A stretch of 64,000 nucleotides of DNA from a virus: the IMG/VR virus record IMGVR_UViG_3300034025_000120, positions 1-64,000 of that record. One strand, written 5' to 3'. The translations under genes were made by a program, and so were the position numbers. The notes below the pieces were generated by a model. The model was not told the origin of the DNA, ran no database searches, and saw nothing but the letters and a program-made list of their open reading frames with translations. Of the stretch, positions 1-64,000 are shown piece after piece; position 1 is the stretch's first letter, and the number at the start of each line of letters is the position of its first letter.

Positions 1-40
1 TTCAGTGTTTTGAGAAAAGATGGTTTTGTAACTCATCAAT

Positions 41-68
41 GGGACGCTTGGCGTCTCTTTTATACCGG
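41..68 (+). terminator. hairpin plus T-tract
   Basis: GGGACGC-TTG-GCGTCTC stem-loop followed by TTTTATACC, a variant of the recurrent TTTATGCCG flank. Confidence 0.4.
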
Positions 69-136
69 ATTTTTAGGATGTCGTTTTTTACAGTGGAAAG
101 GGATAGTGTAATGACTTTTACACTGGAGATGAAACG

Positions 137-1255
137 ATGAGTGATAGCGAACAAGCTGGTCCAAGCCTAGGTGATGTTCTTGCTGATGTGGTCTTTGAAG
201 CAATCGATAAAGTTATCGTTGACCATCTGGCAGTGCATCCAGAAGATGCCGCCAAGTTCGCTGAACCCGATTACACGTCACCCGTGGTGTCGATCGTTAA
301 TCCAACACCACCTGCCTACACGCTTCCCGGTGGTCCATGCTATCCACGGGAGTTGACCTATCCTGCGCCATTCCCGCTAAGCGCCCAAGATAACGCTTGC
401 TGGGGCTACAATCCCTTTGCGTTGCCGCCAGAAATAACGATGTCGCTGGAAGACGATCCCAAGATGGAAGAGTTGAAACCCTATACACCGCCAAACTGGA
501 ATGGTTACGTGGAGGATGCCAATATCGGCTGGATGGTCGAGGAACACTTCTTGGGCAAACGACTTACGCTGGACATGCTGTATGCACCGCATCCTGATCC
601 TTTCCAGAGAATTGGTAAGAAAGGTCCGCCGACACCGTGGCCGTCAGGTGGCCACCTGTGGAGCCACCGCCACCTGACAGCGTTCTGGGGTAACTGGCAT
701 ATTCACGAGCCAAATAATGATTTCTACAATATCTGGCAGAGGAACGAGAACAGGTCCTTCCCACCACCATTAACGCTTTATGATCTCAGAACTTCTTTTG
801 CTGACGCCATTACCCCACTCAATACTTTGCTCACGCAAAAGGTAAAAGAAATGACGAAAAGTTTATCTGCAATAGTACTTGAACGTATGTCGGTTCGCAC
901 ATTCGTTGCCCATGGGATGGGGAACCGTAATCCTTGTCCATCAGGGTCGATGCGCAAGAAGAAGGCCAAGCGCCATACGGCATTGCGCCGTGTCTATGGC
1001 GATAGCTACAAGCGGATGGAATTCATCGACATCAAGGAAGGGAAACGCGGGGAAGTACCCGATATCGGTGAGTGGCAAATCGTCCAGCATACACCGCCTG
1101 ACTTACCGGTGTTGTTTGACCATGGTAACGGCGTAAAGACTTACCTCTTGGCGTCTTTGTCCCCGCCTTCTGCGTGTTGGCCTGAGTATCCAAAGATGGA
1201 AGAACCACCTTTCCCACCGCCTTTCAAAGTTATTCCTAAAGGAGAGGGTGAATGA
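137..1255 (+). CDS. hypothetical Pro/Trp-rich protein with PSGSMRKKKAK motif
   Basis: 372-aa ORF. GGAG lies upstream of the ATG. It shares the PSGSMRKK(K)AK motif with ORF 2412-3515. Confidence 0.6.
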   Translation: MSDSEQAGPSLGDVLADVVFEAIDKVIVDHLAVHPEDAAKFAEPDYTSPVVSIVNPTPPAYTLPGGPCYPRELTYPAPFPLSAQDNACWGYNPFALPPEITMSLEDDPKMEELKPYTPPNWNGYVEDANIGWMVEEHFLGKRLTLDMLYAPHPDPFQRIGKKGPPTPWPSGGHLWSHRHLTAFWGNWHIHEPNNDFYNIWQRNENRSFPPPLTLYDLRTSFADAITPLNTLLTQKVKEMTKSLSAIVLERMSVRTFVAHGMGNRNPCPSGSMRKKKAKRHTALRRVYGDSYKRMEFIDIKEGKRGEVPDIGEWQIVQHTPPDLPVLFDHGNGVKTYLLASLSPPSACWPEYPKMEEPPFPPPFKVIPKGEGE

Positions 1256-1491
1256 GCGCCGCCCTCAATGTCAACGAGGTCATGGCAGGCGTTGATGCGT
1301 ATCTGAAAGAAGCCGTCGATAAACGGATGGTCTCAGGCGTATAAGTTACTGTCGCCGATGTTTCGCCTCAAGCCGGGTATAGCTGGACGATCGAGATCAC
1401 CGCCCAACCTGGAACGACAATGTACGATTACATTAAAAGCCAACAACCACCTGACCCCTTGATCCCTTAACCGTTGTTCCTGAAAGAGACA

Positions 1492-2100
1492 ATGAAAACA
1501 CTCAACAATTTGTTCTGGAAATACTTTGCCCTGTTTCTCGCGCAACCCAAAGTTACCGCGTGGCTCATTGCCCGTGCCAAGAAAACGCCGTACCAACACA
1601 TCCTGTCACCCGATCACAAGGAAGTGTACATGGAGCGCTACTGGCTGTTCAATCCGTATCCGACCCAAAAGGTCAAGGATGAATACAAAGCCCGTGGCGA
1701 AAAGTTGCCGTGGCAGTTTCCGATCTCGATCCGGATTCACCGCATCATGGTACCAGACGGTGACCGTCATCACCACGATCATCCGTGGCCAGCTAGGACG
1801 ATGTTGCTCCAAGGCGGGTACGATGAAGAACGGCTGGAACACCATGCATCTTGTCCTTCGTTGGACTGGACCGTGATGTTGCCTGAAGCATACAGCGCTA
1901 TGCCATACCGCCGCAAACAAGGCGATACGGCGACCTTGGGCTTTGGTGAATTCCACCGCATCACCAAGGTTCCCGTAGAAGGTGTTTGGACTCTGTTCAT
2001 CACCTACCCTTTAAAAGGTGACTGGGGGTATTTGGTGGATGGTAAGAAAGTGAGTTTCCGCGAATACGTTCGTGAAGGAACCGTGGTTGATCCAAGCTAA
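1492..2100 (+). CDS. hypothetical protein with HHHDHPW His-rich motif (possible metal-binding)
   Basis: ORF 1474-2100. The internal ATG at 1492 follows GAAAGAGAC. Motif is IHRIMVPDGDRHHHDHPWPARTMLLQGGY. Confidence 0.55.
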   Translation: MKTLNNLFWKYFALFLAQPKVTAWLIARAKKTPYQHILSPDHKEVYMERYWLFNPYPTQKVKDEYKARGEKLPWQFPISIRIHRIMVPDGDRHHHDHPWPARTMLLQGGYDEERLEHHASCPSLDWTVMLPEAYSAMPYRRKQGDTATLGFGEFHRITKVPVEGVWTLFITYPLKGDWGYLVDGKKVSFREYVREGTVVDPS

Positions 2101-2234
2101 CGACCATACTGGCAGAGGGAGACCCCTCTGCTGCTATGCCCTAAAATATTGATTGGAGGAAATTATAACCACATATAACCGCAGTGAGTTGAGTCGTAAT
2201 TCGTTTAACCATTCATTTTAAAGAAGAGGTAGCT

Positions 2235-2387
2235 ATGCATCCCGCACAATTTAAAGAAGGTCAAGAAGCTTATCTGGGTGGTCGCAAAAAAGAAGACAAC
2301 CCTTACCCATCTGGCACGTTGGCGTACGGCCAATGGAATACGGGCTGGGAGTTCCAAGCCAAGGCCGATCTCGGTGAACCAGAATAA
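2235..2387 (+). CDS. small RMF-like (ribosome modulation factor-like) protein, 50 aa
   Basis: AGAGG RBS then ATG. The translation contains GQEAYLGGRKKEDNPYPSGTLAYGQWNTGWEFQA, which fits the RMF pattern G.xA..GR.KE..PY...W..GW. It falls below the ORF-track length cutoff. Confidence 0.45.
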   Translation: MHPAQFKEGQEAYLGGRKKEDNPYPSGTLAYGQWNTGWEFQAKADLGEPE

Positions 2388-2411
2388 ACCAAAAAAGAAA
2401 GAGGGACTAAA

Positions 2412-3515
2412 ATGGCAACAAACGAAAACGAAGTACGAACCATTGTTCAAAATGTCGAGCGGATTCTCGAAGAAACCGGCCACAGTGCTATCCCACAAAT
2501 CTTGTCTGGCGTCACGATCATCCCTGAGGCCGAGCGAGTAGTCATCGAGAAAGCGATTGTCGACTGGGCGGTTCGCCTGATGCGCCAGCCCGGCATGTTC
2601 ATCAACTCCGACCGGGATTCTATTATCCTCAGCGAGAAGGGGTTGGAAATCGCGACAGCTTTTAAAGAGTATGTCGCTCTAGGCTTGCCTAACCCATGGG
2701 AAACTAATCTCAGTGAGCGGGCGATCGAGAATTTTCGCCACCTGTCGGCCCAAGGGAAACTGATTCAAATGAAATCGGAATTCGCCTTTCCTCCGCCACA
2801 CGTGATTCCATTGCCGAACAAAGAGATGTCGGTAAGCGACCATGAAGTTGGTACGAGGAACGGCATGCTGCGCGACCTCGATCCACCGCGTCTTTACAAC
2901 ATCCCGAAGGAGGGAAGCGAAGATCGCGTCGAGTATCACTTCGGTCCACGGGCATTTACGGTAAGCGATAGTCGTCGTCAAATGTTCGCCAGCCACCTGT
3001 CGGAAGCCCGCTGTGACGATCGGTACCTAGTTCTTAACGAGCACGGCAAGCTCGTTAAGAATGGCAAAGAGTGGCGTGATACCAGCAAGTATGCCAAGCG
3101 TCTGAACAACAAGCGCAAGGGGTCGCGCGTGAAGACGGTCTTCCCGCGCAGGAATCCCGTCCGGAAGTGGGGTGAAGTCGAATCCATCTACGCCAACCCG
3201 TACCGCTACACGAAACGCCGCTTCAGCGGCAAGGTCGTGATCGACGGTCAGACTGGTGGCTACGCTATCACGGAAAACCGGCTGATCCATCGCGTCACCT
3301 TTCAAGATCACTTGCAAGCACCGAGTGGTTCGATGCGCAAAAAAGCAAAATACCGCTCCCGCATCGTCAATACGTTCTGGACGCATAATCCGTACGCCCG
3401 TGTCGTCAAGGCGATTCTTGACCTCGAAGCCTCGCCGGGCTACACTGCTCGTCACGCCGAGATCGTCAAGCAGTTAGAGGCCGCCAAACCAACCCGCAGC
3501 AAAGAACCGAAGTAA
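2412..3515 (+). CDS. hypothetical protein with PSGSMRKKAK motif
   Basis: 367-aa ORF with AGAGGGA RBS. Confidence 0.65.
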   Translation: MATNENEVRTIVQNVERILEETGHSAIPQILSGVTIIPEAERVVIEKAIVDWAVRLMRQPGMFINSDRDSIILSEKGLEIATAFKEYVALGLPNPWETNLSERAIENFRHLSAQGKLIQMKSEFAFPPPHVIPLPNKEMSVSDHEVGTRNGMLRDLDPPRLYNIPKEGSEDRVEYHFGPRAFTVSDSRRQMFASHLSEARCDDRYLVLNEHGKLVKNGKEWRDTSKYAKRLNNKRKGSRVKTVFPRRNPVRKWGEVESIYANPYRYTKRRFSGKVVIDGQTGGYAITENRLIHRVTFQDHLQAPSGSMRKKAKYRSRIVNTFWTHNPYARVVKAILDLEASPGYTARHAEIVKQLEAAKPTRSKEPK

Positions 3516-3551
3516 TCCCAATCTATCAATCTAGCAAGAAGGAGCATTACC

Positions 3552-4373
3552 ATGAGCATCATCTTTACCGCCATCGCCGAAGACATGGAAGAACGCACTC
3601 GCCGCGAGCAAGCCGAACAAGAGCAGGCCCGTACCTCGATCCACAACATCGTCAGCCTCGATGACTTGTGGAAGTTCCGCACCGGACACGAGCAAGAAGT
3701 CCTGATGCGCGAAATTAAGACTAACGCGGGTGTCCGTCTGGCCTGGCGCATTGTCAACCGCATCGAACGCGCCGAACATCTGGTGCGCGCCTACGACCAC
3801 ATCATGACCACGATCATCGAACCGTCGACCGGCAAACCGATGTTCGAAGAATCGATCGACGTCGATGGCGGCGTATCAGCAATCCTGATCGAAGCGGCCA
3901 GGTTCGACTTCATGGACAACATGAACTTCGACAATGAATTCTCGCTGATGGAATTCGTGCTCACCCACGAAAATCCACTCTTCGTCTATGAGTTCATGGA
4001 CAACTTCATCCACAATGTCCTCGGCACCATCCTGGCGGGCGATACGGCCGCTGAGCGTCAAGCAGCTTTCCGCGAAACCATGGAACAGCCTGCGGCGGAA
4101 TTCATGCGCTTGGCCATCGATGCTTATCTCATTTACCTGAACGAGCAGAAACAACGTTTCAATAGCTCGCGTTACGGCAACGACGTCCTGCACACTGAAC
4201 CGCAGCAAGATTCACCGAATTCGCCGGATGCATCGACCGAGGCACCACCAGCACCGGCAGAACCCGGCCATACCGTCGCGACAGCCGAACCTTCGGTCAT
4301 CATTACCGATCCGAATGCTACGATCCATGTGAACGCGGCGCCGGTCGAAGCAGCGCAACATAAACCAGAGTAA
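3552..4373 (+). CDS. hypothetical acidic protein
   Basis: 273-aa ORF with AAGGAG RBS and GC3-rich codon use (casts an antisense shadow ORF). Confidence 0.7.
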   Translation: MSIIFTAIAEDMEERTRREQAEQEQARTSIHNIVSLDDLWKFRTGHEQEVLMREIKTNAGVRLAWRIVNRIERAEHLVRAYDHIMTTIIEPSTGKPMFEESIDVDGGVSAILIEAARFDFMDNMNFDNEFSLMEFVLTHENPLFVYEFMDNFIHNVLGTILAGDTAAERQAAFRETMEQPAAEFMRLAIDAYLIYLNEQKQRFNSSRYGNDVLHTEPQQDSPNSPDASTEAPPAPAEPGHTVATAEPSVIITDPNATIHVNAAPVEAAQHKPE

Positions 4374-4387
4374 TTATTAACACAACC

Positions 4388-4418
4388 GGAGTGAGTTATG
4401 AAACTCACTCCTTTCTTT
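4388..4418 (+). terminator. rho-independent terminator
   Basis: GGAGTGAGTT / AACTCACTCC 10-bp stem followed by TTTCTTT. Confidence 0.6.
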
Positions 4419-4529
4419 GGAGAATCCCCATGTAGATTCACTCCGTGTCTTTTTCAGCCAGTACCCACGTAGACGTAGCATCGTTACCAAGTCGGTAACC
4501 TGTATGAACCCTTTTAGGAAGGAAGTATC

Positions 4530-5252
4530 ATGGACAAGAATCAACTGATCGAACAGCAAATGGATGACTTCGTGGCCCTGTTCCACAGCATCGACAAAAC
4601 CATCTCGTTTAACAAAACCCACTGGCACGGCGAAAAGGGTTCGCTCCACGGCCTGATCCATAACGAAGAACACCGTCTGATCATGGAGCACGGTGAAATG
4701 GCCAAGGTGGTTGACAACTTCAACCGCAAGATCGTCCTGTTCGGCACCCACTTCGGCATCATCGCCGTCTATCCGACCCAGCCCCAGCCAAGCCGAGGCA
4801 GCATCCCGACTCTGTCGTACTGCACCACCCAAGCACTCAGCGACGCCATCGCTACACGCTTCCCGACCAGCCTGGCCGTATCGGCAAAGCTGATCGACCG
4901 TGAACATTTCCCCTTCCTGAAACCAACCGAGCTGTTCGGCCTGATCGACGAGCTGGCCACCTACTGCCGCGATCGTCATGTCTATGTCGGCGACGGCCTG
5001 CCAAAGCCCAAGCCCATCGTCAAGAAGTTCAAGCAACGCACGCACTCGAAGAAACCGGCTGAAGCAAAACCCAAAGCTGAGCAAAAGCCTCAGCAGCCCA
5101 AGTTGGGCCATAAATCCAAGAACCAAAAATCGCACCAGAAACAACCGCAACAAACCAAACCGGAAGAAGTAGCAAAAGTCCCGATGATGCAGGTACAGGA
5201 AATTACCCCTGAAATGCTGGCTTCGCCGGACGCCATCGCCCTCGCTGCCTAA
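4530..5252 (+). CDS. hypothetical protein with basic K/P/Q-rich C-terminal low-complexity tail
   Basis: 240-aa ORF with GGAAGGAAG RBS. The tail reads KKPAEAKPKAEQKPQQPKLGHKSKNQKSHQKQPQQTKPEE. Confidence 0.7.
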   Translation: MDKNQLIEQQMDDFVALFHSIDKTISFNKTHWHGEKGSLHGLIHNEEHRLIMEHGEMAKVVDNFNRKIVLFGTHFGIIAVYPTQPQPSRGSIPTLSYCTTQALSDAIATRFPTSLAVSAKLIDREHFPFLKPTELFGLIDELATYCRDRHVYVGDGLPKPKPIVKKFKQRTHSKKPAEAKPKAEQKPQQPKLGHKSKNQKSHQKQPQQTKPEEVAKVPMMQVQEITPEMLASPDAIALAA

Positions 5253-5253
5253 G

Positions 5254-5292
5254 CGGCATAAAGAGCTAGAGAACATCCTAGCTCTTTTTTTG
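5254..5292 (+). terminator. rho-independent terminator with CGGCATAAA 5' flank
   Basis: CGGCATAA, then AGAGCTAG/CTAGCTCT stem, then T7. Confidence 0.7.
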
Positions 5293-5311
5293 TTTATTTG
5301 GAGAATAAGAA

Positions 5312-5920
5312 ATGACTCGTGAAGACTTACTCGCACCGATCATCAAGCTTGACGGTACGAACACAGAAACCTATTTCCGGCAAACCGGTCGTACCACACG
5401 CATGCTCGAAGACGCAGTGCGTACTGCCACGACGGGTCGACTGGTACTGGTGCTGATGAAAGACGATTACTGCATGAATGCCGCAATCGAAAAGGTGAAA
5501 GCAATGCCTGGTAAGTTTTCGCTTACCATTGAAAACGCCACGCACCCCAAAATCCGCAACAAGATCGACTGGGACAATCTTCGCGTCGGCCTCGATTACG
5601 TGCACCACCAGGTCTTCTTCGACCATGAAGTGCTGTACTTTAACGATCGTTACAAACACATCTTCCAAGCGGCCAGCAAATACGACCCGAAGATCGAAGT
5701 CAGGGGTAATGGCTTGTACTTCGCTGGCGACCCAGTCTTGTCTGTTACTGACAAGGCATCCATGCGCTGGCAGATGCTACTGGCCAAGATTTGCGAAGAA
5801 TTCCAATGCAACGACAAGCAAGCGGTGAATATCTACCGTGGTTTCTTCACACTGGCGGCCGGTGGCCATACTACCGCTAACGTCGAAGCGGTGTACGAGA
5901 AATATGGCATCCCAAAGTAA
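5312..5920 (+). CDS. hypothetical protein
   Basis: 202-aa ORF with GGAGAA RBS. Confidence 0.65.
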   Translation: MTREDLLAPIIKLDGTNTETYFRQTGRTTRMLEDAVRTATTGRLVLVLMKDDYCMNAAIEKVKAMPGKFSLTIENATHPKIRNKIDWDNLRVGLDYVHHQVFFDHEVLYFNDRYKHIFQAASKYDPKIEVRGNGLYFAGDPVLSVTDKASMRWQMLLAKICEEFQCNDKQAVNIYRGFFTLAAGGHTTANVEAVYEKYGIPK

Positions 5921-5926
5921 AGGGAA

Positions 5927-5960
5927 TAAAGAGCTGGAATAACCCAGCTCTTTTATGCCG
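5927..5960. terminator. bidirectional terminator between convergent genes, TTTATGCCG 3' flank
   Basis: AAAGAGCTGG / CCAGCTCTTT stem followed by TATGCCG. Confidence 0.65.
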
Positions 5961-5965
5961 CTAAC

Positions 5966-6772
5966 TTAACGGTGACCACCGATCGACTTCTTCAAGTACC
6001 GGGTGTAAGATTCGACATCGTTCATGAGTGCAATCTTGCCCCACTTCTCTTTTAAGTAGGTTTTGTAGAGTTCATTGCATTCCTTGTATTCCGACACCAA
6101 GTTCTTGATCTCGCCCAGTTGCTGACCGCCGACCAATTGTCCCATGTCCATTTCAAGAACAAGTTCTTTGTAGATGTGGGACTTGACCGCATAGATCACG
6201 AGTTCACAAAAACGCGAGTAACTCTTCAGTTGCAAGTGTCCCATGTTCTCATCGTTGGCGAGGATACAGCGCAGGTAACAGAAACCGGGCATGATGGTCG
6301 GGTCACGCACAGCCACCACATTCTCGCCAATCAGTTGCACCCGTGCGGTTGAGATATTGGGGATGTTGCCATGGGCATCCATCATGCCCTGGCCCAAGTT
6401 CATCAAAGCCGAGCCACCCATGCTGTTGCCCGCATTCGCGTAGTTGAGCGAATCGGGACTCGTGAACGTGATGTTCAACACCGAAATGATAGAACGGTTC
6501 TGGGTCTTGGCTTTGGGAATCCGGTACACCGTGGTGTAATCGTCCGTGCGGTCCGTCATCAACCCACGCAGATCGATGTAGGCTTCGGTGCCACCCATCA
6601 AGTTGCAGTCGATCAAGACTCGTGGTCGGATGACTTCGTGCATAATCCGCTCATCGATCGAAACCGGTGCCCGCCCCCACATATCTGAGTGCTGGGGCTT
6701 GAACGCAATGTCCAGCAAGCGGCGTGGGATTTCCCGCTTGACTTCATCGAGTGCTTTTTGTATAGGGTTCAT
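5966..6772 (-). CDS. hypothetical protein
   Basis: 268-aa ORF. GGAGG lies upstream of the ATG on the minus strand. Confidence 0.65.
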   Translation of the reverse strand: MNPIQKALDEVKREIPRRLLDIAFKPQHSDMWGRAPVSIDERIMHEVIRPRVLIDCNLMGGTEAYIDLRGLMTDRTDDYTTVYRIPKAKTQNRSIISVLNITFTSPDSLNYANAGNSMGGSALMNLGQGMMDAHGNIPNISTARVQLIGENVVAVRDPTIMPGFCYLRCILANDENMGHLQLKSYSRFCELVIYAVKSHIYKELVLEMDMGQLVGGQQLGEIKNLVSEYKECNELYKTYLKEKWGKIALMNDVESYTRYLKKSIGGHR

Positions 6773-6795
6773 TGCCCCTCCTAAAAATGTTTGAA

Positions 6796-6806
6796 CACAT
6801 ATTACC
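6796..6806 (+). promoter_or_regulatory. recurrent CACATATTACC motif (candidate phage promoter)
   Basis: One of six near-identical copies, all on the plus strand. Five lie in intergenic DNA and one (27793) falls within the listed antisense ORF 27774-28007. This copy is about 110 nt upstream of phuZ. Confidence 0.45.
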
Positions 6807-6918
6807 CATTAGAGATCACATACGATTTCGCTTTCAAGTGCAGTAAACATTATTTTTTAACCGTGTGTCACTAGGTTATGTACCAAGTGCAACACATCAA
6901 TAAAAGAGGACAAAAGAA

Positions 6919-7932
6919 ATGAACGACGAAAAGAACATCAACACGGTACGCCTGTATGCCATGGGTGGTGTCGGCTTCAATGCTGGCTCCCAACTGGAAA
7001 ACTTCCGCGACCACAAGATCACTGGCGCCGCCGCCCTCGACATCGCGTACGGTGACACGAGCGACTCGGACCTGCAAGCGAACATCAGCCCCGAACACTG
7101 CTTCTTCCTGCCTGGTGCCAAAGGTTCCGGCAAGTTCCAAGGCCAGCACCTCGACGCGATCGACGCCCATGCCAAATCGATCCTGCAACAATTCAAGCCG
7201 TCGTCGACGCTGAACATCTTCCTGTCGTCCGGTTCCGGTGGCTCTGGCGCCCCGATGGTCTCGACCCTCGCATCTGAACTGCTGGCTACCGGCCACAACG
7301 TGATCGCGATCATCGTCGGCACCACGGCGGACAAGCGCGAAATCGGCAATACGCGCAACCACATCCTCTCGCTGGCCAACGTCGCTGAAGACACCGACAA
7401 GCCGCTCGTTGCGGCCTACTTCCAGAACAGCCCTGAAACGCCGCGTGAAGAAGTCGACAAGGCCATCATCGCTCTGATCGGCGGCCTGTGCGTGCTGTTC
7501 TCCGGCAAGAACCACGGTCTCGATCCGCAAGACCTGTTCAACTGGTTGCACTTCAATGGCAACAAGACCACGTCCTACGGCGCGCGCCTGGCGCAACTGG
7601 GCATGTTCGAAGGCGCCAAGCGTATCGGCAACATCGGTAATGTCATCAGCGTGGCGACCCTGACCACGCCGCAATCCGGCCACGAGATCGAACAGACGCC
7701 AGAATACCAGGTCGTCGGCCGTCTCTCGCCGAATACCAACCAAGTCCTGATCGACAAAGCCCCGATCCACTTCGTTGTCAGCACGGGCCTGTACGGCAAC
7801 GTCCTGAACGATCTGGAAGGTCGCCTCGCTGAACTCAAGCGGGTACGCGAAGCTTTCGTCGAAGCGCCGATCACGTCGGCGCCAGTCGCGGGTGCACGGA
7901 CCACGAAACGTGGAATCGTTGTCGACGACTGA
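6919..7932 (+). CDS. phuZ: PhuZ-type phage tubulin
   Basis: Motifs are LYAMGGVGFNAG, GAKGSGKF, the tubulin-signature-like SSGSGGSGAPMV, and the acidic C-terminal tail KRGIVVDD. It is GC3-rich, with AAGAGGA upstream of the ATG. Confidence 0.85.
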   Translation: MNDEKNINTVRLYAMGGVGFNAGSQLENFRDHKITGAAALDIAYGDTSDSDLQANISPEHCFFLPGAKGSGKFQGQHLDAIDAHAKSILQQFKPSSTLNIFLSSGSGGSGAPMVSTLASELLATGHNVIAIIVGTTADKREIGNTRNHILSLANVAEDTDKPLVAAYFQNSPETPREEVDKAIIALIGGLCVLFSGKNHGLDPQDLFNWLHFNGNKTTSYGARLAQLGMFEGAKRIGNIGNVISVATLTTPQSGHEIEQTPEYQVVGRLSPNTNQVLIDKAPIHFVVSTGLYGNVLNDLEGRLAELKRVREAFVEAPITSAPVAGARTTKRGIVVDD

Positions 7933-8624
7933 TGGCAAGCGCGTGGTGATTCTTGGGGGTGGCGGTATGTGCAGGCGAACACGATCGGTGTTGATCGCCG
8001 CCGTGGCACTGCTTGGAATGAACGCAGTCGTGGTTGATGCAGAACCAGCTGTGATCTCCCATACCGCTAGAAAATCTCCCATTGAAACATCGTTGGCCAA
8101 GATGATCCGGGATTGTTCACCGGTTGCATCGTACTACAGGGATTGGGTAACCGACCCTGCTGTGTTATCGCGGCCCATCGAAGACACCATGCCTACCCAC
8201 GCCGGCGTTCGGTCAAACGCCCGGCATCAAAGAACGACCACTATCGCCAATGGCGCCGACCCCCAGGTTCCGGGGACCTGTAAGGAAAAGCGTTCATCAG
8301 CCTTAGTTCGTCGTTAAGGGTGGAGCCACTTGACTGTACGACAAGGAGCTGGAGCTTAGGCCCCTTTAACTGAGCCATAAGTGCTCAGTAACCAATGCTA
8401 ACAACCTGTGTCCGCCGGATTACAGGAGGTCGCAGTTCACCGAGTCCACGTCCGTTACTGGAACATGCTGTCCACCTTCAACGAGGGTGGAAGATGGAGA
8501 AGGTCGAGTCATGGAGTGACTGCAAGAACCACGTGAGGGGAAGTAAACCGTGCCGCAGACTGATCATAACGGAATGCGCTAGAGCCGTAAGACTTTCCCT
8601 CACACCAACCTTTTTAGGACACAC
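7933..8624 (+). other. long ORF-poor structured intergenic region (candidate ncRNA). A weak ORF at 7966-8317 cannot be excluded.
   Basis: About 690 nt holds only two unconvincing Arg-rich ORFs. There are several local hairpins. It ends in an 11-bp stem (8533-8543 / 8593-8603) followed by a T5 run at 8610-8615. Confidence 0.35.
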
Positions 8625-8873
8625 ATGAAAATTGTCATTACGCCATCGCTCTTGGTAGTCGTTGACTACGATGGCGATGAACTCGCTGTTGCACTACGCC
8701 CAGACGAATACCAAAAACTCGTTGAAATCGAAGCCCACGTGCCTCGACCAGAAGAACCAGGTGTATTTACGACGTCAGGGATTGGCTGGTACACCAAGCA
8801 GGATTTCTACAAGTACGTCAACCTTGTGATCCGCACTGCATGGAAAGATACACGCCGTACATTGAACCGATAA
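8625..8873 (+). CDS. hypothetical small protein
   Basis: 82-aa ORF followed by a terminator. Confidence 0.55.
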   Translation: MKIVITPSLLVVVDYDGDELAVALRPDEYQKLVEIEAHVPRPEEPGVFTTSGIGWYTKQDFYKYVNLVIRTAWKDTRRTLNR

Positions 8874-8927
8874 AAGGTTTTCTGTTACTCTTCTCGCAAG
8901 GGGTAGTAGAAAACCTTTTTTATGCCG
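8872..8927 (+). terminator. terminator with TTTATGCCG 3' flank
   Basis: AAAAGGTTTTCT / AGAAAACCTTTT outer stem followed by TTTATGCCG. Confidence 0.6.
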
Positions 8928-8985
8928 TATTAAAAAACACAACGTGCTAATCTTATGTAGGGGCACCCATGTCGAAGGAAAAACA

Positions 8986-9351
8986 ATGAAAATTGGCGCA
9001 TGGTTGATCCAAGGTTTGTCAGGCTACCTGGGTGAACTTGAACCACAACTGAGCCGCATTCTGACGCAATACCACATCGATCGCACTACGTTTGTCTTAT
9101 GGTTGGTTCGTCGTGAATTGCTGGAGGTGTATAATCTGTACGAGAACCGTGCAGTTTGCTGGCCATCCACACATCTGAACGCGTACGAAGACTTAAGCAA
9201 CGCAGTGCCGTTTAACATCCAGTCTTGTTTCATGCACTATTTCAAAGCACCCCGCCTCTACGACACAGCAGAGATCGAAGTTCACTTACGATCCGATACC
9301 GTAGTGTGCATTGGGTACCACACTAACTTAAAGAATTTTCATCAAACATAA
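8986..9351 (+). CDS. hypothetical protein
   Basis: ORF 8944-9351. The ATG at 8986 follows GAAGGAAAAAC. Confidence 0.55.
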   Translation: MKIGAWLIQGLSGYLGELEPQLSRILTQYHIDRTTFVLWLVRRELLEVYNLYENRAVCWPSTHLNAYEDLSNAVPFNIQSCFMHYFKAPRLYDTAEIEVHLRSDTVVCIGYHTNLKNFHQT

Positions 9352-10073
9352 TGGCCGATACCTATCCCATCAAGAAGATTCACATTATCGATATCCTGCC
9401 TTCCGCGGCGATGTTCGACGATTGTTTTTCCAAGCAGTTACAGACGCCGCCGGTGGGTATATACGTGCGCAATGAAATCAAACCACGCATGGTACCTTTT
9501 CAGCACTACCGCCAAACGATTCTGTCGGATTCCCCCTCCGGCGGCACTGCCAAAGCAGAAGTACCGCTGACCCACATGGACCTCGAACTCATTGAGACCG
9601 CTGTGTTTAACGAAGTAGGCGAATGTGTGATCCCAGCGCGTCAAATTTCAATGCTGACCACACTACCGAATCTTCCTGTCGTCGCGATCAACATGATTTG
9701 CGAATTAATGCAAAATCGACTTACACAGTTGCAGTCGTGGCCAACCTATGGTGGACATGCGATGCTGCGCCAAGTAAAACGGGACTACGACATCATCGCC
9801 AAGTACCTGAACACCGGAACGCTTGACCTCCTCCACCAGGAGTACGGGGATTTCGGTGACGACAGCAATCCAGTGATCACGATCGATCTGTTCGAAGATA
9901 TGCTGGCCAAAATCTCCGGATTGTTCCAGAAAATGGCATCGTTCGTCAATGGCGAGACTTGGACCGTGCACTTCATGGACTTCATCGAACCCATGGCGAT
10001 CAAGATTTCAAAAAGCATCGATTACCGGATTGCTGACTGGCATATTCGCAACGGTTTGGAAATCGATTACTAA
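9351..10073 (+). CDS. hypothetical protein
   Basis: 240-aa ORF. Its start overlaps the upstream stop (TAATG). Confidence 0.6.
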   Translation: MADTYPIKKIHIIDILPSAAMFDDCFSKQLQTPPVGIYVRNEIKPRMVPFQHYRQTILSDSPSGGTAKAEVPLTHMDLELIETAVFNEVGECVIPARQISMLTTLPNLPVVAINMICELMQNRLTQLQSWPTYGGHAMLRQVKRDYDIIAKYLNTGTLDLLHQEYGDFGDDSNPVITIDLFEDMLAKISGLFQKMASFVNGETWTVHFMDFIEPMAIKISKSIDYRIADWHIRNGLEIDY

Positions 10074-10082
10074 GGAACCATC

Positions 10083-10538
10083 ATGAAGAAACAGCGGGCC
10101 GTGCTGTTGGACTTAACCGGTCCGGTGGCAGTATTGGTGCAAGAGTTCTATGAATGGGCGGTGACAGTGGCCAAACATCCCGACTGGGTCTCACCACCCG
10201 CAGTCATGATGAAGGCAGAAATGTTCGTGCCCTTTATAGAGGCCATGCTCTACGAAATCTTCAAAGAGTACCACCATTCCTTGGTCCCGATTGAATCAGA
10301 AGCCAGCAAGTTCTTGCGTGAACTTGGGGTGCCAGAAGAATTGGCCTTGCACTTAAAGTGTGAGTTCTTAAATAGCGTAATTGCCATTATCTACCGCACC
10401 CTCCCCGACATTTACTTTGCTGAAGTGGAGCGCTGTGATTACGCGATTACCAGTAACAACACTTTATTGATCCACATCAATGAAGAGGCGAACGCCCCCA
10501 TGCACTTGGTGGCGACTGCCCCGCCTTCTCGCTACTAA
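10083..10538 (+). CDS. hypothetical protein, member 1 of a tandem paralog family
   Basis: 151-aa ORF. The N-terminal pattern AVLLDLTGPVAVLVQEFYEWA recurs in the downstream genes. Confidence 0.6.
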   Translation: MKKQRAVLLDLTGPVAVLVQEFYEWAVTVAKHPDWVSPPAVMMKAEMFVPFIEAMLYEIFKEYHHSLVPIESEASKFLRELGVPEELALHLKCEFLNSVIAIIYRTLPDIYFAEVERCDYAITSNNTLLIHINEEANAPMHLVATAPPSRY

Positions 10539-10580
10539 CACCCTTACCGCAGCGAAAGTTGCGGTAAGTAGGAGGTTTCC

Positions 10581-11018
10581 ATGAAAAATGCTTTTATTCT
10601 GGATTGTGATCATGAAGTAAAAAAGTTCATTATCGACACCATCGACATTGATTTGCCACCCATTAATGTGGAGGTGATTCTTGAAGACATCGTCGAGATT
10701 TTAAACCAAGAAGACTTGAACGGCCAGCGGTCAAGTCGTTTCGTGTACTGGGCAACTGCCAAGTATATTGGTGAGTCAGATGTCTCTATTCAGTATGACA
10801 ATGAAGCAGAAATGCGTCTTTACTCTGCCATGCTGAAATTGACCGGCGCAATTAGAAATAAACTACGCCACCACCATGCCTATGTTGACGGGCAGTTCCC
10901 ATTCACTTTTACGAGACTTATTCAAAATGGCACCTTTTACCTCACCCGGAAACGAGACGCAGCCAACGCCAACGCACATCATCCTCGACACACGGAAGGT
11001 GGTATTGGAACTGCGTGA
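10581..11018 (+). CDS. hypothetical protein, paralog family member 2
   Basis: 145-aa ORF with TAGGAGG RBS. N-terminus reads AFILDCDHEVKKFIIDTID. Confidence 0.55.
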   Translation: MKNAFILDCDHEVKKFIIDTIDIDLPPINVEVILEDIVEILNQEDLNGQRSSRFVYWATAKYIGESDVSIQYDNEAEMRLYSAMLKLTGAIRNKLRHHHAYVDGQFPFTFTRLIQNGTFYLTRKRDAANANAHHPRHTEGGIGTA

Positions 11019-11400
11019 ATCGATGATGTCTTTCTATGAAGGCGAAAACGACTCGACCCGAATCGTCAACGGCTTTTGGCGTGATGACATGGACAAGATT
11101 CTTCCTGAAATTATTCAAATTATCGCCTTTAAAAACGATGCAGAACTCTCGCTCCAGTACGAAAGTATGCAGATGGTCCAAGAAGCCATGGGCGAGCGCG
11201 ATGTGAGCCAAGTGGTGGAGTACACCCGCTTCTTGGTCAACCTCGGCATGCACTTGGTGACCATCTTGCAACGCATCGGCGCTTACCAAAACAACCGTTT
11301 GATGTATGTGTACAAGTGCATGTTTAACGAAAACATCGTGTTGGAGCATTTCCTGTTTGTGGGGAAAGGGAAAGATTATGACCCGCCAATTCCCACCTAA
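10927..11400 (+). CDS. hypothetical protein, paralog family member 3 (start uncertain)
   Basis: ORF 10876-11400. The ATG at 10927 retains the family N-terminal block HIILDTRKVVLELRESMMSFYE but overlaps the upstream gene by 92 nt. An alternative ATG is at 11023. Confidence 0.45.
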   Translation: MAPFTSPGNETQPTPTHIILDTRKVVLELRESMMSFYEGENDSTRIVNGFWRDDMDKILPEIIQIIAFKNDAELSLQYESMQMVQEAMGERDVSQVVEYTRFLVNLGMHLVTILQRIGAYQNNRLMYVYKCMFNENIVLEHFLFVGKGKDYDPPIPT

Positions 11401-11764
11401 TGTCATCGTCGAGATGCCGCAGTACTACGCAATCTTCGAACAGTATTTCCAAAAAGACTTGCCAGTGCGGGAAGACTTTGACGAATTGATCCGTCAAATC
11501 GTGTATGGTCTCATGAACTATCCATTTCAACATGTGATGGACCATATTGGTGCTACCTTGCCGGAGACCCATCTTATGCGAGACCAGCGCTGGACTGTTG
11601 ATTCAGCCAGTCTCAACAAACTAAGTTTGGTGGCCGGTGAAATCACTGCCAAGTTGTACGGCTTTTTTATTAAGGCTGACTTGGTGGACGACGACGGCAC
11701 TCTTCCCTATACCCCCCGCAATATCCACAAAGACATCATGCTCTTGAATTTTGTCAACGGATAG
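11378..11764 (+). CDS. hypothetical protein, paralog family member 4
   Basis: ATG at 11378 follows GGGGAAAGGGAAAG. The C-terminal block DIMLLNFVNG resembles the paralogs. Confidence 0.55.
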   Translation: MTRQFPPNVIVEMPQYYAIFEQYFQKDLPVREDFDELIRQIVYGLMNYPFQHVMDHIGATLPETHLMRDQRWTVDSASLNKLSLVAGEITAKLYGFFIKADLVDDDGTLPYTPRNIHKDIMLLNFVNG

Positions 11765-11792
11765 GATCAATACTTTCTTTTAGGAAACCATA

Positions 11793-12194
11793 ATGACTTT
11801 CGATACCAATAGCGTTTACTCGTTCGATTTGCATGCCCCTGGTATCTTGGGGTCGAGCTACAAAAACGTTACCTGCACAATCGGCTCGATGAGTGAACGC
11901 GCTGCCATTCGCGCCGACTGCAAGACGCGTGAAATCCATGCGCAGGTATTTAACCAGCTGCCGATCGGAACGCCAAATGACGCCGGCGCTTACACCTACG
12001 CTGAATTCCAAACGATGACCGGTGAAACGGTGGTCTTGGGTCTCCCGTGGATCAAGGAAGACAGCGTCCAAAAAATCCTGTCGCAGAACTACAATGTGAA
12101 AGTGGCCGGCATCAGTTCATCGGACTTGCCGCGTCTGCGCAATGCATTGCTGACGAGCGACTTCAAGAACTTCGAAATCACACTCGCGGAATAA
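11793..12194 (+). CDS. hypothetical protein
   Basis: 133-aa ORF with TAGGAAACC upstream. Confidence 0.6.
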   Translation: MTFDTNSVYSFDLHAPGILGSSYKNVTCTIGSMSERAAIRADCKTREIHAQVFNQLPIGTPNDAGAYTYAEFQTMTGETVVLGLPWIKEDSVQKILSQNYNVKVAGISSSDLPRLRNALLTSDFKNFEITLAE

Positions 12195-12259
12195 CCAAGT
12201 TTTTTTACTAGGTAAATCCATAGTGTGCGTAGTAAGAGGGGTTAGGTCGATCCCGCTTG

Positions 12260-12316
12260 CTCGTTCCTTGGTACCAGCGTAGTTCTCTCCCACGTCAAGG
12301 AACGAGAAACCTTTTC
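12260..12316 (+). terminator. hairpin plus short T-tract
   Basis: CTCGTTCCTTG / CAAGGAACGAG 11-bp stem followed by AAACCTTTTCC. Confidence 0.45.
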
Positions 12317-12492
12317 CGCATGAAGGCGACCAGCAAACACCGCCAATACCCGATCCATCTATCATTCCTTCTTCATGGGTGGATTCTAGCGATGGACCGT
12401 TGCGCTTGCGCTCTGCCAGTTTTCCCCTCTTTCTTGGTGGATTGATGCGTGCAGCGATTCACGGGTGGTGTGGTTTGTGAGTGATGCGTTTA

Positions 12493-12538
12493 AAGGACGG
12501 GGCCTTCGGGTCTCGTCCTTCTTTTTTCTTTTATGCCG
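12493..12538 (+). terminator. terminator with TTTATGCCG 3' flank
   Basis: AAGGACG...CGTCCTT stem around GGCCTTCGGGTC, followed by CTTTTTTCTTTTATGCCG. Confidence 0.65.
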
Positions 12539-12607
12539 TCAACTCTTTTTCTTTTAGAAAAATATCGACTCCCGACATGTTGTGATACCATTACGGAGTG
12601 CACCACC

Positions 12608-14782
12608 ATGAATGCATTAGCTGCCAATCCCTTTGTCCTGGCACCAGACGCCTACCAACGCGACATTGACCCGATGGGTCATTACAAAGATGATGCTGCG
12701 TTCTATTTGTCCGTGATGACGGACCGAACCCGCAGCAAAGCGTATTGCCTCAGTTACATCGAACGCCAAATGGCACCGGGTGGCAAGTTTGAATTCAAAG
12801 ACCCCTCGGCCATGTTCTTGCACCGCAAACCCAATGGTGACCGTGTCAAACGCGCCATGCCATTCTTGGGTTACCTGAACGAAGCGATCAAGAACCAAGA
12901 GTTAATTGCTGCCACTTTCACGACGTACATCCACCCCTCGAAGAAACAATCGCTGTTGGTGGACTACATCGACGATAACGTGGCGATGCGTAGTAAAGCC
13001 AAGAAGGCCATGTTTGCCGCGAAGGCAGCCGGGAACAAGGCCCTGGCCCTGCTCAAGAAGATCGAGCAGAATAGCCGCAAGATTCGTAACAATGCAATTT
13101 CGGGGTCGCACGTCACACCATCGACCCCCATGTACAACCCGACCGGCCATAGTACCCTGACCTCGACTTGCCGCGTGACGTCAGGTTACGGTAACGTCAA
13201 CAACGAAAAGTTCGTCGCTGGTAACCGCCATTATTGGTCGCCCCAAGTGGCACTCAATAACATCGTCTCGATTGTCAACCATAGCGACTACCAGAAGATT
13301 CGCCAAGTCATCGAGAAGTACGACATCGCTTACCCATCGGTGCAAGACACGATGGATTGCATCACATATTCGAGCAATCTCTACTGGCCACATGCTGTTG
13401 CCGCTGTGGCGCGTATTCGGATATTGGTGGAAAAGCTTACACCGCTCGAACGGGCTGCTTTTGTGTACACCGGTGACATGTACCACCTGATGAAACACAA
13501 CCAAGTCTTGGTACGCACTTTCTTGGATAAGCTGTCGCTGCGGGCAGCAGAACCACACCCTGATCCAGAAAACGTCATCAAGCAAGTACGTGGTGACTAT
13601 TTGAATCTGGCGGGCTCGATATGCGCAGACATCATCATGGCTGTTGATCCCGGTGAAAACCAAGAGCCGCCGTATCACAATTTAAAGGGCAGCGCCGTTT
13701 ACGGGATCATTGCTGCCACTGCTGAGAACGTCGCAAATGTCCTAACCGAGTATTCTGACCTAATCGATGCTCTTTGGGTCACCACCAACATGCCAGCCTC
13801 GCTGGCCAGGCTGCCCGACAGTATTCGCCGCGTGGCGTTGGTGTCCGATACTGACTCGACCATCTTCACCGTGCAAGACTGGGTGATGTGGCACCAAGGT
13901 CGGCCTGGCTTTGATCCCCAGTGTAAGGCCATCGGTTCCTCGATGATCTTCTTGGCTTCGCAGACCGTTACGCACCTGTTGGCGCGGATGTCGGCAAACT
14001 TCGGGATCGAGCAAAAGCGCTTGTTCCAGATCGCCATGAAGAATGAGTACTACTTCGACGTATTCGTCCCGACCCAAGTGGCGAAGCACTACTACGCCGT
14101 CAAGTCGATCCAAGAAGGTCAAATCTTTGCCAAGCTGGAAGAAGAGATCAAAGGCGTGCACTTGAAATCCTCAAACGTGTCGAAAGAGGTAATCAAGGAA
14201 GCAGCGGTCATGATGCGCGACATCATGGACACGGTGATGATGGAAAAGCAGATTAACCTCTTGGACTATGTCAAGCGTGTGGCCGATATCGAACGGCGGG
14301 TGATTGCCACCATCAAACGTGGCGATGAAGATTACTTCAAGCAGACGCAGATCAAGAACGCGGAATCCTACACCATGGAAAAGGAAGATTCCCCGTTCAA
14401 ACACCACACCTTCTGGCAAGAAGTATTTGCTCCTAAGTACGGTTATGCCGAAGCGCCGCCGTATGGTGTGTTGAAGATTTCGGTCGACCTGTCGTCCGCC
14501 ACCAAAGTGCGTCAATGGATCGATGGCTTTAAAGACCGGGAATTGGCAGCGCGCATGGAAAAGTACATTGAAAAGACTGGCAAGATGAAGTCGATCAGTA
14601 CCTTCCAGCTACCGCAACCCGTCATTGCCCAGTCCGGTATTCCAGAAGAAATCTTTGAGATGATCAATTACCGTCGGATTGTCATGGACACAGTCAAGGT
14701 GTGTTACATTGTTTTACAAACCCTCGGCTGGTTTCATTCAGGTGAAGACAAGCTGACACGTCTGGTGAGCGACGACCATTAA
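12608..14782 (+). CDS. family-B DNA polymerase, polymerase (palm/thumb) polypeptide
   Basis: Motif C is VALVSDTDSTIF (DTDS). A motif-B-like KIRNNAISGSH is present. A KxY-like region reads KNEYYFDVF..AKHYYAVK. The ATG at 12608 follows GGAG. No exonuclease motifs are present. Confidence 0.8.
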   Translation: MNALAANPFVLAPDAYQRDIDPMGHYKDDAAFYLSVMTDRTRSKAYCLSYIERQMAPGGKFEFKDPSAMFLHRKPNGDRVKRAMPFLGYLNEAIKNQELIAATFTTYIHPSKKQSLLVDYIDDNVAMRSKAKKAMFAAKAAGNKALALLKKIEQNSRKIRNNAISGSHVTPSTPMYNPTGHSTLTSTCRVTSGYGNVNNEKFVAGNRHYWSPQVALNNIVSIVNHSDYQKIRQVIEKYDIAYPSVQDTMDCITYSSNLYWPHAVAAVARIRILVEKLTPLERAAFVYTGDMYHLMKHNQVLVRTFLDKLSLRAAEPHPDPENVIKQVRGDYLNLAGSICADIIMAVDPGENQEPPYHNLKGSAVYGIIAATAENVANVLTEYSDLIDALWVTTNMPASLARLPDSIRRVALVSDTDSTIFTVQDWVMWHQGRPGFDPQCKAIGSSMIFLASQTVTHLLARMSANFGIEQKRLFQIAMKNEYYFDVFVPTQVAKHYYAVKSIQEGQIFAKLEEEIKGVHLKSSNVSKEVIKEAAVMMRDIMDTVMMEKQINLLDYVKRVADIERRVIATIKRGDEDYFKQTQIKNAESYTMEKEDSPFKHHTFWQEVFAPKYGYAEAPPYGVLKISVDLSSATKVRQWIDGFKDRELAARMEKYIEKTGKMKSISTFQLPQPVIAQSGIPEEIFEMINYRRIVMDTVKVCYIVLQTLGWFHSGEDKLTRLVSDDH

Positions 14783-15168
14783 TAGGAGAGGCAGTGCTCA
14801 ATTTCAGCGAAAACCTAAAAGCCAGTTTATCGGTGGCGGCGTGTAAAGCAGACTTCATAGCGGCGGTTAAACAGGGCCTCGAAAGCGGCGAAGCAACGTT
14901 TTGGTGCCCTGTCTCCTTTCCACCGCCTCGTGTAAAGTTCCGCTCGCCACAAAAACACCATTCACCCCGTAAGCGATAATTACCATGCGACCCACCAGCG
15001 AAGAACATATCAAGAAAGACAAAGCCAAGCCCAACAACAAACCCACAATTCCAGAACACCGCGAGTTACCGCGCTGGAAAATGGCGTGTCATGTTGAACC
15101 GGGTTATACCGAAAACTACGGCGCCATCCGGAAGCGGGATGATTATGCTGGTCCAGACGGAGCCTGAC

Positions 15169-15393
15169 ATGAAAACCACTACCGTTGAACCAAAAAGTAA
15201 GTGGTTTTCGTGGAGTAGCATTAAGATTAAGAAGCTGGTTTTCTTCGACATCGTAATGATGCTGGCAGTGGGTTACTACATCGTTAAAGGGTTGAATGCT
15301 TCCGCCCTTGTGACGCTCGGCCTAATCGCGGTGACTAAGTTATCGGTCATCGCCCATGAACTCATGGAAATCAATACCAAGATAAAGGACTAA
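15169..15393 (+). CDS. small membrane protein (two predicted TM helices)
   Basis: ORF 15091-15393. The ATG at 15169 follows ACGGAG. Hydrophobic segments are LVFFDIVMMLAVGYYIV and ALVTLGLIAVTKLSVIA. Confidence 0.4.
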   Translation: MKTTTVEPKSKWFSWSSIKIKKLVFFDIVMMLAVGYYIVKGLNASALVTLGLIAVTKLSVIAHELMEINTKIKD

Positions 15394-15395
15394 GA

Positions 15396-15974
15396 ATGGA
15401 CCAGCAAAAAGAAAAGGAACCGGCCAGTGGTTTTGACTTCACTGGTTCGTTTAACCGCGCCCAGCCAACTGAACAGGGCGGCCCGATCTACCCGAAGTGG
15501 ACGGGTAACTTCCGTCGTTACAGTCCAGACAGCAGTACCCCGGAAGTGATCTCGCCCCAGGTACTTGCGGGTTTACGCGGTGTGAATGACGCCGACATTC
15601 CACCGCCCAGAACAAAAGGCCCAGACTGGAATGGGTGGCAACTGGACCGCATCCGGGAGTACTCTCCACCTAAAACGATCGATGATCCCGCTATTCGTGC
15701 CATGGCCGGTGAATACATGTACCACCGGATCAAGATGCAACACGAGCGCAGTAGGCTTACTGTCAACCCATCGTGGGTCCGCGTGACGAAACTCATCCTT
15801 GAAAAAGGACCAATGCGTTTCGACGACCTCGATATCAAGGACAAGGTTGTGGTGCCTTATCTGTACCAATTTGACTTGGTGGCATTTATCTATACCAAGG
15901 AAGATCAGAGTGGTCGGTTGTTGGCGTGTACCTCGTATGGGTTATCTGTATGTAAGGCATACGAGAATACCTAA
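15396..15974 (+). CDS. hypothetical protein
   Basis: 192-aa ORF with AAGGAC upstream. Confidence 0.6.
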   Translation: MDQQKEKEPASGFDFTGSFNRAQPTEQGGPIYPKWTGNFRRYSPDSSTPEVISPQVLAGLRGVNDADIPPPRTKGPDWNGWQLDRIREYSPPKTIDDPAIRAMAGEYMYHRIKMQHERSRLTVNPSWVRVTKLILEKGPMRFDDLDIKDKVVVPYLYQFDLVAFIYTKEDQSGRLLACTSYGLSVCKAYENT

Positions 15975-15999
15975 CCATTACCCGCCATAGAGGACTACC

Positions 16000-16191
16000 A
16001 TGCGTATTATCAGAGACAACGGCCAAGGTGTCGTTGACGTGAGTAAGATTGGTTTGACGTCACCGGCGTCGGCTGTCACCCGAATGAACGACGCCTTCGA
16101 TCCGCGCGTAAGCCCTGAGCAACGCCGAATATTGGTTGATAACCACCAGTTGTCGGAAGCGGCTGAACTGCGTGTACGTCGGGAAGGCTAA
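16000..16191 (+). CDS. hypothetical small protein
   Basis: 63-aa ORF with AGAGGAC RBS. Confidence 0.4.
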   Translation: MRIIRDNGQGVVDVSKIGLTSPASAVTRMNDAFDPRVSPEQRRILVDNHQLSEAAELRVRREG

Positions 16192-16193
16192 GC

Positions 16194-16328
16194 GTGAAAC
16201 CGACCACGGATACCCTGATGATCGCATCGGCCATGTTCTTTTGGCCTTACCTGATTTTCTTGAATGTCGGCATGACGATGTTGTCCCCAGTACCAACGGG
16301 ACCTGGACAGCGTGCAACGTATTTGTGA
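16194..16328 (+). CDS. possible small membrane protein (44 aa, GTG start)
   Basis: GGAAGG RBS then GTG. The hydrophobic core is MIASAMFFWPYLIFLNVGMTML. It falls below the ORF-track cutoff. Confidence 0.3.
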   Translation: MKPTTDTLMIASAMFFWPYLIFLNVGMTMLSPVPTGPGQRATYL

Positions 16329-16338
16329 AGGAGAATAA

Positions 16339-16602
16339 ATGGGTTTCGTATTTCCCGATCCAGACGATCGGTCAAAGAATTCCCCCGCAGTATTGATTCA
16401 GCCGGAAGAAATATTATCGGCGTACCTCCAAGCGTATCCCGACAATACTACTGCCACAGCAAAAGACGTTGCAGTCCATAACTGGTTTGCGAACAAAGCG
16501 ATCGACATGGGGTGGAAGATTTATTACCATGCGGGTAACCAAGCTATCTTGTCCATGACTGACAAAATGGGCACGGTCATGAAGAACCACCGGTCTTTGT
16601 GA
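16339..16602 (+). CDS. hypothetical small protein
   Basis: 87-aa ORF with GAAGGAG RBS. Confidence 0.55.
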   Translation: MGFVFPDPDDRSKNSPAVLIQPEEILSAYLQAYPDNTTATAKDVAVHNWFANKAIDMGWKIYYHAGNQAILSMTDKMGTVMKNHRSL

Positions 16603-16605
16603 ATT

Positions 16606-16658
16606 CGGCATAAAACGAGAGTCCGCGATGGAACTCTCGTTTTTTTCTTTTATGCCGC
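16606..16658. terminator. bidirectional terminator, full CGGCATAAA...TTTATGCCG palindrome
   Basis: CGGCATAAA, then ACGAGAGT/ACTCTCGT stem, then T7CTTTTATGCCG. It lies between convergent genes. Confidence 0.7.
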
Positions 16659-17849
16659 AGACACAATGCTCTTGTCGAAGATATCGCCCAATTCCAACTC
16701 CGCTTCAATATAGTCTTCAATCGGCAAGACTGTACTAAAGACATTGTCCAGTCGGTACGAGCTGATCGCCCGCCGGATGGCATTGACTTCCATTTGGTTC
16801 AAACTGTGTAACCGTTCTGCTGCGGATTTGAACAAGAACGCCACCGCATGCAGTCGTGCCAACACCAAGGCCCACGTCACTTGGCGGGTCGGCGCAATGT
16901 CGGGCATTTCCATGACGTTCGCCATGTTGGGTTTGATCGCTGCGGGAATCGTGTACAAAATGCCCAAGAAGTCTTGGCGTTTCTTGTGCAAGTATTCCAA
17001 GAGTTCCATGTGTACTTCAGTGACCCGCTTGCTATAATCGGGCAAGGCAAACGAGTGGGCTTGTTTACTTTCCCCAAGCGGTGCGCCTTTTTGCAGATTG
17101 TCAATCCGGTTAAAGAGCGCCACATCCAAATGGCTCGGCAGCATATTGGGAAGCACAAACATGCGCAAGAAATGGTACACCGACAAACGCGCACCCTGGG
17201 TCACGGCTTGTTCTTCATACCGACAAAATGCGCGGTACATGATGGCCAGCATCGGAATATTAATACTGAGTACAACTAATCCCGATTCACTTCCTGTATC
17301 GGTGCCATCAGGCAAATTCATCATCAGGTCTGACCGCGGGTGGCGCAAGACTTGGATCGGTTGCAAGTTCATCCAGTTACGGTCAGCTTCGTAGATGTCA
17401 AACATGTCATTGTGGGCAATATAGATTTCATGACAACCCGGCCCATAGAACAAACCCTTAAAAACCTTGCCAATAGAAACAGGTGATGTGAATTTTAACG
17501 CGCTTGCGGTATTGAATGTACCAGCATCGACGTTCTCGAAATAGCGGTCTAAACTAAGTGAATGTGGAACCGTAATCGCCCCTAGCAGGCGAATCAAAAT
17601 GTGCGACCCTTGCACAGCTTGGGGGTTTTTACGGTGGTAGCGCAAGATGACTTCAAGGTTACGCCTGAGTCCATCTCGCACATAGGGCCAGTGGGCGGAG
17701 CGCAACACACCGTATTCACTTGGTGGTTTGAGATTAAACAAAGTACGCATGGGGGATTGTCCAGTCGTTAGATGAGTACAGCACATACCATGGATCATCG
17801 AATTGCAGGAAGCGCGAGATAGACAGAAGAATATTTTTTTACTAGCCAT
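16650..17849 (-). CDS. hypothetical protein (start codon uncertain)
   Basis: 399-aa ORF. No clear RBS precedes the first ATG, and internal ATGs are possible. Confidence 0.55.
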   Translation of the reverse strand: MASKKIFFCLSRASCNSMIHGMCCTHLTTGQSPMRTLFNLKPPSEYGVLRSAHWPYVRDGLRRNLEVILRYHRKNPQAVQGSHILIRLLGAITVPHSLSLDRYFENVDAGTFNTASALKFTSPVSIGKVFKGLFYGPGCHEIYIAHNDMFDIYEADRNWMNLQPIQVLRHPRSDLMMNLPDGTDTGSESGLVVLSINIPMLAIMYRAFCRYEEQAVTQGARLSVYHFLRMFVLPNMLPSHLDVALFNRIDNLQKGAPLGESKQAHSFALPDYSKRVTEVHMELLEYLHKKRQDFLGILYTIPAAIKPNMANVMEMPDIAPTRQVTWALVLARLHAVAFLFKSAAERLHSLNQMEVNAIRRAISSYRLDNVFSTVLPIEDYIEAELELGDIFDKSIVSAA

Positions 17850-17964
17850 ACGCTATGGTATAGGAAACGACTTCATCGGTCGTTCTACCATCTCTGAGTT
17901 CACGCTTGGAGTGGTTACTCGCTATAGGGAGCTATGATTTGCCATGAATGAAACTTTTCATGGA

Positions 17965-17975
17965 CACATATAACC
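17965..17975 (+). promoter_or_regulatory. recurrent CACATATAACC motif (candidate phage promoter)
   Basis: About 85 nt upstream of the highly biased gene at 18059. Confidence 0.45.
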
Positions 17976-18058
17976 TACATGAGTCAGCGACAATAAAGTC
18001 GCCTGCTCTAACGTTTGTTTGCGCAAACATCATCGTTAATTAAAAAGAGGAAATAGAA

Positions 18059-20017
18059 ATGATCAAAGACGAAAACACCCAATCGACCGCGATGGGCCAA
18101 GCACTGAGCAATGCCGGCGCCACCGGTAAAGCAGCAGGTCAAGCACAGCCGGACAACAGCCACGCCGCTTCCGCCGGCTTCAACCCGACCGCTACCCCTA
18201 GCGGCAAGCCGATGGGCTTCTCGTCGCTGGGCTTCGGCATCGATGCACCGATTCCGCTGAACAACACCGGCGAAGTGCTGACCAGCTTTCAGCGCGCGAT
18301 CCAGACCCTGCTCGACAGCTACAAGCAAGACACGAGCCCGGTCGTCACCACCCTGATCCCAGTCGAACGCAACGACGGCGTGACTAACCTGCCGGTGTCC
18401 TACCTGATCGTCTGCACGCAGCTGCGCAGCAACAAGGAAGCCGGCGTCGGCTACCAAGCACTGATCATCGAAGGCTCGATCGACCAAATCCTGACCACCG
18501 AAGAATACGTGCCTGGCGCCCCTGGCGGCAAAGTCACCGTCGAACGCACCGCGGCCGATGCCGATGTCCCGAAAGTCCGCGAAACCGTCAACAACCTCGT
18601 CAAGGCGCGTTTCCAGACCGAAAAGGTCTTCCCGGCGATCGCCATGGTCGTGCCGAAGAACTTCACCGAAAACCTGACCGATCCGCAGCGCGTCAAGAAC
18701 CTGACCGCCCGCGTCACCTACGCCGCATCGCTGGCCCTGCACATCGGCGCCGGCCTGGTCAAGCCGCTGAACCTGAAAGAATTCATCGGCGGCGGCGATG
18801 CTCTGCAAGCCAAACTGAGCTTCGATTCGCGTTCGGTCCAGAATGTCTTCAACATGCCAGTCGCCTCGCATGCCAAGATCGACCTGCTGTCGGAACCGGT
18901 CGCCAAGTCGGAAGTCCCTGGCTTCGGCTCGGGCGGTAGCACCAAGCTCGCGACCATCTCGGCCGTGCTCGACGTGATCTACCAACCGAAGACGCCGTCG
19001 ACGTCGGTGGCCGGACTGCCGATGTTCGGTACGCCAACGGCGGACATGTACAAGAAGTTCATCCCGCGTGTCGTGCTGACCATGCTGCAAGCTGATCGCC
19101 TGATGACTCTGGGCGGCCAGATGCTGGCCCTGGCAGCAGCCGTGTCGATCCGTGAACGTGGTCTGTGGATGGGTATGGCCCTGCCGCAGCGCGATGTTCC
19201 TGCGAACGAAATCGATCTGCGCGACTTCGGCGTGCTGAACCGGGAAGTGAACTTCGGCGGCGATCCAAGTCAGCCGGGTGCACCGCTCGACATCAAGGCC
19301 GACTCGTTCACCAACGGTCACCTGATGACCTACCTGAAAACCATCTTCCACGATGGCAATCCGGTGTTCGCGGTCGACGTCTCGCTGCGCGGTCCTGACA
19401 CGTCCTACAACGGCGCCCTGGCAGCCGCAGATGATGGTGATCCGGGCGCTGAAAAGGCAGTCTTGAACGCGCTCAACATCATGACCAATGGCGAATTCGC
19501 TCGTCGCTGGGTCGAAGGTACGCCGGTGACTCTGCGCAAAGGTGAAAACATCCACCTCGGCCACTACACCAAGCCCAACGGCGAAGTCGTCGATCTGCGT
19601 ACGCTCGACAACTACATCGCGGTCCAGAACCTGGCCGGCGGCTCGGCACCTGATCTGGTGCGTGATTACTCGGACACCTACCTGAAGACTTCCTACCCGG
19701 AAGCCCAACGGATGGCGGCCCGTCTCGTGATCCTGCGCAAGCTGGCACCGAACCTGGTCATCACCGGCACCGCGCGCCGTGTTTCGTTCCACGGCAAGAC
19801 CATCGATACGCTGGTCGAAGCGATGGCAGCAATCCAGGCATCGATCCCGGTCACCGGCAACACCTACGTCGATACCGGTACGGCAGATCGCGCAGTCGGC
19901 GACTTCCTGTCCGGCCTGACCAGCGCCGATTCGTCGACCGTGTACAGCCGCCAGTTCGCCGGTGCTGCTGCTTCGGGCGCTGTCGGTGGCAACCAGTACG
20001 CTGGCGCCTGGCAATAA
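18059..20017 (+). CDS. candidate phage-nucleus shell protein (chimallin-like), assigned by synteny, size and expression bias
   Basis: 652 aa with extreme GC3 bias (casts a 668-aa antisense shadow ORF). Both termini are Gly/Ala/Ser-rich. It lies directly upstream of the RNAP beta-prime-N gene and is followed by a strong terminator. Confidence 0.5.
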   Translation: MIKDENTQSTAMGQALSNAGATGKAAGQAQPDNSHAASAGFNPTATPSGKPMGFSSLGFGIDAPIPLNNTGEVLTSFQRAIQTLLDSYKQDTSPVVTTLIPVERNDGVTNLPVSYLIVCTQLRSNKEAGVGYQALIIEGSIDQILTTEEYVPGAPGGKVTVERTAADADVPKVRETVNNLVKARFQTEKVFPAIAMVVPKNFTENLTDPQRVKNLTARVTYAASLALHIGAGLVKPLNLKEFIGGGDALQAKLSFDSRSVQNVFNMPVASHAKIDLLSEPVAKSEVPGFGSGGSTKLATISAVLDVIYQPKTPSTSVAGLPMFGTPTADMYKKFIPRVVLTMLQADRLMTLGGQMLALAAAVSIRERGLWMGMALPQRDVPANEIDLRDFGVLNREVNFGGDPSQPGAPLDIKADSFTNGHLMTYLKTIFHDGNPVFAVDVSLRGPDTSYNGALAAADDGDPGAEKAVLNALNIMTNGEFARRWVEGTPVTLRKGENIHLGHYTKPNGEVVDLRTLDNYIAVQNLAGGSAPDLVRDYSDTYLKTSYPEAQRMAARLVILRKLAPNLVITGTARRVSFHGKTIDTLVEAMAAIQASIPVTGNTYVDTGTADRAVGDFLSGLTSADSSTVYSRQFAGAAASGAVGGNQYAGAWQ

Positions 20018-20050
20018 GCCTGCGACCGCAAGGTCGGTAGTAATCTAAGT

Positions 20051-20080
20051 AAGGGACCCTTCGGGGTCTCTTATTTTTTT
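20051..20080 (+). terminator. rho-independent terminator
   Basis: AAGGGACCC-TTCG-GGGTCTCTT stem-loop followed by ATTTTTTT. Confidence 0.75.
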
Positions 20081-20111
20081 CTAGTTTTTGTATAACTGAC
20101 AGGAGACTACT

Positions 20112-21407
20112 TTGGGCGTTGGCGTTGAGCTTGAAGACTTCGATAACTTGTTTCGACTTCACAACCGCAGGACCAAGGTCATCTTGAATGATTTGCGGAA
20201 TGCAACCGAAGAAGACCGCAAGAATATCGAGAAGCTTTTGTGCACCCGGTACGACTCCACTGACTTTCTTTCTAATATTCCGTCGTGCGGCTGTGGTGAA
20301 ACCACGGGTGCATATGCGGAAGGGTTGGTGGGCTTCTTGTGCCCCAAGTGCGGGACACACGTAACAAACCAGTTGGAACAGGACTTGGAACCCTTGGTCT
20401 GGATGCGCGCACCAATGGGTGTCGTGGCCTTGCCGAATCCGAATTTCTGGAGCATGCTCTTGGAGCGCTTCAAGTTAAAAGGATTCTGCGTGATCCAGTA
20501 CCTGTGCGACCGGACCTACAAAGCATCGGTGAAGTTCCCACAAGAGCTGCCCCAGATCGATGCACTGGTGCGAACCATCATGAAAGAGCGCGGGTACAAC
20601 AACTTTGTCAATAATTTCGATGCGATGATGCGCGGAATGTTGGCATTGAAAGTGTTCCGTAAAGGCACCAAGAAGCGGGAAGAATTTGATGCATTCCCGA
20701 TCCTGATCCAAGAATCGCGCAAAGCATTGTTTGCGCAACATCTTCCAGTCCCGAACCGCGCCTTGTTTGTGCTTGAAAACACGAACCTCGGTGAGTACGG
20801 CGACATGACGATGAATGGACTCATCAATGCCGTGAACATGATGACCAACATCGATTCTGACTTGAGCGGTTTGAAACCGGCCAAGAAAGAAATCCTGACG
20901 GTCAAGATGCTCAACAGCCTGTGCACTTTCTATGACGATATCTACCGGGATCGGTTGTCGCCGAAGGAAGGTTGGTTCAGGAAGCACGTGTTTGGTAGTC
21001 GTTCGCACTTCAGTTTCCGTGGCGTGATTGCTTCGTTGACGGGTCGGCACGATTACGACGAGATTCATGTCTCGTGGGGGATTGGGGTATCGGTGCTGTC
21101 CTTGCACCTGACCAACAAACTCCTGAAGATGGGATGGAACAATTACGAGATCAACAATCTCTTGTACGAGTATGCCCAGAAATGGCATCCCGTGCTCGAC
21201 CAGTTGTTTAAGGAACTGATTGCAGAAAGCCCGTACAAGGGTATCCCTGTGATCTTCCAGCGTAATCCATCACTGGAACGTGGTTCGGCGCAAGCCATGT
21301 TCATTACGCAAGTGAAGGGGTCAGCAGTACGACCGCAAGATGCAGAAATCCCCACTGTGTCGATGTCGATCCTTAGCGTTACGGGTTTTAATGCCGATTT
21401 CGATGGT
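20112..21407 (+). CDS. multisubunit RNAP beta-prime N-terminal subunit, exon 1
   Basis: TTG start after AGGAG. Zn-ribbon CGCGETTG...CPKCGTH is present. The exon ends at the catalytic motif FNADFDG, after which the frame degenerates. Confidence 0.8.
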
Positions 21408-22807
21408 AAAGTAACAACATTGCCATCGCTAAACTTCTTTAACTGTCTGGAACACCCTGAGAGTCTTGTCAACCACAACGCGGTGCGAAAGCACGATCGT
21501 GACGGTTTGAAAATGACAAGGATTGGGAAACCAGCAGCCAAGCCTCTGTTAAATGAGGAAGGTTCAACGACTATCGAAACCACCCGCAAGGGACAAGGGA
21601 GTAGAGTAGGGTACCAAGCGGACCCGAAACGGGAAGCACTCTTAACAGAGTGAAGATATAGTCTCAACCGGTATGAGAGTATCGGAAGTCATTGTCTGGA
21701 CCACAATGACGGCTAGGGTAGCGCCTAGTAGCTTCTACTAACTTAAAGGAGAGTAATGAATAGAAAACACATTCCAGGAACCACTGGCTTTCAAGCCGAC
21801 AGAGATGGCAACATCTACGATGCATTTGGTAGGAAACGCAATACCTACTTAAATGGGGACGGATACGTTACTGCATCGGTTTATACTAACGACGGTCGTT
21901 GGGTAACTTTCGGTGTACATCGGCTGGTGGCATTAGCGTGGTTGGGCGATAAGCGCGGTCCTGGGTGTGATGAAGTCAATCACCGGGATGGTGATATCAA
22001 GAATAACCGAGTTGAGAATTTAGAATGGGTAACATCCAGTCAGAATAACATCCATTCCGAAATCATGAGACGCTGCAACATTTACCCCACGCTCATGGTG
22101 GAATCAAATGGTGTTGTTAGATTGGCCAACGATGCTTGGGAAGCGCAAAGTTTCACAGGTGTCAGTGCACTAGACATTTGGGACGCCATTAAGGATGGAA
22201 CGGTGGTGCAGGGATTTAAGTTCACGCATTTTCCATACCGGACGAATATCCCAGCGCAGTTACATAAGCCCAAATTAGGTCAGCGCGATGTAAATGGCAG
22301 AATGATCGAACGGGCTATCAAGACGTTGGATATTGATACCGGTGAGATCGAAGTGTTCACTTCGTTTGCTAAAGCGGCTGCTAGATACAATACCACTGCT
22401 AGTCAATTGCATCTTGCCATTCCGCGACGTGGCGAAGTGCGGGTGTTTAGAAAGAAATACCAAGTCGAGTACATGGATCAAGATTTTCCAGAGATGACTC
22501 TGGAAGAACTGGCTCGTGCAAAGAATCGCGGACCACGGTCTGTACTGGCGTATAACACCGTCACAAAGAAGTATTCGATTTACGAGAGCGCCAAAAGTTT
22601 CATTGCTGCAAATGAATTAAGTAAGAAAGCAGTAACCACCTCCCTTGTGAAAGGGAAGTTGCGGCAGGTCGGCGACTGGGTGGCCGTGTATGTAAATACA
22701 GAAAACACAGAAAAGCTCAAAGAGTATGTGAAAGGTCCAGCGGACACGCACTCTTCCTGACAACAGTAGAAGCGATAAAAGCACAGCAATGTGTACAATG
22801 AAATTTG
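21408..22807 (+). mobile_element. group I intron carrying an HNH homing endonuclease ORF
   Basis: The 5' exon ends in U. The exon end GAUGGU can pair with intron GCCAUC (21422-21427) to form P1 with a U.G wobble at the splice site. The conserved core element AAGATATAGTC is at 21653-21663. The last intron nucleotide is G (22807). Joining the exons restores NADFDG-D. Confidence 0.8.
21756..22760 (+). CDS. HNH homing endonuclease (NUMOD4-like N-terminus, HNH, C-terminal HTH repeats), intron-encoded
   Basis: Motifs are HIPGTTGFQADRDGNIY and HRLVALAW...VNHRDGDIKNNRVENLEWVTSSQNNIH. GGAGAG RBS. It is more AT-rich than the flanking DNA. Confidence 0.85.
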   Translation: MNRKHIPGTTGFQADRDGNIYDAFGRKRNTYLNGDGYVTASVYTNDGRWVTFGVHRLVALAWLGDKRGPGCDEVNHRDGDIKNNRVENLEWVTSSQNNIHSEIMRRCNIYPTLMVESNGVVRLANDAWEAQSFTGVSALDIWDAIKDGTVVQGFKFTHFPYRTNIPAQLHKPKLGQRDVNGRMIERAIKTLDIDTGEIEVFTSFAKAAARYNTTASQLHLAIPRRGEVRVFRKKYQVEYMDQDFPEMTLEELARAKNRGPRSVLAYNTVTKKYSIYESAKSFIAANELSKKAVTTSLVKGKLRQVGDWVAVYVNTENTEKLKEYVKGPADTHSS

Positions 22808-23035
22808 GATCAGCAAAACGGCACGCTGTCGATTGACCACATGACGACCGAGCAATTGGGCCGTCTCGCACCACACATGAGCGCCTGCGGTTTAGATGGC
22901 GTCCGGACGCTTTCACGTAACCTGTCCATTCCGAAGACAGTGATCGCGACCATGGCCAACTGGCTGCATTGGGAAGAAGAACCATTGACGGAGGAACAAC
23001 ATCGCAAGATGGCGTTGATTCCGACTCTGGATTAA
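22808..23035 (+). CDS. RNAP beta-prime N-terminal subunit, exon 2
   Basis: Begins GAT CAG (D-Q), which completes NADFDGDQ (compare E. coli NADFDGDQM). 75 codons to the stop. Confidence 0.75.
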   Translation, partial: DQQNGTLSIDHMTTEQLGRLAPHMSACGLDGVRTLSRNLSIPKTVIATMANWLHWEEEPLTEEQHRKMALIPTLD

Positions 23036-23051
23036 GAAAGAGAGGAAAGCT

Positions 23052-23696
23052 ATGATGCAATCAGGTATGATGAGTCCAGGCATACTGGATGAGTTCAGTG
23101 TCATGGCCTATGCGCAAAAGAATGTCAATACGGTGCAGTTTCTGCAAAACCGGTTTCAAGATACGTTCGCAAATGCCAGTAACATCTTAACCGATGCGGG
23201 CAGAACGTTCTTTGAAACCAGCCGTAAAGCGTTCGAATACGTTACTGGTGCTGAAGCTGTACGCTTCAGTAATGGTGTGTTGCGCAAGGTCAAGAACATG
23301 TTTCAGCGCAATGAGTTCCGGGAATTGGATACCGTGGCAGAGGTACAACAGTCGCCCCAGGTCATGCATCGCTGGCTGATGGCGCAAGAGAATCTGCGAA
23401 CACTGTATCTGGACCAACGATGCTGTGGGTTTGAAGGGACCTACCAGAATCTGGACGGAAACGATGTGGGCCGTGAACACCGTGACTGGCGGTTGCTGAA
23501 CGACGGTCTGGTCCGTGATGACGCAGAACACGGCTGGGTACAGTCGTACTTCTGCGATGCACGGGAAGAACGCCCAGCGGTCGACTATGTCAATGCTGAC
23601 ATGAAGTTTACGGTCAGTTCGGCGTGGGATTTGATTGCCGGTGCCATTGAAGTGGGTGACGATGACCCAAGTTCGCCATTTGGCGACAAGCTGTAA
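23052..23696 (+). CDS. hypothetical protein
   Basis: 214-aa ORF with AGAGGAAAG RBS. Confidence 0.6.
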   Translation: MMQSGMMSPGILDEFSVMAYAQKNVNTVQFLQNRFQDTFANASNILTDAGRTFFETSRKAFEYVTGAEAVRFSNGVLRKVKNMFQRNEFRELDTVAEVQQSPQVMHRWLMAQENLRTLYLDQRCCGFEGTYQNLDGNDVGREHRDWRLLNDGLVRDDAEHGWVQSYFCDAREERPAVDYVNADMKFTVSSAWDLIAGAIEVGDDDPSSPFGDKL

Positions 23697-23709
23697 GGAA
23701 GCCCCCATA

Positions 23710-23754
23710 AGAAGCTCTATCCGCCGTCACTGGTAGATAGAGCTTCTTTTTTTT
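23710..23754 (+). terminator. rho-independent terminator
   Basis: AGAAGCTCTATC / GATAGAGCTTCT 12-bp stem followed by T8. Confidence 0.75.
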
Positions 23755-23808
23755 CGTCGATTCTATGTGCCGATACCGTTTCCTTCTTTTTCCTTACAGG
23801 ACTTCCCC

Positions 23809-24219
23809 ATGCCACAAAATGATGTTGCCACCCTGTCACTGGCCGGTTATGTCAAGACGCCGGCTGAAAAAGCCGACACCTTGATGGCCCACGCCCAAGC
23901 GTCCGACAAAAGCCAAACGGCCTTGTACGGAAACGCTGTGATCAGTCTCGCGTGGTTGTTTGAACAATACAGTGCTGACCTTGGTAAACTCTGCGAAGAA
24001 ATCAAGAACGGGTACTTGGGTTTGTTTAGCCGCTACTTTGATAATGTCGATGTCGATGCTACCCTCGACGCCAGTACCAACGAAAACCGTCTGACGCTGC
24101 GTTTGTACATCTCCTTCATGCAAGATGGCAAATCGTACACAGTCGGCCACTTGCTGTATGGCTTGAATGGCAAATACGATAAAATGGTCAAGCTGAAAGC
24201 CTACGGCGCGACCTCTTAA
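23809..24219 (+). CDS. hypothetical protein (start uncertain)
   Basis: ORF 23767-24219. The first ATG is at 23809 and the RBS is weak. Confidence 0.5.
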   Translation: MPQNDVATLSLAGYVKTPAEKADTLMAHAQASDKSQTALYGNAVISLAWLFEQYSADLGKLCEEIKNGYLGLFSRYFDNVDVDATLDASTNENRLTLRLYISFMQDGKSYTVGHLLYGLNGKYDKMVKLKAYGATS

Positions 24220-24239
24220 ATCACAAGAAAGGAACACCA

Positions 24240-24842
24240 ATGCAAGACCCTACCAAAGGTCCCATCAATTACGCCGCCATCACACGCGATGAGTTGATTG
24301 CGGAGCGTTCGCAACAGATTCAAACGATCTCGCAAAGCTTGACCACGTCCCCGCCGCGCGAAGAAGCGCCGCGCCGTATTCAAGAAACCATCTTCAAGGA
24401 AGTGTTCTTGCCGCTCTTCATGGGCAAACCCAACGAACGCTATCCGGAAATCCAAGCGGCCAACTGGATCACGGTTGCTGGTTCTCCGCACGCCGAAGTC
24501 GAGGTCGTGGATCACACGAATACCATCGTGTTCGTGGTGCCACCACTGATCGAAAGTGAGCAGGTAGCACCGATCACCGGGAAGCTCGATGTCGACATGA
24601 GCTTCGTCACCGGGCAAGCCAGACTGTACGGCAACAGTCTGCCACAAGTGGCGGAAAACTACTTGATGGAAGAATTAACTAAGCGGACTTCATATATGAA
24701 GAGCAATGCCGATGTGTCCGCAACCATGACCGCGTGGAAGAAAATCTTCGCCTACTACGGTCTTTTAAAAGCAGCGGATGTCGCGGCCACCCCAAACAAC
24801 AAACCGCCGATCGACCTCGACTATGAAGATGTCCCGCCCTGA
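24240..24842 (+). CDS. hypothetical protein
   Basis: 200-aa ORF with AAGAAAGGAAC RBS. Confidence 0.6.
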   Translation: MQDPTKGPINYAAITRDELIAERSQQIQTISQSLTTSPPREEAPRRIQETIFKEVFLPLFMGKPNERYPEIQAANWITVAGSPHAEVEVVDHTNTIVFVVPPLIESEQVAPITGKLDVDMSFVTGQARLYGNSLPQVAENYLMEELTKRTSYMKSNADVSATMTAWKKIFAYYGLLKAADVAATPNNKPPIDLDYEDVPP

Positions 24843-25950
24843 ACTGAACATCCTAAACATAGGCGATATCCATTTCCTCCATCGCCTTGTTTCCGCATCG
24901 TCCATCATCGATAACCTGGACACGGTCTTGAATGATCCCGTTGAGACCGCCAAGATTGACATGATTTGTTTTACCGGAGACGTCTTCGATTCCCGAGGAA
25001 GTCTCGATGACCCCGCTGTTCCCCGCATTCAAGAGTGGATGGCCCGTGTGCTGAAGAAAGCCAAACAGCACGATATCCTGGTGCGCGTACTGAAAGGTAC
25101 GCCTTACCATGATTGGGAGCAATCACAACTGTGGGAGAACATCAACGCAATTGCCGACATTGGCGCTGACCTCAAATACGTGAAAACCGTCTCCATCGAG
25201 TACATAGAGCGCTATGGGATAACCATGCTCTATGTACCCGATGAGGCCAATCCGTCCACCGAAAAAACCCTCAGCCAAGTCCGCGAATTACTGCGTGCCA
25301 AGGGGCTAGATCAAGTTGATTTCGCCATGATGCACGGTCAATTCGATTACCAGTTAGATGTCCAATTGGACAAGTTTAAAACCCACGATTCTGACGCATA
25401 TCTCGCGTTGGTGCGTGAGCTTATCATGGTGGGTCATGTGCACACGTATAGCCGCCATGACCGGATTATCGCACCCGGTTCGTTTGACCGTTTAGCCCAA
25501 GGCCAAGAAGAAGCCAAGGGCCATGTGCGTATCTGTGCCCGTCAAAATGGCGAGTACGATGTGGAGTTCCGTGAGAACAAGGGTGCCAAACGCTTTGTCA
25601 CGGTGCCTTGTAAGGGACTGGACTTGGCTGACACCAATGCCCAGATTGACAAGTATGTAAAAGACTTGCCGATCGATTCTTACGTGCGGGTGGAAGCAGA
25701 TGTGGGCAACCCCATCTTACTTAACATGCAACAAGTAATGCTCCGGCATCCTGCATTTAACTGGTCGAAGATTGCAAGAAAAGAAAAGAAATCACAAGAG
25801 GCCGCCACGGACAAGGTAAAAGAAGCATACCAACACGTGGCATTAACGAAAGATAACCTTGGCGGTATGCTGTTAGCCCGTGTCGCTGGTGTCACACCAG
25901 CCCCTGCGGTACTAGAAGCTGCGCGCCGTTTAATTGGGGAGGTATTATAG
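24823..25950 (+). CDS. Mre11/SbcD-like metallophosphoesterase nuclease
   Basis: Calcineurin-like motifs appear in order: NIGDIHF, FTGDVFDS, MMHGQ, MVGHVHT. The start overlaps the upstream gene end. Confidence 0.75.
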   Translation: MKMSRPELNILNIGDIHFLHRLVSASSIIDNLDTVLNDPVETAKIDMICFTGDVFDSRGSLDDPAVPRIQEWMARVLKKAKQHDILVRVLKGTPYHDWEQSQLWENINAIADIGADLKYVKTVSIEYIERYGITMLYVPDEANPSTEKTLSQVRELLRAKGLDQVDFAMMHGQFDYQLDVQLDKFKTHDSDAYLALVRELIMVGHVHTYSRHDRIIAPGSFDRLAQGQEEAKGHVRICARQNGEYDVEFRENKGAKRFVTVPCKGLDLADTNAQIDKYVKDLPIDSYVRVEADVGNPILLNMQQVMLRHPAFNWSKIARKEKKSQEAATDKVKEAYQHVALTKDNLGGMLLARVAGVTPAPAVLEAARRLIGEVL

Positions 25951-26790
25951 ATGTCTCTCGCAGATTACCCTGGCCGCACGACGGGCCAGTTTCCGATCTC
26001 GGTGGCCACCTCGCTGGCCATTGAAGCCGCCCTCGGGATTTACCCGGAACGCCCTGAAGACCCCGCGCCGATTCTGCAATACGAAGAATTCTGGATTAAC
26101 CTGCGGACCTTGTTCCGTAACCTGCACGGTTCGTTCGACAAAGGCGTGGCGGAAACGGTGAGTATTGCTACTTACGCTGAAGCCATCAACGACGAGATGA
26201 CGCAGATTCACGAGATCATCACCGGCAAGACGAATGGCTTGACAAAGGTGATCTACTATATCAGTGATTACACCGATATCGACAAGAAGTATCCGTACGC
26301 AGTGACCCGGCGGGATAACACTACTCGTCAGAAGCTGTTTACATCCATGTTGAAAGATACCATGGATAAGTTGTTGAAGATGCACCCCGAAGGTAATATC
26401 CGGAAGGTGCGGTTAAAGCTCAAGCCTGAGCATAAAACCAAAGCAATGATCTTGACCCATATTGCGTTTGATTTAGTCTCGTATCTGGACTTCAAGGAAC
26501 TGACCTTGCTGGAAAGTCATACAGGGGCCATCAAGTCACGTAGTTCTTGGTTTTCGAAGTACTACGAAGGCAAGACCCTCTCGATGATTCCTTTCCGGGA
26601 AGACTTCTTGCAAGTGTTTGGTGACAACGAATTCTTCCGTCCCGCTGATAAAAAGCTGCGCCAAGAAATCGTTGATCTCGCTGTGAAGTATCGCTGGTCG
26701 GCAGTAACGACCGATGAAAAAATCAATTACGGCATTCAGCAAATCAAGAATCCATATGCTCTCGAAGTTCTGAGAAGCATGCTGGTGTAG
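25951..26790 (+). CDS. hypothetical protein
   Basis: 279-aa ORF with GGGGAGG RBS. The ATG abuts the upstream stop. Confidence 0.6.
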   Translation: MSLADYPGRTTGQFPISVATSLAIEAALGIYPERPEDPAPILQYEEFWINLRTLFRNLHGSFDKGVAETVSIATYAEAINDEMTQIHEIITGKTNGLTKVIYYISDYTDIDKKYPYAVTRRDNTTRQKLFTSMLKDTMDKLLKMHPEGNIRKVRLKLKPEHKTKAMILTHIAFDLVSYLDFKELTLLESHTGAIKSRSSWFSKYYEGKTLSMIPFREDFLQVFGDNEFFRPADKKLRQEIVDLAVKYRWSAVTTDEKINYGIQQIKNPYALEVLRSMLV

Positions 26791-26885
26791 GGCCATTTCC
26801 GGCGTAGGGTTAAAATTTACGTATCCGTAGCATCATGTAGATAAGCTACTACGCCACAACCACAACAAAATAGAAGGAGGGCCAC

Positions 26886-27710
26886 ATGGCCGATTTCCAA
26901 CAAAATAACCGCCCCAAAGTGCCGAAGACGCTTTTGGACGATCCATTCCTCGCCCTGAGCGCACCGTGTCCGACGGCAGCTGGCGAAGCACAGAACCGCA
27001 AGTCGAAGCTGTTCGTGATGCTGAAAAAGAATGGCCCGCAAAGCCTGCGCAACCCGCACATGGTCGTCAAGACCGGTTGCCCAACCGAACAAGACCAGTC
27101 CACCGATTACGGCAAGATCATCGCGCCGTTCGACTTCGGTACCTGGGGTACGGCGATGGAACTGATCAGCGAAGCGGTCGACTGGGAACCGGGCAAGCGC
27201 ATGTCGATCATCAGCAAGAACACGGTGTTCGTGGCCGGCAAGCGCTCGAACGAGCCCCTGCCACAAGCCACCGTCATCGTGGGCAAAGACAAAGACGGCA
27301 TCATCTGCCTCAGCATCAAGCACTTCAAAGAAGGCCGTCCCGTCATCGTCTTCAAGATGCTGCCGCCGGCAGGCTTCTTCGACTTCAAGAACGCGGACGG
27401 CACGCCAGTCTCCGACGCAGTCATCTCGAAGTGGTACGCGAAAGCCTACGTCAAGCGCATGCAGGCCGTGGTCAGCCAGCTGATGGTCGACACCTACGAA
27501 GAGCCTGCGCCGTACGATCCGAACAACCGCGGTGGCAACAACGGCGGTGGCGGCGGCAACAATAACAACAACCGCGGTGGTGGTGGTGGTGGCGGTGGTG
27601 GTAACAATAACTTCCGCGGCAATAGCGGCGGCGGTGGTGGCAGTGGCGGTAACAGCGGTGGTGGCGGGAACGACAGTTGGGGTGGCGGCGACGACGACAT
27701 TCCGTTCTAA
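26886..27710 (+). CDS. SSB-like protein: divergent N-terminal domain, Gly/Asn-rich linker, C-terminal DDDIPF tip
   Basis: AGAAGGAGGG RBS and GC3-rich codon use. The C-terminus reads ...GGGGNDSWGGGDDDIPF, identical in its last six residues to the E. coli SSB tip. Confidence 0.7.
   Translation: MADFQQNNRPKVPKTLLDDPFLALSAPCPTAAGEAQNRKSKLFVMLKKNGPQSLRNPHMVVKTGCPTEQDQSTDYGKIIAPFDFGTWGTAMELISEAVDWEPGKRMSIISKNTVFVAGKRSNEPLPQATVIVGKDKDGIICLSIKHFKEGRPVIVFKMLPPAGFFDFKNADGTPVSDAVISKWYAKAYVKRMQAVVSQLMVDTYEEPAPYDPNNRGGNNGGGGGNNNNNRGGGGGGGGGNNNFRGNSGGGGGSGGNSGGGGNDSWGGGDDDIPF
27523..27690 (+). repeat. coding low-complexity (GGN)n/(AAY)n tract
   Basis: Runs such as GGTGGTGGTGGTGGCGGTGGTGGT encode the SSB linker. 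The tract generates several spurious overlapping ORFs on both strands. Confidence 0.8.
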
Positions 27711-27723
27711 GTAAGTGGTCAGC

Positions 27724-27758
27724 AAAAAAGCTGGGTGGTTTTCCCACCCAGCTTTTTT
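27724..27758. terminator. bidirectional-type terminator
   Basis: AAAAAAGCTGGGTGG-TTTT-CCCACCCAGCTTTTTT. Confidence 0.75.
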
Positions 27759-27792
27759 GCCTAGTGGTGTGTGCTACACAAAAAATTCATAG

Positions 27793-27803
27793 TCACATAT
27801 CAC
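27793..27803 (+). promoter_or_regulatory. recurrent CACATATCACC motif (candidate phage promoter)
   Basis: AGTCACATATCACCGTGGTG lies about 40 nt upstream of the TTG start at 27844. It sits within the listed antisense ORF 27774-28007, which is not called here. Confidence 0.4.
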
Positions 27804-27843
27804 CGTGGTGTGCTGGTAAACATAGTGTTTTAGGGAGAGACAT

Positions 27844-29397
27844 TTGAAGATCATCGTCAAACAACAAAGCATCGAAGAAGACCGCGTGCTTATCTCTGTC
27901 GTCCATAATAACGAAGAGTTAGACTGGGTGGTAGACTTCTTGGAAACCGCCAACAAATCCAAGAAGACGGTTTTCGCTGCCAAGGTTGATCCGTACGATC
28001 TGATCAACCGTTACTGGGAAACGCTTTCGCCGAGCCGGCAAGACCGTATCTTTGACGTGTACCGTCAGATTAACGACATCTTCGGTTCGGTCTTTGTGTA
28101 TGAAGACATGACACGGGCGTTGATTCCGTTGGTGGCGCAGTTGATCGATCTGCACGGGATCGACGAAGTAAAGAACTGGGCAGACTTCCGCAGCAATGCG
28201 TACATCCCGCCGAACGACCCAAAACTCTTGGTGTCGTACGATGTGGCCAATACAAGTAAGAAGCCGCGTGAAGGTACGTACCTGCTCGAAGACTACAAGT
28301 GGCTGATCGCCATTTCGATCTTGGTGCGTTGCGTGATCCCAATCTGGGGCACGTACATCCACCGGGTTCAGCGCTTGGTCGGTACGAACTTCAAGGAGTA
28401 CAAAGCCTACCAGTTGCTGAACCAATCGGACCTCTTCGAACACCCCGCCATGGCGAAGTTGCGCGACTACGTCCGCTTCAACACCAAGCCAGACCAAGTC
28501 AAGATGTCCGCGATGCAGCGCGGCCTATCCACGGAAGAGTATCCCGAATGGATGCTGGGCGTTGTTGCAGTACGAAAACTCGGCTGTCTGGACTTCCTTA
28601 ACCGGGAAGCCACGACGTCGTGTATCACGGTGTTGTTTAATTACATCGCGCACAAGCTGAAGAATAGCGACAATAGCTTTGGCGGTGCGATCACCGAAAA
28701 GAAGTTCGAAGGCACCCAAGGTGAGGGCGAGAACAATCTGTCCACACTCGAAGGTTACCGTACACCACAAGCAATCGCTCAGGGTAACATCACCGCGTTT
28801 CAGGTGTACGCAGAAAAGACCGGTGTCATGGCCCAGCAGCTTTGTCCAGGCATCGATCTGAAAATGGTCCAACGCTGCGTTAATTCGGTACGCCAATTGC
28901 ACGGCGGTGTGCCAACCGACGAACAGTTGATGATCATGCAAGTGACGGTGAAGAAAGTCTTGTCACCGCAGTCGCTCAAGCTACTGAACCACGAAACCAT
29001 TATGGGAGTGATGGGTGTCGTGCAAGCAGTACTGTGGCACCGGGGGTTTCCAGAGTTGGCGGCGGCCGCCACAGCCAAGCGCGATGAACTGGGAACGGCG
29101 AGTGGACCTGACCACCGTGCACGTATCTTGGATGTTCAATTAGAAGAATTGCGCGCTCTGTATCCATTCCAGCGCCGCTTGACGTCTAAGCCGAAACAAG
29201 AACAAAAGAATGTTGCACAACAAGAAATTGAAAATATCGAAAAGGAGCTGAGCAAAAAGAACTGGACATTGACCATGCCTAAGGAATGGGTAATGGAAAT
29301 GAACCGGAGTGAAGTCAACCGTAGGTTTTCAGTGCCAAGCAATTTCCGGATTCGCTTGGCGGATTTAGTCATTACCGTAGCAAAGGGGGAATTTTAA
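27844..29397 (+). CDS. hypothetical 517-aa protein
   Basis: TTG start after GGGAGAG. Long uninterrupted ORF. Confidence 0.6.
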   Translation: MKIIVKQQSIEEDRVLISVVHNNEELDWVVDFLETANKSKKTVFAAKVDPYDLINRYWETLSPSRQDRIFDVYRQINDIFGSVFVYEDMTRALIPLVAQLIDLHGIDEVKNWADFRSNAYIPPNDPKLLVSYDVANTSKKPREGTYLLEDYKWLIAISILVRCVIPIWGTYIHRVQRLVGTNFKEYKAYQLLNQSDLFEHPAMAKLRDYVRFNTKPDQVKMSAMQRGLSTEEYPEWMLGVVAVRKLGCLDFLNREATTSCITVLFNYIAHKLKNSDNSFGGAITEKKFEGTQGEGENNLSTLEGYRTPQAIAQGNITAFQVYAEKTGVMAQQLCPGIDLKMVQRCVNSVRQLHGGVPTDEQLMIMQVTVKKVLSPQSLKLLNHETIMGVMGVVQAVLWHRGFPELAAAATAKRDELGTASGPDHRARILDVQLEELRALYPFQRRLTSKPKQEQKNVAQQEIENIEKELSKKNWTLTMPKEWVMEMNRSEVNRRFSVPSNFRIRLADLVITVAKGEF

Positions 29398-29398
29398 C

Positions 29399-30916
29399 AT
29401 GTTGCAAATGAAACCAATTGAAGAACAGATCGGGGTATCGAAGTTTCTGGTACAAGAGTCGTCCTCGTACAAGCCGCAATACCGGCGCTCGTACGAAGCG
29501 CGCATTACCGGCAACATCCATGACCTGATCGCCGCCCGGTTCCGTAACATCAAAGGACCGGTTGCGACCGGCGCCTTGGCCTCAGGTGTGGCCGATTCGT
29601 TCTTGGTGCCCAGCATGCAAGGGACACCAGTGGCGATGCCGGCCATGCAGGGGCAAGGCATCAATACCCAAGGTAACTGGGACATGCCGGTTTACCGTGC
29701 CCTGCTGCATGTGAGTGCACGCGCCGAAACCGGCCATTACGTGGACTTCGTGCTGACTGCGTTTAGCGACCCAGTCGATCGTTCCATGATGGGTAGCCTC
29801 AACCCGCGCATGCCGTTTTATATTTCGACAGTCAGCGTACTGCGAAAGTTCAACGATCGCAGTACTGGTGTCTCGGTGCCAGTGACAGCGCTTGGCAGTG
29901 CGTCGCAACTGATCGCCGACAACAAGTTCGCCGGCTTTAACAAGGGCCACGACTTCCGCATCCGCCCGATGGATGTATTTAGCTATATCGGTCACCAGGC
30001 ACTCGATCTCGGAACGCCACAGTCAGAAATCTATGATGAACGCACGGTCGTGACCGAAACGCCCATCCATTCCGAGGTACGCAATCAGTTGCCGGGTGTG
30101 TTCGTCTCGAAAGTGCTCGGCGCCTATGCAGCAGCCCATGAAAGCTCGGGCGAGATCGGTGGCACGGGTTACGACAAGATCAGCGAAGCCCAGGGCGTGA
30201 TCCAAGAGCAAGAAGCGGCTACCAACATGTTCCTGCGCGCCCTGCGCAATATCCGGGGCAACGGGTTCAATGAATCTGTCCGGAATTACTTCACGCTCGA
30301 AGAACTGCAAAAGCTGTCGCCGAACGAGCACACGCTGCGTCCGCGCATCGTTCCGTTGTCGAGAGACGTGATCGAAGCACGCGCCCAAGGACCGGGTGAA
30401 AACTGGGGCGCCGCCCAGCCATTGCAACAAATGGCATCGTTCATCAAGGATGCAGTGCCGGCCCTGATGATGGAAAACATGCTGATGCGTGCGCATATCA
30501 AGGTTAGCAATATGGTGTATGCCACCGGCCAACCAGTGGCCCAAGTGCTCGATTGGGCCACATTCTCGGATGTCGATGTGACCCAGCAGATTCTGGCACT
30601 GGAACAACGCATTGTGCGGGAAGTGTTCATGCCTCTGTCCGAGCAGAACCAGCGCACGCTCGATTTGGATTTGTATATGTTTGTCGATAGCGACAGCCGT
30701 ATCAATATCTCGGTCGATGGCCATCCCGCTGTCCCCTTCGTCTCGCCGACCTTTGCCGGTTCGCTGCTGTCGCCTGTCGTTACTTCGAACGCCCAAGCCG
30801 CTTTCACCATGGCCGAAGAGTTCAAGACCTTGGGCGACATGATTGCCGATGCAGGCACGCAATTGCCTACCCTCAAGGGTGCGGTCTACCAAACTGGCGG
30901 TAAGAAAGCCTTCTAA
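29399..30916 (+). CDS. hypothetical 505-aa protein
   Basis: The ATG lies 1 nt after the upstream stop, with AAGGGGGAA RBS. Confidence 0.65.
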   Translation: MLQMKPIEEQIGVSKFLVQESSSYKPQYRRSYEARITGNIHDLIAARFRNIKGPVATGALASGVADSFLVPSMQGTPVAMPAMQGQGINTQGNWDMPVYRALLHVSARAETGHYVDFVLTAFSDPVDRSMMGSLNPRMPFYISTVSVLRKFNDRSTGVSVPVTALGSASQLIADNKFAGFNKGHDFRIRPMDVFSYIGHQALDLGTPQSEIYDERTVVTETPIHSEVRNQLPGVFVSKVLGAYAAAHESSGEIGGTGYDKISEAQGVIQEQEAATNMFLRALRNIRGNGFNESVRNYFTLEELQKLSPNEHTLRPRIVPLSRDVIEARAQGPGENWGAAQPLQQMASFIKDAVPALMMENMLMRAHIKVSNMVYATGQPVAQVLDWATFSDVDVTQQILALEQRIVREVFMPLSEQNQRTLDLDLYMFVDSDSRINISVDGHPAVPFVSPTFAGSLLSPVVTSNAQAAFTMAEEFKTLGDMIADAGTQLPTLKGAVYQTGGKKAF

Positions 30917-30956
30917 ATAAAACGACCCTAGTAAAACAGGGTCAGAAAGGAATAAC

Positions 30957-32348
30957 ATGAAATTGAATGATTTCTACGTGCAATTGATGCACGCGCTGGG
31001 GTTGGTGGTCGATACCGATGGTTTCGTTTCCCGCAAAGAAGGGGACAAAATCGTGCCGTTGACCATCAAGGACCAACGCCTCGTGCTGCCATTCGATGCG
31101 CAAATGCAAAACCCGGACTTCTCGGCGCGCATCGCGTTCAACCCGCTGTACGAATCGTTGACGCGCAAAGAGTCGCCCGTGCACGAAGCGTTCCGCACGA
31201 TCCTGAACATCCGGCTGAACACCATCTTCGGTATCTTGCTGGGCACCTTGCTCAAAGTATCGCGTGATACCGACAAGCACGCGCACCTGAAGCCTGAACA
31301 GACGGAATTTCTGTCCTTCGTCAAGAAGGTCGACAAGGATTCGCTGAAGAACTACGAGAAGATGATCAAAGCCTTTGTCGATGAAGACTCGATCAAGGGC
31401 TATGCCGATCTGCTCGATGCGTTCCCTGGCGACCGGGCGCTGGTCAACATCTACAGCAAAAACGGCGGCGTGGTCAATGCCTTGCAAGAAGATGGCAGCT
31501 TCAAGGCCGAGAAGTTTTCGCGCGCTGCAATCGTCAGCTTCCCGGCGTACGAAGCGCTGGCCGCAGCAAAAGACGGCGTGGTGGCAGCGCCTGGCAAATC
31601 CCTGAAGATGCGGCCGAAGGACATCGACGCGTTCAAGAAAGTCATGGAATACCTGATCCCGAACATCGCCAAGAAAGACTACTACCACGTCGGTAGTTTG
31701 TCCCAAATGGCACCGATCATGGAATCCGTGCTGAAGGCCGCCGCCAAGTTGTTCGGTTACTTCAACGAGCAACTCGAACTCTTCGCTGACCAGATCGCCG
31801 GCGCCGAAGACCTGATCGTGCCGATGGACTGGGTTGACGAGATCGACCGGAACATCGGCGCGCTCTATACCCAGGCACGCCGGGTCGGTATGCTCGAAGG
31901 CAATGAAGGCCAGGTCGTGAATGCACCGGCAGCGGCACAACCGGCAGCCACTGCCCCAGCCCAAGCGGCACCAGCACCAGCACCCAAAAAGCAAACCCTG
32001 ATCAATCCGATCACGGGCGAGCCAGTCGTGGTGTCCGGTGCACCAGTTGCAGCGTCGCCTTTCCCGGTACCAGCGGCCGCCCAGCCTTGGGCACCGCCAC
32101 CCGCATTTAACGGCAACGCGCAGCCATGGAATGGTGGTTACCAGCCGACACCACCTGCACCACCGTCGATCGTGAAAGCCAACGGTAAGGCGGACTTCAT
32201 GGCGATCTTGGCCAACAATCCAGCGCTGGCCCAACAAGTCGGTGTCTCGACGCAGTCGTTCCAGGGGCAGTATCAATCGCCACAAACCCGTACGCCGGGC
32301 TGGGCACAGGGTGCGGGTTACAGCGCCCCTGTGAACAAACCTTTCTAA
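30957..32348 (+). CDS. hypothetical 463-aa protein with Ala/Pro-rich C-terminal third
   Basis: GAAAGGAA RBS and GC3-rich codon use. Low-complexity segment APAAAQPAATAPAQAAPAPAPKK. Confidence 0.65.
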   Translation: MKLNDFYVQLMHALGLVVDTDGFVSRKEGDKIVPLTIKDQRLVLPFDAQMQNPDFSARIAFNPLYESLTRKESPVHEAFRTILNIRLNTIFGILLGTLLKVSRDTDKHAHLKPEQTEFLSFVKKVDKDSLKNYEKMIKAFVDEDSIKGYADLLDAFPGDRALVNIYSKNGGVVNALQEDGSFKAEKFSRAAIVSFPAYEALAAAKDGVVAAPGKSLKMRPKDIDAFKKVMEYLIPNIAKKDYYHVGSLSQMAPIMESVLKAAAKLFGYFNEQLELFADQIAGAEDLIVPMDWVDEIDRNIGALYTQARRVGMLEGNEGQVVNAPAAAQPAATAPAQAAPAPAPKKQTLINPITGEPVVVSGAPVAASPFPVPAAAQPWAPPPAFNGNAQPWNGGYQPTPPAPPSIVKANGKADFMAILANNPALAQQVGVSTQSFQGQYQSPQTRTPGWAQGAGYSAPVNKPF

Positions 32349-32350
32349 TG

Positions 32351-32395
32351 CGGCATAAAAAGGTCGAATCCCTAAGGGGTCCGACCTTTTTTCTT
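32351..32395. terminator. bidirectional terminator with CGGCATAAA 5' flank
   Basis: CGGCATAAAA, then AGGTCG...CGACCT stem, then TTTTTC. It lies between convergent genes. Confidence 0.65.
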
Positions 32396-32415
32396 TGTAC
32401 GGTAATGCAATGGGT

Positions 32416-32754
32416 TTATGTCACGCCATTGGAACTGGTGACAGCTTGGCGGATATTGTCCACCACCTTGTAATCGGGGACGACAAGGTACGCAAGGTCT
32501 TCGGGCACGATCTGGGCCGATTCAAGTTCATTCATCCGGCGCACGCAGTAGTGATACTGGCGCGGGATATTGATAGCGGTAAACAAACCGTAGAGATCGC
32601 CTTGGAAACGTTCGATGTCCTTGGGAGAGAGATTGACGACTTCGTTGTTTGGATGATTTCGCAAGAAGGTCATGTGGTCGTCAATGGCATTGCGTACCGC
32701 CAAGGTGTAATAGGAAAGCGCCCCGGAGTCTGGCATGAGGTCATTAATGTCCAT
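32416..32754 (-). CDS. hypothetical protein
   Basis: 112-aa ORF. It is an isolated minus-strand gene, with GGACAACC upstream of the ATG. Confidence 0.55.
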   Translation of the reverse strand: MDINDLMPDSGALSYYTLAVRNAIDDHMTFLRNHPNNEVVNLSPKDIERFQGDLYGLFTAINIPRQYHYCVRRMNELESAQIVPEDLAYLVVPDYKVVDNIRQAVTSSNGVT

Positions 32755-32778
32755 GGTTGTCCTGTAGAAATTTAAAGT

Positions 32779-32789
32779 GACATATTACC
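32779..32789 (+). promoter_or_regulatory. recurrent GACATATTACC motif (candidate phage promoter)
   Basis: About 80 nt upstream of the RNAP beta gene start. Confidence 0.45.
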
Positions 32790-32867
32790 TAAGTGTAGTA
32801 GAACCACGAATTGGTATCATACAAAGAGTTTGTTGTTATAACACGAACGAAAAGGAAGACAACGAAA

Positions 32868-34091
32868 ATGCCATATGGACAAAATCCATCAGCACTGTAT
32901 CTAATCAAGCACGAACCCAACGAACTGCGGCGTGAGTTCTTGGGCGTATGCGCGCTTAATCCTTGGTTCGCCCACGATTCTTCGCCACGCCAGCAAATGT
33001 TTGCCAGCCACTTAGGGCAAGCACTGGTGTTCAAAGGAATCGGTCGCCGGTATTTCCAAACCGGCATGGAAAGGGAATACGGTAAATACACCTTCTCGGT
33101 CAAGATGCCCACCACAGGGGATGTCATCAAGATCGTTGAACGGTATCGTCGTGGCGTGAGTGCCAGTTCCATCAACCCACCCAAGTCACCCCAAACGATC
33201 CTCATCTACGAGGATTACCAAACCAAGGAAATCGGCTGCATCGATTTGCCGACGCATACTTCGAATCACCCGTATTTTGGTTTTGAATACCAAAGCACCG
33301 ACGCACTGCAAGACTTGATGTGCGGGAAGAAATCGTTTACCGAAGGCCAGATTTTCCTGGATTCTCCTGCAAAGGATAAGAATGGTAACTATGGCTTTGG
33401 CATGGAAACCCCGATCGCTTTCCTCTCGCTACCCGAAACATCGGAAGATAGCGTCTTGGTGTCTGAAGACCTGTTGCCGTTGCTGAAGTTCAAGGTCACC
33501 GAGCGGCGCACCGTGGAATGCGGCCGCGATGCGTTCCCGAAAGGGATGTTCAATTACATCGATGCCAGCGGCAAAGAAGTTTTCAAACCGTTTCCCGAAA
33601 TTGGCGAGTACATCCGCGAAGACGGGCTGGTCATGGCCACGACCCGGTACAACGAGAAGTCGGCGTTGTTTGAAATGGGGATCAACGATGTCAAGACCTT
33701 GAACATTCCGTTCGACCTGCCCTGCTACGCCACCGCGGGCAAAGGCAAGATCGTCGACATCAAAATCTGGCATGACCCGTACAACACGTCCGGGTTAATT
33801 CCTTTTGGCATGGAAGACATGTTCAAGAAGTACGATGGCGGCATGCGCGCCTTCTACTTGGAAATCTATCAGGAGTGGAAACGCTTGCACCGCCAACGCG
33901 GCGCAGCCTTGAAACTCAGCCCTGCCTTTAGTGCTTTGGTCGAAGAAGCCATCGCCATGGTGGGTGAGCACAAAGAACGGATTCACATGCATCGCCGGCG
34001 CAAACCGCTGGATGACTACACGATTGAATTTACGATCGAGTACGACGTGGTCCCGACCGAAGGCTTCAAGCTAACTGATTGCCATGGTGGT
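32868..34091 (+). CDS. multisubunit RNAP beta subunit C-terminal half, exon 1
   Basis: SSPRQQMFASHLGQA (compare bacterial NMQRQAVP). ETSEDSVLVSE (compare FEDSILVSE). The exon ends ...KLTDCHGG inside the HGxKG motif. The ATG at 32868 follows AAGGAAG. Confidence 0.8.
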
Positions 34092-35395
34092 CGACATTAA
34101 GTGAAGATTCATCCATCTCTTTGAAAGGAGGTGGACATGGTAGAAGAGGAATTTAGAGTTGTACCTGGTTATAAAGAATTCAGTGTAAGCAATGATGGAA
34201 TTGTTAAGTTATCGGAAGATAACTCGATAGTTACTTTGTACAGCACTGGAGGTTATTGGACATTTAGCTTACCCAGTAACTATTCAGGATCGACGTTGTC
34301 AGTGCATAGAGCTGTAGCATTGGCATGGGTAGCAAATCCTAATCCAAGTGAATTTAACATCGTCAATCATCTTGACGCTAACCCTGCCAATAATTGGTGG
34401 GGAAACTTGGAATGGACAACCTATTCAGGTAATAATTACCATGCTATAAACAATGGTTTAAGACCGGACAATATTCCCTGTAAAGTGCGAGACTTTATTA
34501 CAGGAGAAGTCTACGAATATAGTTCGATGGCACAAGCTGCCGAAGCCATGGGGTTGAGGAAAGATACATCCATTTATCAGTTATACCCGAAGATGTTTGG
34601 GAAACTGATCGTGAATCGTTATGAATTTAGATTTGCTAATGACTTCACGCCGTGGTTCTATGAAAGTAGAAAGTATCAGATTCGACCTGCACGCTATATG
34701 GTGATTGTTACCGATGTCGAAGAAAATACCAGGGAAATTTTCTCAAATGCGACATTGCTCAAGGAATATCAGCTGTACGATAGTCCAGGTAAGTCGATAC
34801 CAGCGTTAGCGGAACACGGGAACCAGATATATCCCCATTTGAAATTCAGTGTACGAGACAGTTATGCGGAGGAACGTTTCCGCGTGATGCGTCAAACGAA
34901 AGAAAGTCGATCAATGCCAATCAAAGCTAAAAGCGGAGAACGGACCATCGACTTTGGTTCACTGACTCAATGCGCTAACTACTTTAAAGTTGATCGATCC
35001 AGTATTACAAATCGTTTAAATAACGATAAGAATTTGGATGGATGGACCTTCACTCAGTCAGCCTCTTTAGCTAGTAATGGCTAAAGAAACTTCCTTTAAT
35101 TGACCGGAAATAACCTGAGAGCCTTGTACACCAAGCCAATACCAAAAGTATTGGTGGCCAGCGTAACGAACTGGGTATGGTAACAGAGACAAGGATTGGA
35201 GAACCGGCAGCGAAGCTCCCAACGGGAGAACGTTCAACGACTAAGACCTTACCAGTCTGTAGGATCAAGCGATCCGAAATGGGGAACACCCGAACCAGCG
35301 ATGGAGGGTGAAGACATAGTCTCGACATCCGGCTAACAGCCGGAGCTGCGCGTAATGGCGCGGGTTAGGTGTAGCGAACCTAGTTGAAGGTATCG
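34092..35395 (+). mobile_element. group I intron carrying an HNH homing endonuclease ORF (exact junctions inferred)
   Basis: The 3' part (35073-35395) shares blocks with the intron at 21408-22807: CCTGAGAG, GACAAGGATTGG, GTTCAACGACT and GTGAAGA(T/C)ATAGTCTC. The junction 34091(U)|35396, preceded by G at 35395, restores HGG-KGIICKI. I could not identify a P1 guide sequence. Confidence 0.7.
34137..35084 (+). CDS. HNH homing endonuclease, intron-encoded
   Basis: AGGAGG RBS. Motifs are FRVVPGYKEFSVSNDGIV (NUMOD4-like) and VHRAVALAW...VNHLDANPANNWWGNLEWTTYSGNNYHA. It is markedly AT-rich. Confidence 0.85.
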   Translation: MVEEEFRVVPGYKEFSVSNDGIVKLSEDNSIVTLYSTGGYWTFSLPSNYSGSTLSVHRAVALAWVANPNPSEFNIVNHLDANPANNWWGNLEWTTYSGNNYHAINNGLRPDNIPCKVRDFITGEVYEYSSMAQAAEAMGLRKDTSIYQLYPKMFGKLIVNRYEFRFANDFTPWFYESRKYQIRPARYMVIVTDVEENTREIFSNATLLKEYQLYDSPGKSIPALAEHGNQIYPHLKFSVRDSYAEERFRVMRQTKESRSMPIKAKSGERTIDFGSLTQCANYFKVDRSSITNRLNNDKNLDGWTFTQSASLASNG

Positions 35396-36331
35396 AAAGG
35401 CATTATCTGCAAGATCAGGCCAGCGCACGAAATGCCGGTGGACGAAGCAGGAAACCGGGCCATGATTGCGATGGACCCGAACTCGACTGTGTCGCGCATG
35501 AATATCGGACGGCTCTACGAGCAGTTCATGAATGCATCGCGCCGCGATACCCGCAAAGCACTGTCGGCCATGCTGGGCATCGAGCACCATGATCCAAAGG
35601 CGGTGGTCAAGGTCCATGAACTCCAGCAACGCGATCCTGCCACCTTTAACAAGGCGTGGGATTACCTGCTCGGGTTCTATAAGATCGTCTCGCCACAGCA
35701 GTACAACTGGCATGTCACCGGCGAATACCGCGATCCACCTGCGACCCATCTGGGCAAAGTGATTGCGGATGATCTGTTTGTGTTCTTGCCGACGGAGAAT
35801 GACCCAGAGTCGGAGCAAATCGTTCATGACCTGTGGAAGTATTATCCACCTACCTACGGCCCCGTGCAGTATGTGGGTAATTCCGGGAAGCTGCGTACTA
35901 CCCGCGAAAAGGTCATGATTGCTGAGATGTATGTCATGTTGCTGGAGAAGATCGGTGACGATTGGACGGCAGTGGCGTCTGGCAAGACCCAGCACTTTGC
36001 GGTGTTGTCGCAAATGACGAATGCGACCAAGTATTTGCAGCCGACACGCAATTCGCCGGTCCGGACTGACGGGGAAGCAGAGAAGCGCATCTTTGTCTCG
36101 TATTGCGGTTGGCAATTGGCATCGGAACGCCATGACCGGAATAACAACCCGGCCACGCACAAAGAAGTGACCTACTCGATTCTGACGGCCGATCGACCAA
36201 CAGACATCAAGTGCGCCGTGAACCGCAAGAAGAATCCGCTGGGCCAAGACCGTCCACTGGTCATGGTCAAGCACATGCTGCAAACCGGCGGTACCAAGGT
36301 CACCTATGAAGACGTGGGCTTTGTTCACTAA
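35396..36331 (+). CDS. RNAP beta subunit C-terminal half, exon 2
   Basis: KGIICKIRPAHEMPVDEAGNRAMIAMDPNSTVSRMNIGRLYEQ aligns by eye with bacterial KGVISKI..DMP.DE.G...DI.LNP.GVPSRMNIGQ. Confidence 0.8.
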   Translation, partial: KGIICKIRPAHEMPVDEAGNRAMIAMDPNSTVSRMNIGRLYEQFMNASRRDTRKALSAMLGIEHHDPKAVVKVHELQQRDPATFNKAWDYLLGFYKIVSPQQYNWHVTGEYRDPPATHLGKVIADDLFVFLPTENDPESEQIVHDLWKYYPPTYGPVQYVGNSGKLRTTREKVMIAEMYVMLLEKIGDDWTAVASGKTQHFAVLSQMTNATKYLQPTRNSPVRTDGEAEKRIFVSYCGWQLASERHDRNNNPATHKEVTYSILTADRPTDIKCAVNRKKNPLGQDRPLVMVKHMLQTGGTKVTYEDVGFVH

Positions 36332-36377
36332 TGCGCTCCCTATTTAAAAGAGGGTAGGGAAATAAAAAGGAGGAAAG

Positions 36378-38489
36378 ATGGCAGCATTAAAACGCATCAG
36401 TGCAAGGGCACTCTTAGATTTGTCGCAGGACTTCTTGAAAGAGAACCTGCATGGACCATTCAAACTGGTCTTCGACGACGGGCACGAAATTGTCACGAAT
36501 GCACGGGAAACGCTGTTGTCGGGCTATGGCTGGGAGTACCACCGGGAATACCGGGAAACACCCCTGCTGTACCGACACCACGTGCAGCATGTGTTAGCCG
36601 GCGGTATGTTGGACGCCGATACCCACTTAAAGCTCCTCAGTATCTGCATGTGGAGTGTGTATGACGAGTATGTCTTGCCGAATTACAAAGCACGCATGCT
36701 CGTCGCCAATACAGCAACCGAGCAGTTGGAAATGCAGGTGGTCGATGAAGTTGAGTTACGCGAACTGTTGTTTAAGCGCGCGTACGAGTTGACCAACCTC
36801 ATTTACAATGAGTTGAGTGAGCACTGCGAAGAGTATGTGGTGTCCTTGAACATCTTGGACTTCATGGAAGTCTTGGCGCACCCCAAAGTGCGCGAGATCA
36901 ACAATACCTTGCAGCCCAACCCAGCGTCAATCAACAACGCCTATAAGGTGGTGAAAGACACGCTCAGGAATGCCCCTGAACTGCAAAGAAATCCGCTGGC
37001 CAAGGCCGTGCATTCCCGTACGGTGAAAGAAGACCAGCTGATGCAGTGTCTGACAGCGCGCGGTACCTTGACGGACGTGGACTCGTATGTGTTCCGGCCA
37101 CCGGTCTTGCGTGGTTACGCCCGTGGCTTCCGAAAAGTGTATGAAGCCATGGTCGAATCGCGCTCGGCAGCAAAAAGCTTGGCGTCGTCGAAAGCGCAAT
37201 TGCAAGATGCTGAGTATTTCTCGCGGCGCTTGCAGTTGGTTGACCAAGTGGTGCAAAACCTCCACATGGCCGATTGCGGTACCACCGAGTACGCGGAGTG
37301 GTATGTCCGTGGGGAAGAAAAGGAAGCGGGCCGTACCAAGCGCAAGGCTGACCTGAAGAAGTTGGTGGGCTTGTACTACTTGACGGAGCAAGGTGAACTG
37401 CGTACGATCAAGGAAACCGATTCTCACTTGATTGGCAAGAAGATCAAGCTGCGGACGGTGCTCGGTTGTGCCCACCCTGATCCGTACGGTGTGTGCAGTA
37501 CGTGTTTCGGTGACCACTCCTTGTCGGTACCGCGTGGCTCGAACTTGGGCCACATGTGCTGTACCCACATGACGCAAAAGAGTAGTCAGTCCGTGCTGTC
37601 CTTGAAGCACTTGGACATGAGTTCGGATGTCGATGGCGTGATCATCGATTCCTTCATGCGCAAGTTTGTCCGCGCATCGGAAGACGAAAGCTCGTATGTA
37701 TTGGCCCCGGAGTTGAAACAAGCCGATGCTGTCAAGCTGATTGTGTCGCCGACCCAGGCCCGTAACTTGACGGATATCCGGAATGTGGACGAGGTCGAGA
37801 AGTTGGCCTTGACCCACGTCTCGGAGATGGAATCCATCACCATCGAGCTTACCACCCAAGGCGGTAAGCATGAAGAACCACATGTGGTCCCGGTTCGGAT
37901 GGCAAACCGCAATGCCAGCATGACCCATGAACTGCTCGACTACATCAAGATGTTCGGGTGGGCCACGGATACGGCCACGGGTAATTACGTGATCGACATG
38001 ACCAATTGGGACTGGTCATTCCCCTTCTTGACCTTGCCACCCAAGCACTTTAATATGAGCGACCATTCGGCCGCCATTGCGAAGATGCTGGAATCGACCG
38101 TGAAGGATGTCGATGAGCGGGATAGCCAAACCGATCCTGTGGAATTCTTGAAAGAGTTCCATGACCTCGTCAACGACAAGCTCGATGTGCCGTTGGCAGT
38201 GAACGCAGTGATTGTGCTCGGCGTGACAATTCGTTCGGCGAAAGACTTCGATTACCGGCTCCCCAAGCCGGGCACAGCAGTCGGCCTTGGTGTGCGGTCC
38301 AACATCATGGACTACCGCAGTGCGTCAGCAAAGTTTGCATTCCAAGGACACCGGGATTTCTTACGAAACCCCGCTATGTATTTGAAGGGTGTGAACAAGA
38401 ACCGTCCTAATCACCCGATGGACGGGGTCATTACTCCGCAAGAAGTATTGCAAGCGGAACGAAACCGGAAAGGTTGGGTCACCAACTAA
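36378..38489 (+). CDS. multisubunit RNAP beta-prime C-terminal subunit
   Basis: AGGAGGAAAG RBS. ADCGT (compare DDCGT). IKLRTVLGCAHPDPYGVCSTCFGD (compare VKVRSVVSC..FGVCAHCYGRD). Trigger-loop-like HMTQKSSQSVLSLKHLD. Confidence 0.75.
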   Translation: MAALKRISARALLDLSQDFLKENLHGPFKLVFDDGHEIVTNARETLLSGYGWEYHREYRETPLLYRHHVQHVLAGGMLDADTHLKLLSICMWSVYDEYVLPNYKARMLVANTATEQLEMQVVDEVELRELLFKRAYELTNLIYNELSEHCEEYVVSLNILDFMEVLAHPKVREINNTLQPNPASINNAYKVVKDTLRNAPELQRNPLAKAVHSRTVKEDQLMQCLTARGTLTDVDSYVFRPPVLRGYARGFRKVYEAMVESRSAAKSLASSKAQLQDAEYFSRRLQLVDQVVQNLHMADCGTTEYAEWYVRGEEKEAGRTKRKADLKKLVGLYYLTEQGELRTIKETDSHLIGKKIKLRTVLGCAHPDPYGVCSTCFGDHSLSVPRGSNLGHMCCTHMTQKSSQSVLSLKHLDMSSDVDGVIIDSFMRKFVRASEDESSYVLAPELKQADAVKLIVSPTQARNLTDIRNVDEVEKLALTHVSEMESITIELTTQGGKHEEPHVVPVRMANRNASMTHELLDYIKMFGWATDTATGNYVIDMTNWDWSFPFLTLPPKHFNMSDHSAAIAKMLESTVKDVDERDSQTDPVEFLKEFHDLVNDKLDVPLAVNAVIVLGVTIRSAKDFDYRLPKPGTAVGLGVRSNIMDYRSASAKFAFQGHRDFLRNPAMYLKGVNKNRPNHPMDGVITPQEVLQAERNRKGWVTN

Positions 38490-38576
38490 TCCACAAGGGC
38501 GGGAGATCGCAGAGCACCGCGGTCTCCCATTTCGGTGCGGCATGTTGTCGTTCGTTTTTTGTAAGAAAGGTGATCA

Positions 38577-40118
38577 ATGCCAGAATTACGCGTCCATGTA
38601 CGCACCCACCATTTTGTTGTCCGTGATTTTACGCTGCGTGCGCAACCGGCCATCGATGAGTTTGCGCGCAAATACATTCAGTACGGTAGCCAACGGCTGC
38701 CGAACGGTAGTTACACCCGGATCGCGATGCGTACCTACGCCGCTGCGACCAAAGACCGCCGTGAGTACCGGTTTCACATTAACCAACTCCCCGGTTTTAA
38801 GGAAATCCTCAAGAAACACCACTTGACGGACGAACGGGTCGAGTTCATTAAGACTCCGCTGTACGCGCCCAAGAAAGTGGAATTGCCCATCTTCCCAAAA
38901 TGGCAACCGCGCGACCAGCAGCCCGATGTATTGGCGTTCATGAACAATGTCCCGCCACCACCATATCCGCAAGATTATACCGCCGCCAAATTGGTGAGTA
39001 TCCAAACAGGTAAGGGCAAGTCGTTTTGCGAGATGTACTCGGCTTCGAATTTCGGTTACCGCATGGTGATGTTCATCAAGCCGATGTACATTGACAAGTG
39101 GATCGAAGACATCAAGAAGACCTACGACATTGACGACGACGACGTGCACGTCGTTCAAGGTGGTGCCTCGCTCATGCAAACCTTGGAGGATGCAGAAAAC
39201 GATACATTGAAGTTCAAGGTCATGATCGTTAGTAACAAGACGTTCCAGAATTATATCAAAGCGTATGAACTGTTCCGTGACCAGATCACCGAGCACGGCT
39301 ACGCCTTTGGTCCGGATGAATTCCATGAGAAGTGCGGGATCGGCTTCCGTGGGATCGATGAAGTCCACCAAGATTACCATTTGAATTTCAAGATCGACCT
39401 GTACACCCATTGTCCAGTCTCGATCTCCTTGTCAGCCACCTTGACTTCGTACGACCAGTTCTTGGAATCGGTGTACGAGATCGGCTACCCGAAAGTCGTG
39501 CGCTATGACAAGATGGAATACCACAAGTATGTGGCTGCCCGTGCCCTGATCTGGAGTTTACAACAACCCCAGAAAGTCAAGTACAAGAACGGTGGCAACT
39601 ACTCGCACAATGTGTTTGAACAAAGCATCCTGAAGTACAAAGGGATGACGGGCAACTACCTGGAGATGTTCAAGAAACAATTGGACATCGATTTCATTCC
39701 AGACAAACGTGACGATGACCGCGCTTTGATCTTTTGCGCGTCGATTGACATGTGTACGGTCGTGACCGAATACTTGAAGAAACAGTACCCGCACTTGGAT
39801 GTGCGTCGGTATGTGGAAAAAGACCCGTATGAAAATGCCATGGAACCAGACATTATTGTCTCGACCATGCTGTCGGCGGGCACAGCGCTAGATATTCCTA
39901 ACCTGCGGTTCGTCTTCATGTCGACCTGCATGTCAAGTAAGCAAGGGAATATCCAAGGGTTTGGGCGGTTACGATTCATCCCCGGTGTCACGCTACGCTT
40001 TATCTACTTGTCGTGTGAAGACATTGCCAAGCAGATGGCGTACCACGAAGAAAAGAAAACCCTTCTTCGGGATCGTGCGTTGTATTTCCGTACGGACTAT
40101 TATCGAACCCCCGTGTAA
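38577..40118 (+). CDS. SF2 (DEAH-type) helicase
   Basis: Walker A QTGKGKS, motif II IDEVHQ, motif III SLSATL, motif VI QGFGRLRF. Confidence 0.75.
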   Translation: MPELRVHVRTHHFVVRDFTLRAQPAIDEFARKYIQYGSQRLPNGSYTRIAMRTYAAATKDRREYRFHINQLPGFKEILKKHHLTDERVEFIKTPLYAPKKVELPIFPKWQPRDQQPDVLAFMNNVPPPPYPQDYTAAKLVSIQTGKGKSFCEMYSASNFGYRMVMFIKPMYIDKWIEDIKKTYDIDDDDVHVVQGGASLMQTLEDAENDTLKFKVMIVSNKTFQNYIKAYELFRDQITEHGYAFGPDEFHEKCGIGFRGIDEVHQDYHLNFKIDLYTHCPVSISLSATLTSYDQFLESVYEIGYPKVVRYDKMEYHKYVAARALIWSLQQPQKVKYKNGGNYSHNVFEQSILKYKGMTGNYLEMFKKQLDIDFIPDKRDDDRALIFCASIDMCTVVTEYLKKQYPHLDVRRYVEKDPYENAMEPDIIVSTMLSAGTALDIPNLRFVFMSTCMSSKQGNIQGFGRLRFIPGVTLRFIYLSCEDIAKQMAYHEEKKTLLRDRALYFRTDYYRTPV

Positions 40119-40122
40119 GACT

Positions 40123-40153
40123 GGTAGAGGAGGCAACTCCTCTACCTATGCCG
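40123..40153 (+). terminator. hairpin with TATGCCG 3' flank (no T-tract)
   Basis: GGTAGAGGAG-GCAA-CTCCTCTACC followed by TATGCCG. Confidence 0.45.
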
Positions 40154-40180
40154 TAACTTCATAAAAGAGAGAGTGTTATC

Positions 40181-40459
40181 ATGAACAAAGTCCAAGTATT
40201 AATCGCTGGGGAATTATTGAAACAAGACCAGACCGATGCAGTATTCAAAGCGGCTTTGCTCATGTTCAATCGCTCTGAAAGGTATTTGAAAGAGTACCGG
40301 CATGACCCCAAGAAAACGGCGGATCATCTCGAAGACTTTTTACGGGCTGCCGAAATCATTCATTTGTTCGAACCAGAGAGGGTCATTTACCATATCCATT
40401 TCCATAACGGACACGCTACTTTAATGGGTTCGATCGACGCTGTGTTTGGTAAACATTAA
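40181..40459 (+). CDS. small hypothetical protein, tandem array member
   Basis: 92-aa ORF with AGAGAGAG upstream. Confidence 0.5.
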   Translation: MNKVQVLIAGELLKQDQTDAVFKAALLMFNRSERYLKEYRHDPKKTADHLEDFLRAAEIIHLFEPERVIYHIHFHNGHATLMGSIDAVFGKH

Positions 40460-40471
40460 AAAGGAAAAGAA

Positions 40472-40738
40472 ATGCAGATTGTAGTGAACGATGTACCGCT
40501 GGAGCATACAGAGTCCAAAAAACTGTTTGAAACTTTGATTGCAACGCACGAGCTTTTGAAAGCTACACTGCTCGACAGAAGTCTGCCGATGTATGTACGG
40601 GGCATAGCGATGAATGACTACGTGGTCATGGGTCAGTTCATTCATCGCTTGAATCCTGATATTTACATCGCTTACGTCACCTTTAGCGACGGCATCACAG
40701 CAAAGTTCACGGAAGACCTCGACGAACTTGGTAAATAA
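40472..40738 (+). CDS. small hypothetical protein, tandem array member
   Basis: 88-aa ORF preceded by AAAGGAAAAGAAATG. Confidence 0.55.
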   Translation: MQIVVNDVPLEHTESKKLFETLIATHELLKATLLDRSLPMYVRGIAMNDYVVMGQFIHRLNPDIYIAYVTFSDGITAKFTEDLDELGK

Positions 40739-40753
40739 AAGAAAGGAAAAGAA

Positions 40754-41002
40754 ATGAAGAAAGTAACGGTTTATCAAAGCGAAAACTGTACGACCGATAA
40801 TTACGTGGCATGTATGGCGATTTTGCGCCACGCCATGATCCCCTATAGCACCGAGGTCGATGTCCGTAAGATGATGACCTTGGCGAATGGCACAGCAAAC
40901 CCAACCAATGGGTTTGCTATGGTCACTAAAGATGGCACGGTAATGCGCAACTTCATGCACTTGACTGCATGGATCGAACGTAACGGTATCATGCCACTTT
41001 AA
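40754..41002 (+). CDS. small hypothetical protein
   Basis: 82-aa ORF preceded by GAAAGGAAAAGAAATG. Confidence 0.55.
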   Translation: MKKVTVYQSENCTTDNYVACMAILRHAMIPYSTEVDVRKMMTLANGTANPTNGFAMVTKDGTVMRNFMHLTAWIERNGIMPL

Positions 41003-41016
41003 AGAAAGGTAATGCA

Positions 41017-41616
41017 ATGTCACACGTACCACCAGTCGTTATCGATAATACTCCCCTAGACGCAGCGCAGGTTGTTCATTTGCGCACCGCTTTTCTCAAG
41101 TACTTCAGCGAACTGCGCGCGAGCGGGAATACAGATAGCCCTGTAGAAGAGTTAGAAAGCCTCGCCACGCTGTTGGCACCTGGGTACTGTGCAGAAGACA
41201 CCTTCCAGCACTTCGCCGCGTATGCGCTGCCTCAGCCCGCGCCATCGCATAGCTTGGTGTTGTTTAAGAAAGACGACTTGAAAGCAGTATTGAGTCGGCA
41301 CTTTCTATCTCAAGGCCGGGAAGAAGAAGTGTGGCGCAGGATTGAACGCGACCTCCAAATCACGTTCAATGAGTTACTTGACCTGGACCATGAGCGGGTG
41401 GTGTTCTCCATTGTGACCACCCCAGAAGAAGCGCTGCGCGCAGCTGAAATTCGCATCAATGTGTTTTATGTCCTCCACCCTGAATTCACGTTCGAGGGTT
41501 ATACCAACCGGGTGTTCCATTACCAGTACGCCCGTCGTGGTCACATCAATGTCTTCATGGGGGTGGACATTCCCCTGATGTACGATGCGTCGACCGACGG
41601 TTTCAAATTCATTTAA
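41017..41616 (+). CDS. hypothetical protein, tandem array member
   Basis: 199-aa ORF. N-terminus is PPVVIDNTPLDAAQVVHL. Confidence 0.55.
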   Translation: MSHVPPVVIDNTPLDAAQVVHLRTAFLKYFSELRASGNTDSPVEELESLATLLAPGYCAEDTFQHFAAYALPQPAPSHSLVLFKKDDLKAVLSRHFLSQGREEEVWRRIERDLQITFNELLDLDHERVVFSIVTTPEEALRAAEIRINVFYVLHPEFTFEGYTNRVFHYQYARRGHINVFMGVDIPLMYDASTDGFKFI

Positions 41617-41631
41617 AGAAGAGGAAAAGAA

Positions 41632-41952
41632 ATGAGCGAACATAAGAACCAGCACCACGTCATCATCGATGGCCACGAACTGACGCCGCTGCAATCGAAC
41701 CATGTAGTGGAAGCCATTGAAAGCCAGCTCGGCAACTCTTTGGACGACATGTTCGATAGCGACGTTGATCCGTATCAAAAACAAACGATGGCGCCGGCAG
41801 TCAGGTCGCTGGCCGAAGTGCTGTATCTCGTGGCACCGCACATTCTGTTTGATGGCATTGAAGTCATTGGTGGTAAAGCCCACTTCGATGAAGAACTGGA
41901 AGAGTTCAATCCAGGCGGTACCGAAGAAGTCATCTATCCAAAAGACGAATAG
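41632..41952 (+). CDS. small hypothetical acidic protein, tandem array member
   Basis: 106-aa ORF preceded by GAGGAAAAGAAATG. N-terminus is HHVIIDGHELTPLQSNHVV. Confidence 0.55.
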   Translation: MSEHKNQHHVIIDGHELTPLQSNHVVEAIESQLGNSLDDMFDSDVDPYQKQTMAPAVRSLAEVLYLVAPHILFDGIEVIGGKAHFDEELEEFNPGGTEEVIYPKDE

Positions 41953-41954
41953 TC

Positions 41955-41990
41955 AGCATAAAAGCGAGGGGTTTCCCTCGCTTTTTTCTT
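41955..41990 (+). terminator. rho-independent terminator with AGCATAAA 5' flank
   Basis: AAAGCGAGGG-GTTT-CCCTCGCTTT followed by TTTCTTTT. Confidence 0.7.
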
Positions 41991-42023
41991 TTGTTGTTTT
42001 GGACGATTCAAAGAAATTACAGT

Positions 42024-42034
42024 CACATATTCTT
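42024..42034 (+). promoter_or_regulatory. recurrent CACATATTCTT motif (candidate phage promoter, variant)
   Basis: AGTCACATATTCTTCCGGTGAG lies about 60 nt upstream of the gene at 42096. Confidence 0.35.
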
Positions 42035-42095
42035 CCGGTGAGTTAGAGTAAGTAACCTTATTCCTTTTGTATTTAACCACTGGAGATTTGCAACT

Positions 42096-42770
42096 ATGAC
42101 TACCATTATCTACAATGCAGGTAAACTGTTCGCCGACAGCCGTGTGTGCCAAGTCACCATGCACAATGGTGTGCCTACCCCTGGCGAGTACCTCGACACC
42201 CTCAAGAAGATTTATGAGCCCCAGCACCTGCGTATGGGCGGAAGGAAGATTCTCGCACTGACCGTTTGCGGTCAAGCGGGGATTCTGGAATTGATCAAAG
42301 AACTCGATGCGCTTGCTGCAAAAGACCAGCAAATCTTCGACCTCGGCGACGGCACGGTACCAGCGGCTTTGATGCCGCACATCCAGCTCGAAACCCGCAT
42401 CATGATGGTGACCACGCACAACGTGGCTGTGTTTTCAATTGGCCACGGCGAAGCATCGACACAGATGTTTAAGCTCTCCAGCCAGCTGGCGATGGGCAGC
42501 GGGGTGGATAAGCTGCCCTCGCTCATCAACACGGTACGCAAGGTATCGTCCGAAGTGGCCATGGCCGACGCCATGGCGGTTGACTGCATGACGGGCGGCC
42601 CAGTCTCGCTCTGGCAGTACGGTTCCATCGGTGTGCGTCAGTTGGACTTAAAGCGTACCTATTCGAAACTGGATCGCTACGTGATGAGTTGGGTGCAACT
42701 GGGCGTGACCATTCGCGATGTCTTCAAACTCGTGAAGAACGTGATGAAAAACAAGACTGTCAAGCCCTGA
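42096..42770 (+). CDS. HslV/proteasome beta-like Ntn-hydrolase (putative Thr peptidase)
   Basis: N-terminal MTTIIY..GKLFADSRV (compare HslV MTTIVSV...AGDGQ). Lys in TLKKIYEP. ALTVCGQAG. LAMGSGVD (GSG motif). DCMTGGP. Confidence 0.5.
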   Translation: MTTIIYNAGKLFADSRVCQVTMHNGVPTPGEYLDTLKKIYEPQHLRMGGRKILALTVCGQAGILELIKELDALAAKDQQIFDLGDGTVPAALMPHIQLETRIMMVTTHNVAVFSIGHGEASTQMFKLSSQLAMGSGVDKLPSLINTVRKVSSEVAMADAMAVDCMTGGPVSLWQYGSIGVRQLDLKRTYSKLDRYVMSWVQLGVTIRDVFKLVKNVMKNKTVKP

Positions 42771-42809
42771 TAGTCTTTCTTATCTTAACCTCATTGGAGA
42801 ATAGCAACT

Positions 42810-43421
42810 ATGGCACATGTAATCGGACCGAACAGTTTTCTTCCTGGACAAACCATGTCCACAGTAGCAAATGCCGTGTGCGACGATCACCCCGATCGTC
42901 CTGCATACAAACGGATCGTCGGGGAAACCGATTCGTTTGGGTCGGAACTGATTGACTTGTGCCAAGAATGCTACACCGCGCACATCAACCGCGTGCCGGA
43001 GCCGATCACCGGACCATGCGCCTGGTGCAAGAAGCATTCGGATAACCTGAAGGCGACTCGTGACTTCGAAGAGGGTATGGCAGGCCCGGTGTACGATGTT
43101 TGCCTGCCTTGTATTCAGAACCAGAACAAGATCGCAGCAGAAGACCTCGCAGCGTTCGATGGGAATGATGACGGCCCCGGTAATCGTCGCGGCTTCAATG
43201 ATGACGGGGACGACGACGAGGATGGTTTTATCGAACTCGCACCATCGAACGCATCGGAGGTATCGGCAGTAGACTGGCGCGAAGAAACACGCGATTACAC
43301 GCCACCGCTGGTTACATTACGTAGTCCGAAGCAGCCAAAGGTGATCACCACCAAGGTCGAACCAAAGACGCTACTCAAGCTGCCCGGTTCCGAGTGGCCG
43401 TTCCCGACCAGCACTAAGTAA
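42810..43421 (+). CDS. Cys-rich zinc-binding protein with acidic low-complexity segment
   Basis: CxxC pairs CQEC, CAWC and CLPC, followed by DDGDDDEDG. Confidence 0.6.
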   Translation: MAHVIGPNSFLPGQTMSTVANAVCDDHPDRPAYKRIVGETDSFGSELIDLCQECYTAHINRVPEPITGPCAWCKKHSDNLKATRDFEEGMAGPVYDVCLPCIQNQNKIAAEDLAAFDGNDDGPGNRRGFNDDGDDDEDGFIELAPSNASEVSAVDWREETRDYTPPLVTLRSPKQPKVITTKVEPKTLLKLPGSEWPFPTSTK

Positions 43422-43439
43422 TAGAGAGAGGAGAACAGC

Positions 43440-43658
43440 ATGTGGAAAAAGGCAATCGCCATTCTGCTCGCTGGTCTCTTCTTGTCGGTGTTCTTATCCA
43501 AGTGCAATCGCAACGCCGATATTGATCTCACGACTTGTGTTGACCACTGGAACGCAGCGTACCGACAAGAAGTTGGTGATGAACCCATCATTACCATGGA
43601 CCAGATACGCGAGTGGAAAGACTGGTGTGTTGACGGCAAGAAGCCTAGCACACTTTAA
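43440..43658 (+). CDS. small exported/membrane-anchored protein
   Basis: 72 aa with GGAGAACAGC RBS. N-terminus KKAIAILLAGLFLSVFLSKC is signal- or lipobox-like. Confidence 0.5.
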   Translation: MWKKAIAILLAGLFLSVFLSKCNRNADIDLTTCVDHWNAAYRQEVGDEPIITMDQIREWKDWCVDGKKPSTL

Positions 43659-43683
43659 CTAACTTAAAGAACAGGAAACTATC

Positions 43684-43818
43684 ATGTACGCACAAAATGA
43701 ATTCAGCAAAACCCAAGCCATCGCCAACCGCGACAAGCAGCACGGCTGGATCAATTTCGCTGTCGCAATCCCCGTCATTATCGGCTGCATCGTGCTGGCC
43801 GCTCGCGCCATCGGCTAA
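43684..43818 (+). CDS. possible 44-aa tail-anchored membrane protein
   Basis: CAGGAAAC upstream. C-terminal hydrophobic segment WINFAVAIPVIIGCIVLAARAIG. Below the ORF-track cutoff. Confidence 0.35.
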   Translation: MYAQNEFSKTQAIANRDKQHGWINFAVAIPVIIGCIVLAARAIG

Positions 43819-43826
43819 GAAGTATC

Positions 43827-43902
43827 CGGCATAAAAGAAAAGAGGAGGCTCCTTCGGGAAGCCTCCTCTTATGCCGCGAAAAGAACTGTCGTTCTTTTTT
43901 TG
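43827..43902. terminator. double hairpin terminator between convergent genes, CGGCATAAA...TTATGCCG palindrome
   Basis: CGGCATAAAAG..AGAGGAGGCT-CCTTCGGG-AAGCCTCCTCTTATGCCG, then AGAAC-TGTC-GTTCT followed by T7. Confidence 0.7.
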
Positions 43903-43908
43903 TTTGTT

Positions 43909-44367
43909 TCAACGCAGCCAGTCTTCTGGAATATACACATTCACAGAAATGGGAAGCGGGTCCAGATGACGCTCGACCAGAGGCCAGACTTCTTCCCACC
44001 AGAGCAAGCCACCATTGCCACAACCGGGCGGTGGTAAAGCGAGACTGGTGATGCCGTAATCCTCATAGCGCCGTGCCATTTCCTGGAGCGAGGCTTCCAC
44101 CCATTCTGGCTTGGAAGGATACCGCCAATGGCCTTTCGTGACCATGCACAAAATCTGCAAGTCGTCCGATACCTTAAAGAGCCAGGTCGAATGCTTCCGG
44201 AAGTAGTCGTCCCGACAAGCGCGTTTGTACGCTTGAAACATTTCGGGCCAACGTTCTTTAAACACCTTGGCCACCCCAGCACCCATCACTCCCACGGTAT
44301 TGACCGTACAGACCAGCGTTTGGGCTTTGCTGTCAAACAGACTACCACCAAAGACAGTTACAGGCAT
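43909..44367 (-). CDS. macrodomain protein (TARG1/DarG-like ADP-ribose hydrolase family)
   Basis: LVCTVNTVGVMGAGVAKVFKERWP and LALPPPGCGNGGLLWWEEVWPLV match, by eye, the TARG1 blocks ..MGAGIA..FKKKF and ..MPRIGCGLD.L.W..V. Confidence 0.75.
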   Translation of the reverse strand: MPVTVFGGSLFDSKAQTLVCTVNTVGVMGAGVAKVFKERWPEMFQAYKRACRDDYFRKHSTWLFKVSDDLQILCMVTKGHWRYPSKPEWVEASLQEMARRYEDYGITSLALPPPGCGNGGLLWWEEVWPLVERHLDPLPISVNVYIPEDWLR

Positions 44368-44376
44368 GGCTTACTC

Positions 44377-44733
44377 CTAGTCGAGCCCAGGGGGCTGGTG
44401 TTTGCTATCACGGGCTTGGCGTTGTCGGCATTTCTCGAAAACACTTTCTACCCGTTCCCGTGGCCACTGCAATAACTCTTTAAAAGACATCCCAGTGTAC
44501 TTCAACACATCGAAGGCCATAAAGTCTTCCAAGCGCTGTTCAAACTTCCCACCTTTGGAATTGTTTTCCGCAGGCTGCATAGTCATCAAGGCCAAGGGGT
44601 GGACGTTGGGGGCGTCATGGTCACAGATATGAAACACCGTCTCATACCGCTCCCGCATCATCAACTGGGTGTCGGAAGACAATTGTTTCGGTGACTTCTC
44701 CAGTAGCCGACCAATCTCTGTACGAATGGCCAA
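44377..44733 (-). CDS. hypothetical protein
   Basis: 118-aa ORF immediately upstream of, and co-oriented with, the macrodomain gene. Confidence 0.55.
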   Translation of the reverse strand: MAIRTEIGRLLEKSPKQLSSDTQLMMRERYETVFHICDHDAPNVHPLALMTMQPAENNSKGGKFEQRLEDFMAFDVLKYTGMSFKELLQWPRERVESVFEKCRQRQARDSKHQPPGLD

Positions 44734-44789
44734 ACTGTAATCCGGATGTTCACCGAAACCCGATTGCGCGATGTGAAGCCGGGGCGGAC

Positions 44790-46271
44790 CTACGTCCGTT
44801 GACCCATTTGTTGCACCTTCTGGCGGAGAAGGATAAAAAAAGTTGACATCACATCCAGGACGAGGTAGTTCGGGAACTTCTTCATCTTGGTCGATTCTTC
44901 ATCGTAGTCACCACGGGTGACGGCCACGACCGAGATGGTCGAGTCTTCGATGTAGGCTTGCACATCGTCGAAGAACTTCTCGCTGTATTCGTCGGCACCA
45001 CTGTACACGTTCAGGCTGTTGTCGATGTCTTCGCGCTTGTCGATGACGTCTTCGCCGATGGTGATCGAAGTGATCCAGTGTCCGTACTGGCGCACGTTAC
45101 TGGCCTTACCGAGCTTTTCGATATAGTCGACCCGCTTGCGTTCATCTGCATTCAGGCCGAGTGCTTTGTCGACGATGGCCGTAATCGTGTCGACCCACTT
45201 GGCGCCGCTTTCCAGATATTCGGCAATCGTTGGCACCGCCATTTCGAACGAAACGACGTCGTTGACCTTGACCTGGCGCTTTTGACCACGCAGGAATTGT
45301 TCTTGGTACAGACGCACGGTTTCGAGGTTCACCTTCTGGCCGCGTTGCTTGGCCATGTGCGAACGTTGGCGCTCGGTGAGCGACAGGTTGTCAGTGATAA
45401 AGCAGCCGCCGAGTTTCAGGACCGCTTCTTCCGTCACATACGTACCGTCGGCCGGATTGAGCTTGACGCGGCTGTATTGGAAACCCTGCGGCCAAACAGT
45501 GTACGCCAAACAACCGATCAGGATCGGCAGGTCGAGACACTTGATGACTTCGTGGTAGCTACGCTCAGCTTCGATCAGGTTGCTGTCGTAAATATGGTCG
45601 ATTGCGAAGTCGGCCAGGATGCCGGCGAAGATGGCCGAGTTGTTACCGAACACCATGCCGTGGGTTTGGCGGCCGAGGTTGGCCTTCTCTTCCATCAGGC
45701 GCCGTTCGAGTTCGATCAGTTCTTCATCGCTTGGTGCCTTGACCGTGACCCAGATACCGGTATGGTACAGTGGAACGGTAAAGGTGGTGCCTTGCCCCAG
45801 CGCTTGGCGCATGCGCATGATGGCCGCTTCACCGGTCAGCAGTTTGCCATCGCCTGATTTGAAGCGCTGCACGCTCGGTGCCAGCAGTCCCGATTCGCTC
45901 GGGATTTCTTGCACCCAGTAACTACCTGGTCGGGTGGTAGTGCCTGCGTACCAGCTGTCGTAGGGAATCGAGAACAGCGAATTACTGAAGCTTTGCAGGA
46001 ACGAGCGACCCGATTCGGACTTGGCATAGTCCGTGTTCGGCATGCCGTTCAGCTTGTCGATCGTTTCGTTGTAGGTCTCGTTGGCCAGCGAGATCGGACC
46101 CGCTTTCGGTTTCTTGTTGGCCGGCAGGTCGACGAAGATATCGCGCGTCTGTTCACCGAATGCCACTGGTTCAGTCGGCGGTACTGCTGCAACAGGGACT
46201 GCTGCGCTTTCAGGCACCTCATTCGGAAGGCTTTCGCCTCCCGTGGTGTTTTGGTTTTCTTGTTCGGACAC
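44790..46271 (-). CDS. hypothetical 493-aa protein
   Basis: Long GC3-rich ORF that casts plus-strand shadow ORFs. Confidence 0.7.
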   Translation of the reverse strand: MSEQENQNTTGGESLPNEVPESAAVPVAAVPPTEPVAFGEQTRDIFVDLPANKKPKAGPISLANETYNETIDKLNGMPNTDYAKSESGRSFLQSFSNSLFSIPYDSWYAGTTTRPGSYWVQEIPSESGLLAPSVQRFKSGDGKLLTGEAAIMRMRQALGQGTTFTVPLYHTGIWVTVKAPSDEELIELERRLMEEKANLGRQTHGMVFGNNSAIFAGILADFAIDHIYDSNLIEAERSYHEVIKCLDLPILIGCLAYTVWPQGFQYSRVKLNPADGTYVTEEAVLKLGGCFITDNLSLTERQRSHMAKQRGQKVNLETVRLYQEQFLRGQKRQVKVNDVVSFEMAVPTIAEYLESGAKWVDTITAIVDKALGLNADERKRVDYIEKLGKASNVRQYGHWITSITIGEDVIDKREDIDNSLNVYSGADEYSEKFFDDVQAYIEDSTISVVAVTRGDYDEESTKMKKFPNYLVLDVMSTFFILLRQKVQQMGQRT

Positions 46272-46276
46272 GGAAA

Positions 46277-47125
46277 TTACTCCTGGGTACTGGTATCGGC
46301 TTCGACCGGCGCGAAGTTCGGATTATGGACGCTAACGGACTGGTCTTGACCGTCAGCAAAATCCACGGCCATGACTGCACCGATCGGCGCATTGATTGCC
46401 TGCTTGAAATCAGGGTTTTCGATCAGCGTCGAAATGGGAGTCAACTCGTTCTTGATGACACCGAGTTCGTCGATCGGCGTGAAGACCGAAGTTTGACCTC
46501 GTGCGGGGACGACGTCTTTGACTTCGACATCGGTGACGACGTTGACGTCTTGCACCGCAGCCGCTTCTGCTTCCTGGGTCAGCTTGATGCGGCGCGCTTC
46601 GTCGAACATCGCCGTCAGTTCCATCATCGTCTTGTCGAGGATGGTCGACGCTTTGGCTTGCCATGCACTGTAGTGCTCGGAAATTTCCATGGCCGCCAAG
46701 GTTTCGCGGTTGCCGGTGTTGTCGTTGGCGCGGTGGGCGTGCAGCGCATGGATGGCGTTCAGTTCGGCTTCGAAGCGCTTGACGTCGGCCTTGAAGATGG
46801 TGACGCGGTCGATGAACTGCTGCGGTGCGCGCATGTGGACGAGGACGCTGCGGTCGTTCATGTCGGCGATGCTGCGTAGGAACTGGACCAGGCCCATGGC
46901 GCACTGGCGGAAGATGTTTTCGATATCGTTCCACAGGTCTTTGCCGTCACCGGACAGCGCCGCCATTTCTTCTTCTTCGCTGATGCGGGCCAGTTCTTGA
47001 CGGGCCATGTCGCCCAGTGGGTCGATGTGCGGCACGGTGCGTTCGGTGGTGGCTTGCTGTGGATTGCGTGCTGCGACACGTGCTGCTTTGCGGCGGGCTT
47101 TACGGGCATCGCTCGTATTGGACAT
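46277..47125 (-). CDS. hypothetical 282-aa protein
   Basis: GC3-rich ORF. Its stop lies 5 nt upstream of the next gene start. GGAG-like RBS. Confidence 0.7.
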   Translation of the reverse strand: MSNTSDARKARRKAARVAARNPQQATTERTVPHIDPLGDMARQELARISEEEEMAALSGDGKDLWNDIENIFRQCAMGLVQFLRSIADMNDRSVLVHMRAPQQFIDRVTIFKADVKRFEAELNAIHALHAHRANDNTGNRETLAAMEISEHYSAWQAKASTILDKTMMELTAMFDEARRIKLTQEAEAAAVQDVNVVTDVEVKDVVPARGQTSVFTPIDELGVIKNELTPISTLIENPDFKQAINAPIGAVMAVDFADGQDQSVSVHNPNFAPVEADTSTQE

Positions 47126-47302
47126 GATGGCTCCAGTTATCTCAGTTTTCTTTAGGATGAACGCAAATCATCTGAATCCACTCAGTGTGAATCAGCAATT
47201 TCATTGCGGGGTTTGGGTAATGCGATCATTAAATTTCCGCACTCTCCGCTACTTTATTTACATAAACAATATTTTTCAACATATTTCCGGGAGCAACATT
47301 AC

Positions 47303-48136
47303 ATGCTCGAACTTCATCACCAGTTCATTGTGGAAAATACCACACCTGAACTCCAGGTAGCGATTACGAACGCCTACGCTATTTTAGTTACCATGGGTGC
47401 TCCTACCTTGGATGACAGCGTAGAAGAACTTATCATGCTCGATTCCACCGTGGAAACGGGCGTGACGGTTACTCGCATTGTGGAACTCATGCAGGACTTA
47501 CAACACGATATGCTGCGCCAGCATGAAGTTCGGTTGGTCGAGGGTGTGTCCTTGGCGGTGACCACCAACCTTTTGCAAGGGATTCTTTCTTTGCAGGAAT
47601 ATGAAGACATGGGCCGTCTCTACCAAATTACCACGGCTGACCAAGATGCGACCGAGACCTTTGCCCAAGCCATGGAACTCGTAACGCCTTACAATGCCGA
47701 TAACCTGTCCATTAGTTTGGAAAGCGTCGGCGGTAGCCTTATCCGCCGCATGCGTGAAATGGCTGGTACCCGCGAAGAAGAATTGGTCACCGACGAAGAA
47801 CGCATCGAGCGTGCCGGTTATGTCAGCAAGATCAACCAGTTCTGTCATTACACGCGTAGCCGCCATTACCGCATGGTTACGCTCTTGCAGTCGGGTTGGA
47901 GTGTAGGTTACCCCTATACCACCTATGCTGACAATGTTGGGCGTGAATTTGAAGGCATCTTGCCTGAACAAATTGCCAAAGAAATGATTCTGATGGCACT
48001 CGCCTCCAACGATGGTACCAAGAACCCACGGGCCGTGATCAAACCGAATTTGGAACGTTACATTGCCAGCATGAATGTGATCACCAAGGTCGATATCGAG
48101 GTGACGCGCCTGTTACAAGGATTTGAACATGGATAA
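47303..48136 (+). CDS. hypothetical protein
   Basis: ORF 47204-48136. The ATG at 47303 follows GGGAG. Confidence 0.55.
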   Translation: MLELHHQFIVENTTPELQVAITNAYAILVTMGAPTLDDSVEELIMLDSTVETGVTVTRIVELMQDLQHDMLRQHEVRLVEGVSLAVTTNLLQGILSLQEYEDMGRLYQITTADQDATETFAQAMELVTPYNADNLSISLESVGGSLIRRMREMAGTREEELVTDEERIERAGYVSKINQFCHYTRSRHYRMVTLLQSGWSVGYPYTTYADNVGREFEGILPEQIAKEMILMALASNDGTKNPRAVIKPNLERYIASMNVITKVDIEVTRLLQGFEHG

Positions 48137-49436
48137 GCGTACTTTTTTCTTGAAGGCCATGGCGGCCCAGGAATACCGCCGCCGGGCATGGGTGATTAGC
48201 GCCTTTAGCTTGATCAACGAAGGTGGTGATGCATGGAAGAAAGAACCCTATGCTTACCGCCTCGTCCAAATGCCGACTGGACATTTCTTTGTTGACCCAG
48301 ACAAGAATGGCGAATTGACCAAGATCGACGATACCAAAGCTGGTAGTGCACCTTTCTCGTTCAAGGACCGTATCCTCTTGAAGAAAGGCGACATGCCGAA
48401 TGTCTTCCAAGAGGTGGACACAAACTACGGCAATGTGTTATTGAACTACACGGTACTGGTCTATCCGTTTGGCCACAAAGTACCATTCGTGACAGGGCGC
48501 ATCAAGCCACGCCAATTGGAAAACATCGTCTTGGCACGCTTGGAAGATACACCGAAAGCTGGTGAAACACGGGACGACAAATACCTCTACGTCGATGAGT
48601 ACATCAACTTCGTCGATGCTGCCTTTGCAATGGTGGCGTACACCCAGTTATGCGTGCCAGCGGCCACCGAGAAAACCATGCAGCCTGCTGATGGTATTCA
48701 CGAATACCGCGACAAGCTCTTGGCTGAAAACAAAGACCGCCTGCATGACCCAGCGGTGATCGCCAAAATTGACGCAGCCCTCGTTCAGTATGACCGCGAA
48801 TGGCTCAAAGGTGATCCGGGTGAAAACTTCATGATTACCGATAAGTCGATGGCGATTGTGCGCAAACGCCAACACGGTATGTGGGGTGCGGAAGCGGGCC
48901 TATCAGAAAACATCAATGTGGATTTGATTCCCACATCACTAGGTGAAGGGTGGGACATCGATAAGTTCCCCCAGATGAACAATAGCCACCGCGCTGGTTC
49001 ATACAACCGGGGCGCCCAAACCATGCTCGGCGGGGAATCGGTCAAGTGGTTACTCCGTGCATCGTCGAACATCAACATCACAGTTGATGATTGCGGTACC
49101 AAGATGGGCTTGCCACTCCAAGTGGACAACGACAACATCGAGATGCTAGTGGGTTTCAGCATTGTCAGTAAACAAGGTCGAATCCGTATCCCCGATATGG
49201 ACACCGCCCGCCAATACTTGGGCAAGCGCGTCATCGTGCGTAGCCCGATGTATTGCAAGCTGACCTTGACTGACTACTGCAAATGCTGTGTGGGTGACCG
49301 CTTGGCAGCGAACCCAACCTCGGCGTCGACAGCAGTGGCCGGCTACGGAAGTGCCTTCTTGAACATTTACATGCAAGCTGGGCACGGAAAGAAGCTATCA
49401 TTGGCTAAATTCGATTGGAAGAAGGACATTTTCTGA
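48123..49436 (+). CDS. RNAP beta-prime-like fragment (second RNAP set), ending inside the trigger-loop-like motif
   Basis: DDCGT. VIVRSPMYCKLTLTDYCKCCVGDRLA. YMQAGHGKKLSLAKFD is paralogous to HMTQKSSQSVLSLKHLD of 36378-38489. The ORF stops 8 codons later. Confidence 0.65.
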   Translation: MNMDKRTFFLKAMAAQEYRRRAWVISAFSLINEGGDAWKKEPYAYRLVQMPTGHFFVDPDKNGELTKIDDTKAGSAPFSFKDRILLKKGDMPNVFQEVDTNYGNVLLNYTVLVYPFGHKVPFVTGRIKPRQLENIVLARLEDTPKAGETRDDKYLYVDEYINFVDAAFAMVAYTQLCVPAATEKTMQPADGIHEYRDKLLAENKDRLHDPAVIAKIDAALVQYDREWLKGDPGENFMITDKSMAIVRKRQHGMWGAEAGLSENINVDLIPTSLGEGWDIDKFPQMNNSHRAGSYNRGAQTMLGGESVKWLLRASSNINITVDDCGTKMGLPLQVDNDNIEMLVGFSIVSKQGRIRIPDMDTARQYLGKRVIVRSPMYCKLTLTDYCKCCVGDRLAANPTSASTAVAGYGSAFLNIYMQAGHGKKLSLAKFDWKKDIF

Positions 49437-49508
49437 TTAGTTTAGTGTAATTATTCACTTTAACCTCCCTATCTATATGTGTTAAACATTAAAATAGGGA
49501 GTTTTAAC

Positions 49509-50504
49509 GTGTCCGAAAAAATTGTCATTACTAAGCCAAAAGATTTCTACGACATTCCAGGCAATGACTTGGTGTGGATTGCTCGCGACGGTCGGTGCAT
49601 CAGAAAAGATAATGGAAAGAAAATCAAGATAACTCCGACAGGCGCGGGATATAGTGTTCTTTCTATTTATAGAAGGAATAGAAATGCTGCTAACTTTTAC
49701 CATCATCGACTGTTAGCGTTGGCCTTTCTAGAACGGCCACCACGCCACGCGGATAAGCCGTTTGAAGAATTAGAAGTCAACCACAAGGACGGTGACAAAG
49801 CCAATAATCGGTTGACGAATCTTGAATGGTGTACTCCAGAAGAAAATGTCGAACACGCCATCGCGCTCGGTTTGTACAAGCATGAATTTGTTTTGGCACG
49901 GGATATTCGAAGTAATTCCATTCGCCGCTTCATGGGGGCGCAGGGGTGCTCGGAAGCTTTTAGTACATGTCACAAGCGTATGCGCCGCCACCTGCGGTCA
50001 AAGCAGGCTGGTTACATTACGAAAGACTGGCACGTGTTTAAACTCGACGATGGATCGCCGTGGCCAGAATTGCGTGACGAGCATTATATCGAAAATGGTT
50101 GGACATACAAATTCGGTATTTGGGTAGCCACCAGTGTCGAAGTCTCGGGTAAGACCGTCATCGCATCGACCTTCCCACGACTCTGTGAAATTTTAGGCAT
50201 CTCCGCTACGGTAGCGCAGGTTACCATGCGAAATCGACCGAAGGGTACGCCATACATGAACTGGGTAATTGTGTATGATGAACTTGGTTTGGCGAATGCC
50301 GTACAGGAAGCACGTACCCATGCTGATCGTGTAATCTTTCCTCCGAAGGATGTCACTGTCAAGAATATCAATACTGGCGAGGTGCAGACTTTTGCCAGCC
50401 GTAACATCGCTGCCAGTTCTCTTGGACTTCACGCAGACAAGATTCGTTACGCCATGAAAGCCAAAGGCGGACGTATTGGCGACCTTCAGTTCACTGAAGC
50501 ATAA
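49509..50504 (+). CDS. free-standing HNH homing endonuclease
   Basis: GTG start after GGGAG. Motifs are [19 protein letters not shown] and HHRLLALAF...[28 protein letters not shown]. It is AT-rich, and no intron core motifs flank it. Confidence 0.8.
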
Positions 50505-50559
50505 GACGCTAATCTTGTGAAGCTTCCTCATTTTAACAACACGTATTAAGGACACCATC

Positions 50560-51333
50560 ATGGGTAAAGGTAATAACAACCAGCAGCGTTTCCAAGGTGC
50601 TGCGCAACCACCACAAGGACAACAAGATGAACAGCCAAAAACTTCCGGCGCGCCTATCGGTGACCACACTGCTGCTGGCGACGCTGCATCGCAATCCGAC
50701 ACCGATGTCGTTCAGTCCAGCACGGGTGATGCAGGAACTTCGCCAGCCACTGGTGTTTCCGAAGTCGGTGATCAGGCCGGCGGAAGTGACAGCGGCGCTA
50801 CGACCGAAGTGGTTGGCGCGGCGTCGCTCGTCCCAGAACACCTGACGGCGATCCACGAAGAACTGGTGGAAATCGAAACGATCGCTGCGGCTGAAATCAG
50901 CCCGTTCGCTGGCGGCCTGCTGCACAGTCTCGAAGAATATGCTGAGCTGATGAACCCACGCCGCCCAACGTCGGCGGCTGAAGGTGTCTCTTGCCAGCGC
51001 CGCCTGTTCCGTGCCCTGAAATCGATCATCAACGATCTGGATGGCAATGACTTCGATACCGTCTTCGGTAACCTCCTGGCCATGATCGAGAAGAACACCA
51101 CCGGCGCTTTCGCTGACCTGGCGATGTTCCGTCACCTCGAAGCCAAGGAACTGAACCTGGTGCCAGCCGACCGTCGCTCGTTCCGTGACATGGTGAACTT
51201 CCTCCTGAAGATCGCTCCCCTGCAATCGCGTACCACCGTGGCCCGCCAGGTCAACCTGAACGCCACCTTCGCTGGCGCTGCCTTCAGCGAAGAAGGTCGT
51301 CAACGCGTGCAGAACTATTGCCACATCGGCTAA
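50560..51333 (+). CDS. hypothetical protein with disordered acidic/Gly-rich N-terminus
   Basis: 257-aa ORF with strong GC3 bias. Confidence 0.7.
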   Translation: MGKGNNNQQRFQGAAQPPQGQQDEQPKTSGAPIGDHTAAGDAASQSDTDVVQSSTGDAGTSPATGVSEVGDQAGGSDSGATTEVVGAASLVPEHLTAIHEELVEIETIAAAEISPFAGGLLHSLEEYAELMNPRRPTSAAEGVSCQRRLFRALKSIINDLDGNDFDTVFGNLLAMIEKNTTGAFADLAMFRHLEAKELNLVPADRRSFRDMVNFLLKIAPLQSRTTVARQVNLNATFAGAAFSEEGRQRVQNYCHIG

Positions 51334-51397
51334 CTTCGAAACCCACCAGAGCCGCCTTCACCGGGCGGCTCTGTATTACGAATAGTGGAGAAAAAAC

Positions 51398-52219
51398 ATG
51401 AATGAGGCAATGCCGGCGTACTACACACGCGAATATATCCGCCAGGTGCAGATGGCGCTCAATGAAAAGCAAAAAGCAAACCTACCCTTGACCGGTGTCT
51501 TCGGTAAGGGTTGGTCGGAGTTACTGAAGGGTTTTCAAATTAATCACGGCCTGGTGCCGAGCGGTCGCTACGACGACGCTACCCGCGATGAGATAGAACC
51601 ACTCATCCACAAGAAGTATTTGCAACAACACGATTACGAAGACGCTGCACTAGTCATTGGGTGCACTCCAGAAGCCCTCCAGGCGATTTGTTTGACCTTC
51701 GCAGTAGGTACGGGCTTCATTAGCAATGGCCGCGCTCGTATCGTGTTTAACCGCGAGAAGTTTTACAAAGAACTAGGCAAGCAGCGTAGCGAAGAACAAA
51801 TCACAGAACTGGTTCGCAAACACCCGACCATCGTCTCAGCCTCTGGCGGCGGTTACCTGAGCGACGACTACGAGTACGTGCGCTTCGCTGCGGCTATCTC
51901 GGTCGATTCCTATGCTGCCATGATGGCGACGAACTGGGGTATGTTCCAATTGCCAGGTCTGAATTACCGCTTCTGTGGGTATTCAAAGATCACCGAGTTC
52001 ACGCTCGACATGCAACACTCCGAGCGGCGCCAGTTGCGTATCTTCGCTGACTTCATCAAGAATACCCCGCACCTGCTGACAGCGATCAAGGCCACTAACT
52101 GGGAACACTTCTGCCAAGCCTACTGTGGCCCTGCCTTCCAGCAATACGATTACCATACGCGCATTGCACGCCACTACCGGGAGCTGACGCGCAAGAAGCG
52201 TAGCACGATTCCCGCCTAG
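51398..52219 (+). CDS. endolysin: peptidoglycan-binding domain plus N-acetylmuramidase (DUF3380-type) domain
   Basis: LTGVFGKGWSELLKGFQINHGLVPSGRYDDATRDEI is PG_binding_1-like. ATNWGMFQLPGLNYRFCGY...SERRQLRIFADFIK...NWEHFCQAYCGPAFQQYDYHTRIARHY fits the muramidase family pattern. Confidence 0.75.
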   Translation: MNEAMPAYYTREYIRQVQMALNEKQKANLPLTGVFGKGWSELLKGFQINHGLVPSGRYDDATRDEIEPLIHKKYLQQHDYEDAALVIGCTPEALQAICLTFAVGTGFISNGRARIVFNREKFYKELGKQRSEEQITELVRKHPTIVSASGGGYLSDDYEYVRFAAAISVDSYAAMMATNWGMFQLPGLNYRFCGYSKITEFTLDMQHSERRQLRIFADFIKNTPHLLTAIKATNWEHFCQAYCGPAFQQYDYHTRIARHYRELTRKKRSTIPA

Positions 52220-52220
52220 G

Positions 52221-52269
52221 CGGCATAAAGAGAGGAGCCAAGCGCCCCTCTCTTTTTTCTTTTATGCCG
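52221..52269. terminator. bidirectional terminator, full CGGCATAAA...TTTATGCCG palindrome
   Basis: CGGCATAAAG, then AGAGAGG/CCTCTCT stem, then TTTTTTCTTTTATGCCG. It lies between convergent genes. Confidence 0.7.
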
Positions 52270-52570
52270 CAATTTCAGGTGCGCTTTCTTTGCTAAAGAC
52301 AAAATAGAAATACCACGGATTGACTTTGCATTCTTCCACCACTTGCAACTTTTGCATGATTGTCAGGTCTGGGGCGTAAGGATCAAGCCCAATCAAGGAT
52401 TTATTGTGGAACACCTCGACCGGGGGTTTCTTGAGAATCACATAGCCTGCGCCCGATAACCGTTCCAGCATCTCTGCTGGCGTAAAGCTTTGTTGGACAT
52501 CCCCGTCAGCTTGGCGTCGGTCGGGTAACACGGCGTCGCTGAACTGTTTTGGACTTAGTGCGTGGTTCAT
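52262..52570 (-). CDS. hypothetical small protein, paralog of 52581-52766
   Basis: The internal ATG of ORF 52262-52705 is used. It shares the block AEMLERLSGAGYVILKKPPV with its neighbour's ETMLDNLKQNGYFIKKPV. Confidence 0.5.
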   Translation of the reverse strand: MNHALSPKQFSDAVLPDRRQADGDVQQSFTPAEMLERLSGAGYVILKKPPVEVFHNKSLIGLDPYAPDLTIMQKLQVVEECKVNPWYFYFVFSKESAPEIAA

Positions 52571-52580
52571 TTCTGTCTTT

Positions 52581-52766
52581 CTACAGAATGTAATCCGGTG
52601 CGGGTGGCAGCTTATCGCTGGTGGGCTGGAGAATAACAGGTTTCTTGATGAAGTATCCGTTTTGCTTGAGATTATCGAGCATGGTCTCAGTCGAAAACGC
52701 GCCATAACAATCGATAGCGGGCGCGATCAGATTAAAGAAAGTTTTTTCATCGATGTCGTGTTCCAT
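52581..52766 (-). CDS. hypothetical small protein, paralog of 52262-52570
   Basis: 61-aa ORF with GAAAAGGAAAAAG upstream on the minus strand. Confidence 0.45.
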   Translation of the reverse strand: MEHDIDEKTFFNLIAPAIDCYGAFSTETMLDNLKQNGYFIKKPVILQPTSDKLPPAPDYIL

Positions 52767-52806
52767 TCTTTTTCCTTTTCATACCAGTCCCCGAAGGGAC
52801 TGGCGT

Positions 52807-54651
52807 TTATGCTGCGATCGCTTCTTCGACTGGGACTACTGACTGAGATGCCAACGTACTTGGGTAATAGAAGTGACCAAGTTGGATGGGTGGCAATCCT
52901 TCGTCTTCCAAGAAGGCATCCAGGAAGGCATCGAGTTCTGGTGCTTTACAGATGACCGTCATGAACTCTACCGCGTTACTGTGCCCGCCCGACAGATTGA
53001 TACCCTGTTCGCGTTGGTCTTCGTATTCCACCCCATCGATCCGGTGCAGTTCCCGTACCGTAGTGTCTTTCGAGACATTGAAGACCGCGCCGCCATTCGG
53101 GTACGAAGCCGCCACGTCCAAGTCCCCTACGTGGATATAGATGTTGGTATGACGGTTCGGCAGTTCTTTAATGATTTTCAGACCGTTCATCGCAATGTTG
53201 GCTGCTGGTAGGGTACAAATCCAGCCATCCAACTTGACACAGTACTCATCGAGTTCATGCTTCATCTCGTCCGAGGTAGTACCCAAGATAAAACCCTTGG
53301 TTTGGACGAAGAAGTGCAGGTTATCCGCCGAACAACGTGGCTGGGAGGAAAAGTCTTGGTAGTCCGATGACCCTGTCATCATCGGCAATGTCAGACGCAT
53401 ATCGTTGGTGGCTTCGTCGAGCAACTCAGGGCCAACACAGTCAAAGTTGTTATAGACGATGTAATGCAGAGGGTGCTTCGTCTGCATGTACTTGTGCCAC
53501 GCCAAGCCACCCAACTTATCGGCTTCAGGAACGGTTTTCAGCTTACCACGCTTGGCCAAGTGCTTCTTCATGATGGCATCCAAGGCGTAGCTTGGTTCAT
53601 CGGATTCAGCCCCCGTCCGAATCTTCTTGTACGCACAAGCTTGGTCAATGAAGGTAAAGCTGGCCGGGCACGCAACTGTGTGCCATTGCTCGACCCACTT
53701 TAAGGGCTTGACTTTCCCGGACGCCGTGATCATCTTGTTCTTACCCTGGATGTACTCAAAGGTGCGGTACTTCTTTGGGATGATCGGATCGCAGAAAATC
53801 TCTTCTGGTTTGACGCCTTTCTTCTGCAATTGCCAAATCACCTTTGGCATATCAAAGTTGATGTTCCAAATACCAATGATGTCGGGCTTCCATTCATGGG
53901 CACGGTGAAAGACATGCTTGATAATCGCCACCGGGTTATCGACCAACACCAATTCCCAGTTGATCTTACGCTTTTCAATGTCGTCGGCCATGTACCGTTT
54001 AAACAGTGCCATGGTGTCGTTGATGACGTCGTGGTAACCCCCCACAAAGTTCTTATCGACGGCGGTGACGATCCGGCTCCCAAATGACAAGGTCGCCATG
54101 GTGATGTCTTCCGAACCATCGAGCACATTGGTTTCCACGTCGAAGATCGCTACCGTCGATGGCGTGGTATCGAACTTGGCAAAGCGCTGTTGATACGTGC
54201 GTTTAATCAAGGTGGTCGATTTGATGTCGGCCCCGTAAATCCACGGGTTACGCATCATCGAACGCACGCCCCGGTCAATAATGCGTGGTGCTTTACTCCA
54301 CTCCTTGAAATGCGGGTTGGGTTGCATGGTCGACAAGACTTGGGCAATGGTACGGCGCATCCGGGATTGGATCGTTACGTAACGCACCAGGTTTTCTTTC
54401 TTTTCCCACTCTTTCTTTTCCAAGTGGTTTTGCTTGCCTTGCTTGGTGACGTAGAAAGCCCGTTCGTAATTCTCAACGATCACGGTGCGTGGTACCACCC
54501 GGCCATCCTTGTAGTGCACCACTTCTTTGACCATGTGGTAATCGTTCTGGGCACCGAATTGGGCATCGCAAAAGAACACATGCCGCGCTTCAATGTGGGA
54601 GATATCCTCAGGGATATTCTTCAAATAGTCGATCAGGTTTTTGATCAGCAT
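52807..54651 (-). CDS. family-B DNA polymerase, exonuclease/N-terminal polypeptide including motif A
   Basis: Exo I VAIFDVETNV. Exo II IWNINFDMPKV. Exo III YIVYNNFDCVGPELLDE. Motif A GDLDVAASYPNG. There is no DTDS motif. Confidence 0.8.
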   Translation of the reverse strand: MLIKNLIDYLKNIPEDISHIEARHVFFCDAQFGAQNDYHMVKEVVHYKDGRVVPRTVIVENYERAFYVTKQGKQNHLEKKEWEKKENLVRYVTIQSRMRRTIAQVLSTMQPNPHFKEWSKAPRIIDRGVRSMMRNPWIYGADIKSTTLIKRTYQQRFAKFDTTPSTVAIFDVETNVLDGSEDITMATLSFGSRIVTAVDKNFVGGYHDVINDTMALFKRYMADDIEKRKINWELVLVDNPVAIIKHVFHRAHEWKPDIIGIWNINFDMPKVIWQLQKKGVKPEEIFCDPIIPKKYRTFEYIQGKNKMITASGKVKPLKWVEQWHTVACPASFTFIDQACAYKKIRTGAESDEPSYALDAIMKKHLAKRGKLKTVPEADKLGGLAWHKYMQTKHPLHYIVYNNFDCVGPELLDEATNDMRLTLPMMTGSSDYQDFSSQPRCSADNLHFFVQTKGFILGTTSDEMKHELDEYCVKLDGWICTLPAANIAMNGLKIIKELPNRHTNIYIHVGDLDVAASYPNGGAVFNVSKDTTVRELHRIDGVEYEDQREQGINLSGGHSNAVEFMTVICKAPELDAFLDAFLEDEGLPPIQLGHFYYPSTLASQSVVPVEEAIAA

Positions 54652-54787
54652 AATGGCCGCTCTCTTCTTCTTCAGTGCGTAATTTGGATAATCTTTATGA
54701 GTTTCAGCTACTTTTTCGGTAACAGTACTCGGTCAGATGATCTACCGAGGTTGTTATATTTGACTTTCATGCCTTATAGCTAGAGGA

Positions 54788-56020
54788 TTGCACATGCGCC
54801 TTATTAACCCCAGCTTGGAAACGATCCAATTCCAAAGCACCCAGTTTCGTGACGAGCTGATTCTCGCCATGGAAGCCATCGATCAGCTGAGCCCATCCAA
54901 GGTACCGGACAGCGAAGAAGAGGAACGCGTCGGCCGCTTGATCAATGATTACACCCACCTCAACATCACCGTGACCTTTGGCCAACACCAGCCATCGATT
55001 CACGTGCCGGATGTGAACAAGAACAACGTCCTCATCCAGAATTACCTGCGCAATTACATCGACGGCGTCGACGGTATGGCCTTCTTGCACAAGAACGACG
55101 GCATCATGCGTGGTAGCGTCGACCTGGTGCGTGGCAAGGTGTATGGCGTGTTCGCGGAGTTCCCGGCTGTTCTGCGTATGCCACTGACCATGGTCGGGAG
55201 CAAATACACCGCCGGCCAGAAAGCCGCTATCGTGTTGCACGAAGTCGGTCACTTGCTCTACTTCTGCTACTTCATGGCGCACACTGCGAGCACCAACCAA
55301 GCCATGGCTTCGCTGTCGAAAGCCCTGGACAAATCCGGTAGCGTTGAAGAACGCGAAGTCATCATGCTCTCGGTCAAGCAAGCGCTGAAGCTGAAAGACC
55401 TCGATGAAAAGACGCTTGCCAAGTCGACTGACAAGCGCGTCATCGAAGCCGTGGTGGTGTCGGCGGTGGCCCGTGAATCGAAGAGCCAACTCGGCCGCAG
55501 CATTTACGATAGCACTAGCTGGGAATACATGGCCGACCAATACGCGGCCCGCAATGGTGCTGCCCGCGATCTGGTCTTGGCCTTGGACCAAATCTATAGC
55601 GGTGCCTGGAACATCTCGTTCCGTTCGCTGCCAGCCTTCCTCTTCATGGAAGTGGTGAAAATCTGCTCCCTGTTCATGTTGCCACCGCTGGCGGTCTTGA
55701 TGATCGCGATGGATGGCAATGACTCGCGTTACGACAAGCCGGGTGCCCGGATGCTGCGTATTCGCAGCCAGATCATCGAAAACCTGAAAGACCGCGACCT
55801 CGACAAAGAAGACGTTGTTCGACTGGAAGAAGACATCAAGGTGATCGACAACCTGCTGAAAGATGTCAACGACCGCCGCCAGTTCTTCAGCGTCCTCTGG
55901 GATACGCTGGTGCCGTCGGCCCGCAAAGACCTGAACTACACCACGCTGCAACAGGAACTCGAAGCCTTGGCCACGAATGACCTGTTCCTCAAAGCTGCCC
56001 AACTGCGCACCACCGCGTAA
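54788..56020 (+). CDS. putative Zn metallopeptidase (HExxH)
   Basis: AAIVLHEVGHLLYF. 410-aa GC3-rich ORF. Confidence 0.55.
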   Translation: MHMRLINPSLETIQFQSTQFRDELILAMEAIDQLSPSKVPDSEEEERVGRLINDYTHLNITVTFGQHQPSIHVPDVNKNNVLIQNYLRNYIDGVDGMAFLHKNDGIMRGSVDLVRGKVYGVFAEFPAVLRMPLTMVGSKYTAGQKAAIVLHEVGHLLYFCYFMAHTASTNQAMASLSKALDKSGSVEEREVIMLSVKQALKLKDLDEKTLAKSTDKRVIEAVVVSAVARESKSQLGRSIYDSTSWEYMADQYAARNGAARDLVLALDQIYSGAWNISFRSLPAFLFMEVVKICSLFMLPPLAVLMIAMDGNDSRYDKPGARMLRIRSQIIENLKDRDLDKEDVVRLEEDIKVIDNLLKDVNDRRQFFSVLWDTLVPSARKDLNYTTLQQELEALATNDLFLKAAQLRTTA

Positions 56021-56044
56021 ATACCTATCTCCTGAAAGATCACC

Positions 56045-56506
56045 ATGAAACAGTTCTACATGGACTTTGTCCAGCAAGCCCAATCCCAAGTCCCCGACGC
56101 CATGTTGCGTAGCCGGGTCGTCGCTGCTGCCGTGGCGGTGGCCATTTCGATGTCGCAGTCGCTGCCCAGTGGTGAAGTGTCCCACGCCGGTGAATACTTC
56201 ACCAACCAAGTCATGCCAGCGGCCCAGCGCATCATCTCGGAGTTCAACGAGAACCTGGTGTTCGATACCCACGCCGCCCTCATGTACACACGCCAACTCT
56301 GGCAACTGCGTTACTGGAGCGCGTTCCAGCAAATGCAATCGGTCAAGCTGGTGAACAACGATTTCTTCGGTTCGTTCACGGGCGTCAATGCCTTGATCGC
56401 CGATAACTTCCGCGTCTTCATGGGCGAGAACGCAGAAGTCGTAACGAACCTGTCGTACTTCGCGACCGACGCCATTGGTGCCCAGGCTGCCTCGGTCATC
56501 GGTTAA
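56045..56506 (+). CDS. hypothetical protein
   Basis: 153-aa GC3-rich ORF. Confidence 0.6.
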   Translation: MKQFYMDFVQQAQSQVPDAMLRSRVVAAAVAVAISMSQSLPSGEVSHAGEYFTNQVMPAAQRIISEFNENLVFDTHAALMYTRQLWQLRYWSAFQQMQSVKLVNNDFFGSFTGVNALIADNFRVFMGENAEVVTNLSYFATDAIGAQAASVIG

Positions 56507-56515
56507 GGAACTGTC

Positions 56516-57934
56516 ATGGCCGATAACTTAAATGCAGGGTCCGAACTGGACCATGAACTACCAGACGCGCCGGAAGCAGGTGCTGATCTGGCAGAGGATG
56601 ATACCCAGCTGGTAGCGATGGAAGCAGCCTTGGTCGACATCCTTGGCTTGGCTGATGAAATTCGCAGCACCGGTGGCATGTCGCGCGGCTTTGCCATGGA
56701 AGCCGAACGCATCATGCCCAATACGCTGTCGGCGTCGATCGCGTACTTCTCCGAGTCACCGACCGCGACCCGTTACCAGATTTCGCTGGAAGAGATCGAC
56801 AAGGGGGTCTGGGCCTTGATCATCGCCGGTGTCACGGTGGTGGTGGGTGCCATCTACAAAATCTGGAAGTGGCTCTCCGGTGACAAAGATGGTGACGGTA
56901 CTGGCACCACGGCAGTTTCGAATACTGAACGCAGGATCGAAGAAGTCACTGCGGCCGGTGATTCGACGGTGGAGCTGTCCGACAGCATGGCCGAAGCAGG
57001 CCGAGAAATCCGCGCCCATCCCATCCAGTTCCAAGGCAAAGATGGCACAGTGCGTTGGAACAGCATGGACCAACTGATCGACTCGGTGTTTGTGAACGGC
57101 GACCGGTACGGCGAAGAGAAGAAGTTCTTCCTGGAACCGAAACCAATTCACCGCGACATCGTCGAGCAAGGTCCGTACACCAAGATGGTGCACCAGTTGG
57201 CCAAGGCCCATGTCTTTAACCGGGCCGCAGAACTCATCCTGGCCAAGATCAAGCTGCTCGAAGAAATCGAACACCGCGACCGCAATGCCCAAGGCACCAT
57301 TATCGCGGGCTTGCAAAAGCAGATGGACGACATCGCCAAACCGATCATGCTGAAGTTTGAAGGCAAAGAGATGACGCTCGGTCAACTCGCCGGTCGTTTG
57401 CGGGAAGCCCGTGAAGCAGCGGAAGCTACGAAGAACACCCATCGCCTGCATTACGATGAAATGTTTACCAAGCTTAGCCAGTCGTACAAGAACAAAGACT
57501 TGGTCGAACTCTTGAAACAGATGCTGGGCTACCTGCCGGTGCTGGACGAGATGCGCCAAGGCTTGGAACGCACCGAGCACTTTGTCGGCGACTTGACCCA
57601 AGACGGTCAGCCTGGTGGTAACTCGCCCCAAGTCGCCCAGCGCATCCGGGTCTTGATCGGCGCCATGCATGAACAGTTGACGGGCTTTGCCAGTCTCGCC
57701 AACGAAATCGATCACTACGTGCACCATTTCAAGAGCCTGTCGAAAACCACGACAGGCTTCGGTAAGGAAATCGTACGCAAGGTATCGAGTCACATGCGTT
57801 TGGCAGAAGTCGAAGAGATTCCTGTCGAGTGGAAGAAAGTCGTGGCCGGGATTGAAGCCGCGCTCGATGCCATGGAAAAGAGCCACTTCCCCAGTGGTAT
57901 CCAAGGCCGCACCATCCGTGGTCTCATGAGTTAA
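56516..57934 (+). CDS. hypothetical protein with one predicted TM helix and coiled-coil-like regions
   Basis: 472-aa ORF with hydrophobic segment VWALIIAGVTVVVGAIYKIW. Confidence 0.65.
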   Translation: MADNLNAGSELDHELPDAPEAGADLAEDDTQLVAMEAALVDILGLADEIRSTGGMSRGFAMEAERIMPNTLSASIAYFSESPTATRYQISLEEIDKGVWALIIAGVTVVVGAIYKIWKWLSGDKDGDGTGTTAVSNTERRIEEVTAAGDSTVELSDSMAEAGREIRAHPIQFQGKDGTVRWNSMDQLIDSVFVNGDRYGEEKKFFLEPKPIHRDIVEQGPYTKMVHQLAKAHVFNRAAELILAKIKLLEEIEHRDRNAQGTIIAGLQKQMDDIAKPIMLKFEGKEMTLGQLAGRLREAREAAEATKNTHRLHYDEMFTKLSQSYKNKDLVELLKQMLGYLPVLDEMRQGLERTEHFVGDLTQDGQPGGNSPQVAQRIRVLIGAMHEQLTGFASLANEIDHYVHHFKSLSKTTTGFGKEIVRKVSSHMRLAEVEEIPVEWKKVVAGIEAALDAMEKSHFPSGIQGRTIRGLMS

Positions 57935-57941
57935 GACCTCA

Positions 57942-57987
57942 CGGCATAAAGCCCCTAGCCTTGAGATTGGCTAGGGGCTTTATGCCG
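57942..57987. terminator. perfect 19-bp palindromic terminator containing CGGCATAAA/TTTATGCCG
   Basis: CGGCATAAAGCCCCTAGCC-TTGAGATT-GGCTAGGGGCTTTATGCCG, between convergent genes. Confidence 0.75.
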
Positions 57988-57993
57988 CATTCC

Positions 57994-60903
57994 TTAATTC
58001 ACACTCATGCGTTCAAACTCAACTGACACTGCTTCTTGGGTCACCAAAGACCCATCGGGCAAGGCCACCAGTCGTTTGCGCAAGCTGCACCGATTCGCTT
58101 CATTCAAAATCTTAAAGCTTGACAGATTGGCTGCACCTCCCAAACCACTGTGGCGGTGACTCAAGACTTCATTGCCATACTGCGCATCGAGGGCCTTGGT
58201 GATCGCACTGTCGGAGATGGAGGACGAAGCCATCAATTCGCTCATGGTCTTGATGGTGGTGGTTTCCAATTGCTTGCGCAACGCCTCGTCGCGGTACACT
58301 GTATCCGAGACTTGGAGAAACACCACAAACGACTGCGCCGCTTCAATACTGCGCGTGACATTGTCCCCGACCAAGACGTCGATCATCCCCATCGTGGTTT
58401 TTGGGTAGAAGTAGATACGGGTCTTATCGAGTACCTTCTTCGACACTTCCGCCAATTCATCCACCAGCCAACCGACTACCTTCTTGGTCAGCTCCTTGCG
58501 GTAGTTGACGGTTGAAAGGTCGTCTGCAAACCAGTACGTGCCATCGATCAAGAACACATCGATCATTCGGCGTACACTGCGGCTACCGGACACGACGGGC
58601 TTGCCGTCAGCATCTAACACAATGTCGCCCTTGCGGTGCCGGTACACAGGTGCACCTTGGCCATCCACCACGGGCGTTCCACGGGCATGGAGAAGTTCCA
58701 GTACCACTTGCCCTTGTTCGTCAAACGAAATGGGCGAACCTGTCTCATCGAGTTTGTAAACATCGTTCTCGTAGTACATGGGCACATCGACGATGTGCTT
58801 CTGGTACGGTTCGCCTGTGGCATAACTGCGGCTCTTGGTCCACAGCGTTTTCAAGGCATCGCCGAACTTGATCTTGATCGACTCTTGTGTTACCCCGGCA
58901 ATCGACAGGGGGAGGTAAGCACGGCCCAAGGCTGCATCGATCGTGTTGGCTTTCCACTGGGTTTGCATCGGGCTTGCAACGGAGTACAGCAAATCAAAAC
59001 TGTTGGTCAAGTCCGTGTGGGTAATGCGTGGCTCATTGTTGTACATCAAGAAGCGCTTGAGTTGCAGCAGGTTCTTGCTGGTCACGTTGAAATTCGTACC
59101 GAGGTCGAAACTATAGATACGTTCGCCATTTTCATCCAGACCCTCGAAACTTCCGGCCAAATAGGCCCGGTCTTTTTCGCCCGCTGGAATATACGCCAAC
59201 TGGACAAACACATCCTCATTCGCCAGTTGGCGGAATGCTTCAGACGAGGTGGTCACGATTTGGAGCGTATAGCCTTCGGCGGTTCGGAAGATACCATACT
59301 TGGCAGTTGAGACTTGGAGCAAGGTGGTCGCGTTTTCACCGACAAAGGTTTTACTCACCGCTACTGGGGCGTCCAGATGGTAAGCCCGCAAGTCGAACTC
59401 ATCGCCACTGGTGTCGAGCACATAGTGGAAGGGAGTGTAACGCCAATTGTTGCCACTGACCGACAGAGCCCGCTTTTCAGGTGCCATCGCCAAGACAGCA
59501 GCGAGTTCTCCGGTCGAGACGGCACTCGTAATGCCATTGTCTTGGCGGTAGAGTGTTTCTGGCGTGATCGTGACTGAGCTGCCGTTGTTGATGACGCTGT
59601 CGAGGAGCACGATCTTGTCGAGATCAATTGCTACCGTTTCGATGCCCGACGCTGCGGCTGTTAAGAGCCTTTCATCGGTCGGGGTCGGCATGGCCTTGGT
59701 AGCCAAGAACACCCGCTCAGTGATGTTGTCGACTTCCAATACCACGCCATACCCGCTTTGCTCTAACTTGGTTTCAATCTGGACTTGCGAGATTGGGTAT
59801 TCGATCGCACCACCAGCTGAATTACGCATGACCCGTTCACGCAAGGTGGTAAAGGGCAAGGCACCACTACCGCCCCGCGACGTACCGCTGAGGAAAGGAA
59901 TCAGTTGCTGGAAGTTGGCCATGGGCGCGGTAAAGACCGTGTCATCGCTTTTGTTGTAGTTCATCCAGGTGATGCCGAACTGGTCCGCCAGATAGTCCGA
60001 CACATCCAGATTGAGTTCACCCACCGTTTGGTACAGATCGACCCGGACCTTTTTGCTGGCCAAAATGGTGTTGGTGTACACTTGCGGGATTTTGGTGTTG
60101 AGCACATTACCCTTGACGGACAGCACGGCTGTCACCACAGTGGGGTCGTACACCTGGTCGGTATAGGTGGTGCGGATTTCTTGCCAACCCGTGGCGGCTT
60201 CAACGTACACCCGTGCGTAGTAGTATTGCTGGGTAAACGGGATGTTGAGCGAAAACTCTTTGCCCCGCATCACGTCGTCTTGTTTGGTCTCGATGCTAAA
60301 TTGGTCCACATCGAATTCCAAGCGTACATAACGCTGGCCACCGCTGTCTTGCACAAGTTCGGTATCGACCAAGTTACTCGACAGTGTCAAGAGCGGCGAG
60401 GGTTGGCTCACATCGTACACCACCCGCAAGCCTTCGTGTTGCAGTTGGCTAATGACGATGGGGTATTGCAGCGAGAAGATGTAGCCTGATACCGTGAAGA
60501 AAGTGTTGCGTGGAATCACCACCTTGCGGCTCTTGGTAGCGGGGTCTTCCACCATGCGGTTTAAGAGTTCGTCTTCTGCAATCAAGAGCCCCGCCCGAAT
60601 CTTGCTCGGAGTGGCAAAACGCCCGATGTAATCGTCGTCCGACATGTGTAGGTAGAGTTCCCCTTCCGTCTGCGCCATTTGGCTGTAGAGACGCCGCATA
60701 TCGCTTTCAGAGCGATCCATGAAGGCAGAGAAGGAACAGGCCACCGATTCCATGCATAGCACAACGGGATTGGTAGGGTCGACCAGTGGAATCTGTCCAT
60801 TTTTCGCATCGCGTGCCATGGCAATGATTTCTCGCTGCACCCGCGACGGGTCGTATTGGTATAGTTGAAGATTGGCAACAACCGTATCCCGGCTTGTACT
60901 CAT
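57994..60903 (-). CDS. hypothetical 969-aa protein (possibly virion-associated, no motif support)
   Basis: Long uninterrupted ORF overlapping the upstream gene by 4 nt. Confidence 0.7.
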   Translation of the reverse strand: MSTSRDTVVANLQLYQYDPSRVQREIIAMARDAKNGQIPLVDPTNPVVLCMESVACSFSAFMDRSESDMRRLYSQMAQTEGELYLHMSDDDYIGRFATPSKIRAGLLIAEDELLNRMVEDPATKSRKVVIPRNTFFTVSGYIFSLQYPIVISQLQHEGLRVVYDVSQPSPLLTLSSNLVDTELVQDSGGQRYVRLEFDVDQFSIETKQDDVMRGKEFSLNIPFTQQYYYARVYVEAATGWQEIRTTYTDQVYDPTVVTAVLSVKGNVLNTKIPQVYTNTILASKKVRVDLYQTVGELNLDVSDYLADQFGITWMNYNKSDDTVFTAPMANFQQLIPFLSGTSRGGSGALPFTTLRERVMRNSAGGAIEYPISQVQIETKLEQSGYGVVLEVDNITERVFLATKAMPTPTDERLLTAAASGIETVAIDLDKIVLLDSVINNGSSVTITPETLYRQDNGITSAVSTGELAAVLAMAPEKRALSVSGNNWRYTPFHYVLDTSGDEFDLRAYHLDAPVAVSKTFVGENATTLLQVSTAKYGIFRTAEGYTLQIVTTSSEAFRQLANEDVFVQLAYIPAGEKDRAYLAGSFEGLDENGERIYSFDLGTNFNVTSKNLLQLKRFLMYNNEPRITHTDLTNSFDLLYSVASPMQTQWKANTIDAALGRAYLPLSIAGVTQESIKIKFGDALKTLWTKSRSYATGEPYQKHIVDVPMYYENDVYKLDETGSPISFDEQGQVVLELLHARGTPVVDGQGAPVYRHRKGDIVLDADGKPVVSGSRSVRRMIDVFLIDGTYWFADDLSTVNYRKELTKKVVGWLVDELAEVSKKVLDKTRIYFYPKTTMGMIDVLVGDNVTRSIEAAQSFVVFLQVSDTVYRDEALRKQLETTTIKTMSELMASSSISDSAITKALDAQYGNEVLSHRHSGLGGAANLSSFKILNEANRCSLRKRLVALPDGSLVTQEAVSVEFERMSVN

Positions 60904-61988
60904 GTAGCTCTCCGTTTCTTTTGGTCTAGATACACACCCAGACGCTGCTGATAAATGTCATTTGGCACCCACCACTCCAAATCGGACGTGTCGGGGTTGA
61001 TATACGGATATCCGCGGTTATTAAAAATCTCCAAGAACTCCATGTCGACCTTGGTGTACATCTTGCTGCGATACGCATTCTTCATGGTGTCGTTGAAGAG
61101 TTGTACCGTGCGGTTAAATTCGCTATACAAAATGGTGTCTTCGTACATGGCGCCAATGGCACGGAAGTTCACCGAGATAGTGTCAAACGCATTGTTTAAG
61201 GGCCGGTCCGCAGCGAAGTTAAACTTCGCACCCATCGGGGCTGACAGCGGCATGGCCGCGCCACAGGCGGAGATGCCTTGGACCTTAGTTTTGGTGACAT
61301 CGAGCACCAGCCGGTAGATGCGGGTTTGGTAATCGATTTCGTTTTCAATGATCTGTTCGAAGTACGGAACCAAGATGCCTTGGTAGATCAAGGACATGTA
61401 GTGAATCCACGTAAAGAACAATAGTGTGATTGGGCTACCAGGCATGTTCCGAAAATCGGCTGTAATATCGTATGCCGAATAATCCTGCGCAACACTGTCG
61501 ACCATCGCCCAGGTCTGTTTATATGCGCCTTCTTGGGCAGTGAAGGTATCCACCCGCAAGTCGGGCCACCCATTCATCGACACCAGGTGGTTGGTCAAGA
61601 GCGGAATAAAAGCCTGCTGGTTATCGATAAACGGACACCGAATTCCACGCTTGACCAGTTCGCGATCGAATGAACAGCGGATCGCCCGCTGGATCGAGGC
61701 TTCTTGCGTGGTTAAGAGCGGGGTCAGTTGGCGGCTGTTGTTCAGGTTTTCCGTGGTCAAGTTAAACCGTGGTCGCGTAAAGAACGTCAAGCCGTAGGAA
61801 TCTTTGTTAATTGGTACCACTGTCGCTGTTTGGCGGTGGTTAAACCCGTGAAAGCTATTGCCGATCGCAGAATCGATTTCACCCAGACTGGTCGATTGAA
61901 AGACCTGATTGATTGCTTCTGGAATGGAAGGATAATTAATCTTCTGGATGATCTCGGCGATATCAAAATTTTTAGCAGTATCGGCCAT
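60900..61988 (-). CDS. hypothetical 362-aa protein
   Basis: Uninterrupted ORF, translationally coupled to the downstream 969-aa gene. Confidence 0.7.
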   Translation of the reverse strand: MADTAKNFDIAEIIQKINYPSIPEAINQVFQSTSLGEIDSAIGNSFHGFNHRQTATVVPINKDSYGLTFFTRPRFNLTTENLNNSRQLTPLLTTQEASIQRAIRCSFDRELVKRGIRCPFIDNQQAFIPLLTNHLVSMNGWPDLRVDTFTAQEGAYKQTWAMVDSVAQDYSAYDITADFRNMPGSPITLLFFTWIHYMSLIYQGILVPYFEQIIENEIDYQTRIYRLVLDVTKTKVQGISACGAAMPLSAPMGAKFNFAADRPLNNAFDTISVNFRAIGAMYEDTILYSEFNRTVQLFNDTMKNAYRSKMYTKVDMEFLEIFNNRGYPYINPDTSDLEWWVPNDIYQQRLGVYLDQKKRRAT

Positions 61989-62021
61989 TTAAAACCCCAT
62001 GTAGAAAAAAGGAAGTGAACC

Positions 62022-63104
62022 ATGTCAGACTCTCCAACCACGCTTGCGCTTGTGCGTAAGATTCAGGACCTGTGGCGTGCCAGTGCGTCCGACTCGCTCA
62101 TCGACTACACGCAAGAATCGCGCGTGGAACCGATTGTGCTGATTGGTACCGATGTGCTGTACAACGACATGCTGCCTGACGTCATGCAAACCAACCTCGC
62201 GTTGATCTCGGCCCTGTACCTGCAAGGCATCGCGATCTCGTGCACCGTCGGCAACATCGAAGTGGCACGCACGCTGTCGAAGCTCAATCCAAAGCGCAGC
62301 GCTTCGGCCGCAGCCGCCGATTCGCTCGGCTGGATCATGGCCCATGAAAACTACGAACACCGGCTCCCGACGATGCAGGCCAAGATGGCCCTCGAAGCGA
62401 TCCGCGACCGCACCGAAGAAGGCGAAACCTTCACCGTGGCCCGCGATACCAACCGCGAGCTGAAAGAGCTGGCGAACCTGGCGGTGGGGAAAATGCTGAT
62501 GGTGGAAATCAGCGATGGTTGCCATAAAGCGACCATTCCAGTCTCGGTCCGTCTGCAAGCATCGAGCCTGCCAACTGAGCGACTGGCTCATATCTTAACG
62601 AGCGGTACGCAGGACATCTCGATCAAAGAGCGCTGGAAACAAGTGACTTCCGGTGAGATCGAAATGATCAACGACTTCATCCTGAACAACGATCTGGTCG
62701 AAGAGCACCGCAAGAACCTGAAGGCCGACACCGCCGGCCTCTACAGCGAAATCCTGAAACGCCGCCGCACGAACGGGCTGGCAGCCATCGTCTCGGGCAA
62801 TCCATCGGTCGCTACTGCGTCGAACGTCGCTATCATTTCGCGCGAAACCGCGAACCAGATGGAAATCCTGGCCAACGGTAAGCTGTCAAACCCGAAAGTG
62901 CGTGAGCGTATCTTCGAGAAGACCAGCCTCATGCTGATCAACGTCCTCGATGCGGCCGATTCGCGTGTCACCATCTACTCGCGCGGCATCGCCATGCCCA
63001 CCGAATACGGTGCCCGTGACCTGCGCGGCGCGACTGCTGGAAGTGGTCCAAACGTCAGCGATGTGCTCAAGGCGTATCAGTTGGGGCACAGTCCTAGCTT
63101 GTAA
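62022..63104 (+). CDS. hypothetical 360-aa protein (highly biased codon use)
   Basis: AAGGAAG RBS and GC3-rich codon use with antisense shadow ORFs. Confidence 0.7.
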   Translation: MSDSPTTLALVRKIQDLWRASASDSLIDYTQESRVEPIVLIGTDVLYNDMLPDVMQTNLALISALYLQGIAISCTVGNIEVARTLSKLNPKRSASAAAADSLGWIMAHENYEHRLPTMQAKMALEAIRDRTEEGETFTVARDTNRELKELANLAVGKMLMVEISDGCHKATIPVSVRLQASSLPTERLAHILTSGTQDISIKERWKQVTSGEIEMINDFILNNDLVEEHRKNLKADTAGLYSEILKRRRTNGLAAIVSGNPSVATASNVAIISRETANQMEILANGKLSNPKVRERIFEKTSLMLINVLDAADSRVTIYSRGIAMPTEYGARDLRGATAGSGPNVSDVLKAYQLGHSPSL

Positions 63105-63221
63105 GATCGCGTTCGGATTTAAGTAAATCTCCGTCTTATCAACTAGGAACGCCACCAAGCGTTAAGTTCGAATTACACACCGTGCCTTTACCGGCACGGT
63201 CTTACCTAGGTATAAACCACC

Positions 63222-64000
63222 ATGAAATTCTCCGAATTCGTTTCCGGGCTGTTGCCCAACTTCGATAAGGGCCGGGTGATCGAAGACATTCGTCTGCGCC
63301 GTGCAGAACTGAAAGAAACCACGATCCCGGTCTACGACGCCGCTGCCCCCTTCCTGTCGAAGTGGTCGGTCAAGTCGGACAAGATGAAAGAACTGCAAGT
63401 CTCGTTCCAGCGCATCACGCGCTCGCGCGACAACATGTTCGTCCACATCCACAAAGCGCTGCCGAATATCCTGAAGAACCTCGATGAAGTCGAAGCGCTA
63501 GTCGAAAAGTCGTACGGTGAAGACGTCGCCGCGCCGGGCCTGTCGTACCTGAAAGCCAACCTGCTGCAATTCGTTGTCTGCACGGGCTTTGTGGCCCGCT
63601 ACGCACGCAAGCTGGTCGCCTACGTCTACATCTACGAAACGGGTGAATACGAAGACGGCGGTACCAATGTCAACGACAGCCTGACCCCGTATGAGCGTCA
63701 GTACGTGGAAGCGAACTTCGCCAACTTTTGTTTGGCCTTGCAAGCCATCTCCGGTAACCCAGCCAATGTCAAGCACACCCTGAACGACGTGCCCGACATC
63801 ATCGTCAAGGCCGACAACGAACAGTCGCTCGGCCAGACCATGGGTGAAGACAAGCTCGACCCGCTCGGCATGCGCTTCGTCACCGGCGTTTGGTCGCCGA
63901 TTTACCAGATTCGCATGATGGTCGCCGAATGGCAGAATGCCCGCCACAAGGAAGCCCGCGAAGAACTCGGCCTGCTCCAGCTGCGTAAGCTGAACATGGA
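63222..64000 (+). CDS. hypothetical protein, 5' partial in window (runs off the end)
   Basis: ATG at 63222 (MKFSEFVSGLLPNFDKGRV...). The frame is open to the window end and GC3-rich. It is absent from the ORF track because no stop is present. Confidence 0.65.
   Translation, partial: MKFSEFVSGLLPNFDKGRVIEDIRLRRAELKETTIPVYDAAAPFLSKWSVKSDKMKELQVSFQRITRSRDNMFVHIHKALPNILKNLDEVEALVEKSYGEDVAAPGLSYLKANLLQFVVCTGFVARYARKLVAYVYIYETGEYEDGGTNVNDSLTPYERQYVEANFANFCLALQAISGNPANVKHTLNDVPDIIVKADNEQSLGQTMGEDKLDPLGMRFVTGVWSPIYQIRMMVAEWQNARHKEAREELGLLQLRKLNM

Follow-up and report, generated by a model that had tools for sequence, protein, structure and literature searches.

A probable mobile group I intron with a predicted HNH homing endonuclease in the catalytic NADFDGD codons of a chimallivirus non-virion RNA polymerase gene

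Positions 21408 to 22807 of the window (the whole 64,000-nt stretch of viral DNA that was analysed) very probably constitute a mobile group I intron carrying a homing endonuclease of the HNH type, its splicing, nuclease activity and mobility being predicted from the sequence. The intron interrupts the β′ gene of the non-virion RNA polymerase (nvRNAP) between the glycine and the last aspartate of NADFDG/D, where the slash marks the insertion point. The identity of the ribozyme, the exact junction, the conservation and covariation of the fold, the intact HNH motif and the existence of intron-less alleles are established by the sequence. Earlier work on the phages phiKZ and PhiPA3 has already made the class of element, the gene and the mechanism familiar, and current understanding is unchanged. 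The correct annotation of the gene is join(20112..21407, 22808..23035). Unless the exons are joined, this essential subunit of the polymerase seems truncated and devoid of its third catalytic aspartate, and the same annotation error is found in several GenBank jumbo-phage records.

As judged by homology, the zinc-binding cysteines, the NADFDGD loop and the chimallin gene upstream, the host gene is an nvRNAP β′-N gene of the phiKZ gp55 type. The cysteines (C59, C61, C77 and C80) and the loop are invariant in the protein alignment, and the gene downstream resembles PHROG 3254 and phiKZ gp59. The original prediction described an ORF (20112-21653) that reads GFNADFDG and then degenerates, and a short ORF that resumes with D-Q-Q-N-G. 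Both are present: exon 1 reads ...TGFNADFDG, with its glycine codon GGT at 21405-21407, and is followed by unrelated sequence, while GAT CAG CAA AAC GGC begins at 22808, directly after G22807. Joining 21407 to 22808 restores NADFDGDQ in frame, again as predicted, and yields a 507-aa product with the junction ...TTCGATGGT/GATCAGCAA.... An alternative junction, 21406/22807, would give the same protein but was rejected for breaking two rules, that of U(-1) and that of the terminal G. The exon-1 frame stays open for 82 codons into the intron, up to a TGA at 21651-21653. This read-through was rejected as a meaningful feature since the frame stops at differing points in relatives with an intron at the same site (after about 5-10 codons of intron in L006-L008 and L012, later in L005 and L013) and is thus not conserved. 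The open frame crosses P3-P8, and coupled translation could let ribosomes disturb folding there, a point counted against splicing.

The spliced product aligns in one piece with 242 of 291 phage records at a coverage of at least 80%, and N-A-D-F-D-G-D is invariant in its alignment with intron-less homologues, which took in the FLC9, RP12 and PhiPA3 proteins. The phiKZ gp55 structure (PDB 7ogp_A) matches the spliced protein across the junction (E 9e-81), with PHIKZ056.1 as the counterpart of exon 2. The majority of the 291 phage homologues have no interruption. The gene is also uninterrupted in two syntenic relatives, L010 and L011 (93% and 83% amino acid identity); the stretch that measures 1521 + 1400 nt in the window measures exactly 1521 nt in both, with no trace of intron DNA. 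In intron-less DNA of the L010 type, or of the spliced-window type, the site reads AATGCCGAYTTCGAYGGY/GAYCAGCAAAA.

The group I identity claimed originally is supported by the covariance-model scan that had been suggested for it. RF00028 matches at the predicted coordinates with 82.7 bits (E 1.6e-19; gathering score 50), the model is matched over its full length (positions 1-253 of 253), and this is the only Rfam family with a gathering-level match in the window. The Rfam placement of P1 and P2 is unreliable, with non-canonical pairs flagged, and the originally predicted P1 is the correct one. The intron appears to belong to an IA-like class, and additional hairpins lie between its P7 and P3′; both this class and the names P7.1 and P7.2 are assignments of the present study, based on the position of that insert. 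The features are collected in Table 1.

Table 1. Coordinates of the host gene, the intron and its parts in the window, with neighbouring features.
Feature	Coordinates	Strand	Remarks
Chimallin gene	18059-20017		directly upstream of exon 1; Pfam PF25677
Exon 1, nvRNAP β′-N gene (phiKZ gp55 homologue)	20112-21407	+	TTG start, 432 codons, ends ...GFNADFDG
P1 exon strand GAUGGU	21402-21407	+	U21407 is the 5′ splice-site U
Group I intron	21408-22807	+	1400 nt; starts after U21407, ends with G22807
Internal guide sequence	21419-21427	+	AUU (21419-21421) P10 strand; GCCAUC (21422-21427) P1 strand
Ribozyme core	21434-21685	+	Rfam alignment, MFE folds, covariation; helix assignments of this study
P3	21434-21439 / 21631-21636	+	
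P4	21444-21450 / 21531-21536	+	
P5 with P5a-c extension	within core	+	GAAA-capped hairpin
P6/P6a	21537-21546 / 21555-21563	+	
P7	21569-21573 / 21659-21663	+	
P7.1	21583-21592	+	GCAA loop
P7.2	21609-21625	+	
P8	21637-21652	+	
J8/7 plus P7 strand AAGAUAUAGUC	21653-21663	+	
P9	21668-21685	+	GAGA loop
P9.1 and P9.2, peripheral hairpins after P9 (21688-21729)	21688-21710 and 21712-21729	+	MFE structure; names of this study
ORF-closing stem, 5′ strand GCUUCUACU	21731-21739	+	9-bp perfect complement at 22765-22773
Shine-Dalgarno-like AAAGGAGAG	21745-21753	+	ends 2 nt upstream of HNH start codon
HNH homing endonuclease ORF (predicted)	21756-22760	+	334 aa; HNH domain residues 53-98
Intron 3′ tail	22761-22807	+	sequence reading, folds, relatives
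ORF-closing stem, 3′ strand AGUAGAAGC	22765-22773	+	
GAUAAAA linker	in 3′ tail, after AGUAGAAGC	+	
Tail hairpin CACA-GCAA-UGUG	22782-22793	+	
Conserved ACAAUG box	22795-22800	+	
Exon 2	22808-23035	+	starts GAT, third catalytic Asp; 75 codons + stop: DQQNGTLSIDHM...ANWLHWEE...
Free-standing HNH gene	49479-50504		elsewhere in the window

The core element AAGATATAGTC, predicted at 21653-21663, is present there and nowhere else in the 64 kb window. The 360 nt from 21396 to 21755, which start 12 nt before the end of exon 1 and run through the 5′ part of the ribozyme, fold with z = -4.3 relative to shuffles. Across 10 family members, pairing extends to 96.7% of cells, and double (compensatory) changes occur in 28 of 60 pairs; slid controls give 33-42% paired cells and 2-8 pairs with compensatory changes, and none of 500 shuffles reached the observed values. 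These figures suggest that the ribozyme fold is kept under selection. The 10 members, which have cleaner Rfam hits, are a different set from the six introns found first, because a plain MAFFT alignment of those six is unreliable in the P5 extension and in P7.1/P7.2. Hairpins equivalent to P9.1 and P9.2 are visible in the alignment of relatives. Two pairings proposed by RNAalifold, of exon GACU with the 3′ strand of P7 and of a GGUU/GACU hairpin, were set aside as artefacts, and the canonical P6 and P7 were used.

Both intron ends carry the group I hallmarks that had been predicted. In P1, all six positions of GAUGGU pair with GCCAUC, with a terminal U.G at the 5′ splice site, and the intron ends in G, as do all six same-site introns (that of the window included). 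P1 covaries, GAU/A in the window corresponding to GAC/G in relatives, a compensatory change from U-A to C-G. The codon at the site is GGT in all intron-bearing alleles and GGC in most intron-less ones. P10 has 5-6 bp and changes along with the exon-2 sequence in L005-L008, four of the five relatives with an intron at this site. P10 of the window has 3 bp (G.U, A-U, U-A), and no more than 3 contiguous bp are present in L012, whose intron and HNH sequences are the nearest to those of the window. The 3-bp P10 of the window was counted against the best explanation.

A stem of at least 7 bp links the pre-ORF region to the 3′ tail in all five of the other same-site introns examined, with sequences that differ between them (GCCUCUC/GAGAGGC in L008, GCUUCUA/UAGAAGC in L012). 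The tail hairpin also covaries, being CACA/UGUG in the window and L012 and CGCA/UGCG in L008. The conserved box that follows (ACAATG in DNA) was rejected as a source of an exon-2 start codon, since it is out of frame in both the window and L012. When a pairing partner for the box was sought, the candidates, a guide-adjacent CAUUG or a strand of P9.1, were inconsistent between members.

The endonuclease ORF sits in the loop of the 9-bp closing stem, 3′ of P9 and outside the catalytic core. Its product matches Pfam HNH_3 (PF13392; 37.2 bits, cut-off 24.8, E 2.3e-9), PHROG 59 (E 6.6e-30) and I-HmuI (PDB 1u3e; E 5.7e-7). Residues N75, H76, D78, N83, N88, W91, N97 and H100 are invariant among 8 HNH homologues, and H76, N83/N84 and N88 line up with I-HmuI. 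The protein is predicted to act as an I-HmuI-like homing endonuclease. The original prediction of an AT-rich HNH gene was right as to the gene, but its AT-richness is only mild (46.9% GC vs 52.2% in the window). In L012, the Shine-Dalgarno position is occupied by AAGGAGAAT.

IMG/VR was searched for introns at the same site using a DNA pattern that combines the guide sequence with strands of P3 and P4, and in 15 of the 16 matches the intron signature directly follows xD[FY]DG. The G/D site was seen to be occupied in Erwinia pEa_SNUABM_54, Klebsiella Miami, Serratia Totoro, Pseudomonas HHBS47_1 and Vibrio 5 TSL-2019, as well as in IMG/VR contigs such as 3300020048_003360; Pseudomonas HHBS8_1 and Vibrio USC-1 are known here from HNH matches alone. 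The close HNH homologues with examined context (five GenBank phages and one IMG/VR contig) all lie in the same gene of other chimalliviruses. The same-site introns share with that of the window an identical insertion point (NADFDG/D), a guide sequence of the type UUGCYRUC, the order of core, HNH and a 30-55 nt tail, and an HNH protein with 30-52% identity. They differ in that their DNA has diverged beyond a megablast-level match to the window, and their host phages are only about 26-49% identical in the exon-1 protein. The G/D intron family is spread over β′ genes too diverged for detection by tblastn. In GenBank records these introns are annotated as separate hypothetical proteins or left unannotated, so the G/D site has apparently gone undescribed, and within the library searched no paper brings together DFDGD, a group I intron and a phage.

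The closest precedent is gp55/gp56/gp56.1 of phiKZ, which involves the orthologous gene and the same catalytic loop, with chimallin upstream. Like the window, phiKZ has a group I ribozyme (Rfam 75.6 bits) and an HNH protein of the same clade (gp56, 21-23% identity by alignment or tblastn). However, the phiKZ insertion lies 15 nt upstream (...KAPN/ADFDGD), and its HNH ORF is located 5′ of the ribozyme core instead of 3′ of P9 in a terminal loop. Prediction of this intron goes back to the phiKZ genome paper, according to citations in PMC10914365 and PMC11512511. The spliced phiKZ product is a functional subunit, as PDB 7ogp holds a fused PHIKZ055 / PHIKZ056.1, and the gp55 product seen by cryo-EM contains 417-DFDGD-421 (PMC8287921).

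A further precedent is PhiPA3 gp210, which was shown to nick the allele without the intron in a co-infecting phage and to provide a competitive advantage (Birkholz et al., 2024, Science; PMC11620839). It shares with the window the combination of a group I intron and an HNH nicking enzyme in a chimallivirus RNAP gene, beside conserved aspartates of the catalytic region. Unlike the window, the gene is that of the virion RNAP β subunit (gp211/209; phiKZ gp178), and the insertion follows two other conserved aspartates. Furthermore, the activity of gp210 is demonstrated, whereas the HNH protein of the window is known here from its sequence. The link between intron-borne HNH nucleases and inter-phage competition, stated in the original prediction, is real (PMC11620839), but that case concerns another gene and another site. 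More distantly, the HNH domain is homologous to that of I-HmuI, a nicking homing enzyme of the phage group I intron in SPO1 DNA polymerase, although at 334 aa the protein of the window is twice as long as I-HmuI (174 aa) and its C-terminal part is unrelated. In the T4 nrdD (sunY) intron, the ORF lies near the 3′ end and the remote 3′ splice site is returned by long-range pairing; the window intron is alike in having its ORF near the 3′ end. The SPO1 and T4 introns differ from it in their host genes, which are those of DNA polymerase and anaerobic ribonucleotide reductase.

In the proposed mechanism, exon GAUGGU of the pre-mRNA would pair with the guide GCCAUC and place U21407 in the U.G wobble, after which free guanosine would attack. 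The 3′ end would be drawn in by long-range pairing of 21731-39 with 22765-73, which closes off the 1-kb loop containing the ORF, helped by the short tail hairpin and the weak 3-bp P10. Terminal G22807 would then be exchanged into the G-binding site, and exon ligation would restore ...NADFDG-DQQNG... in the 507-aa subunit. An unspliced product would lack the third Mg-binding aspartate and the C-terminal 75 residues, so that the polymerase should be dead, and it is sound to infer that polymerase activity would depend entirely on splicing. The HNH ORF would be translated from its own ribosome-binding site, and its product most likely nicks uninterrupted NADFDGD-coding DNA of co-infecting relatives, whereupon recombinational repair would copy the intron into the nicked allele.

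A more modest reading accepts splicing but holds that the HNH protein is no longer an active homing enzyme, having decayed or taken on another role such as help with splicing, so that the intron is fixed and immobile. The residue before the catalytic histidine is asparagine in the window, where the D-H pair of I-HmuI has aspartate, and this difference was counted against the best explanation; the same asparagine is, however, common to the whole HNH clade, phiKZ gp56 included. Nor did the phage collection yield a near-identical intron: 21300-22900, compared by megablast with 50,697 phage records, gave no match, which leaves phage and intron with no near-identical deposited relative that would point to recent transfer. 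Against an immobile intron, the ORF is full length (334 aa vs 319-334 aa in relatives), all eight invariant residues of the HNH region are kept, the ribosome-binding site is good, and the intron is patchy among close relatives, present in the window and not in L010 or L011, as active gain and loss would predict. Loss of homing activity is accordingly considered improbable, though it is the likeliest of the alternatives.

Far less credible is a truly split gene, with RNA left unspliced and two polypeptides, a first that ends at 21653 and a second that begins with TTG 22805, assembling non-covalently. Jumbo-phage β and β′ are naturally split into separate polypeptides (PMC7598289), the TTG at 22805 does open a 76-aa ORF, and ONT-cappable-seq of phiKZ, under the conditions of that study, yielded no spliced reads for the predicted introns gp56, gp72 and gp179 (PMC10914365). 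This last result, which was also counted against the best explanation, means that in vivo splicing of this intron class is less documented than assumed. Yet the break would cut through the Mg-binding triad, a place at which no RNAP is known to be split, and there is no ribosome-binding site before 22805. In addition, the gap is filled by a full, covarying ribozyme that obeys the splice-site rules, close relatives have the gene uninterrupted, and in phiKZ the orthologous subunit serves as one fused protein. Next to no probability attaches to some other kind of element, such as an intein, a group II intron or a pseudogene disrupted by a free-standing HNH cassette, even though a free-standing HNH gene does exist elsewhere in the window. 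The insertion is not in frame, as the exon frame meets stops; no intein motifs and no group II match were found, the group I intron being the sole Rfam family matched; and the host gene is essential and intact once spliced. The frame stops, the Rfam result and the colinear spliced product refute this reading.

A mobile group I intron at this position adds a second polymerase, the non-virion enzyme of middle and late genes, to the chimallivirus RNAP genes with HNH introns at catalytic residues. Nucleus-forming phages separate transcription from translation, which may allow introns to splice without interference from ribosomes and would make these phages an unusual bacterial setting for the study of group I splicing. 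There are at least four insertion points in the codons of the β′ catalytic loop (21, 20 and 15 nt upstream of G/D, and G/D itself), which are sometimes co-occupied, leaving a 20-nt micro-exon. It is conceivable, though rather doubtful, that the 21 nt coding for this loop are a contested landing strip for several unrelated mobile introns of jumbo phages, in which the HNH protein of the window, more than a selfish passenger, would serve as a weapon nicking nvRNAP genes of the L010/L011 type during co-infection, much like PhiPA3 gp210 with the virion polymerase gene, while an occupied site would shield its bearer from neighbouring-site nucleases. Ultimately, the window and L010/L011 form a natural intron-plus and intron-minus pair for homing or interference competition.

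The beta'-N gene of the window, which lies between a chimallin gene and a gene of the phiKZ gp59 family, is interrupted on the plus strand at 21408-22807. The insertion falls between the Gly and Asp codons of its NADFDGD motif (the G/D site). Past the Gly codon, the exon-1 frame runs through 82 codons of unrelated read-through to a TGA stop at 21651-21653. Joining 21407 to 22808, as in the original prediction, keeps the frame and restores NADFDGDQQNG in a 507-aa product. Across the junction, this spliced product aligns with the beta'-N subunit of the phiKZ non-virion RNA polymerase, gp55 (PDB 7ogp chain A; E 9e-81). By tblastn it is matched in 291 phage records, and in 242 of these one place alone accounts for 80% or more of the query. 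Aligned with Burkholderia phage FLC9, Ralstonia phage RP12, and PhiPA3 gp054, it shows no gap at the junction, and the N-x-D-F-D-G-D columns are invariant.

Coordinates of features in the window
Feature	Position	Strand	Description
Chimallin gene	18059-20017		Upstream of beta'-N; Pfam PF25677
Exon-1 ORF	20112-21653	+	...SMSILSVTGFNADFDG; Gly codon GGT at 21405-21407
HNH ORF	21756-22760		334 aa; Pfam HNH_3 at residues 53-98 (E 2.3e-9); also PHROG 59
Exon 2	22808-23035	+	Opens GAT CAG CAA AAC GGC...; 75 codons
PHROG 3254 gene	23052-23696		Downstream of beta'-N; phiKZ gp59 family
Second intron, HNH ORF	34131-35084		317-aa paralogue; precedes ribozyme
Second intron, ribozyme	35024-35343

The host gene and the junction are decided by two intron-less IMG/VR contigs, L010 and L011, whose beta'-N proteins are 93% and 83% identical in amino acids to that of the window. 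All three share the gene order chimallin, beta'-N, gp59-like gene, and next ORF. In both contigs beta'-N is uninterrupted and exactly 1521 nt long, with no blastn trace of the intron DNA, and the site reads ...GAC TTC GAC GGC/GAC CAG CAA... where the window has ...GAT TTC GAT GGT/GAT CAG CAA....

The insertion is a group I intron. The Rfam model RF00028 matches at 21377-21685 (plus strand) with 82.7 bits against a threshold of 50 (E 1.6e-19) and is covered in full, the outcome anticipated by the original prediction; it is the sole gathering-level Rfam match in a scan of the whole window. The landmarks on which that prediction was built are likewise present, namely GATGGT at 21402-07, GCCATC at 21422-27, the core element AAGATATAGTC at 21653-63 (a single copy in the window), and the terminal intron G at 22807. 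The observation is confirmed and its interpretation supported.

The 360 nt from 21396 to 21755, which span the final 12 nt of exon 1 and the ribozyme's 5' part, fold 4.3 sd better than dinucleotide shuffles. With the HNH ORF loop replaced by GAAA, MFE folding recovered most of the expected group I helices: P1, P4-P5 with a P5a-c extension, P6a, P8, and P9 (GAGA loop) in the core, together with a GCAA-capped hairpin between P7 and P3'. The periphery consists of two hairpins beyond P9, a stem of 9 bp that closes the ORF loop, and, in the 3' tail, a small hairpin with a GCAA cap. P3, P6, P7, and P7.2 (a second hairpin between P7 and P3') are our own assignment, outside the MFE fold. Because two hairpins are placed between P7 and P3', the intron is putatively IA-like, a class we assign from hairpin position.

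The closest HNH relatives in the phage collection lie in the beta'-N gene of other chimalliviruses, five of which were examined in context: Erwinia pEa_SNUABM_54, Klebsiella Miami, Serratia Totoro, Pseudomonas HHBS47_1, and Vibrio 5 TSL-2019. In these five GenBank phages and in the IMG/VR contig L012 (IMGVR_UViG_3300020048_003360; HNH 52% identical to that of the window), the exon-1 frame ends in NADFDG, or NCDFDG in Totoro, and the intron follows. Aeromonas PS1 has the same gene layout, with no NADFDG-type motif found in the locus. The G/D intron is present and unannotated in L005, L006, L007, L008, and L013 (MW879341, MT701590, ON287372, PQ287649, and MK358448), where exon 1 carries its read-through tail and exon 2 is missing or a small "hypothetical protein"; in the Miami record the HNH ORF is uncalled. 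The pieces of intron-bearing genes stand in GenBank records as separate hypothetical proteins or as blanks. Directly after exon 2, L012 also has a 235-aa ORF (4359-5066) with a GIY-YIG-like N-terminus (...GYYIGIGNILRKRI...), possibly another homing endonuclease of the beta'-N locus, this one free-standing.

Splice-site pairing was tabulated for six same-site introns (window, L005-L008, and L012). The proposed P1 with U.G at the 5' splice site is 6 bp long and kept in all six, with a compensatory change: exon U (GAU) faces guide A in the window, and exon C (GAC) faces guide G in the others. All six end in G. In each, the bases just before the ORF and the tail just after it form a perfect ORF-closing stem of 7 bp or more, with sequences that differ. 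P10 is 5-6 bp and varies with the exon-2 sequence in four (GACGCU/AGCGUU, GACAC/GUGUU, GAUAUG/UAUAUU, and GAUUC/GAAUU); in the window and L012 it comprises just 3 bp. The Gly codon before the intron is GGT in all intron-bearing alleles, which supplies the U required at the 5' splice site, while five of six intron-less alleles examined have GGC and RP12 has GGT.

In an alignment of 10 family members, 96.7% of cells in a structure of P1, P3-P8, and the P5 extension are paired, and both sides have changed in 28 of 60 pairs. Controls with the 3' partners slid by 1-3 columns gave 33-42% pairing and 2-8 such pairs, and none of 500 shuffles reached the observed pairing or covariation score. P4 and P7 are uninformative for covariation since they are invariant or nearly so. 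Pairing and covariation above the controls show that selection acts on the ribozyme fold across this family; the copy in the window conforms to it.

In seven of eight same-site introns compared (window, at 22795-22800; L005; L006; L008; L012; L013; and L014), an (A)ACAAUG box precedes the terminal G by 5-19 nt; that of Totoro has none. The introns offered no consistent pairing partner for the box, and its use as a start codon was rejected since it is not in frame.

The predicted HNH gene inside the intron is borne out by its Pfam and PHROG assignments and by similarity to I-HmuI (PDB 1u3e; E 5.7e-7), the nicking homing enzyme of the SPO1 DNA polymerase intron. Residues N75, H76, D78, N83, N88, W91, N97, and H100 are invariant in eight HNH homologues including phiKZ gp56, the length matches that of its relatives, and a Shine-Dalgarno-like AAAGGAGAG ends 2 nt upstream of the ATG. 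Nothing in the sequence suggests decay.

Established group I chemistry and the intron's anatomy suggest how splicing would proceed. P1 would present U21407 to attack by exogenous G, the stem 21731-39/22765-73 would bring back the remote 3' end, and G22807 would dock, allowing the exons to be ligated and the full subunit translated. Without splicing, the product would have neither the third Asp of the Mg-binding triad nor the 75 C-terminal residues. Chimallivirus transcription takes place within a protein shell that keeps it away from ribosomes (PMC12908238), so the exon-1 frame left open through the ribozyme may do no harm. The HNH protein would be translated from its own start and, by analogy with I-HmuI and PhiPA3 gp210, could nick the uninterrupted site in a co-infecting relative, whose repair would copy the intron in.

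The element belongs to a known class, the HNH-bearing group I introns of chimallivirus RNA polymerase genes. Introns of phiKZ are associated with gp56, gp72, and gp179 in genome and transcriptome papers, as cited in PMC10914365 and PMC11512511; one of these two papers saw no splicing among phiKZ long reads (PMC10914365). In phiKZ the orthologous beta'-N gene is likewise interrupted: PHIKZ055 ends ...LKAPN plus read-through, followed by the HNH gene PHIKZ056 and the ribozyme (Rfam 75.6 bits), and the exon resumes at ADFDGDQLN inside annotated PHIKZ056.1. The polymerase structure 7ogp has PHIKZ055 and PHIKZ056.1 as one fused chain, and 417-DFDGD-421 is numbered within gp55 (PMC8287921). However, the insertion point of the window is 15 nt downstream, between G and D, and its ORF follows the ribozyme core, whereas that of phiKZ precedes it. 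The PhiPA3 gp210 competition case concerns the virion polymerase beta gene (PMC11620839). No description of the G/D site was found in the literature searched for DFDGD, group I intron, and phage; this insertion point is widespread and apparently undescribed.

A DNA pattern of the guide sequence and P3/P4 strands matches 16 IMG/VR loci, in 15 directly after in-frame xD[FY]DG. In L015, L016, L018, L024, and L029, which are among these loci, the intron 5' signature follows SGDYDG, NADFDG, or NADYDG in AT-rich beta'-N-like genes that have Zn-ribbon and NRNPT motifs and no tblastn similarity detected to exon 1 of the window. The family therefore tracks the motif and not the gene lineage, which suggests from sequence that it moved between very distant phage RNA polymerase genes through shared catalytic-motif DNA. 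Neighboring insertion points are also occupied. Xanthomonas phage vB_XciM_LucasX (MW825358.1) has an ORF-less group I intron (2749-3153; Rfam 54.7 bits) in beta'-N, 21 nt upstream of the G/D site (...LKA/PNADFDGD), and in the record its exons stand as two hypothetical proteins, LUCX_60 and LUCX_61. L021 (IMGVR_UViG_3300030508_000018; 4620-5311, minus strand) has a micro-exon of 20 nt, UUAAUGCAGAUUUUGACGGU, which encodes (F)NADFDG in the beta' catalytic loop and has a group I intron on either side (Rfam 89.2 and 83.4 bits); the first of these introns lies 20 nt upstream of the G/D site. L020 has two introns in its beta' gene, and L017 has two Rfam matches plus a third locus fitting the pattern. 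The most useful leads are the natural intron-plus/intron-minus pair and the concentration of several introns on codons of the catalytic loop.

The window also contains a second group I intron, at about 34089-35389, which scores 45.6 bits with RF00028, just below the gathering threshold of 50 (E 6.2e-9). It splits an RNA polymerase beta-like gene between ...FKLTDCHG (ORF 32811-34100) and VSKGIICKIRPAHEMP (ORF 35384-36331), in the region that carries the "RHGNKG" motif in bacterial beta, with the HNH ORF 5' of the core as in phiKZ gp71/72/73. Its boundaries are approximate, drawn from the motif and the U/G rule, and no P1 was found. A third HNH paralogue (49479-50504; 341 aa) follows ORF 48123-49436 and is 39% identical to the N-terminal 100 residues of the HNH protein at 21756; with no nearby Rfam group I match at E<=1, it is apparently free-standing. 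Finally, 41920-41989 resembles the alphaproteobacterial sRNA ar9 weakly in Rfam (28 bits, gathering threshold 45; E 0.48). The segment is mainly a GC hairpin followed by a U-run, most likely a hairpin of the intrinsic-terminator type that matches by chance.

Follow-up and report, generated by a model that had tools for sequence, protein, structure and literature searches.

Two group I introns in the RNA polymerase genes of a nucleus-forming jumbo phage belong to different lineages and probably acquired their endonuclease genes independently

The window analysed here, 64,000 nucleotides of the IMG/VR record IMGVR_UViG_3300034025_000120, comes from a nucleus-forming, chimallin-encoding jumbo phage in which two RNA polymerase (RNAP) genes are each interrupted by a group I intron carrying an endonuclease gene, 3' of the ribozyme core in intron 1 and 5' of it in intron 2. 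Very likely, the best explanation is that these are modular mobile introns of independent lineages that gained their ORFs separately, with no duplication within the genome. Intron 1 and intron 2 are ordinary members of two lineages of a known phage intron family, and their homology is at the level of that family only.

Results

Both introns interrupt catalytic motifs of RNAP subunits

The chimallin gene, identified by Pfam, lies at 18059-20017, and directly downstream is exon 1 of a beta'-like RNAP gene (20112..21407, ending ...GFNADFDG; all window features described are on the plus strand), which has a weak Pfam RNA_pol_Rpb1_2 match. Exon 2 (22808..23035, starting DQQNGT...) was placed by comparison with Burkholderia phage FLC9, whose uninterrupted gp381 is 47% identical in amino acids, and with uninterrupted genes on two IMG/VR contigs (93% and 82% identity). 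The beta-like gene consists of exon 1 at 32811..34091 (ending ...FKLTDCHGG) and exon 2 at 35396..36331 (starting KGIICKI, with a Pfam RNA_pol_Rpb2_6 match); it is 44% identical to FLC9 gp370 and has no interruption in three IMG/VR relatives. The splice junctions, marked here by a slash, were set by the uninterrupted FLC9 genes at 21407/22808 (NADFDG/D) and 34091/35396 (HGG/KG), and three uncultured relatives closer than FLC9 confirmed both. They fall in a catalytic motif of the beta'-like subunit (intron 1) and of the beta-like subunit (intron 2). With the introns removed, the reading frame is restored and the predicted products can be aligned over their whole length with uninterrupted homologues. 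The original prediction, made from the letters of the window, was of two introns with these same limits; the junctions from FLC9 and the three relatives match it exactly, and the Rfam matches given below identify both as group I. It had also proposed looking for the introns in related phages: the three nearest known relatives (93%, 82% and 74-76% amino acid identity) lack both, a pattern consistent with recent mobility, whether by gain or by loss, and intron-less alleles (L020-L024) are candidate endonuclease substrates.

The endonuclease genes occupy different peripheral loops

Intron 1 (21408..22807; 1400 nt, omega-G at 22807) scores 82.7 bits against Rfam RF00028 at 21377-21685, where the gathering score is 50. 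Its P1 (21401..21428), read from the sequence and present in the minimum free energy (MFE) fold, brings together exon nucleotides CGAUGGU (21401-21407) and the guide sequence GCCAUCG (21422-21428); at the 5' splice site, U21407 and G21422 form a wobble pair. There is no P2, and J1/3 leads directly to P3. The core (P3-P9, 21434..21685) has P7 formed by 21569-21573 with 21659-21663 and P7.1/P7.2 between P7 and P3', which is IA-like; its periphery includes a small P5b and a long P7.1. An MFE fold with the ORF swapped for GAAA then gives, within 21688..21739, two hairpins, P9.1 (21688-21710) and P9.2 (21713-21728, loop GUAGCG), followed by GCUUCUACU (21731-21739) as the 5' strand of P9.3. The HNH gene lies in the P9.3 loop. 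Downstream of it (22765..22807) come the P9.3 3' strand AGUAGAAGC (22765-22773), then a small GCAA hairpin, then the 3' splice site.

Intron 2 (34092..35395; 1304 nt, omega-G at 35395) matches RF00028 at 35024-35343 with 45.6 bits (E 6e-10). As this falls short of the gathering score, the assignment of the intron to group I rests on the core helices, the P1 wobble with omega-G, and the restored frame. The 5' strands of P1 (GGU/C GAC, 34089-34095), P1a (AGUGAAG, 34100-34106) and P1b (UUCAUCCAUCU, 34108-34118, a sequence common to the phiKZ gp72 intron) occupy 34089..34118, and their 3' strands, from the MFE fold, 35036..35063 (P1b, 35036-35046; P1a, 35048-35054; P1 with the guide GUC A GCC, 35057-35063); with the ORF swapped for GAAA this fold has an MFE of -43.2 kcal/mol. 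G35061 faces U34091 in a U-G wobble, and only three base pairs involve the exon. A P2 hairpin (35064..35087; 10 bp, GUAA loop) precedes the core (P3-P9, 35091..35344), in which P7 joins 35239-35243 to 35317-35321, a P5abc-like extension with a GGUAUGG motif spans 35128-35187 and P7.1 is short. P9.1 (35346-35363), P9.2 with a GUAGCGA loop (35366-35382) and a 13-nt 3' tail make up 35346..35395; these were read from the sequence by eye, and the local MFE fold pairs the P9.1/P9.2 region differently. The HNH gene occupies the loop of the P1 extension. Its final 16 codons also contain P1b', P1a', the guide and the greater part of P2, and its stop codon (35082-35084) falls within the P2 3' strand. 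As predicted, then, the two ORFs stand at opposite ends of the core (21756-22760 after P9; 34137-35084 before P3), and the second, foreseen within or next to the P1 region, is placed there by the MFE fold. By sequence and MFE fold, the core helices, U-G wobble, omega-G and closing helices are all intact in both introns.

The shared blocks are real, but the cores are not sisters

Of the sequence blocks said to be shared by the two introns, blocks 2-5 occur collinearly at 21456/35114, 21515/35188, 21562/35232 and 21650/35308 (intron 1/intron 2), with one copy in each intron and no further copy on either strand of the window; the last pair had been placed one base off, at 21651/35309. CTTC(C)TTTAA, at 21434/35090, is also found in both. 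GCTAAA, which had been listed with it, is not homologous: it forms the end of the guide sequence and J1/3 in intron 1 and the P2 3' strand in intron 2, a hairpin that intron 1 lacks, and it occurs 16 times in the window. A blastn comparison of the cores gave three collinear HSPs (E 7e-7, 8e-6 and 1e-3). In a structure-based comparison, which the original prediction had called for, the blocks persist in homologous helices, falling in P3/J3-4, P5 and P5a, J6/7 and P7, and J8/7 and P7'. The 42 pairs common to 15 phage introns are paired in 97.9% of cells, 27 of them show compensatory change, 0 of 500 shuffles came as high, and every slid control is at most 46% paired. Across all 15 aligned introns, blocks 4 and 5 show no difference or a single-base one, and are thus uninformative about intron 1 and intron 2 as a pair.

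The two cores are 0.55-0.59 identical to each other. By comparison, intron 1 is 0.68-0.73 identical to Sm2050HW and 0.66-0.70 to AeroD3, and intron 2 is 0.67-0.73 identical to W3, a third, ORF-less intron of this genome in a virion RNAP gene (G000, 201709-202099), and 0.71 to V30, another ORF-less virion-RNAP intron. Overall, the cores are 67-73% identical to introns of other phages and other genes versus 55-59% to each other. Trees of 15, 21 and 24 cores, built from MAFFT rather than covariance-model alignments of ~270 columns and with many weak inner branches, reject a clade of intron 1 and intron 2 in AU tests (p 0.004, 0.0008 and 0.0003, respectively), and a starred branch (97/97) places intron 2 inside a 12-row clade and intron 1 outside it. 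The P5abc-like extension of intron 2 agrees with that of clade-B introns at 41-44 of 58-59 positions, and with intron 1 at 18 of 44. The segments with the predicted blocks score equally against every relative. With peripheries that also differ, the cores are not the paralogous pair that had been proposed. Intron 1 falls with the introns that Aeromonas phages D3 and PS1 carry at its site, and intron 2 with ORF-less virion-RNAP introns including W3. A clade of intron 2 and W3 is neither recovered nor rejected (p 0.24-0.43). The phiKZ/PA7 gp72-site core lies with intron 2 in one starred 12-row clade; on its long branch, a clade uniting it with intron 2 is marginally rejected (p 0.026). A tree of 19 scored ribozymes implies at least 7 switches between having no ORF, a 5' ORF and a 3' ORF, and the core of PS119XW, which has no ORF, is nearly identical to those of fnug and PA7, which have a 3' ORF.

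The endonucleases probably represent two site-linked subfamilies

Judged by their sequences, both ORF products belong to the I-HmuI-like HNH family. W1h, the intron 1 endonuclease (21756..22760; 334 aa, with an AAGGAG ribosome-binding site upstream), matches Pfam HNH_3 (37.2 bits, 2.3e-9), PHROG 59 and PDB 1U3E (5.7e-7); its full-length homologues are 40-56% identical, plus one at 94%. W2h, from intron 2 (34137..35084; 315 aa), matches PHROG 59 (1.5e-32) and 1U3E (8.9e-5; the His and Asn positions coincide in the alignment). Its HNH_3 score (18.6 bits) is under the 24.8 cut-off and its I-HmuI_NUMOD-like score (25.3 bits) under 27, while NUMOD1 (26.5 bits) exceeds its cut-off of 22.8; a C-terminal NUMOD-type match in W1h reaches just 12.1 bits. 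Relatives of W2h at 49-63% identity include PHIKZ072 (phiKZ gp72; 49% over 97% of the length). The two proteins had been called paralogous with a NUMOD4-like N-terminus. Membership in one family holds, but their similarity to each other is limited to ~36% identity over ~96 aa, and NUMOD4 (PF07463) gave no Pfam match at E <= 1 in any of the three HNH proteins; residues 2-50 of I-HmuI do align with the N-termini of W1h and W2h, and PF07463 is present in some homologues. In the HNH protein tree, where end branches reach 3-4 changes per site, a clade of W1h and W2h is not rejected (p 0.34), and the two could be each other's nearest kin among the few proteins compared. We assign them to different site-linked endonuclease subfamilies.

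Discussion

Counterparts in other phages

Intron 2 agrees with the phiKZ gp72 type in insertion site, orthologous endonuclease, P1-loop ORF and closing helix. The phiKZ gp71/gp72/gp73 intron is inserted at the same point (CAUGGUGGU/, HGG/KG), as is that of PA7, which has an ORF-less form; the gp72 HNH ORF lies between the 5' splice site (gp71) and the core, traverses the guide sequence and stops within P2, like W2h, and the closing helix CAUCCAUC/GAUGGAUG is common to both introns. A GUAGCG-type P9.2 loop also occurs in the phiKZ gp72 intron. The cores differ, as that of intron 2 has the P5abc-like extension and an extra P1a and groups with ORF-less virion-RNAP introns, not with the short phiKZ/PA7 core. 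The phiKZ gene encodes the non-virion RNAP beta-like subunit. A later study traces the prediction of its intron to the 2002 genome paper and cites gp56, gp72 and gp179 as intron endonucleases by prediction since then (PMC10914365). Long-read transcriptomics in that study found no spliced reads for the three predicted introns under the conditions used (PMC10914365).

Intron 1 likewise has counterparts. The Aeromonas D3 intron shares its position (GADFDG/) but is ORF-less, and in Aeromonas PS1 and Erwinia pEa_SNUABM_54 a core, an HNH gene and a short exon 2 follow one another as here, with endonucleases 30-38% identical to W1h over the full length. A clade made up of these four cores could not be rejected (p 0.36), and the Erwinia intron is probably a further counterpart of intron 1. 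The same core-then-ORF order is seen in the phiKZ gp55/gp56 intron, also present in PA7. The phiKZ/PA7/PS119XW beta' intron, however, apparently lies 3 nt downstream (NADFDGD/, from P1 pairing); its cores form a separate starred clade, and its endonuclease is just 24% identical to W1h. In PhiPA3, a virion RNAP gene holds a group I intron that encodes gp210, a nicking HNH endonuclease (Birkholz et al., Science 2024, PMC11620839). Like the introns described here, it sits in a chimallivirus RNAP gene at conserved catalytic residues and carries an I-HmuI-like HNH ORF. That ORF precedes the core, as does the one in intron 2, and the core falls on the intron 1 side of the tree; the same site in this genome holds the ORF-less W3.

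The T4 td, nrdB and nrdD (sunY) introns and SPO1-type introns have IA-type cores with P7.1/P7.2, and in these phages similar ribozymes carry ORFs in differing peripheral loops, the core and the ORF evolving independently. T4/SPO1-type introns were reportedly treated by Goodrich-Blair and Shub and by Bechhofer and colleagues, both in 1994. The T4 introns differ from those of the window in host genes and endonuclease families.

Alternative explanations

The original prediction offered duplication of one intron within the genome, with the copy transferred to the second RNAP gene and the ORF relocated afterwards. This idea draws on the collinear blocks, the GGU in which both upstream exons end at the splice site, the alike P9.2 hairpins (GUAGCG at 21714 and 35366), a CCUGAGAG motif found in these two introns only and missing from their nearest relatives, and an identical 5-bp P5a stem (CUUGU/ACAAG) that those relatives also lack. 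We consider it extremely unlikely. The AU tests reject the clade it predicts, each core is 10-15 points closer to introns of other phages, the peripheral helices are unlike, each endonuclease has a large subfamily of its own, and combinations of site, ORF and subfamily recur in other chimalliviruses, both arrangements being present in phiKZ; the P9.2 loop, occurring also in the phiKZ gp72 intron, is not private. The private CCUGAGAG motif and the P5a stem could be chance or a small gene-conversion patch. Loss of splicing is another route to this gene structure, with the introns as decayed relics and the RNAP subunits made as polypeptides split at the motif. Chimallivirus RNAP subunits are naturally split at several places (PMC7598289), the phiKZ introns lacked spliced reads in the one study cited above, and TTG codons at 22805 and 35384 could serve as starts for the exon-2 frames. 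However, the splits would fall inside NADFDG/D and HGG/KG, which are continuous in FLC9 and the three nearest relatives, the ribozyme elements listed above are intact, and both ORFs are full length and free of stops, which makes this reading highly improbable.

It is tempting to see intron 2 as a chimera, in which a phiKZ-gp72-type 5' module (P1, closing helix, endonuclease and ORF tail across P2) was joined by intron-intron recombination or cassette invasion to a core of the ORF-less virion-RNAP (GADGDD/K) lineage. The 5' features agree with phiKZ gp72, the best core matches are V30 and W3, W2 P9.1 is almost identical to that of W3, W3, a member of the proposed core lineage, sits in the same genome, and the clade with the phiKZ/PA7 gp72-site cores is marginally rejected. 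Nonetheless, that p value is weak and the clade with W3 was neither recovered nor rejected; since the phiKZ/PA7 core is long-branched, no longer has the P5 extension and shares the starred clade with intron 2, fast divergence of an orthologous core explains the data about equally well. We therefore regard the chimera as a tentative and rather unlikely possibility.

Probable independent acquisition by modular introns

Independent acquisition is nearer to the other scenario originally put forward, invasion of sister ribozymes by related endonuclease genes, except that the ribozymes are not sisters. Since the introns differ in ribozyme lineage and endonuclease subfamily and each has same-site counterparts elsewhere, the opposite ORF positions would reflect independent acquisitions in separate intron lineages. 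Each element comprises two modules: a ribozyme predicted to excise itself from the transcript and restore the reading frame, and a gene for an I-HmuI-like HNH endonuclease, placed in a peripheral loop. The flanking ribozyme strands are brought together by a long helix that closes this loop, P9.3 in the first intron and P1a/P1b in the second. By analogy with I-HmuI and PhiPA3 gp210, the endonuclease should nick intron-less alleles of co-infecting relatives and so drive homing or interference. Thus, we favour the view that these introns are mobile modular elements of a known kind, whose ORFs were acquired independently.

Intron anatomy and host phage

The window covers the first 64 kb of a record 224 kb long with terminal repeats, and because the window encodes a chimallin homologue (18059-20017) and several multisubunit RNA polymerase (RNAP) pieces, it can be assigned to a nucleus-forming jumbo phage. 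Among cultured phages, Burkholderia phage FLC9 is the closest (~47% protein identity), while three uncultured genomes are far closer (93%, 82% and 74-76%); megablast of both intron loci against the phage collection returned no near-identical record. The whole genome carries three RNAP introns and one free-standing HNH gene.

Intron 1 (21408-22807, in the beta'-like RNAP gene) matches the Rfam group I model at 21377-21685 with 82.7 bits, and intron 2 (34092-35395, in the beta-like gene) matches it at 35024-35343 with 45.6 bits (E 6e-10), slightly under the gathering score. The junctions, at 21407/22808 and 34091/35396, were placed by aligning both genes with their uninterrupted counterparts in FLC9 and in the three close relatives. 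Joining the exons gives back NADFDG-D in the beta'-like subunit and HGG-KG in the beta-like subunit, and in both cases the base before the intron is U and the last intron base is G. The annotation should join both subunits across these junctions.

As originally noted, the HNH ORFs lie at opposite ends of the two introns, all elements being on the plus strand. In intron 1, P1 is formed by exon CGAUGGU with GCCAUCG (21422-21428), P2 is absent, and the core from P3 to P9 (21434-21685) has P7.1/P7.2 inserts and is followed on its 3' side by two small hairpins. The HNH ORF (21756-22760) lies 3' of the core and, in the fold, inside the loop of P9.3, whose closing helix pairs GCUUCUACU (21731-21739) with AGUAGAAGC (22765-22773). 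In intron 2 the ORF (34137-35084) lies 5' of the core. When it was swapped for a tetraloop, the fold gave three stacked helices: a short P1 (GGU/C-GAC with GUC-A-GCC, including a U34091-G35061 wobble), a P1a of 7 bp and a P1b of 11 bp, followed by P2 (10 bp, GUAA loop). Since P1b, above P1 and P1a, encloses the ORF in this fold, the suggestion that the ORF sits within or next to P1 was right: it occupies the loop of an extended P1.

The final 16 codons of the intron 2 ORF coincide with structural elements, the endonuclease frame crossing P1b', P1a' and the guide sequence into P2 at 35036-35084, with its stop codon in the P2 3' strand. Translation of this tail and folding of P1/P2 should be mutually exclusive. 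The same overlap, together with a DGW(T/I)F C-terminal motif, is retained in phiKZ gp72, a predicted intron-encoded HNH protein (L036, the phiKZ locus, 3101-3151). In addition, CUCUU-UGAA-AGGAG at 34117-34130 is a potential small hairpin that would mask the intron 2 endonuclease's ribosome-binding site; its formation competes with P1b, and the minimum-energy fold lacks it. A P9.2 hairpin whose loop reads GUAGCG(A) is found at 21713-21728 in intron 1, at 35366-35382 in intron 2 and at about 3385-3405 of the phiKZ locus in the gp72 intron. It is common to introns of different core lineages, and it could serve as a conserved element, either for a tertiary contact or at the 3' splice site.

Homology of the shared blocks

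The two cores had been noted to share five sequence blocks. Blocks 2-5 each have a single occurrence per intron, in identical order, and both strands of the window contain no further copy; block 5 is present in both introns as described, albeit starting one base earlier. The blocks are parts of homologous helices. Across an alignment of 15 introns from Pseudomonas, Serratia, Aeromonas and Escherichia phages, residing in RNAP, DNA polymerase and terminase genes, a 42-pair structure taking in P3, P4, P5, P5a, P6, P6a, P7, P7.2 and P8 (P9 was excluded from the count as it was out of register in the MAFFT alignment) is retained in 97.9% of cells, with compensatory changes at 27 pairs, and none of the shuffled or slid controls came near the observed pairing. 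The CTTC(C)TTTAA part of block 1 maps to P3/J3-4, block 2 to P5 and the P5a 5' strand, block 3 to the 3' strands of P5a and P5, block 4 to J6/7 and the P7 5' strand, and block 5 to J8/7 and the P7 3' strand. GTTCAACGACTA is unchanged in all 15 introns, and AGATATAGTCT differs by one base in a single row. The remaining part of block 1, GCTAAA, falls in the guide sequence/J1-3 of intron 1 but in the P2 3' strand of intron 2, and the two occurrences are therefore not homologous.

Endonucleases

All three HNH proteins of the window match PHROG 59, and both intron-encoded ones match I-HmuI (PDB 1U3E); Pfam reported no NUMOD4 in any of the three. Their description as paralogous holds at the family level only: identity among the three is just 27-40% across their first 100-180 residues, and each intron enzyme belongs to its own large full-length subfamily, that of intron 1 at 40-56% identity plus one homologue at 94%, and that of intron 2 at 49-63%, PHIKZ072 included. 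The proposed HNH phylogeny, built from 11 proteins, had very long branches, and neither of its clade tests gave a rejection; because of this poor resolution, our reading of the enzyme lineages rests on the large homologue searches. The third HNH gene (49479-50504, I-HmuI-like) directly follows an RNAP subunit gene (48123-49436) that is full length against PHROG 2962 (positions 1-432 of 433). As there is also no group I signal nearby, we treat it as free-standing.

Counterparts in other phages

Both arrangements have counterparts in other phages. Aeromonas phage D3 carries an ORF-less intron directly after GADFDG, the same position as intron 1, and Aeromonas PS1 and Erwinia pEa_SNUABM_54 share with intron 1 the order of core, HNH ORF and short exon 2, with endonucleases 33-38% identical to its enzyme. 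The beta'-site introns of the phiKZ-type phages PA7, fnug and PS119XW form a separate clade and, judging from P1 pairing, appear to sit 3 nt downstream of the intron 1 site; their nearly identical cores come with a 3' ORF (PA7, fnug) or without one (PS119XW). At the beta site, the interruption in phiKZ and PA7 falls exactly after CAUGGUGGU, which is also the insertion point of intron 2. The phiKZ gp72 ORF lies between splice site and core, is flanked by the same helix (CAUCCAUC/GAUGGAUG), ends within P2 and encodes a protein 49% identical to the intron 2 enzyme; PA7 has retained the closing helix and lacks the ORF (both helices were read straight from the sequence). Given these counterparts at both sites, the opposite-ends layout is that of the two non-virion RNAP introns of phiKZ. 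Their products, gp56 and gp72, have been predicted intron-encoded endonucleases since the 2002 genome paper, as it is cited in PMC10914365. One long-read study saw no reads in which a phiKZ intron had been spliced out (PMC10914365).

An exact 23-mer scan of IMG/VR gave no match, and a gapped pattern scan gave 10 loci. Inside the beta'-like RNAP gene, four tandem group I cores occur in IMGVR_UViG_3300046328_000321 (L028:2694-4150) and three in IMGVR_UViG_3300021167_000382 (L027:3450-4579), in each case downstream of the match to exon-1 residue 385 and upstream of exon 2. Such arrays imply that several introns lie around the NADFDGD motif, with very short exons in between. The fnug homologue of phiKZ gp55 (L006:1121-3990) contains two cores (2018-2313 and 2466-2770), with one HNH ORF before the first and another after the second, so that 5'-ORF and 3'-ORF introns lie ~150 nt apart in one gene.

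The third intron of the genome, found by a whole-genome scan at 201747-202055 (RF00028, 57.7 bits) and extending by our reading over about 201709-202099 of contig 1 (L018:1463-1853), has a long ORF-free P1-extension hairpin and no ORF. It follows GADGDD in the virion-RNAP beta-like gene, a site that aligns with that of the Serratia 2050HW intron and was described for the PhiPA3 gp210 intron (PMC11620839).

Discussion

The paired layout could be explained by intron duplication followed by ORF relocation, or by independent acquisition of related endonuclease genes. Duplication would make the two cores sisters, as originally proposed, and the homologous blocks might seem to favor this. However, the cores are only 55-59% identical and each is closer to other introns: that of intron 1 to the Serratia 2050HW and Aeromonas D3 introns (66-73%), and that of intron 2 to the third intron (67-73%), its most similar sequence within the genome, and to V30, an ORF-less virion-RNAP intron from IMG/VR (71%). 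In maximum-likelihood trees built from 15, 21 and 24 cores, the two introns fall on different sides, with a 97/97 branch between them in the 24-core tree, and AU tests reject the two-intron clade, which had been named ahead of any tree (p = 0.004, 0.0008 and 0.0003, respectively; the trees are based on MAFFT alignments rather than a covariance-model alignment). The block-bearing segments of intron 2 are about equally similar to the eight relatives compared, except for the phiKZ gp72 row, which aligns poorly in its 5' half. The P5 extension, on the other hand, tells the lineages apart, with 41-44 of 58-59 positions matching within the clade of intron 2 versus 18 of 44 with intron 1. Because the cores belong to distinct intron lineages, ORF relocation after duplication is unsupported, and independent ORF acquisition in distinct lineages is supported.

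A further question is how intron 2 was assembled. Its 5' module is clearly gp72-like, while its core groups with ORF-less virion-RNAP introns and not with the phiKZ/PA7 core of its own site (p = 0.026). It is conceivable, though we consider it rather unlikely, that intron 2 is a mosaic formed within the phage lineage, in which a homing module of the gp72 type (P1, closing helix, endonuclease and ORF tail over P2) was combined with a core from the ORF-less virion-RNAP lineage, of which the third intron is the representative in this genome. A clade of introns 2 and 3 is not rejected (AU p = 0.24-0.43), but it is not recovered in the tree either, and fast divergence of the short phiKZ core could produce the same grouping. 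If true, the mosaic would show, caught in the act, two introns of one genome exchanging a ribozyme core.

Both sites are continuous in the three nearest genomes, and neither intron has any similarity to sequence in them. In the intron-bearing alleles the last exon codon is GGU (21405-21407 and 34089-34091), whereas four of five intron-less alleles of close relatives (L020-L024) have GGC at the same codon. As the U is required for the P1 wobble, this difference may be a sign of co-conversion or of immunity to homing. A sliding-identity search for co-conversion tracts, which compared the exons with those of intron-less relatives at ~80% DNA identity, gave no clear drop near the junctions.

Taken together, the look-alike pair reveals no new mechanism. 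ORF state changes at least seven times on the core tree (19 scored introns), and the virion-RNAP site is occupied by introns of both lineages; core, ORF and site each have their own history, in keeping with the classic view of phage group I introns as modular. Both introns are ordinary representatives of a pool of modular introns that is widespread, moves among nucleus-forming jumbo phages and has repeatedly targeted RNA polymerase active-site codons. A genome with three RNAP introns, set against nearest relatives lacking introns 1 and 2, provides a natural contrast for intron gain and loss, and one also useful for studying competition mediated by endonucleases, such as that demonstrated for PhiPA3 gp210.

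Follow-up and report, generated by a model that had tools for sequence, protein, structure and literature searches.

When an RNA polymerase beta gene is broken within an active-site motif, it must be asked whether the intervening DNA is an intron, and where exactly it begins and ends. This question is raised by positions 34092–35395 of the window, by which we mean the whole 64,000-nucleotide stretch of viral DNA analyzed; all features described below lie on its plus strand. Judged from sequence, this segment of about 1.3 kb is a group I intron that is mobile, encodes its own homing endonuclease and corresponds to the phiKZ gp71/gp72/gp73 intron; we put the probability of this reading at about 0.92. 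The intron is real and correctly bounded, and it is of a kind already known, the same codon being occupied in phage phiKZ. Comparison with homologues supports an insertion between the codons for Gly427 and Lys within HGG-KG, an active-site motif of the non-virion RNA polymerase (nvRNAP) beta-C subunit of a jumbo phage, here a homologue of phiKZ gp71-73. A Megablast search of the region against GenBank phages returned 0 matches, indicating a genome with no close cultured relative.

The interrupted polymerase gene and its exon junction

Exon 1 of the nvRNAP beta-C gene (32868–34091) ends in ...FKLTDCHGG. Its open reading frame (ORF) opens at TTG 32811, with ATG 32868 as the probable start, and continues into the intron as far as an in-frame UAA stop at 34098–34100, read from the sequence 7 nt inside the intron, so that ORF 32811–34100 has the C-terminus ...FKLTDCHGGRH*. 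Exon 2 (35396–36331) opens with the Lys codon AAA (KGIICKIRPAHEMPVDE...SRMNIG...) and matches Pfam RNA_pol_Rpb2_6, and the ORF that contains it, 35384–36331, has the N-terminus MKVSKGIICKIRPAHEMPVDEAGN...SRMNIG. Both flanking ORFs match a single PHROG RNAP-beta profile, phrog_3295, at positions 4–403 (E=1e-103) and 403–692 (E=6e-86), respectively. The ORF ends, and the assignment of the host gene to RNAP beta with a break in HGxKG, are thus as the first-pass annotation had given them. Exon 1 also has tblastn matches to Burkholderia phage FLC9 and others, and the spliced product matches PDB 7OGP_C with E=3e-119. The first Lys of exon 2 is the conserved double-psi beta-barrel (DPBB) lysine, K394 in phiKZ gp71-73 (PMC8287921; PDB 7OGP_C).

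Joining position 34091 to 35396 yields ...TDCHGGKGIICKIRPAHEMPVDE..., residue for residue as in uninterrupted relatives (IMG/VR contigs of 75–86% identity and Burkholderia phage FLC9). Across the site, these relatives without the intron have TDCHGGKG[IV]ICKI and no indel; their amino acid identities are 86% (L005), 75% (L004 and L006) and 46% (FLC9). Near the site we enumerated 43 in-frame, stop-free junctions with a U before the 5' splice site and a terminal G, and 34091|35396 alone gives TDCHGGKGIICK, the intronless-homologue sequence without an indel; the earlier proposal that this was the sole fitting junction therefore holds. The ligated exons are predicted to read ...CATGGTGGT|AAAGGCATT... 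at the nucleotide level, in an RNA shortened by ~1304 nt. The uninterrupted site of L005 reads ...TGCCATGGCGGCAAAGGCATCATCTGTAAG..., and that of L006 is likewise uninterrupted, making both candidate substrates for the endonuclease.

Guide sequence, ribozyme core and splice sites

The first-pass annotation had reported no convincing P1 guide for this junction. None of the guide-sequence candidates first considered fits G-Y-Y-R-Y-Y, and this directed attention to the region after the ORF. P1 had been missed because the guide and the P1 3' strand both lie within the 3' portion of the endonuclease ORF. The guide (IGS) is found at 35061–35063 and pairs with exon GGU 34089–34091. The P1 5' strand (34089–34095) combines this exon GGU with intron CGAC 34092–34095, the 5' splice site following U34091, and its pairs are G34089–C35063, G34090–C35062 and a U34091·G35061 wobble, followed by a C34092×A35060 mismatch and then GAC/GUC. 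The 5' strands of the P1 extension (34100–34118) lie at 34100–34106 and 34108–34118, with partners at 35048–35054 and 35036–35046; on the 3' side, these strands, 35057–35059 and the IGS (G35061, C35062 and C35063) together span 35036–35063. The IGS is located ~970 nt downstream of the 5' splice site and stands at the head of a long-range P1 helix of 24 bp, from which the endonuclease ORF is looped out.

The whole P1 duplex has −33.3 kcal/mol, against a background of −15.9 ± 3.8, and neither strand of the 64-kb window offers a better partner. The exon GGU/IGS GCC pairing with its U·G wobble is invariant in 11 of 11 same-site introns. In the five ORF-bearing lineages, the P1 extension measures 24–29 bp and −28 to −38 kcal/mol with differing sequences and with compensatory changes, equivalent long helices of other sequence being present in L137, L139, L140 and phiKZ. 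The exon part of P1 comprises only 3 bp, and we count this shortness against the intron reading. For P10, AAAGGC was inspected against 35036–35060, and no convincing or conserved pairing adjoining the IGS was seen. P10 is dispensable in many phage introns.

A group I core had been placed in 35073–35395. The core sequence GTGAAGACATAGTCTC is indeed present there, at 35307–35322, but 35073 is not where the ribozyme begins, as its P1 3' strand and guide lie at 35036–35063. These are followed by the P2 hairpin (35064–35087; strands 35064–35071 and 35080–35087), in which 8 of 8 pairs are canonical and 5 of 8 show compensatory changes, and which holds the endonuclease stop codon at 35082–35084. The RF00028 alignment places the P3 5' strand, P4, P5 and P6 within 35091–35233: the P3 5' strand at 35091–35096, P4 at 35101–35107/35204–35209 with a bulged A35103, P5 with a P5abc-like extension, and P6 at 35210–35233. 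The catalytic core occupies 35239–35321 and consists of P7 (35239–35243/35317–35321), P7.1 (35244–35258), P7.2 (35262–35275), the P3 3' strand (35281–35286), P8 (35287–35310) and J8/7 (35311–35316, AAGACA). The conserved P3–P8 core is thus present, including the P3/P7 pseudoknot and the P4–P6 domain, and the architecture is IA2-like, with P7.1, P7.2 and the P5abc-like extension. The combination of P7.1 and P7.2 is that of IA2 phage introns such as the T4 td-type in the Michel-Westhof classes.

On the 3' side, the P9.0 5' strand (35324–35325; G35324 and A35325) pairs with U35393 and C35394, which together with the terminal G35395 form the element at 35393–35395, the 3' splice site following 35395. 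This 2-bp helix, just before the terminal G, shows four covarying combinations (GA/UC, GU/AC, UU/AA and CU/AG) in 7 of 11 same-site introns, and all same-site relatives likewise end in G. Between the two P9.0 strands, the peripheral hairpins at 35329–35380 (P9, 35329–35343; P9.1, 35349–35362; P9.2, 35363–35380) have canonical pairs, and P9.2 was recovered by RNAalifold with compensatory changes. The boundaries at 34092 and 35395, which the first-pass annotation had regarded as less certain, are therefore fixed by the intronless homologues, the P1 now found and the covarying P9.0 beside the terminal G.

The group I assignment itself rests on a covariance-model match and on covariation. The scan, which had been suggested as a check, matched the core to RF00028 with 45.6 bits (E=5.5e-10 when searched locally and 2.1e-8 for the window as a whole), values that argue against chance. 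This score is 4.4 bits under the Rfam gathering threshold of 50 bits; a default whole-window Rfam scan missed the intron, and the model placed its P1/P2 on ORF sequence. Same-site relatives score 69–84 bits, and as the ORF-bearing ones among them reach 72–77 bits, the presence of an ORF cannot by itself account for the low value. The ribozyme is 54–67% identical to eight phage introns, all above the Rfam threshold (59–84 bits). Pairing in a MAFFT alignment covers 76% of cells, versus 35–45% in slid controls, and 31 core pairs carry double (compensatory) changes, versus 5–13 in the controls, with 0 of 500 shuffles reaching the observed value. The P4–P6 helices are 76–100% paired with compensatory changes (RNAalifold and pair counts), while constrained fold energies were used for the nested P4–P6 alone, owing to the P3/P7 pseudoknot. 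P7 has the same sequence in 9 of 9 aligned introns and is paired throughout (100%), and P2–P9.2 in the window contain no non-canonical pair.

An improbable alternative is that the intron has decayed and no longer splices, leaving beta-C as two polypeptides, an extra split in the already split jumbo-phage RNAP. The sub-threshold Rfam score would fit such decay, as would C35315 in J8/7, where a U is conserved in 8 of 8 aligned relatives. The same 14-mer with the C variant, however, is found in two introns with scores of 86 and 91 bits; since the 14-mer scan gives mostly chance matches, with 2 of 17 checked loci lying in introns, this is a precedent and not a frequency. All core helices are intact in the window, and P1, P9.0 and the core covary. 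An in-frame TTG at 35384, four codons upstream of the Lys codon, could start a second polypeptide, but it has no preceding Shine-Dalgarno sequence, and the break would land inside a DPBB strand, between two catalytic lysines. Jumbo-phage beta and beta' are naturally split elsewhere (PMC7598289), and a long-read transcriptome study of phiKZ reported that, under its conditions, no reads were spliced at the gp72 intron (PMC10914365). Against this, phiKZ gp71-73 is a single 74-kDa polypeptide in the polymerase purified from infected cells (PMC4666361).

It is much less probable still that a splicing intron has other boundaries, such as 34088|35393 (HG-SKG) or 34091|35390 (HGG-VSKG). Position 34088 is a U as well, and 35389 and 35390 are likewise G, but with 34088|35393 the intron would end in A, and such junctions gain or lose residues relative to every homologue. 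In all lineages, moreover, IGS G35061 lies opposite U34091 and P9.0 abuts G35395.

The endonuclease and introns at the same site

The loop closed by P1 contains a gene for an HNH homing endonuclease of 315 amino acids (34137–35084, within ORF 34131–35084), as had been proposed. Its most likely start is ATG 34137, 6 nt after AGGAGG, rather than GTG 34131, and its last 16 codons and stop overlap the P1 3' strand, the IGS and P2. The protein matches PHROG 59 (E=3e-33) and aligns to residues 2–104 of I-HmuI (PDB: 1U3E; E=9e-5). A C-terminal NUMOD-type module is indicated by NUMOD1 at 26.5 bits (cut-off 22.8), while the I-HmuI NUMOD-like domain (25.2 bits; cut-off 27) and Pfam HNH_3 (18.6 bits; cut-off 24.8) stay under their cut-offs. 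The HNH (beta-beta-alpha-metal) motif VNH78..NN..NLEW..N..H102 (H..N..N/H), with its catalytic His and Asn residues, is invariant across five aligned ORFs. With 49% identity to phiKZ gp72 over 97% of its length (E=2e-94) and 55–57% identity to the same-site ORFs of L137–L140, the predicted enzyme is an orthologue of gp72 and of the same-site ORFs in L137–L140, L010 and L011. The ORF has a GC content of 41%, versus 51–55% in the exons, and we count this foreign composition in favor of a mobile intron.

We found ten further introns at this site, from at least seven other phage lineages, among them L137/L138, L139, L140 and L010–L013 (IMG/VR uncultivated jumbo phages), PhiPA3, PA7 and phiKZ. The IMG/VR and PhiPA3 introns share the codon, the GGU/GCC P1 pairing and the P9.0 positions with the present one. 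The closest endonucleases are those of L137–L140; PhiPA3, PA7, L012 and L013 have lost the ORF, and L010 and L011 have a local hairpin in place of the long-range P1 extension. A free-standing HNH gene between two gene halves, beside a structured RNA unrelated to splicing, is therefore hardly credible, common as such genes are in phages (hundreds of relatives listed), because the ORF is enclosed by both P1 strands and overlaps the IGS and P2, and because the ORF-less versions at the same codon (PA7, PhiPA3, L012 and L013) retain the ribozyme; translational bypass is given equally little weight. An intein is ruled out by the exon-frame stop codons and the absence of intein motifs.

The group I intron at HGG|KG has its clearest counterpart in the phiKZ nvRNAP beta-C gene, where the gp71/gp72/gp73 intron occupies the identical insertion point, directly before the K394 codon. 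Both introns have GGU at the end of exon 1 and GCC as IGS, an HNH ORF in the P1 loop closed by a long P1 extension, and an ORF 3' end that overlaps the IGS and P2. The same codon of an orthologous gene and an orthologous endonuclease are thus involved, although the host genes are only ~33% and the ribozymes only ~57% identical, and the phiKZ and PA7 ribozymes lack the ~80-nt P5 extension found here. The phiKZ intron was predicted in 2002, and the fused gp71-73 protein was demonstrated in 2015; structures are available (7OGP and 7OGR), and chain C of PDB 7OGP reads FHGGKGVICK across the junction. The first-pass annotation was unaware of this known counterpart.

The most similar ribozymes, at 66–67% identity over ~330 nt with the P5 extension included, are those of the PhiPA3 and Pseudomonas phage HPP-Temi DNA-polymerase introns, which differ from the present one in gene and exon context; the PhiPA3 intron has no ORF and that of Temi a longer HNH ORF. 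The enzymes encoded by T4 introns, GIY-YIG or others, are located in P6 or P9 loops. The I-HmuI/SPO1 DNA-polymerase intron and the T4 td-type IA2 introns are unlike the present one in host gene and ORF location; the present enzyme shares the HNH N-terminal domain with I-HmuI and has NUMOD1. The PhiPA3 gp210 intron is similar: it too is of group I, encodes an I-HmuI-like HNH endonuclease and interrupts a conserved catalytic motif in an RNAP gene of a nucleus-forming jumbo phage. Its enzyme nicks the allele that lacks the intron and puts a co-infecting phage at a disadvantage (Birkholz et al. 2024, PMC11620839). The gp210 intron differs in lying in the virion RNAP, in another motif, whereas the present intron lies in the non-virion RNAP.

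Proposed splicing, homing and wider significance

As structure and comparison show, the last exon bases GGU pair with the guide GCC at 35061–35063, and the 24-bp long-range helix closes the ~0.95-kb endonuclease loop, bringing the 5' splice site to the usual catalytic core formed by P3–P9. In the splicing mechanism that we propose from group I chemistry, an external guanosine would attack after U34091; G35395, placed by the 2-bp P9.0, would then enter the G-site in P7, and exon ligation would restore ...TDCHGG-KGIICK.... The I-HmuI-like endonuclease presumably nicks intron-less alleles near the site, and repair would copy the intron in by homing. By analogy with PhiPA3 gp210, the enzyme may also serve as an inter-phage weapon.

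Translation of the endonuclease may be gated by an RNA switch. A hairpin at 34112–34135 holds the endonuclease Shine-Dalgarno sequence AGGAGG (34125–34130) in its 3' arm and is mutually exclusive with the P1 extension. Since the two share bases 34112–34118, each transcript would permit either endonuclease synthesis or splicing if such a switch operates. The hairpin folds at −12.6 kcal/mol with z=−1.2 and is thus not significant by itself; analogous hairpins have z values of −2.0 (phiKZ), −5.4 (L010) and −4.0 (L011). Its regulatory role is something we only infer. It is also conceivable that the intron/endonuclease pair belongs to a family travelling among very distant nucleus-forming jumbo phages and inserting each time at HGG|KG of the non-virion polymerase; this picture, together with the weapon and switch ideas, we regard as rather unlikely.

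The present intron adds one lineage to those with the same active-site codon pair occupied, now at least eight. The first intron of the same window lies in the beta' NADFDGD motif. Taken together, the HGG|KG and NADFDGD introns show polymerase catalytic motifs to be recurrent homing sites, which agrees with such endonucleases being able to decide competition between co-infecting jumbo phages (PMC11620839). The P1 solution, with a guide ~970 nt from the splice site embedded in an ORF, also holds for the phiKZ intron. For annotation, the consequence is that gene callers break an essential polymerase subunit into two "genes" and an endonuclease, and the exact junction allows correct annotation and modeling of the 719–739 amino acid subunit in metagenomic jumbo phages. 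Public records of phiKZ relatives split the subunit likewise, with gp73 started at an internal ATG.

Host gene and exon junction

Two open reading frames (ORFs), 32811–34100 and 35384–36331, flank a third at 34131–35084. Both outer ORFs match one PHROG family, phrog_3295 (phage RNA polymerase beta), at profile positions 4–403 and 403–692; since the matches abut at a single profile position, they are the two halves of one gene. Reading the ORFs confirmed the ends given in the first-pass annotation, with the first terminating in ...FKLTDCHGGRH-stop and the second reading MKVSKGIICKIRPAHEMPVDEAGN...SRMNIG. The second half also matches Pfam RNA_pol_Rpb2_6, and the downstream gene (36378–38489) encodes a beta′-like partner (phrog_3015). 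The spliced product (exons 32811–34091 and 35396–36331, taken from ATG 32868; 719 aa) matches chain C, "PHIKZ071", of the phiKZ non-virion RNA polymerase structure (7OGP) over its full length (E=3e-119), as well as bacterial beta subunits near E. coli residues 1063–1136. The host gene therefore encodes the jumbo-phage nvRNAP beta-C subunit, homologous to phiKZ gp71-73, and the phrog_3295, RNA_pol_Rpb2_6 and 7OGP chain C matches bear out its earlier assignment to RNAP beta. The double-psi beta-barrel has two conserved lysines, which in gp71-73 are K386 and K394 (PMC8287921). By alignment to 7OGP chain C, K394 is the lysine of HGG-K-G, and its codon is the first of exon 2 in both phiKZ and the window.

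The intron had been placed at 34092–35395. Burkholderia phage FLC9 gp370 (46% identity) and IMG/VR contig L005 (86% identity) are uninterrupted across the site, reading FKLTDCFGGKGVICKI and TDCHGGKGIICKIRPAHEMPVDENGNRA, respectively, and the contigs L004, L006, L007, L008 and L009 show the same uninterrupted reading. Joining 34091 to 35396 yields TDCHGGKGIICKIRPAHEMPVDEAGNRA, with zero indels relative to these homologues. Near the site, 43 junctions keep the reading frame open while ending exon 1 in U and the intron in G; all were enumerated, and this junction alone reproduced the homologue sequence. The proposed boundaries are correct.

Exon 1 of every intron-bearing allele ends in GGU, mostly GGU GGU (window 34086–34091), and the same two glycines are GGC GGC in the closest intronless alleles (L004–L008, around 4150–4230). 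These codons would abolish the splice-site U and P1 pairing, and may also affect endonuclease recognition.

Ribozyme core and splice-site pairings

A default Rfam scan of the window reported only the first intron (RF00028, 21377–21685, 82.7 bits) and not the second. A permissive scan, a covariance-model check of the kind proposed in the first-pass annotation, placed RF00028 at 35024–35343 with a sub-threshold 45.6 bits (E=5.5e-10 locally, 2.1e-8 for the whole window), 4.4 bits below the gathering score. All eight related introns score above the Rfam threshold (59–84 bits); because ORF-bearing relatives reach 72–77 bits, the interruption of P1 cannot by itself account for the low score. BLASTN of the core revealed full-length similarity to the PhiPA3 and HPP-Temi introns; many other phage introns matched over part of the core.

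The structure derived for the window comprises P2, P3, P4 (with a bulged A), P5 with a P5abc-like extension, P6, P7, P7.1, P7.2, P8, P9, P9.1 and P9.2, with all pairs canonical. We take the presence of P7.1 and P7.2 to indicate an IA2-like architecture, an informal assignment within the Michel–Westhof classes. Covariation was counted on a plain, unrefined MAFFT alignment of nine related introns, treating P3/P7 as a pseudoknot. In this structure 76% of cells were paired, compared with 35–45% in controls with 3′ partners slid, 31 pairs were changed on both sides (5–13 in slid controls), and 0 of 500 shuffles attained the observed score; as the alignment is unrefined and of related sequences, and the tested structure came from the window's own sequence, these controls are indicative and are not probabilities. 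RNAalifold independently recovered P4–P7 and P9.2. At C35315 the window departs from a J8/7 U that all eight aligned relatives share with the Rfam consensus. The 14-mer carrying the C variant also lies within a pair of IMG/VR introns that score 86 and 91 bits, so the variant is tolerated in nature.

The first-pass annotation had found no convincing P1 guide. None lies near the 5′ splice site; the guide sequence is G35061-C35062-C35063, directly before P2 and within the last endonuclease codons. It pairs with G34089-G34090-U34091, including the wobble U34091·G35061, and these 3 bp are the entire exon share of P1. The helix continues with GAC 34093–34095 and GUC 35057–35059, and extends through AGUGAAG 34100–34106 with CUUCACU 35048–35054 and UUCAUCCAUCU 34108–34118 with GGAUGGAUGGA 35036–35046, for a total of 24 bp and −33.3 kcal/mol. 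Its own reverse complement excepted, the 5′ segment has no stronger duplex partner than 35036–35063 on either strand of the 64-kb window (background −15.9 ± 3.8 kcal/mol). The endonuclease gene therefore sits in the loop of an extended P1. Equivalent helices of 24–29 bp (−28 to −38 kcal/mol) are found in phiKZ and the contigs L137, L139 and L140; the GGU/GCC start is constant and the internal sequences differ, the AGUGAAG/CUUCACU of the window corresponding to AGUAAAAGU/ACUUUUACU in L139 and AAUAUCC/GGAUAUU in phiKZ. The opening bases of the intron covary with those immediately preceding the guide sequence (AAUU/AAUU in phiKZ and PA7, UC/GA in PhiPA3, AGUUUU/AAAAUU in contig L011).

At the 3′ end, the bases at positions 2 and 3 past the P7 3′ strand pair in each lineage with the dinucleotide before the terminal G. 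The window has GA/UC here; phiKZ, PA7 and L137 have GU/AC, PhiPA3 has UU/AA, and L010–L013, L139 and L140 have CU/AG. This classical P9.0 adjoins, and thereby identifies, the terminal G as 35395; a search for P10 at the second intron gave no convincing pairing. The RF00028 match, covarying core, P1 and P9.0 together support the group I call and predict splicing.

The endonuclease

The HNH call was upheld by matches to PHROG 59 "HNH endonuclease" (E=3e-33), Pfam NUMOD1 (above cut-off) and the I-HmuI N-terminal nuclease domain (PDB 1U3E). The alignment shows no variation at the HNH motif residues, and the ORF has 41% GC versus 51–55% in the exons. Translation most likely starts at ATG 34137, 6 nt after AGGAGG. 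Nicking of the intronless target has been demonstrated for PhiPA3 gp210 (PMC11620839); from this enzyme and I-HmuI, we infer that the endonuclease is probably a nicking homing enzyme.

A hairpin at 34112–34135 carries the Shine–Dalgarno sequence in its 3′ arm (z=−1.2, not significant alone). It and the P1 extension are mutually exclusive, since its 5′ arm shares bases 34112–34118. The arrangement recurs in phiKZ, while the Shine–Dalgarno hairpin of L010 and L011 is of another kind and far stronger.

The nearest kin of the endonuclease are same-site enzymes: those of four jumbo-size IMG/VR contigs (55–57% identity), all inserted at [HA]GG-KG of the same gene, and PHIKZ072 (gp72), the top GenBank phage match (49% identity, 97% of length, E=2e-94). 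The L010 and L011 endonucleases, inserted at NGG-KG, are 34% identical. The ribozyme (35052–35395) is closest to the DNA-polymerase introns of PhiPA3 and HPP-Temi (66–67% versus 53–61% for same-site introns). Judged by these similarities, endonuclease and ribozyme seem to have separate histories.

Counterparts in other phages

The finding is real, with its interpretation and coordinates right and the missing P1 now identified. Since phiKZ carries an intron at the identical codon position, and PA7 and PhiPA3 at the same site, the second intron is a new member of an already known family, not a new kind of element, and is ordinary for its group of phages. In phiKZ, exon 1 ends CATGGTGGT, the intron runs AATTAA...(gp72)...AACATAACG, and exon 2 begins AAGGGC. 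The PA7 intron is that of phiKZ with a precise deletion of the gp72 ORF (PA7 record L002, 3159–3465; phiKZ record L016, 1769–2986), leaving a short hairpin, AUAUCCAU...AUGGAUAU, from both former strands of the P1 extension; the PhiPA3 intron lacks an ORF.

As cited in PMC10914365, the original genome paper predicted the phiKZ endonuclease genes gp56, gp72 and gp179 to be intron-borne. One study of the phiKZ transcriptome by long reads detected no spliced form of this counterpart intron (PMC10914365), in conflict with the purification of gp71-73 from infected cells as a single 74-kDa polymerase subunit (PMC4666361). The public PA7 and phiKZ records begin exon 2 at an internal ATG (MEDEDMPI...), dropping KGVICKV (L002 3487–4389; L016 3023–3910), and a small ORF, PHIKZ072.1, is annotated inside the phiKZ ribozyme (L016 2779–2889); both are probably annotation artefacts.

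The first intron interrupts a beta′-like gene directly after ...FNADFDG, within the catalytic NADFDGD (window 20112–22760). Its HNH ORF (21756–22760), downstream of the core, shares only 23% identity with the second-intron endonuclease. Elsewhere, the 7-kb viral contig L026 (IMGVR_UViG_3300031689_000283) carries four RF00028 hits of 83–91 bits on one strand within 1.8 kb (2318–4084), and contig L027 carries two.
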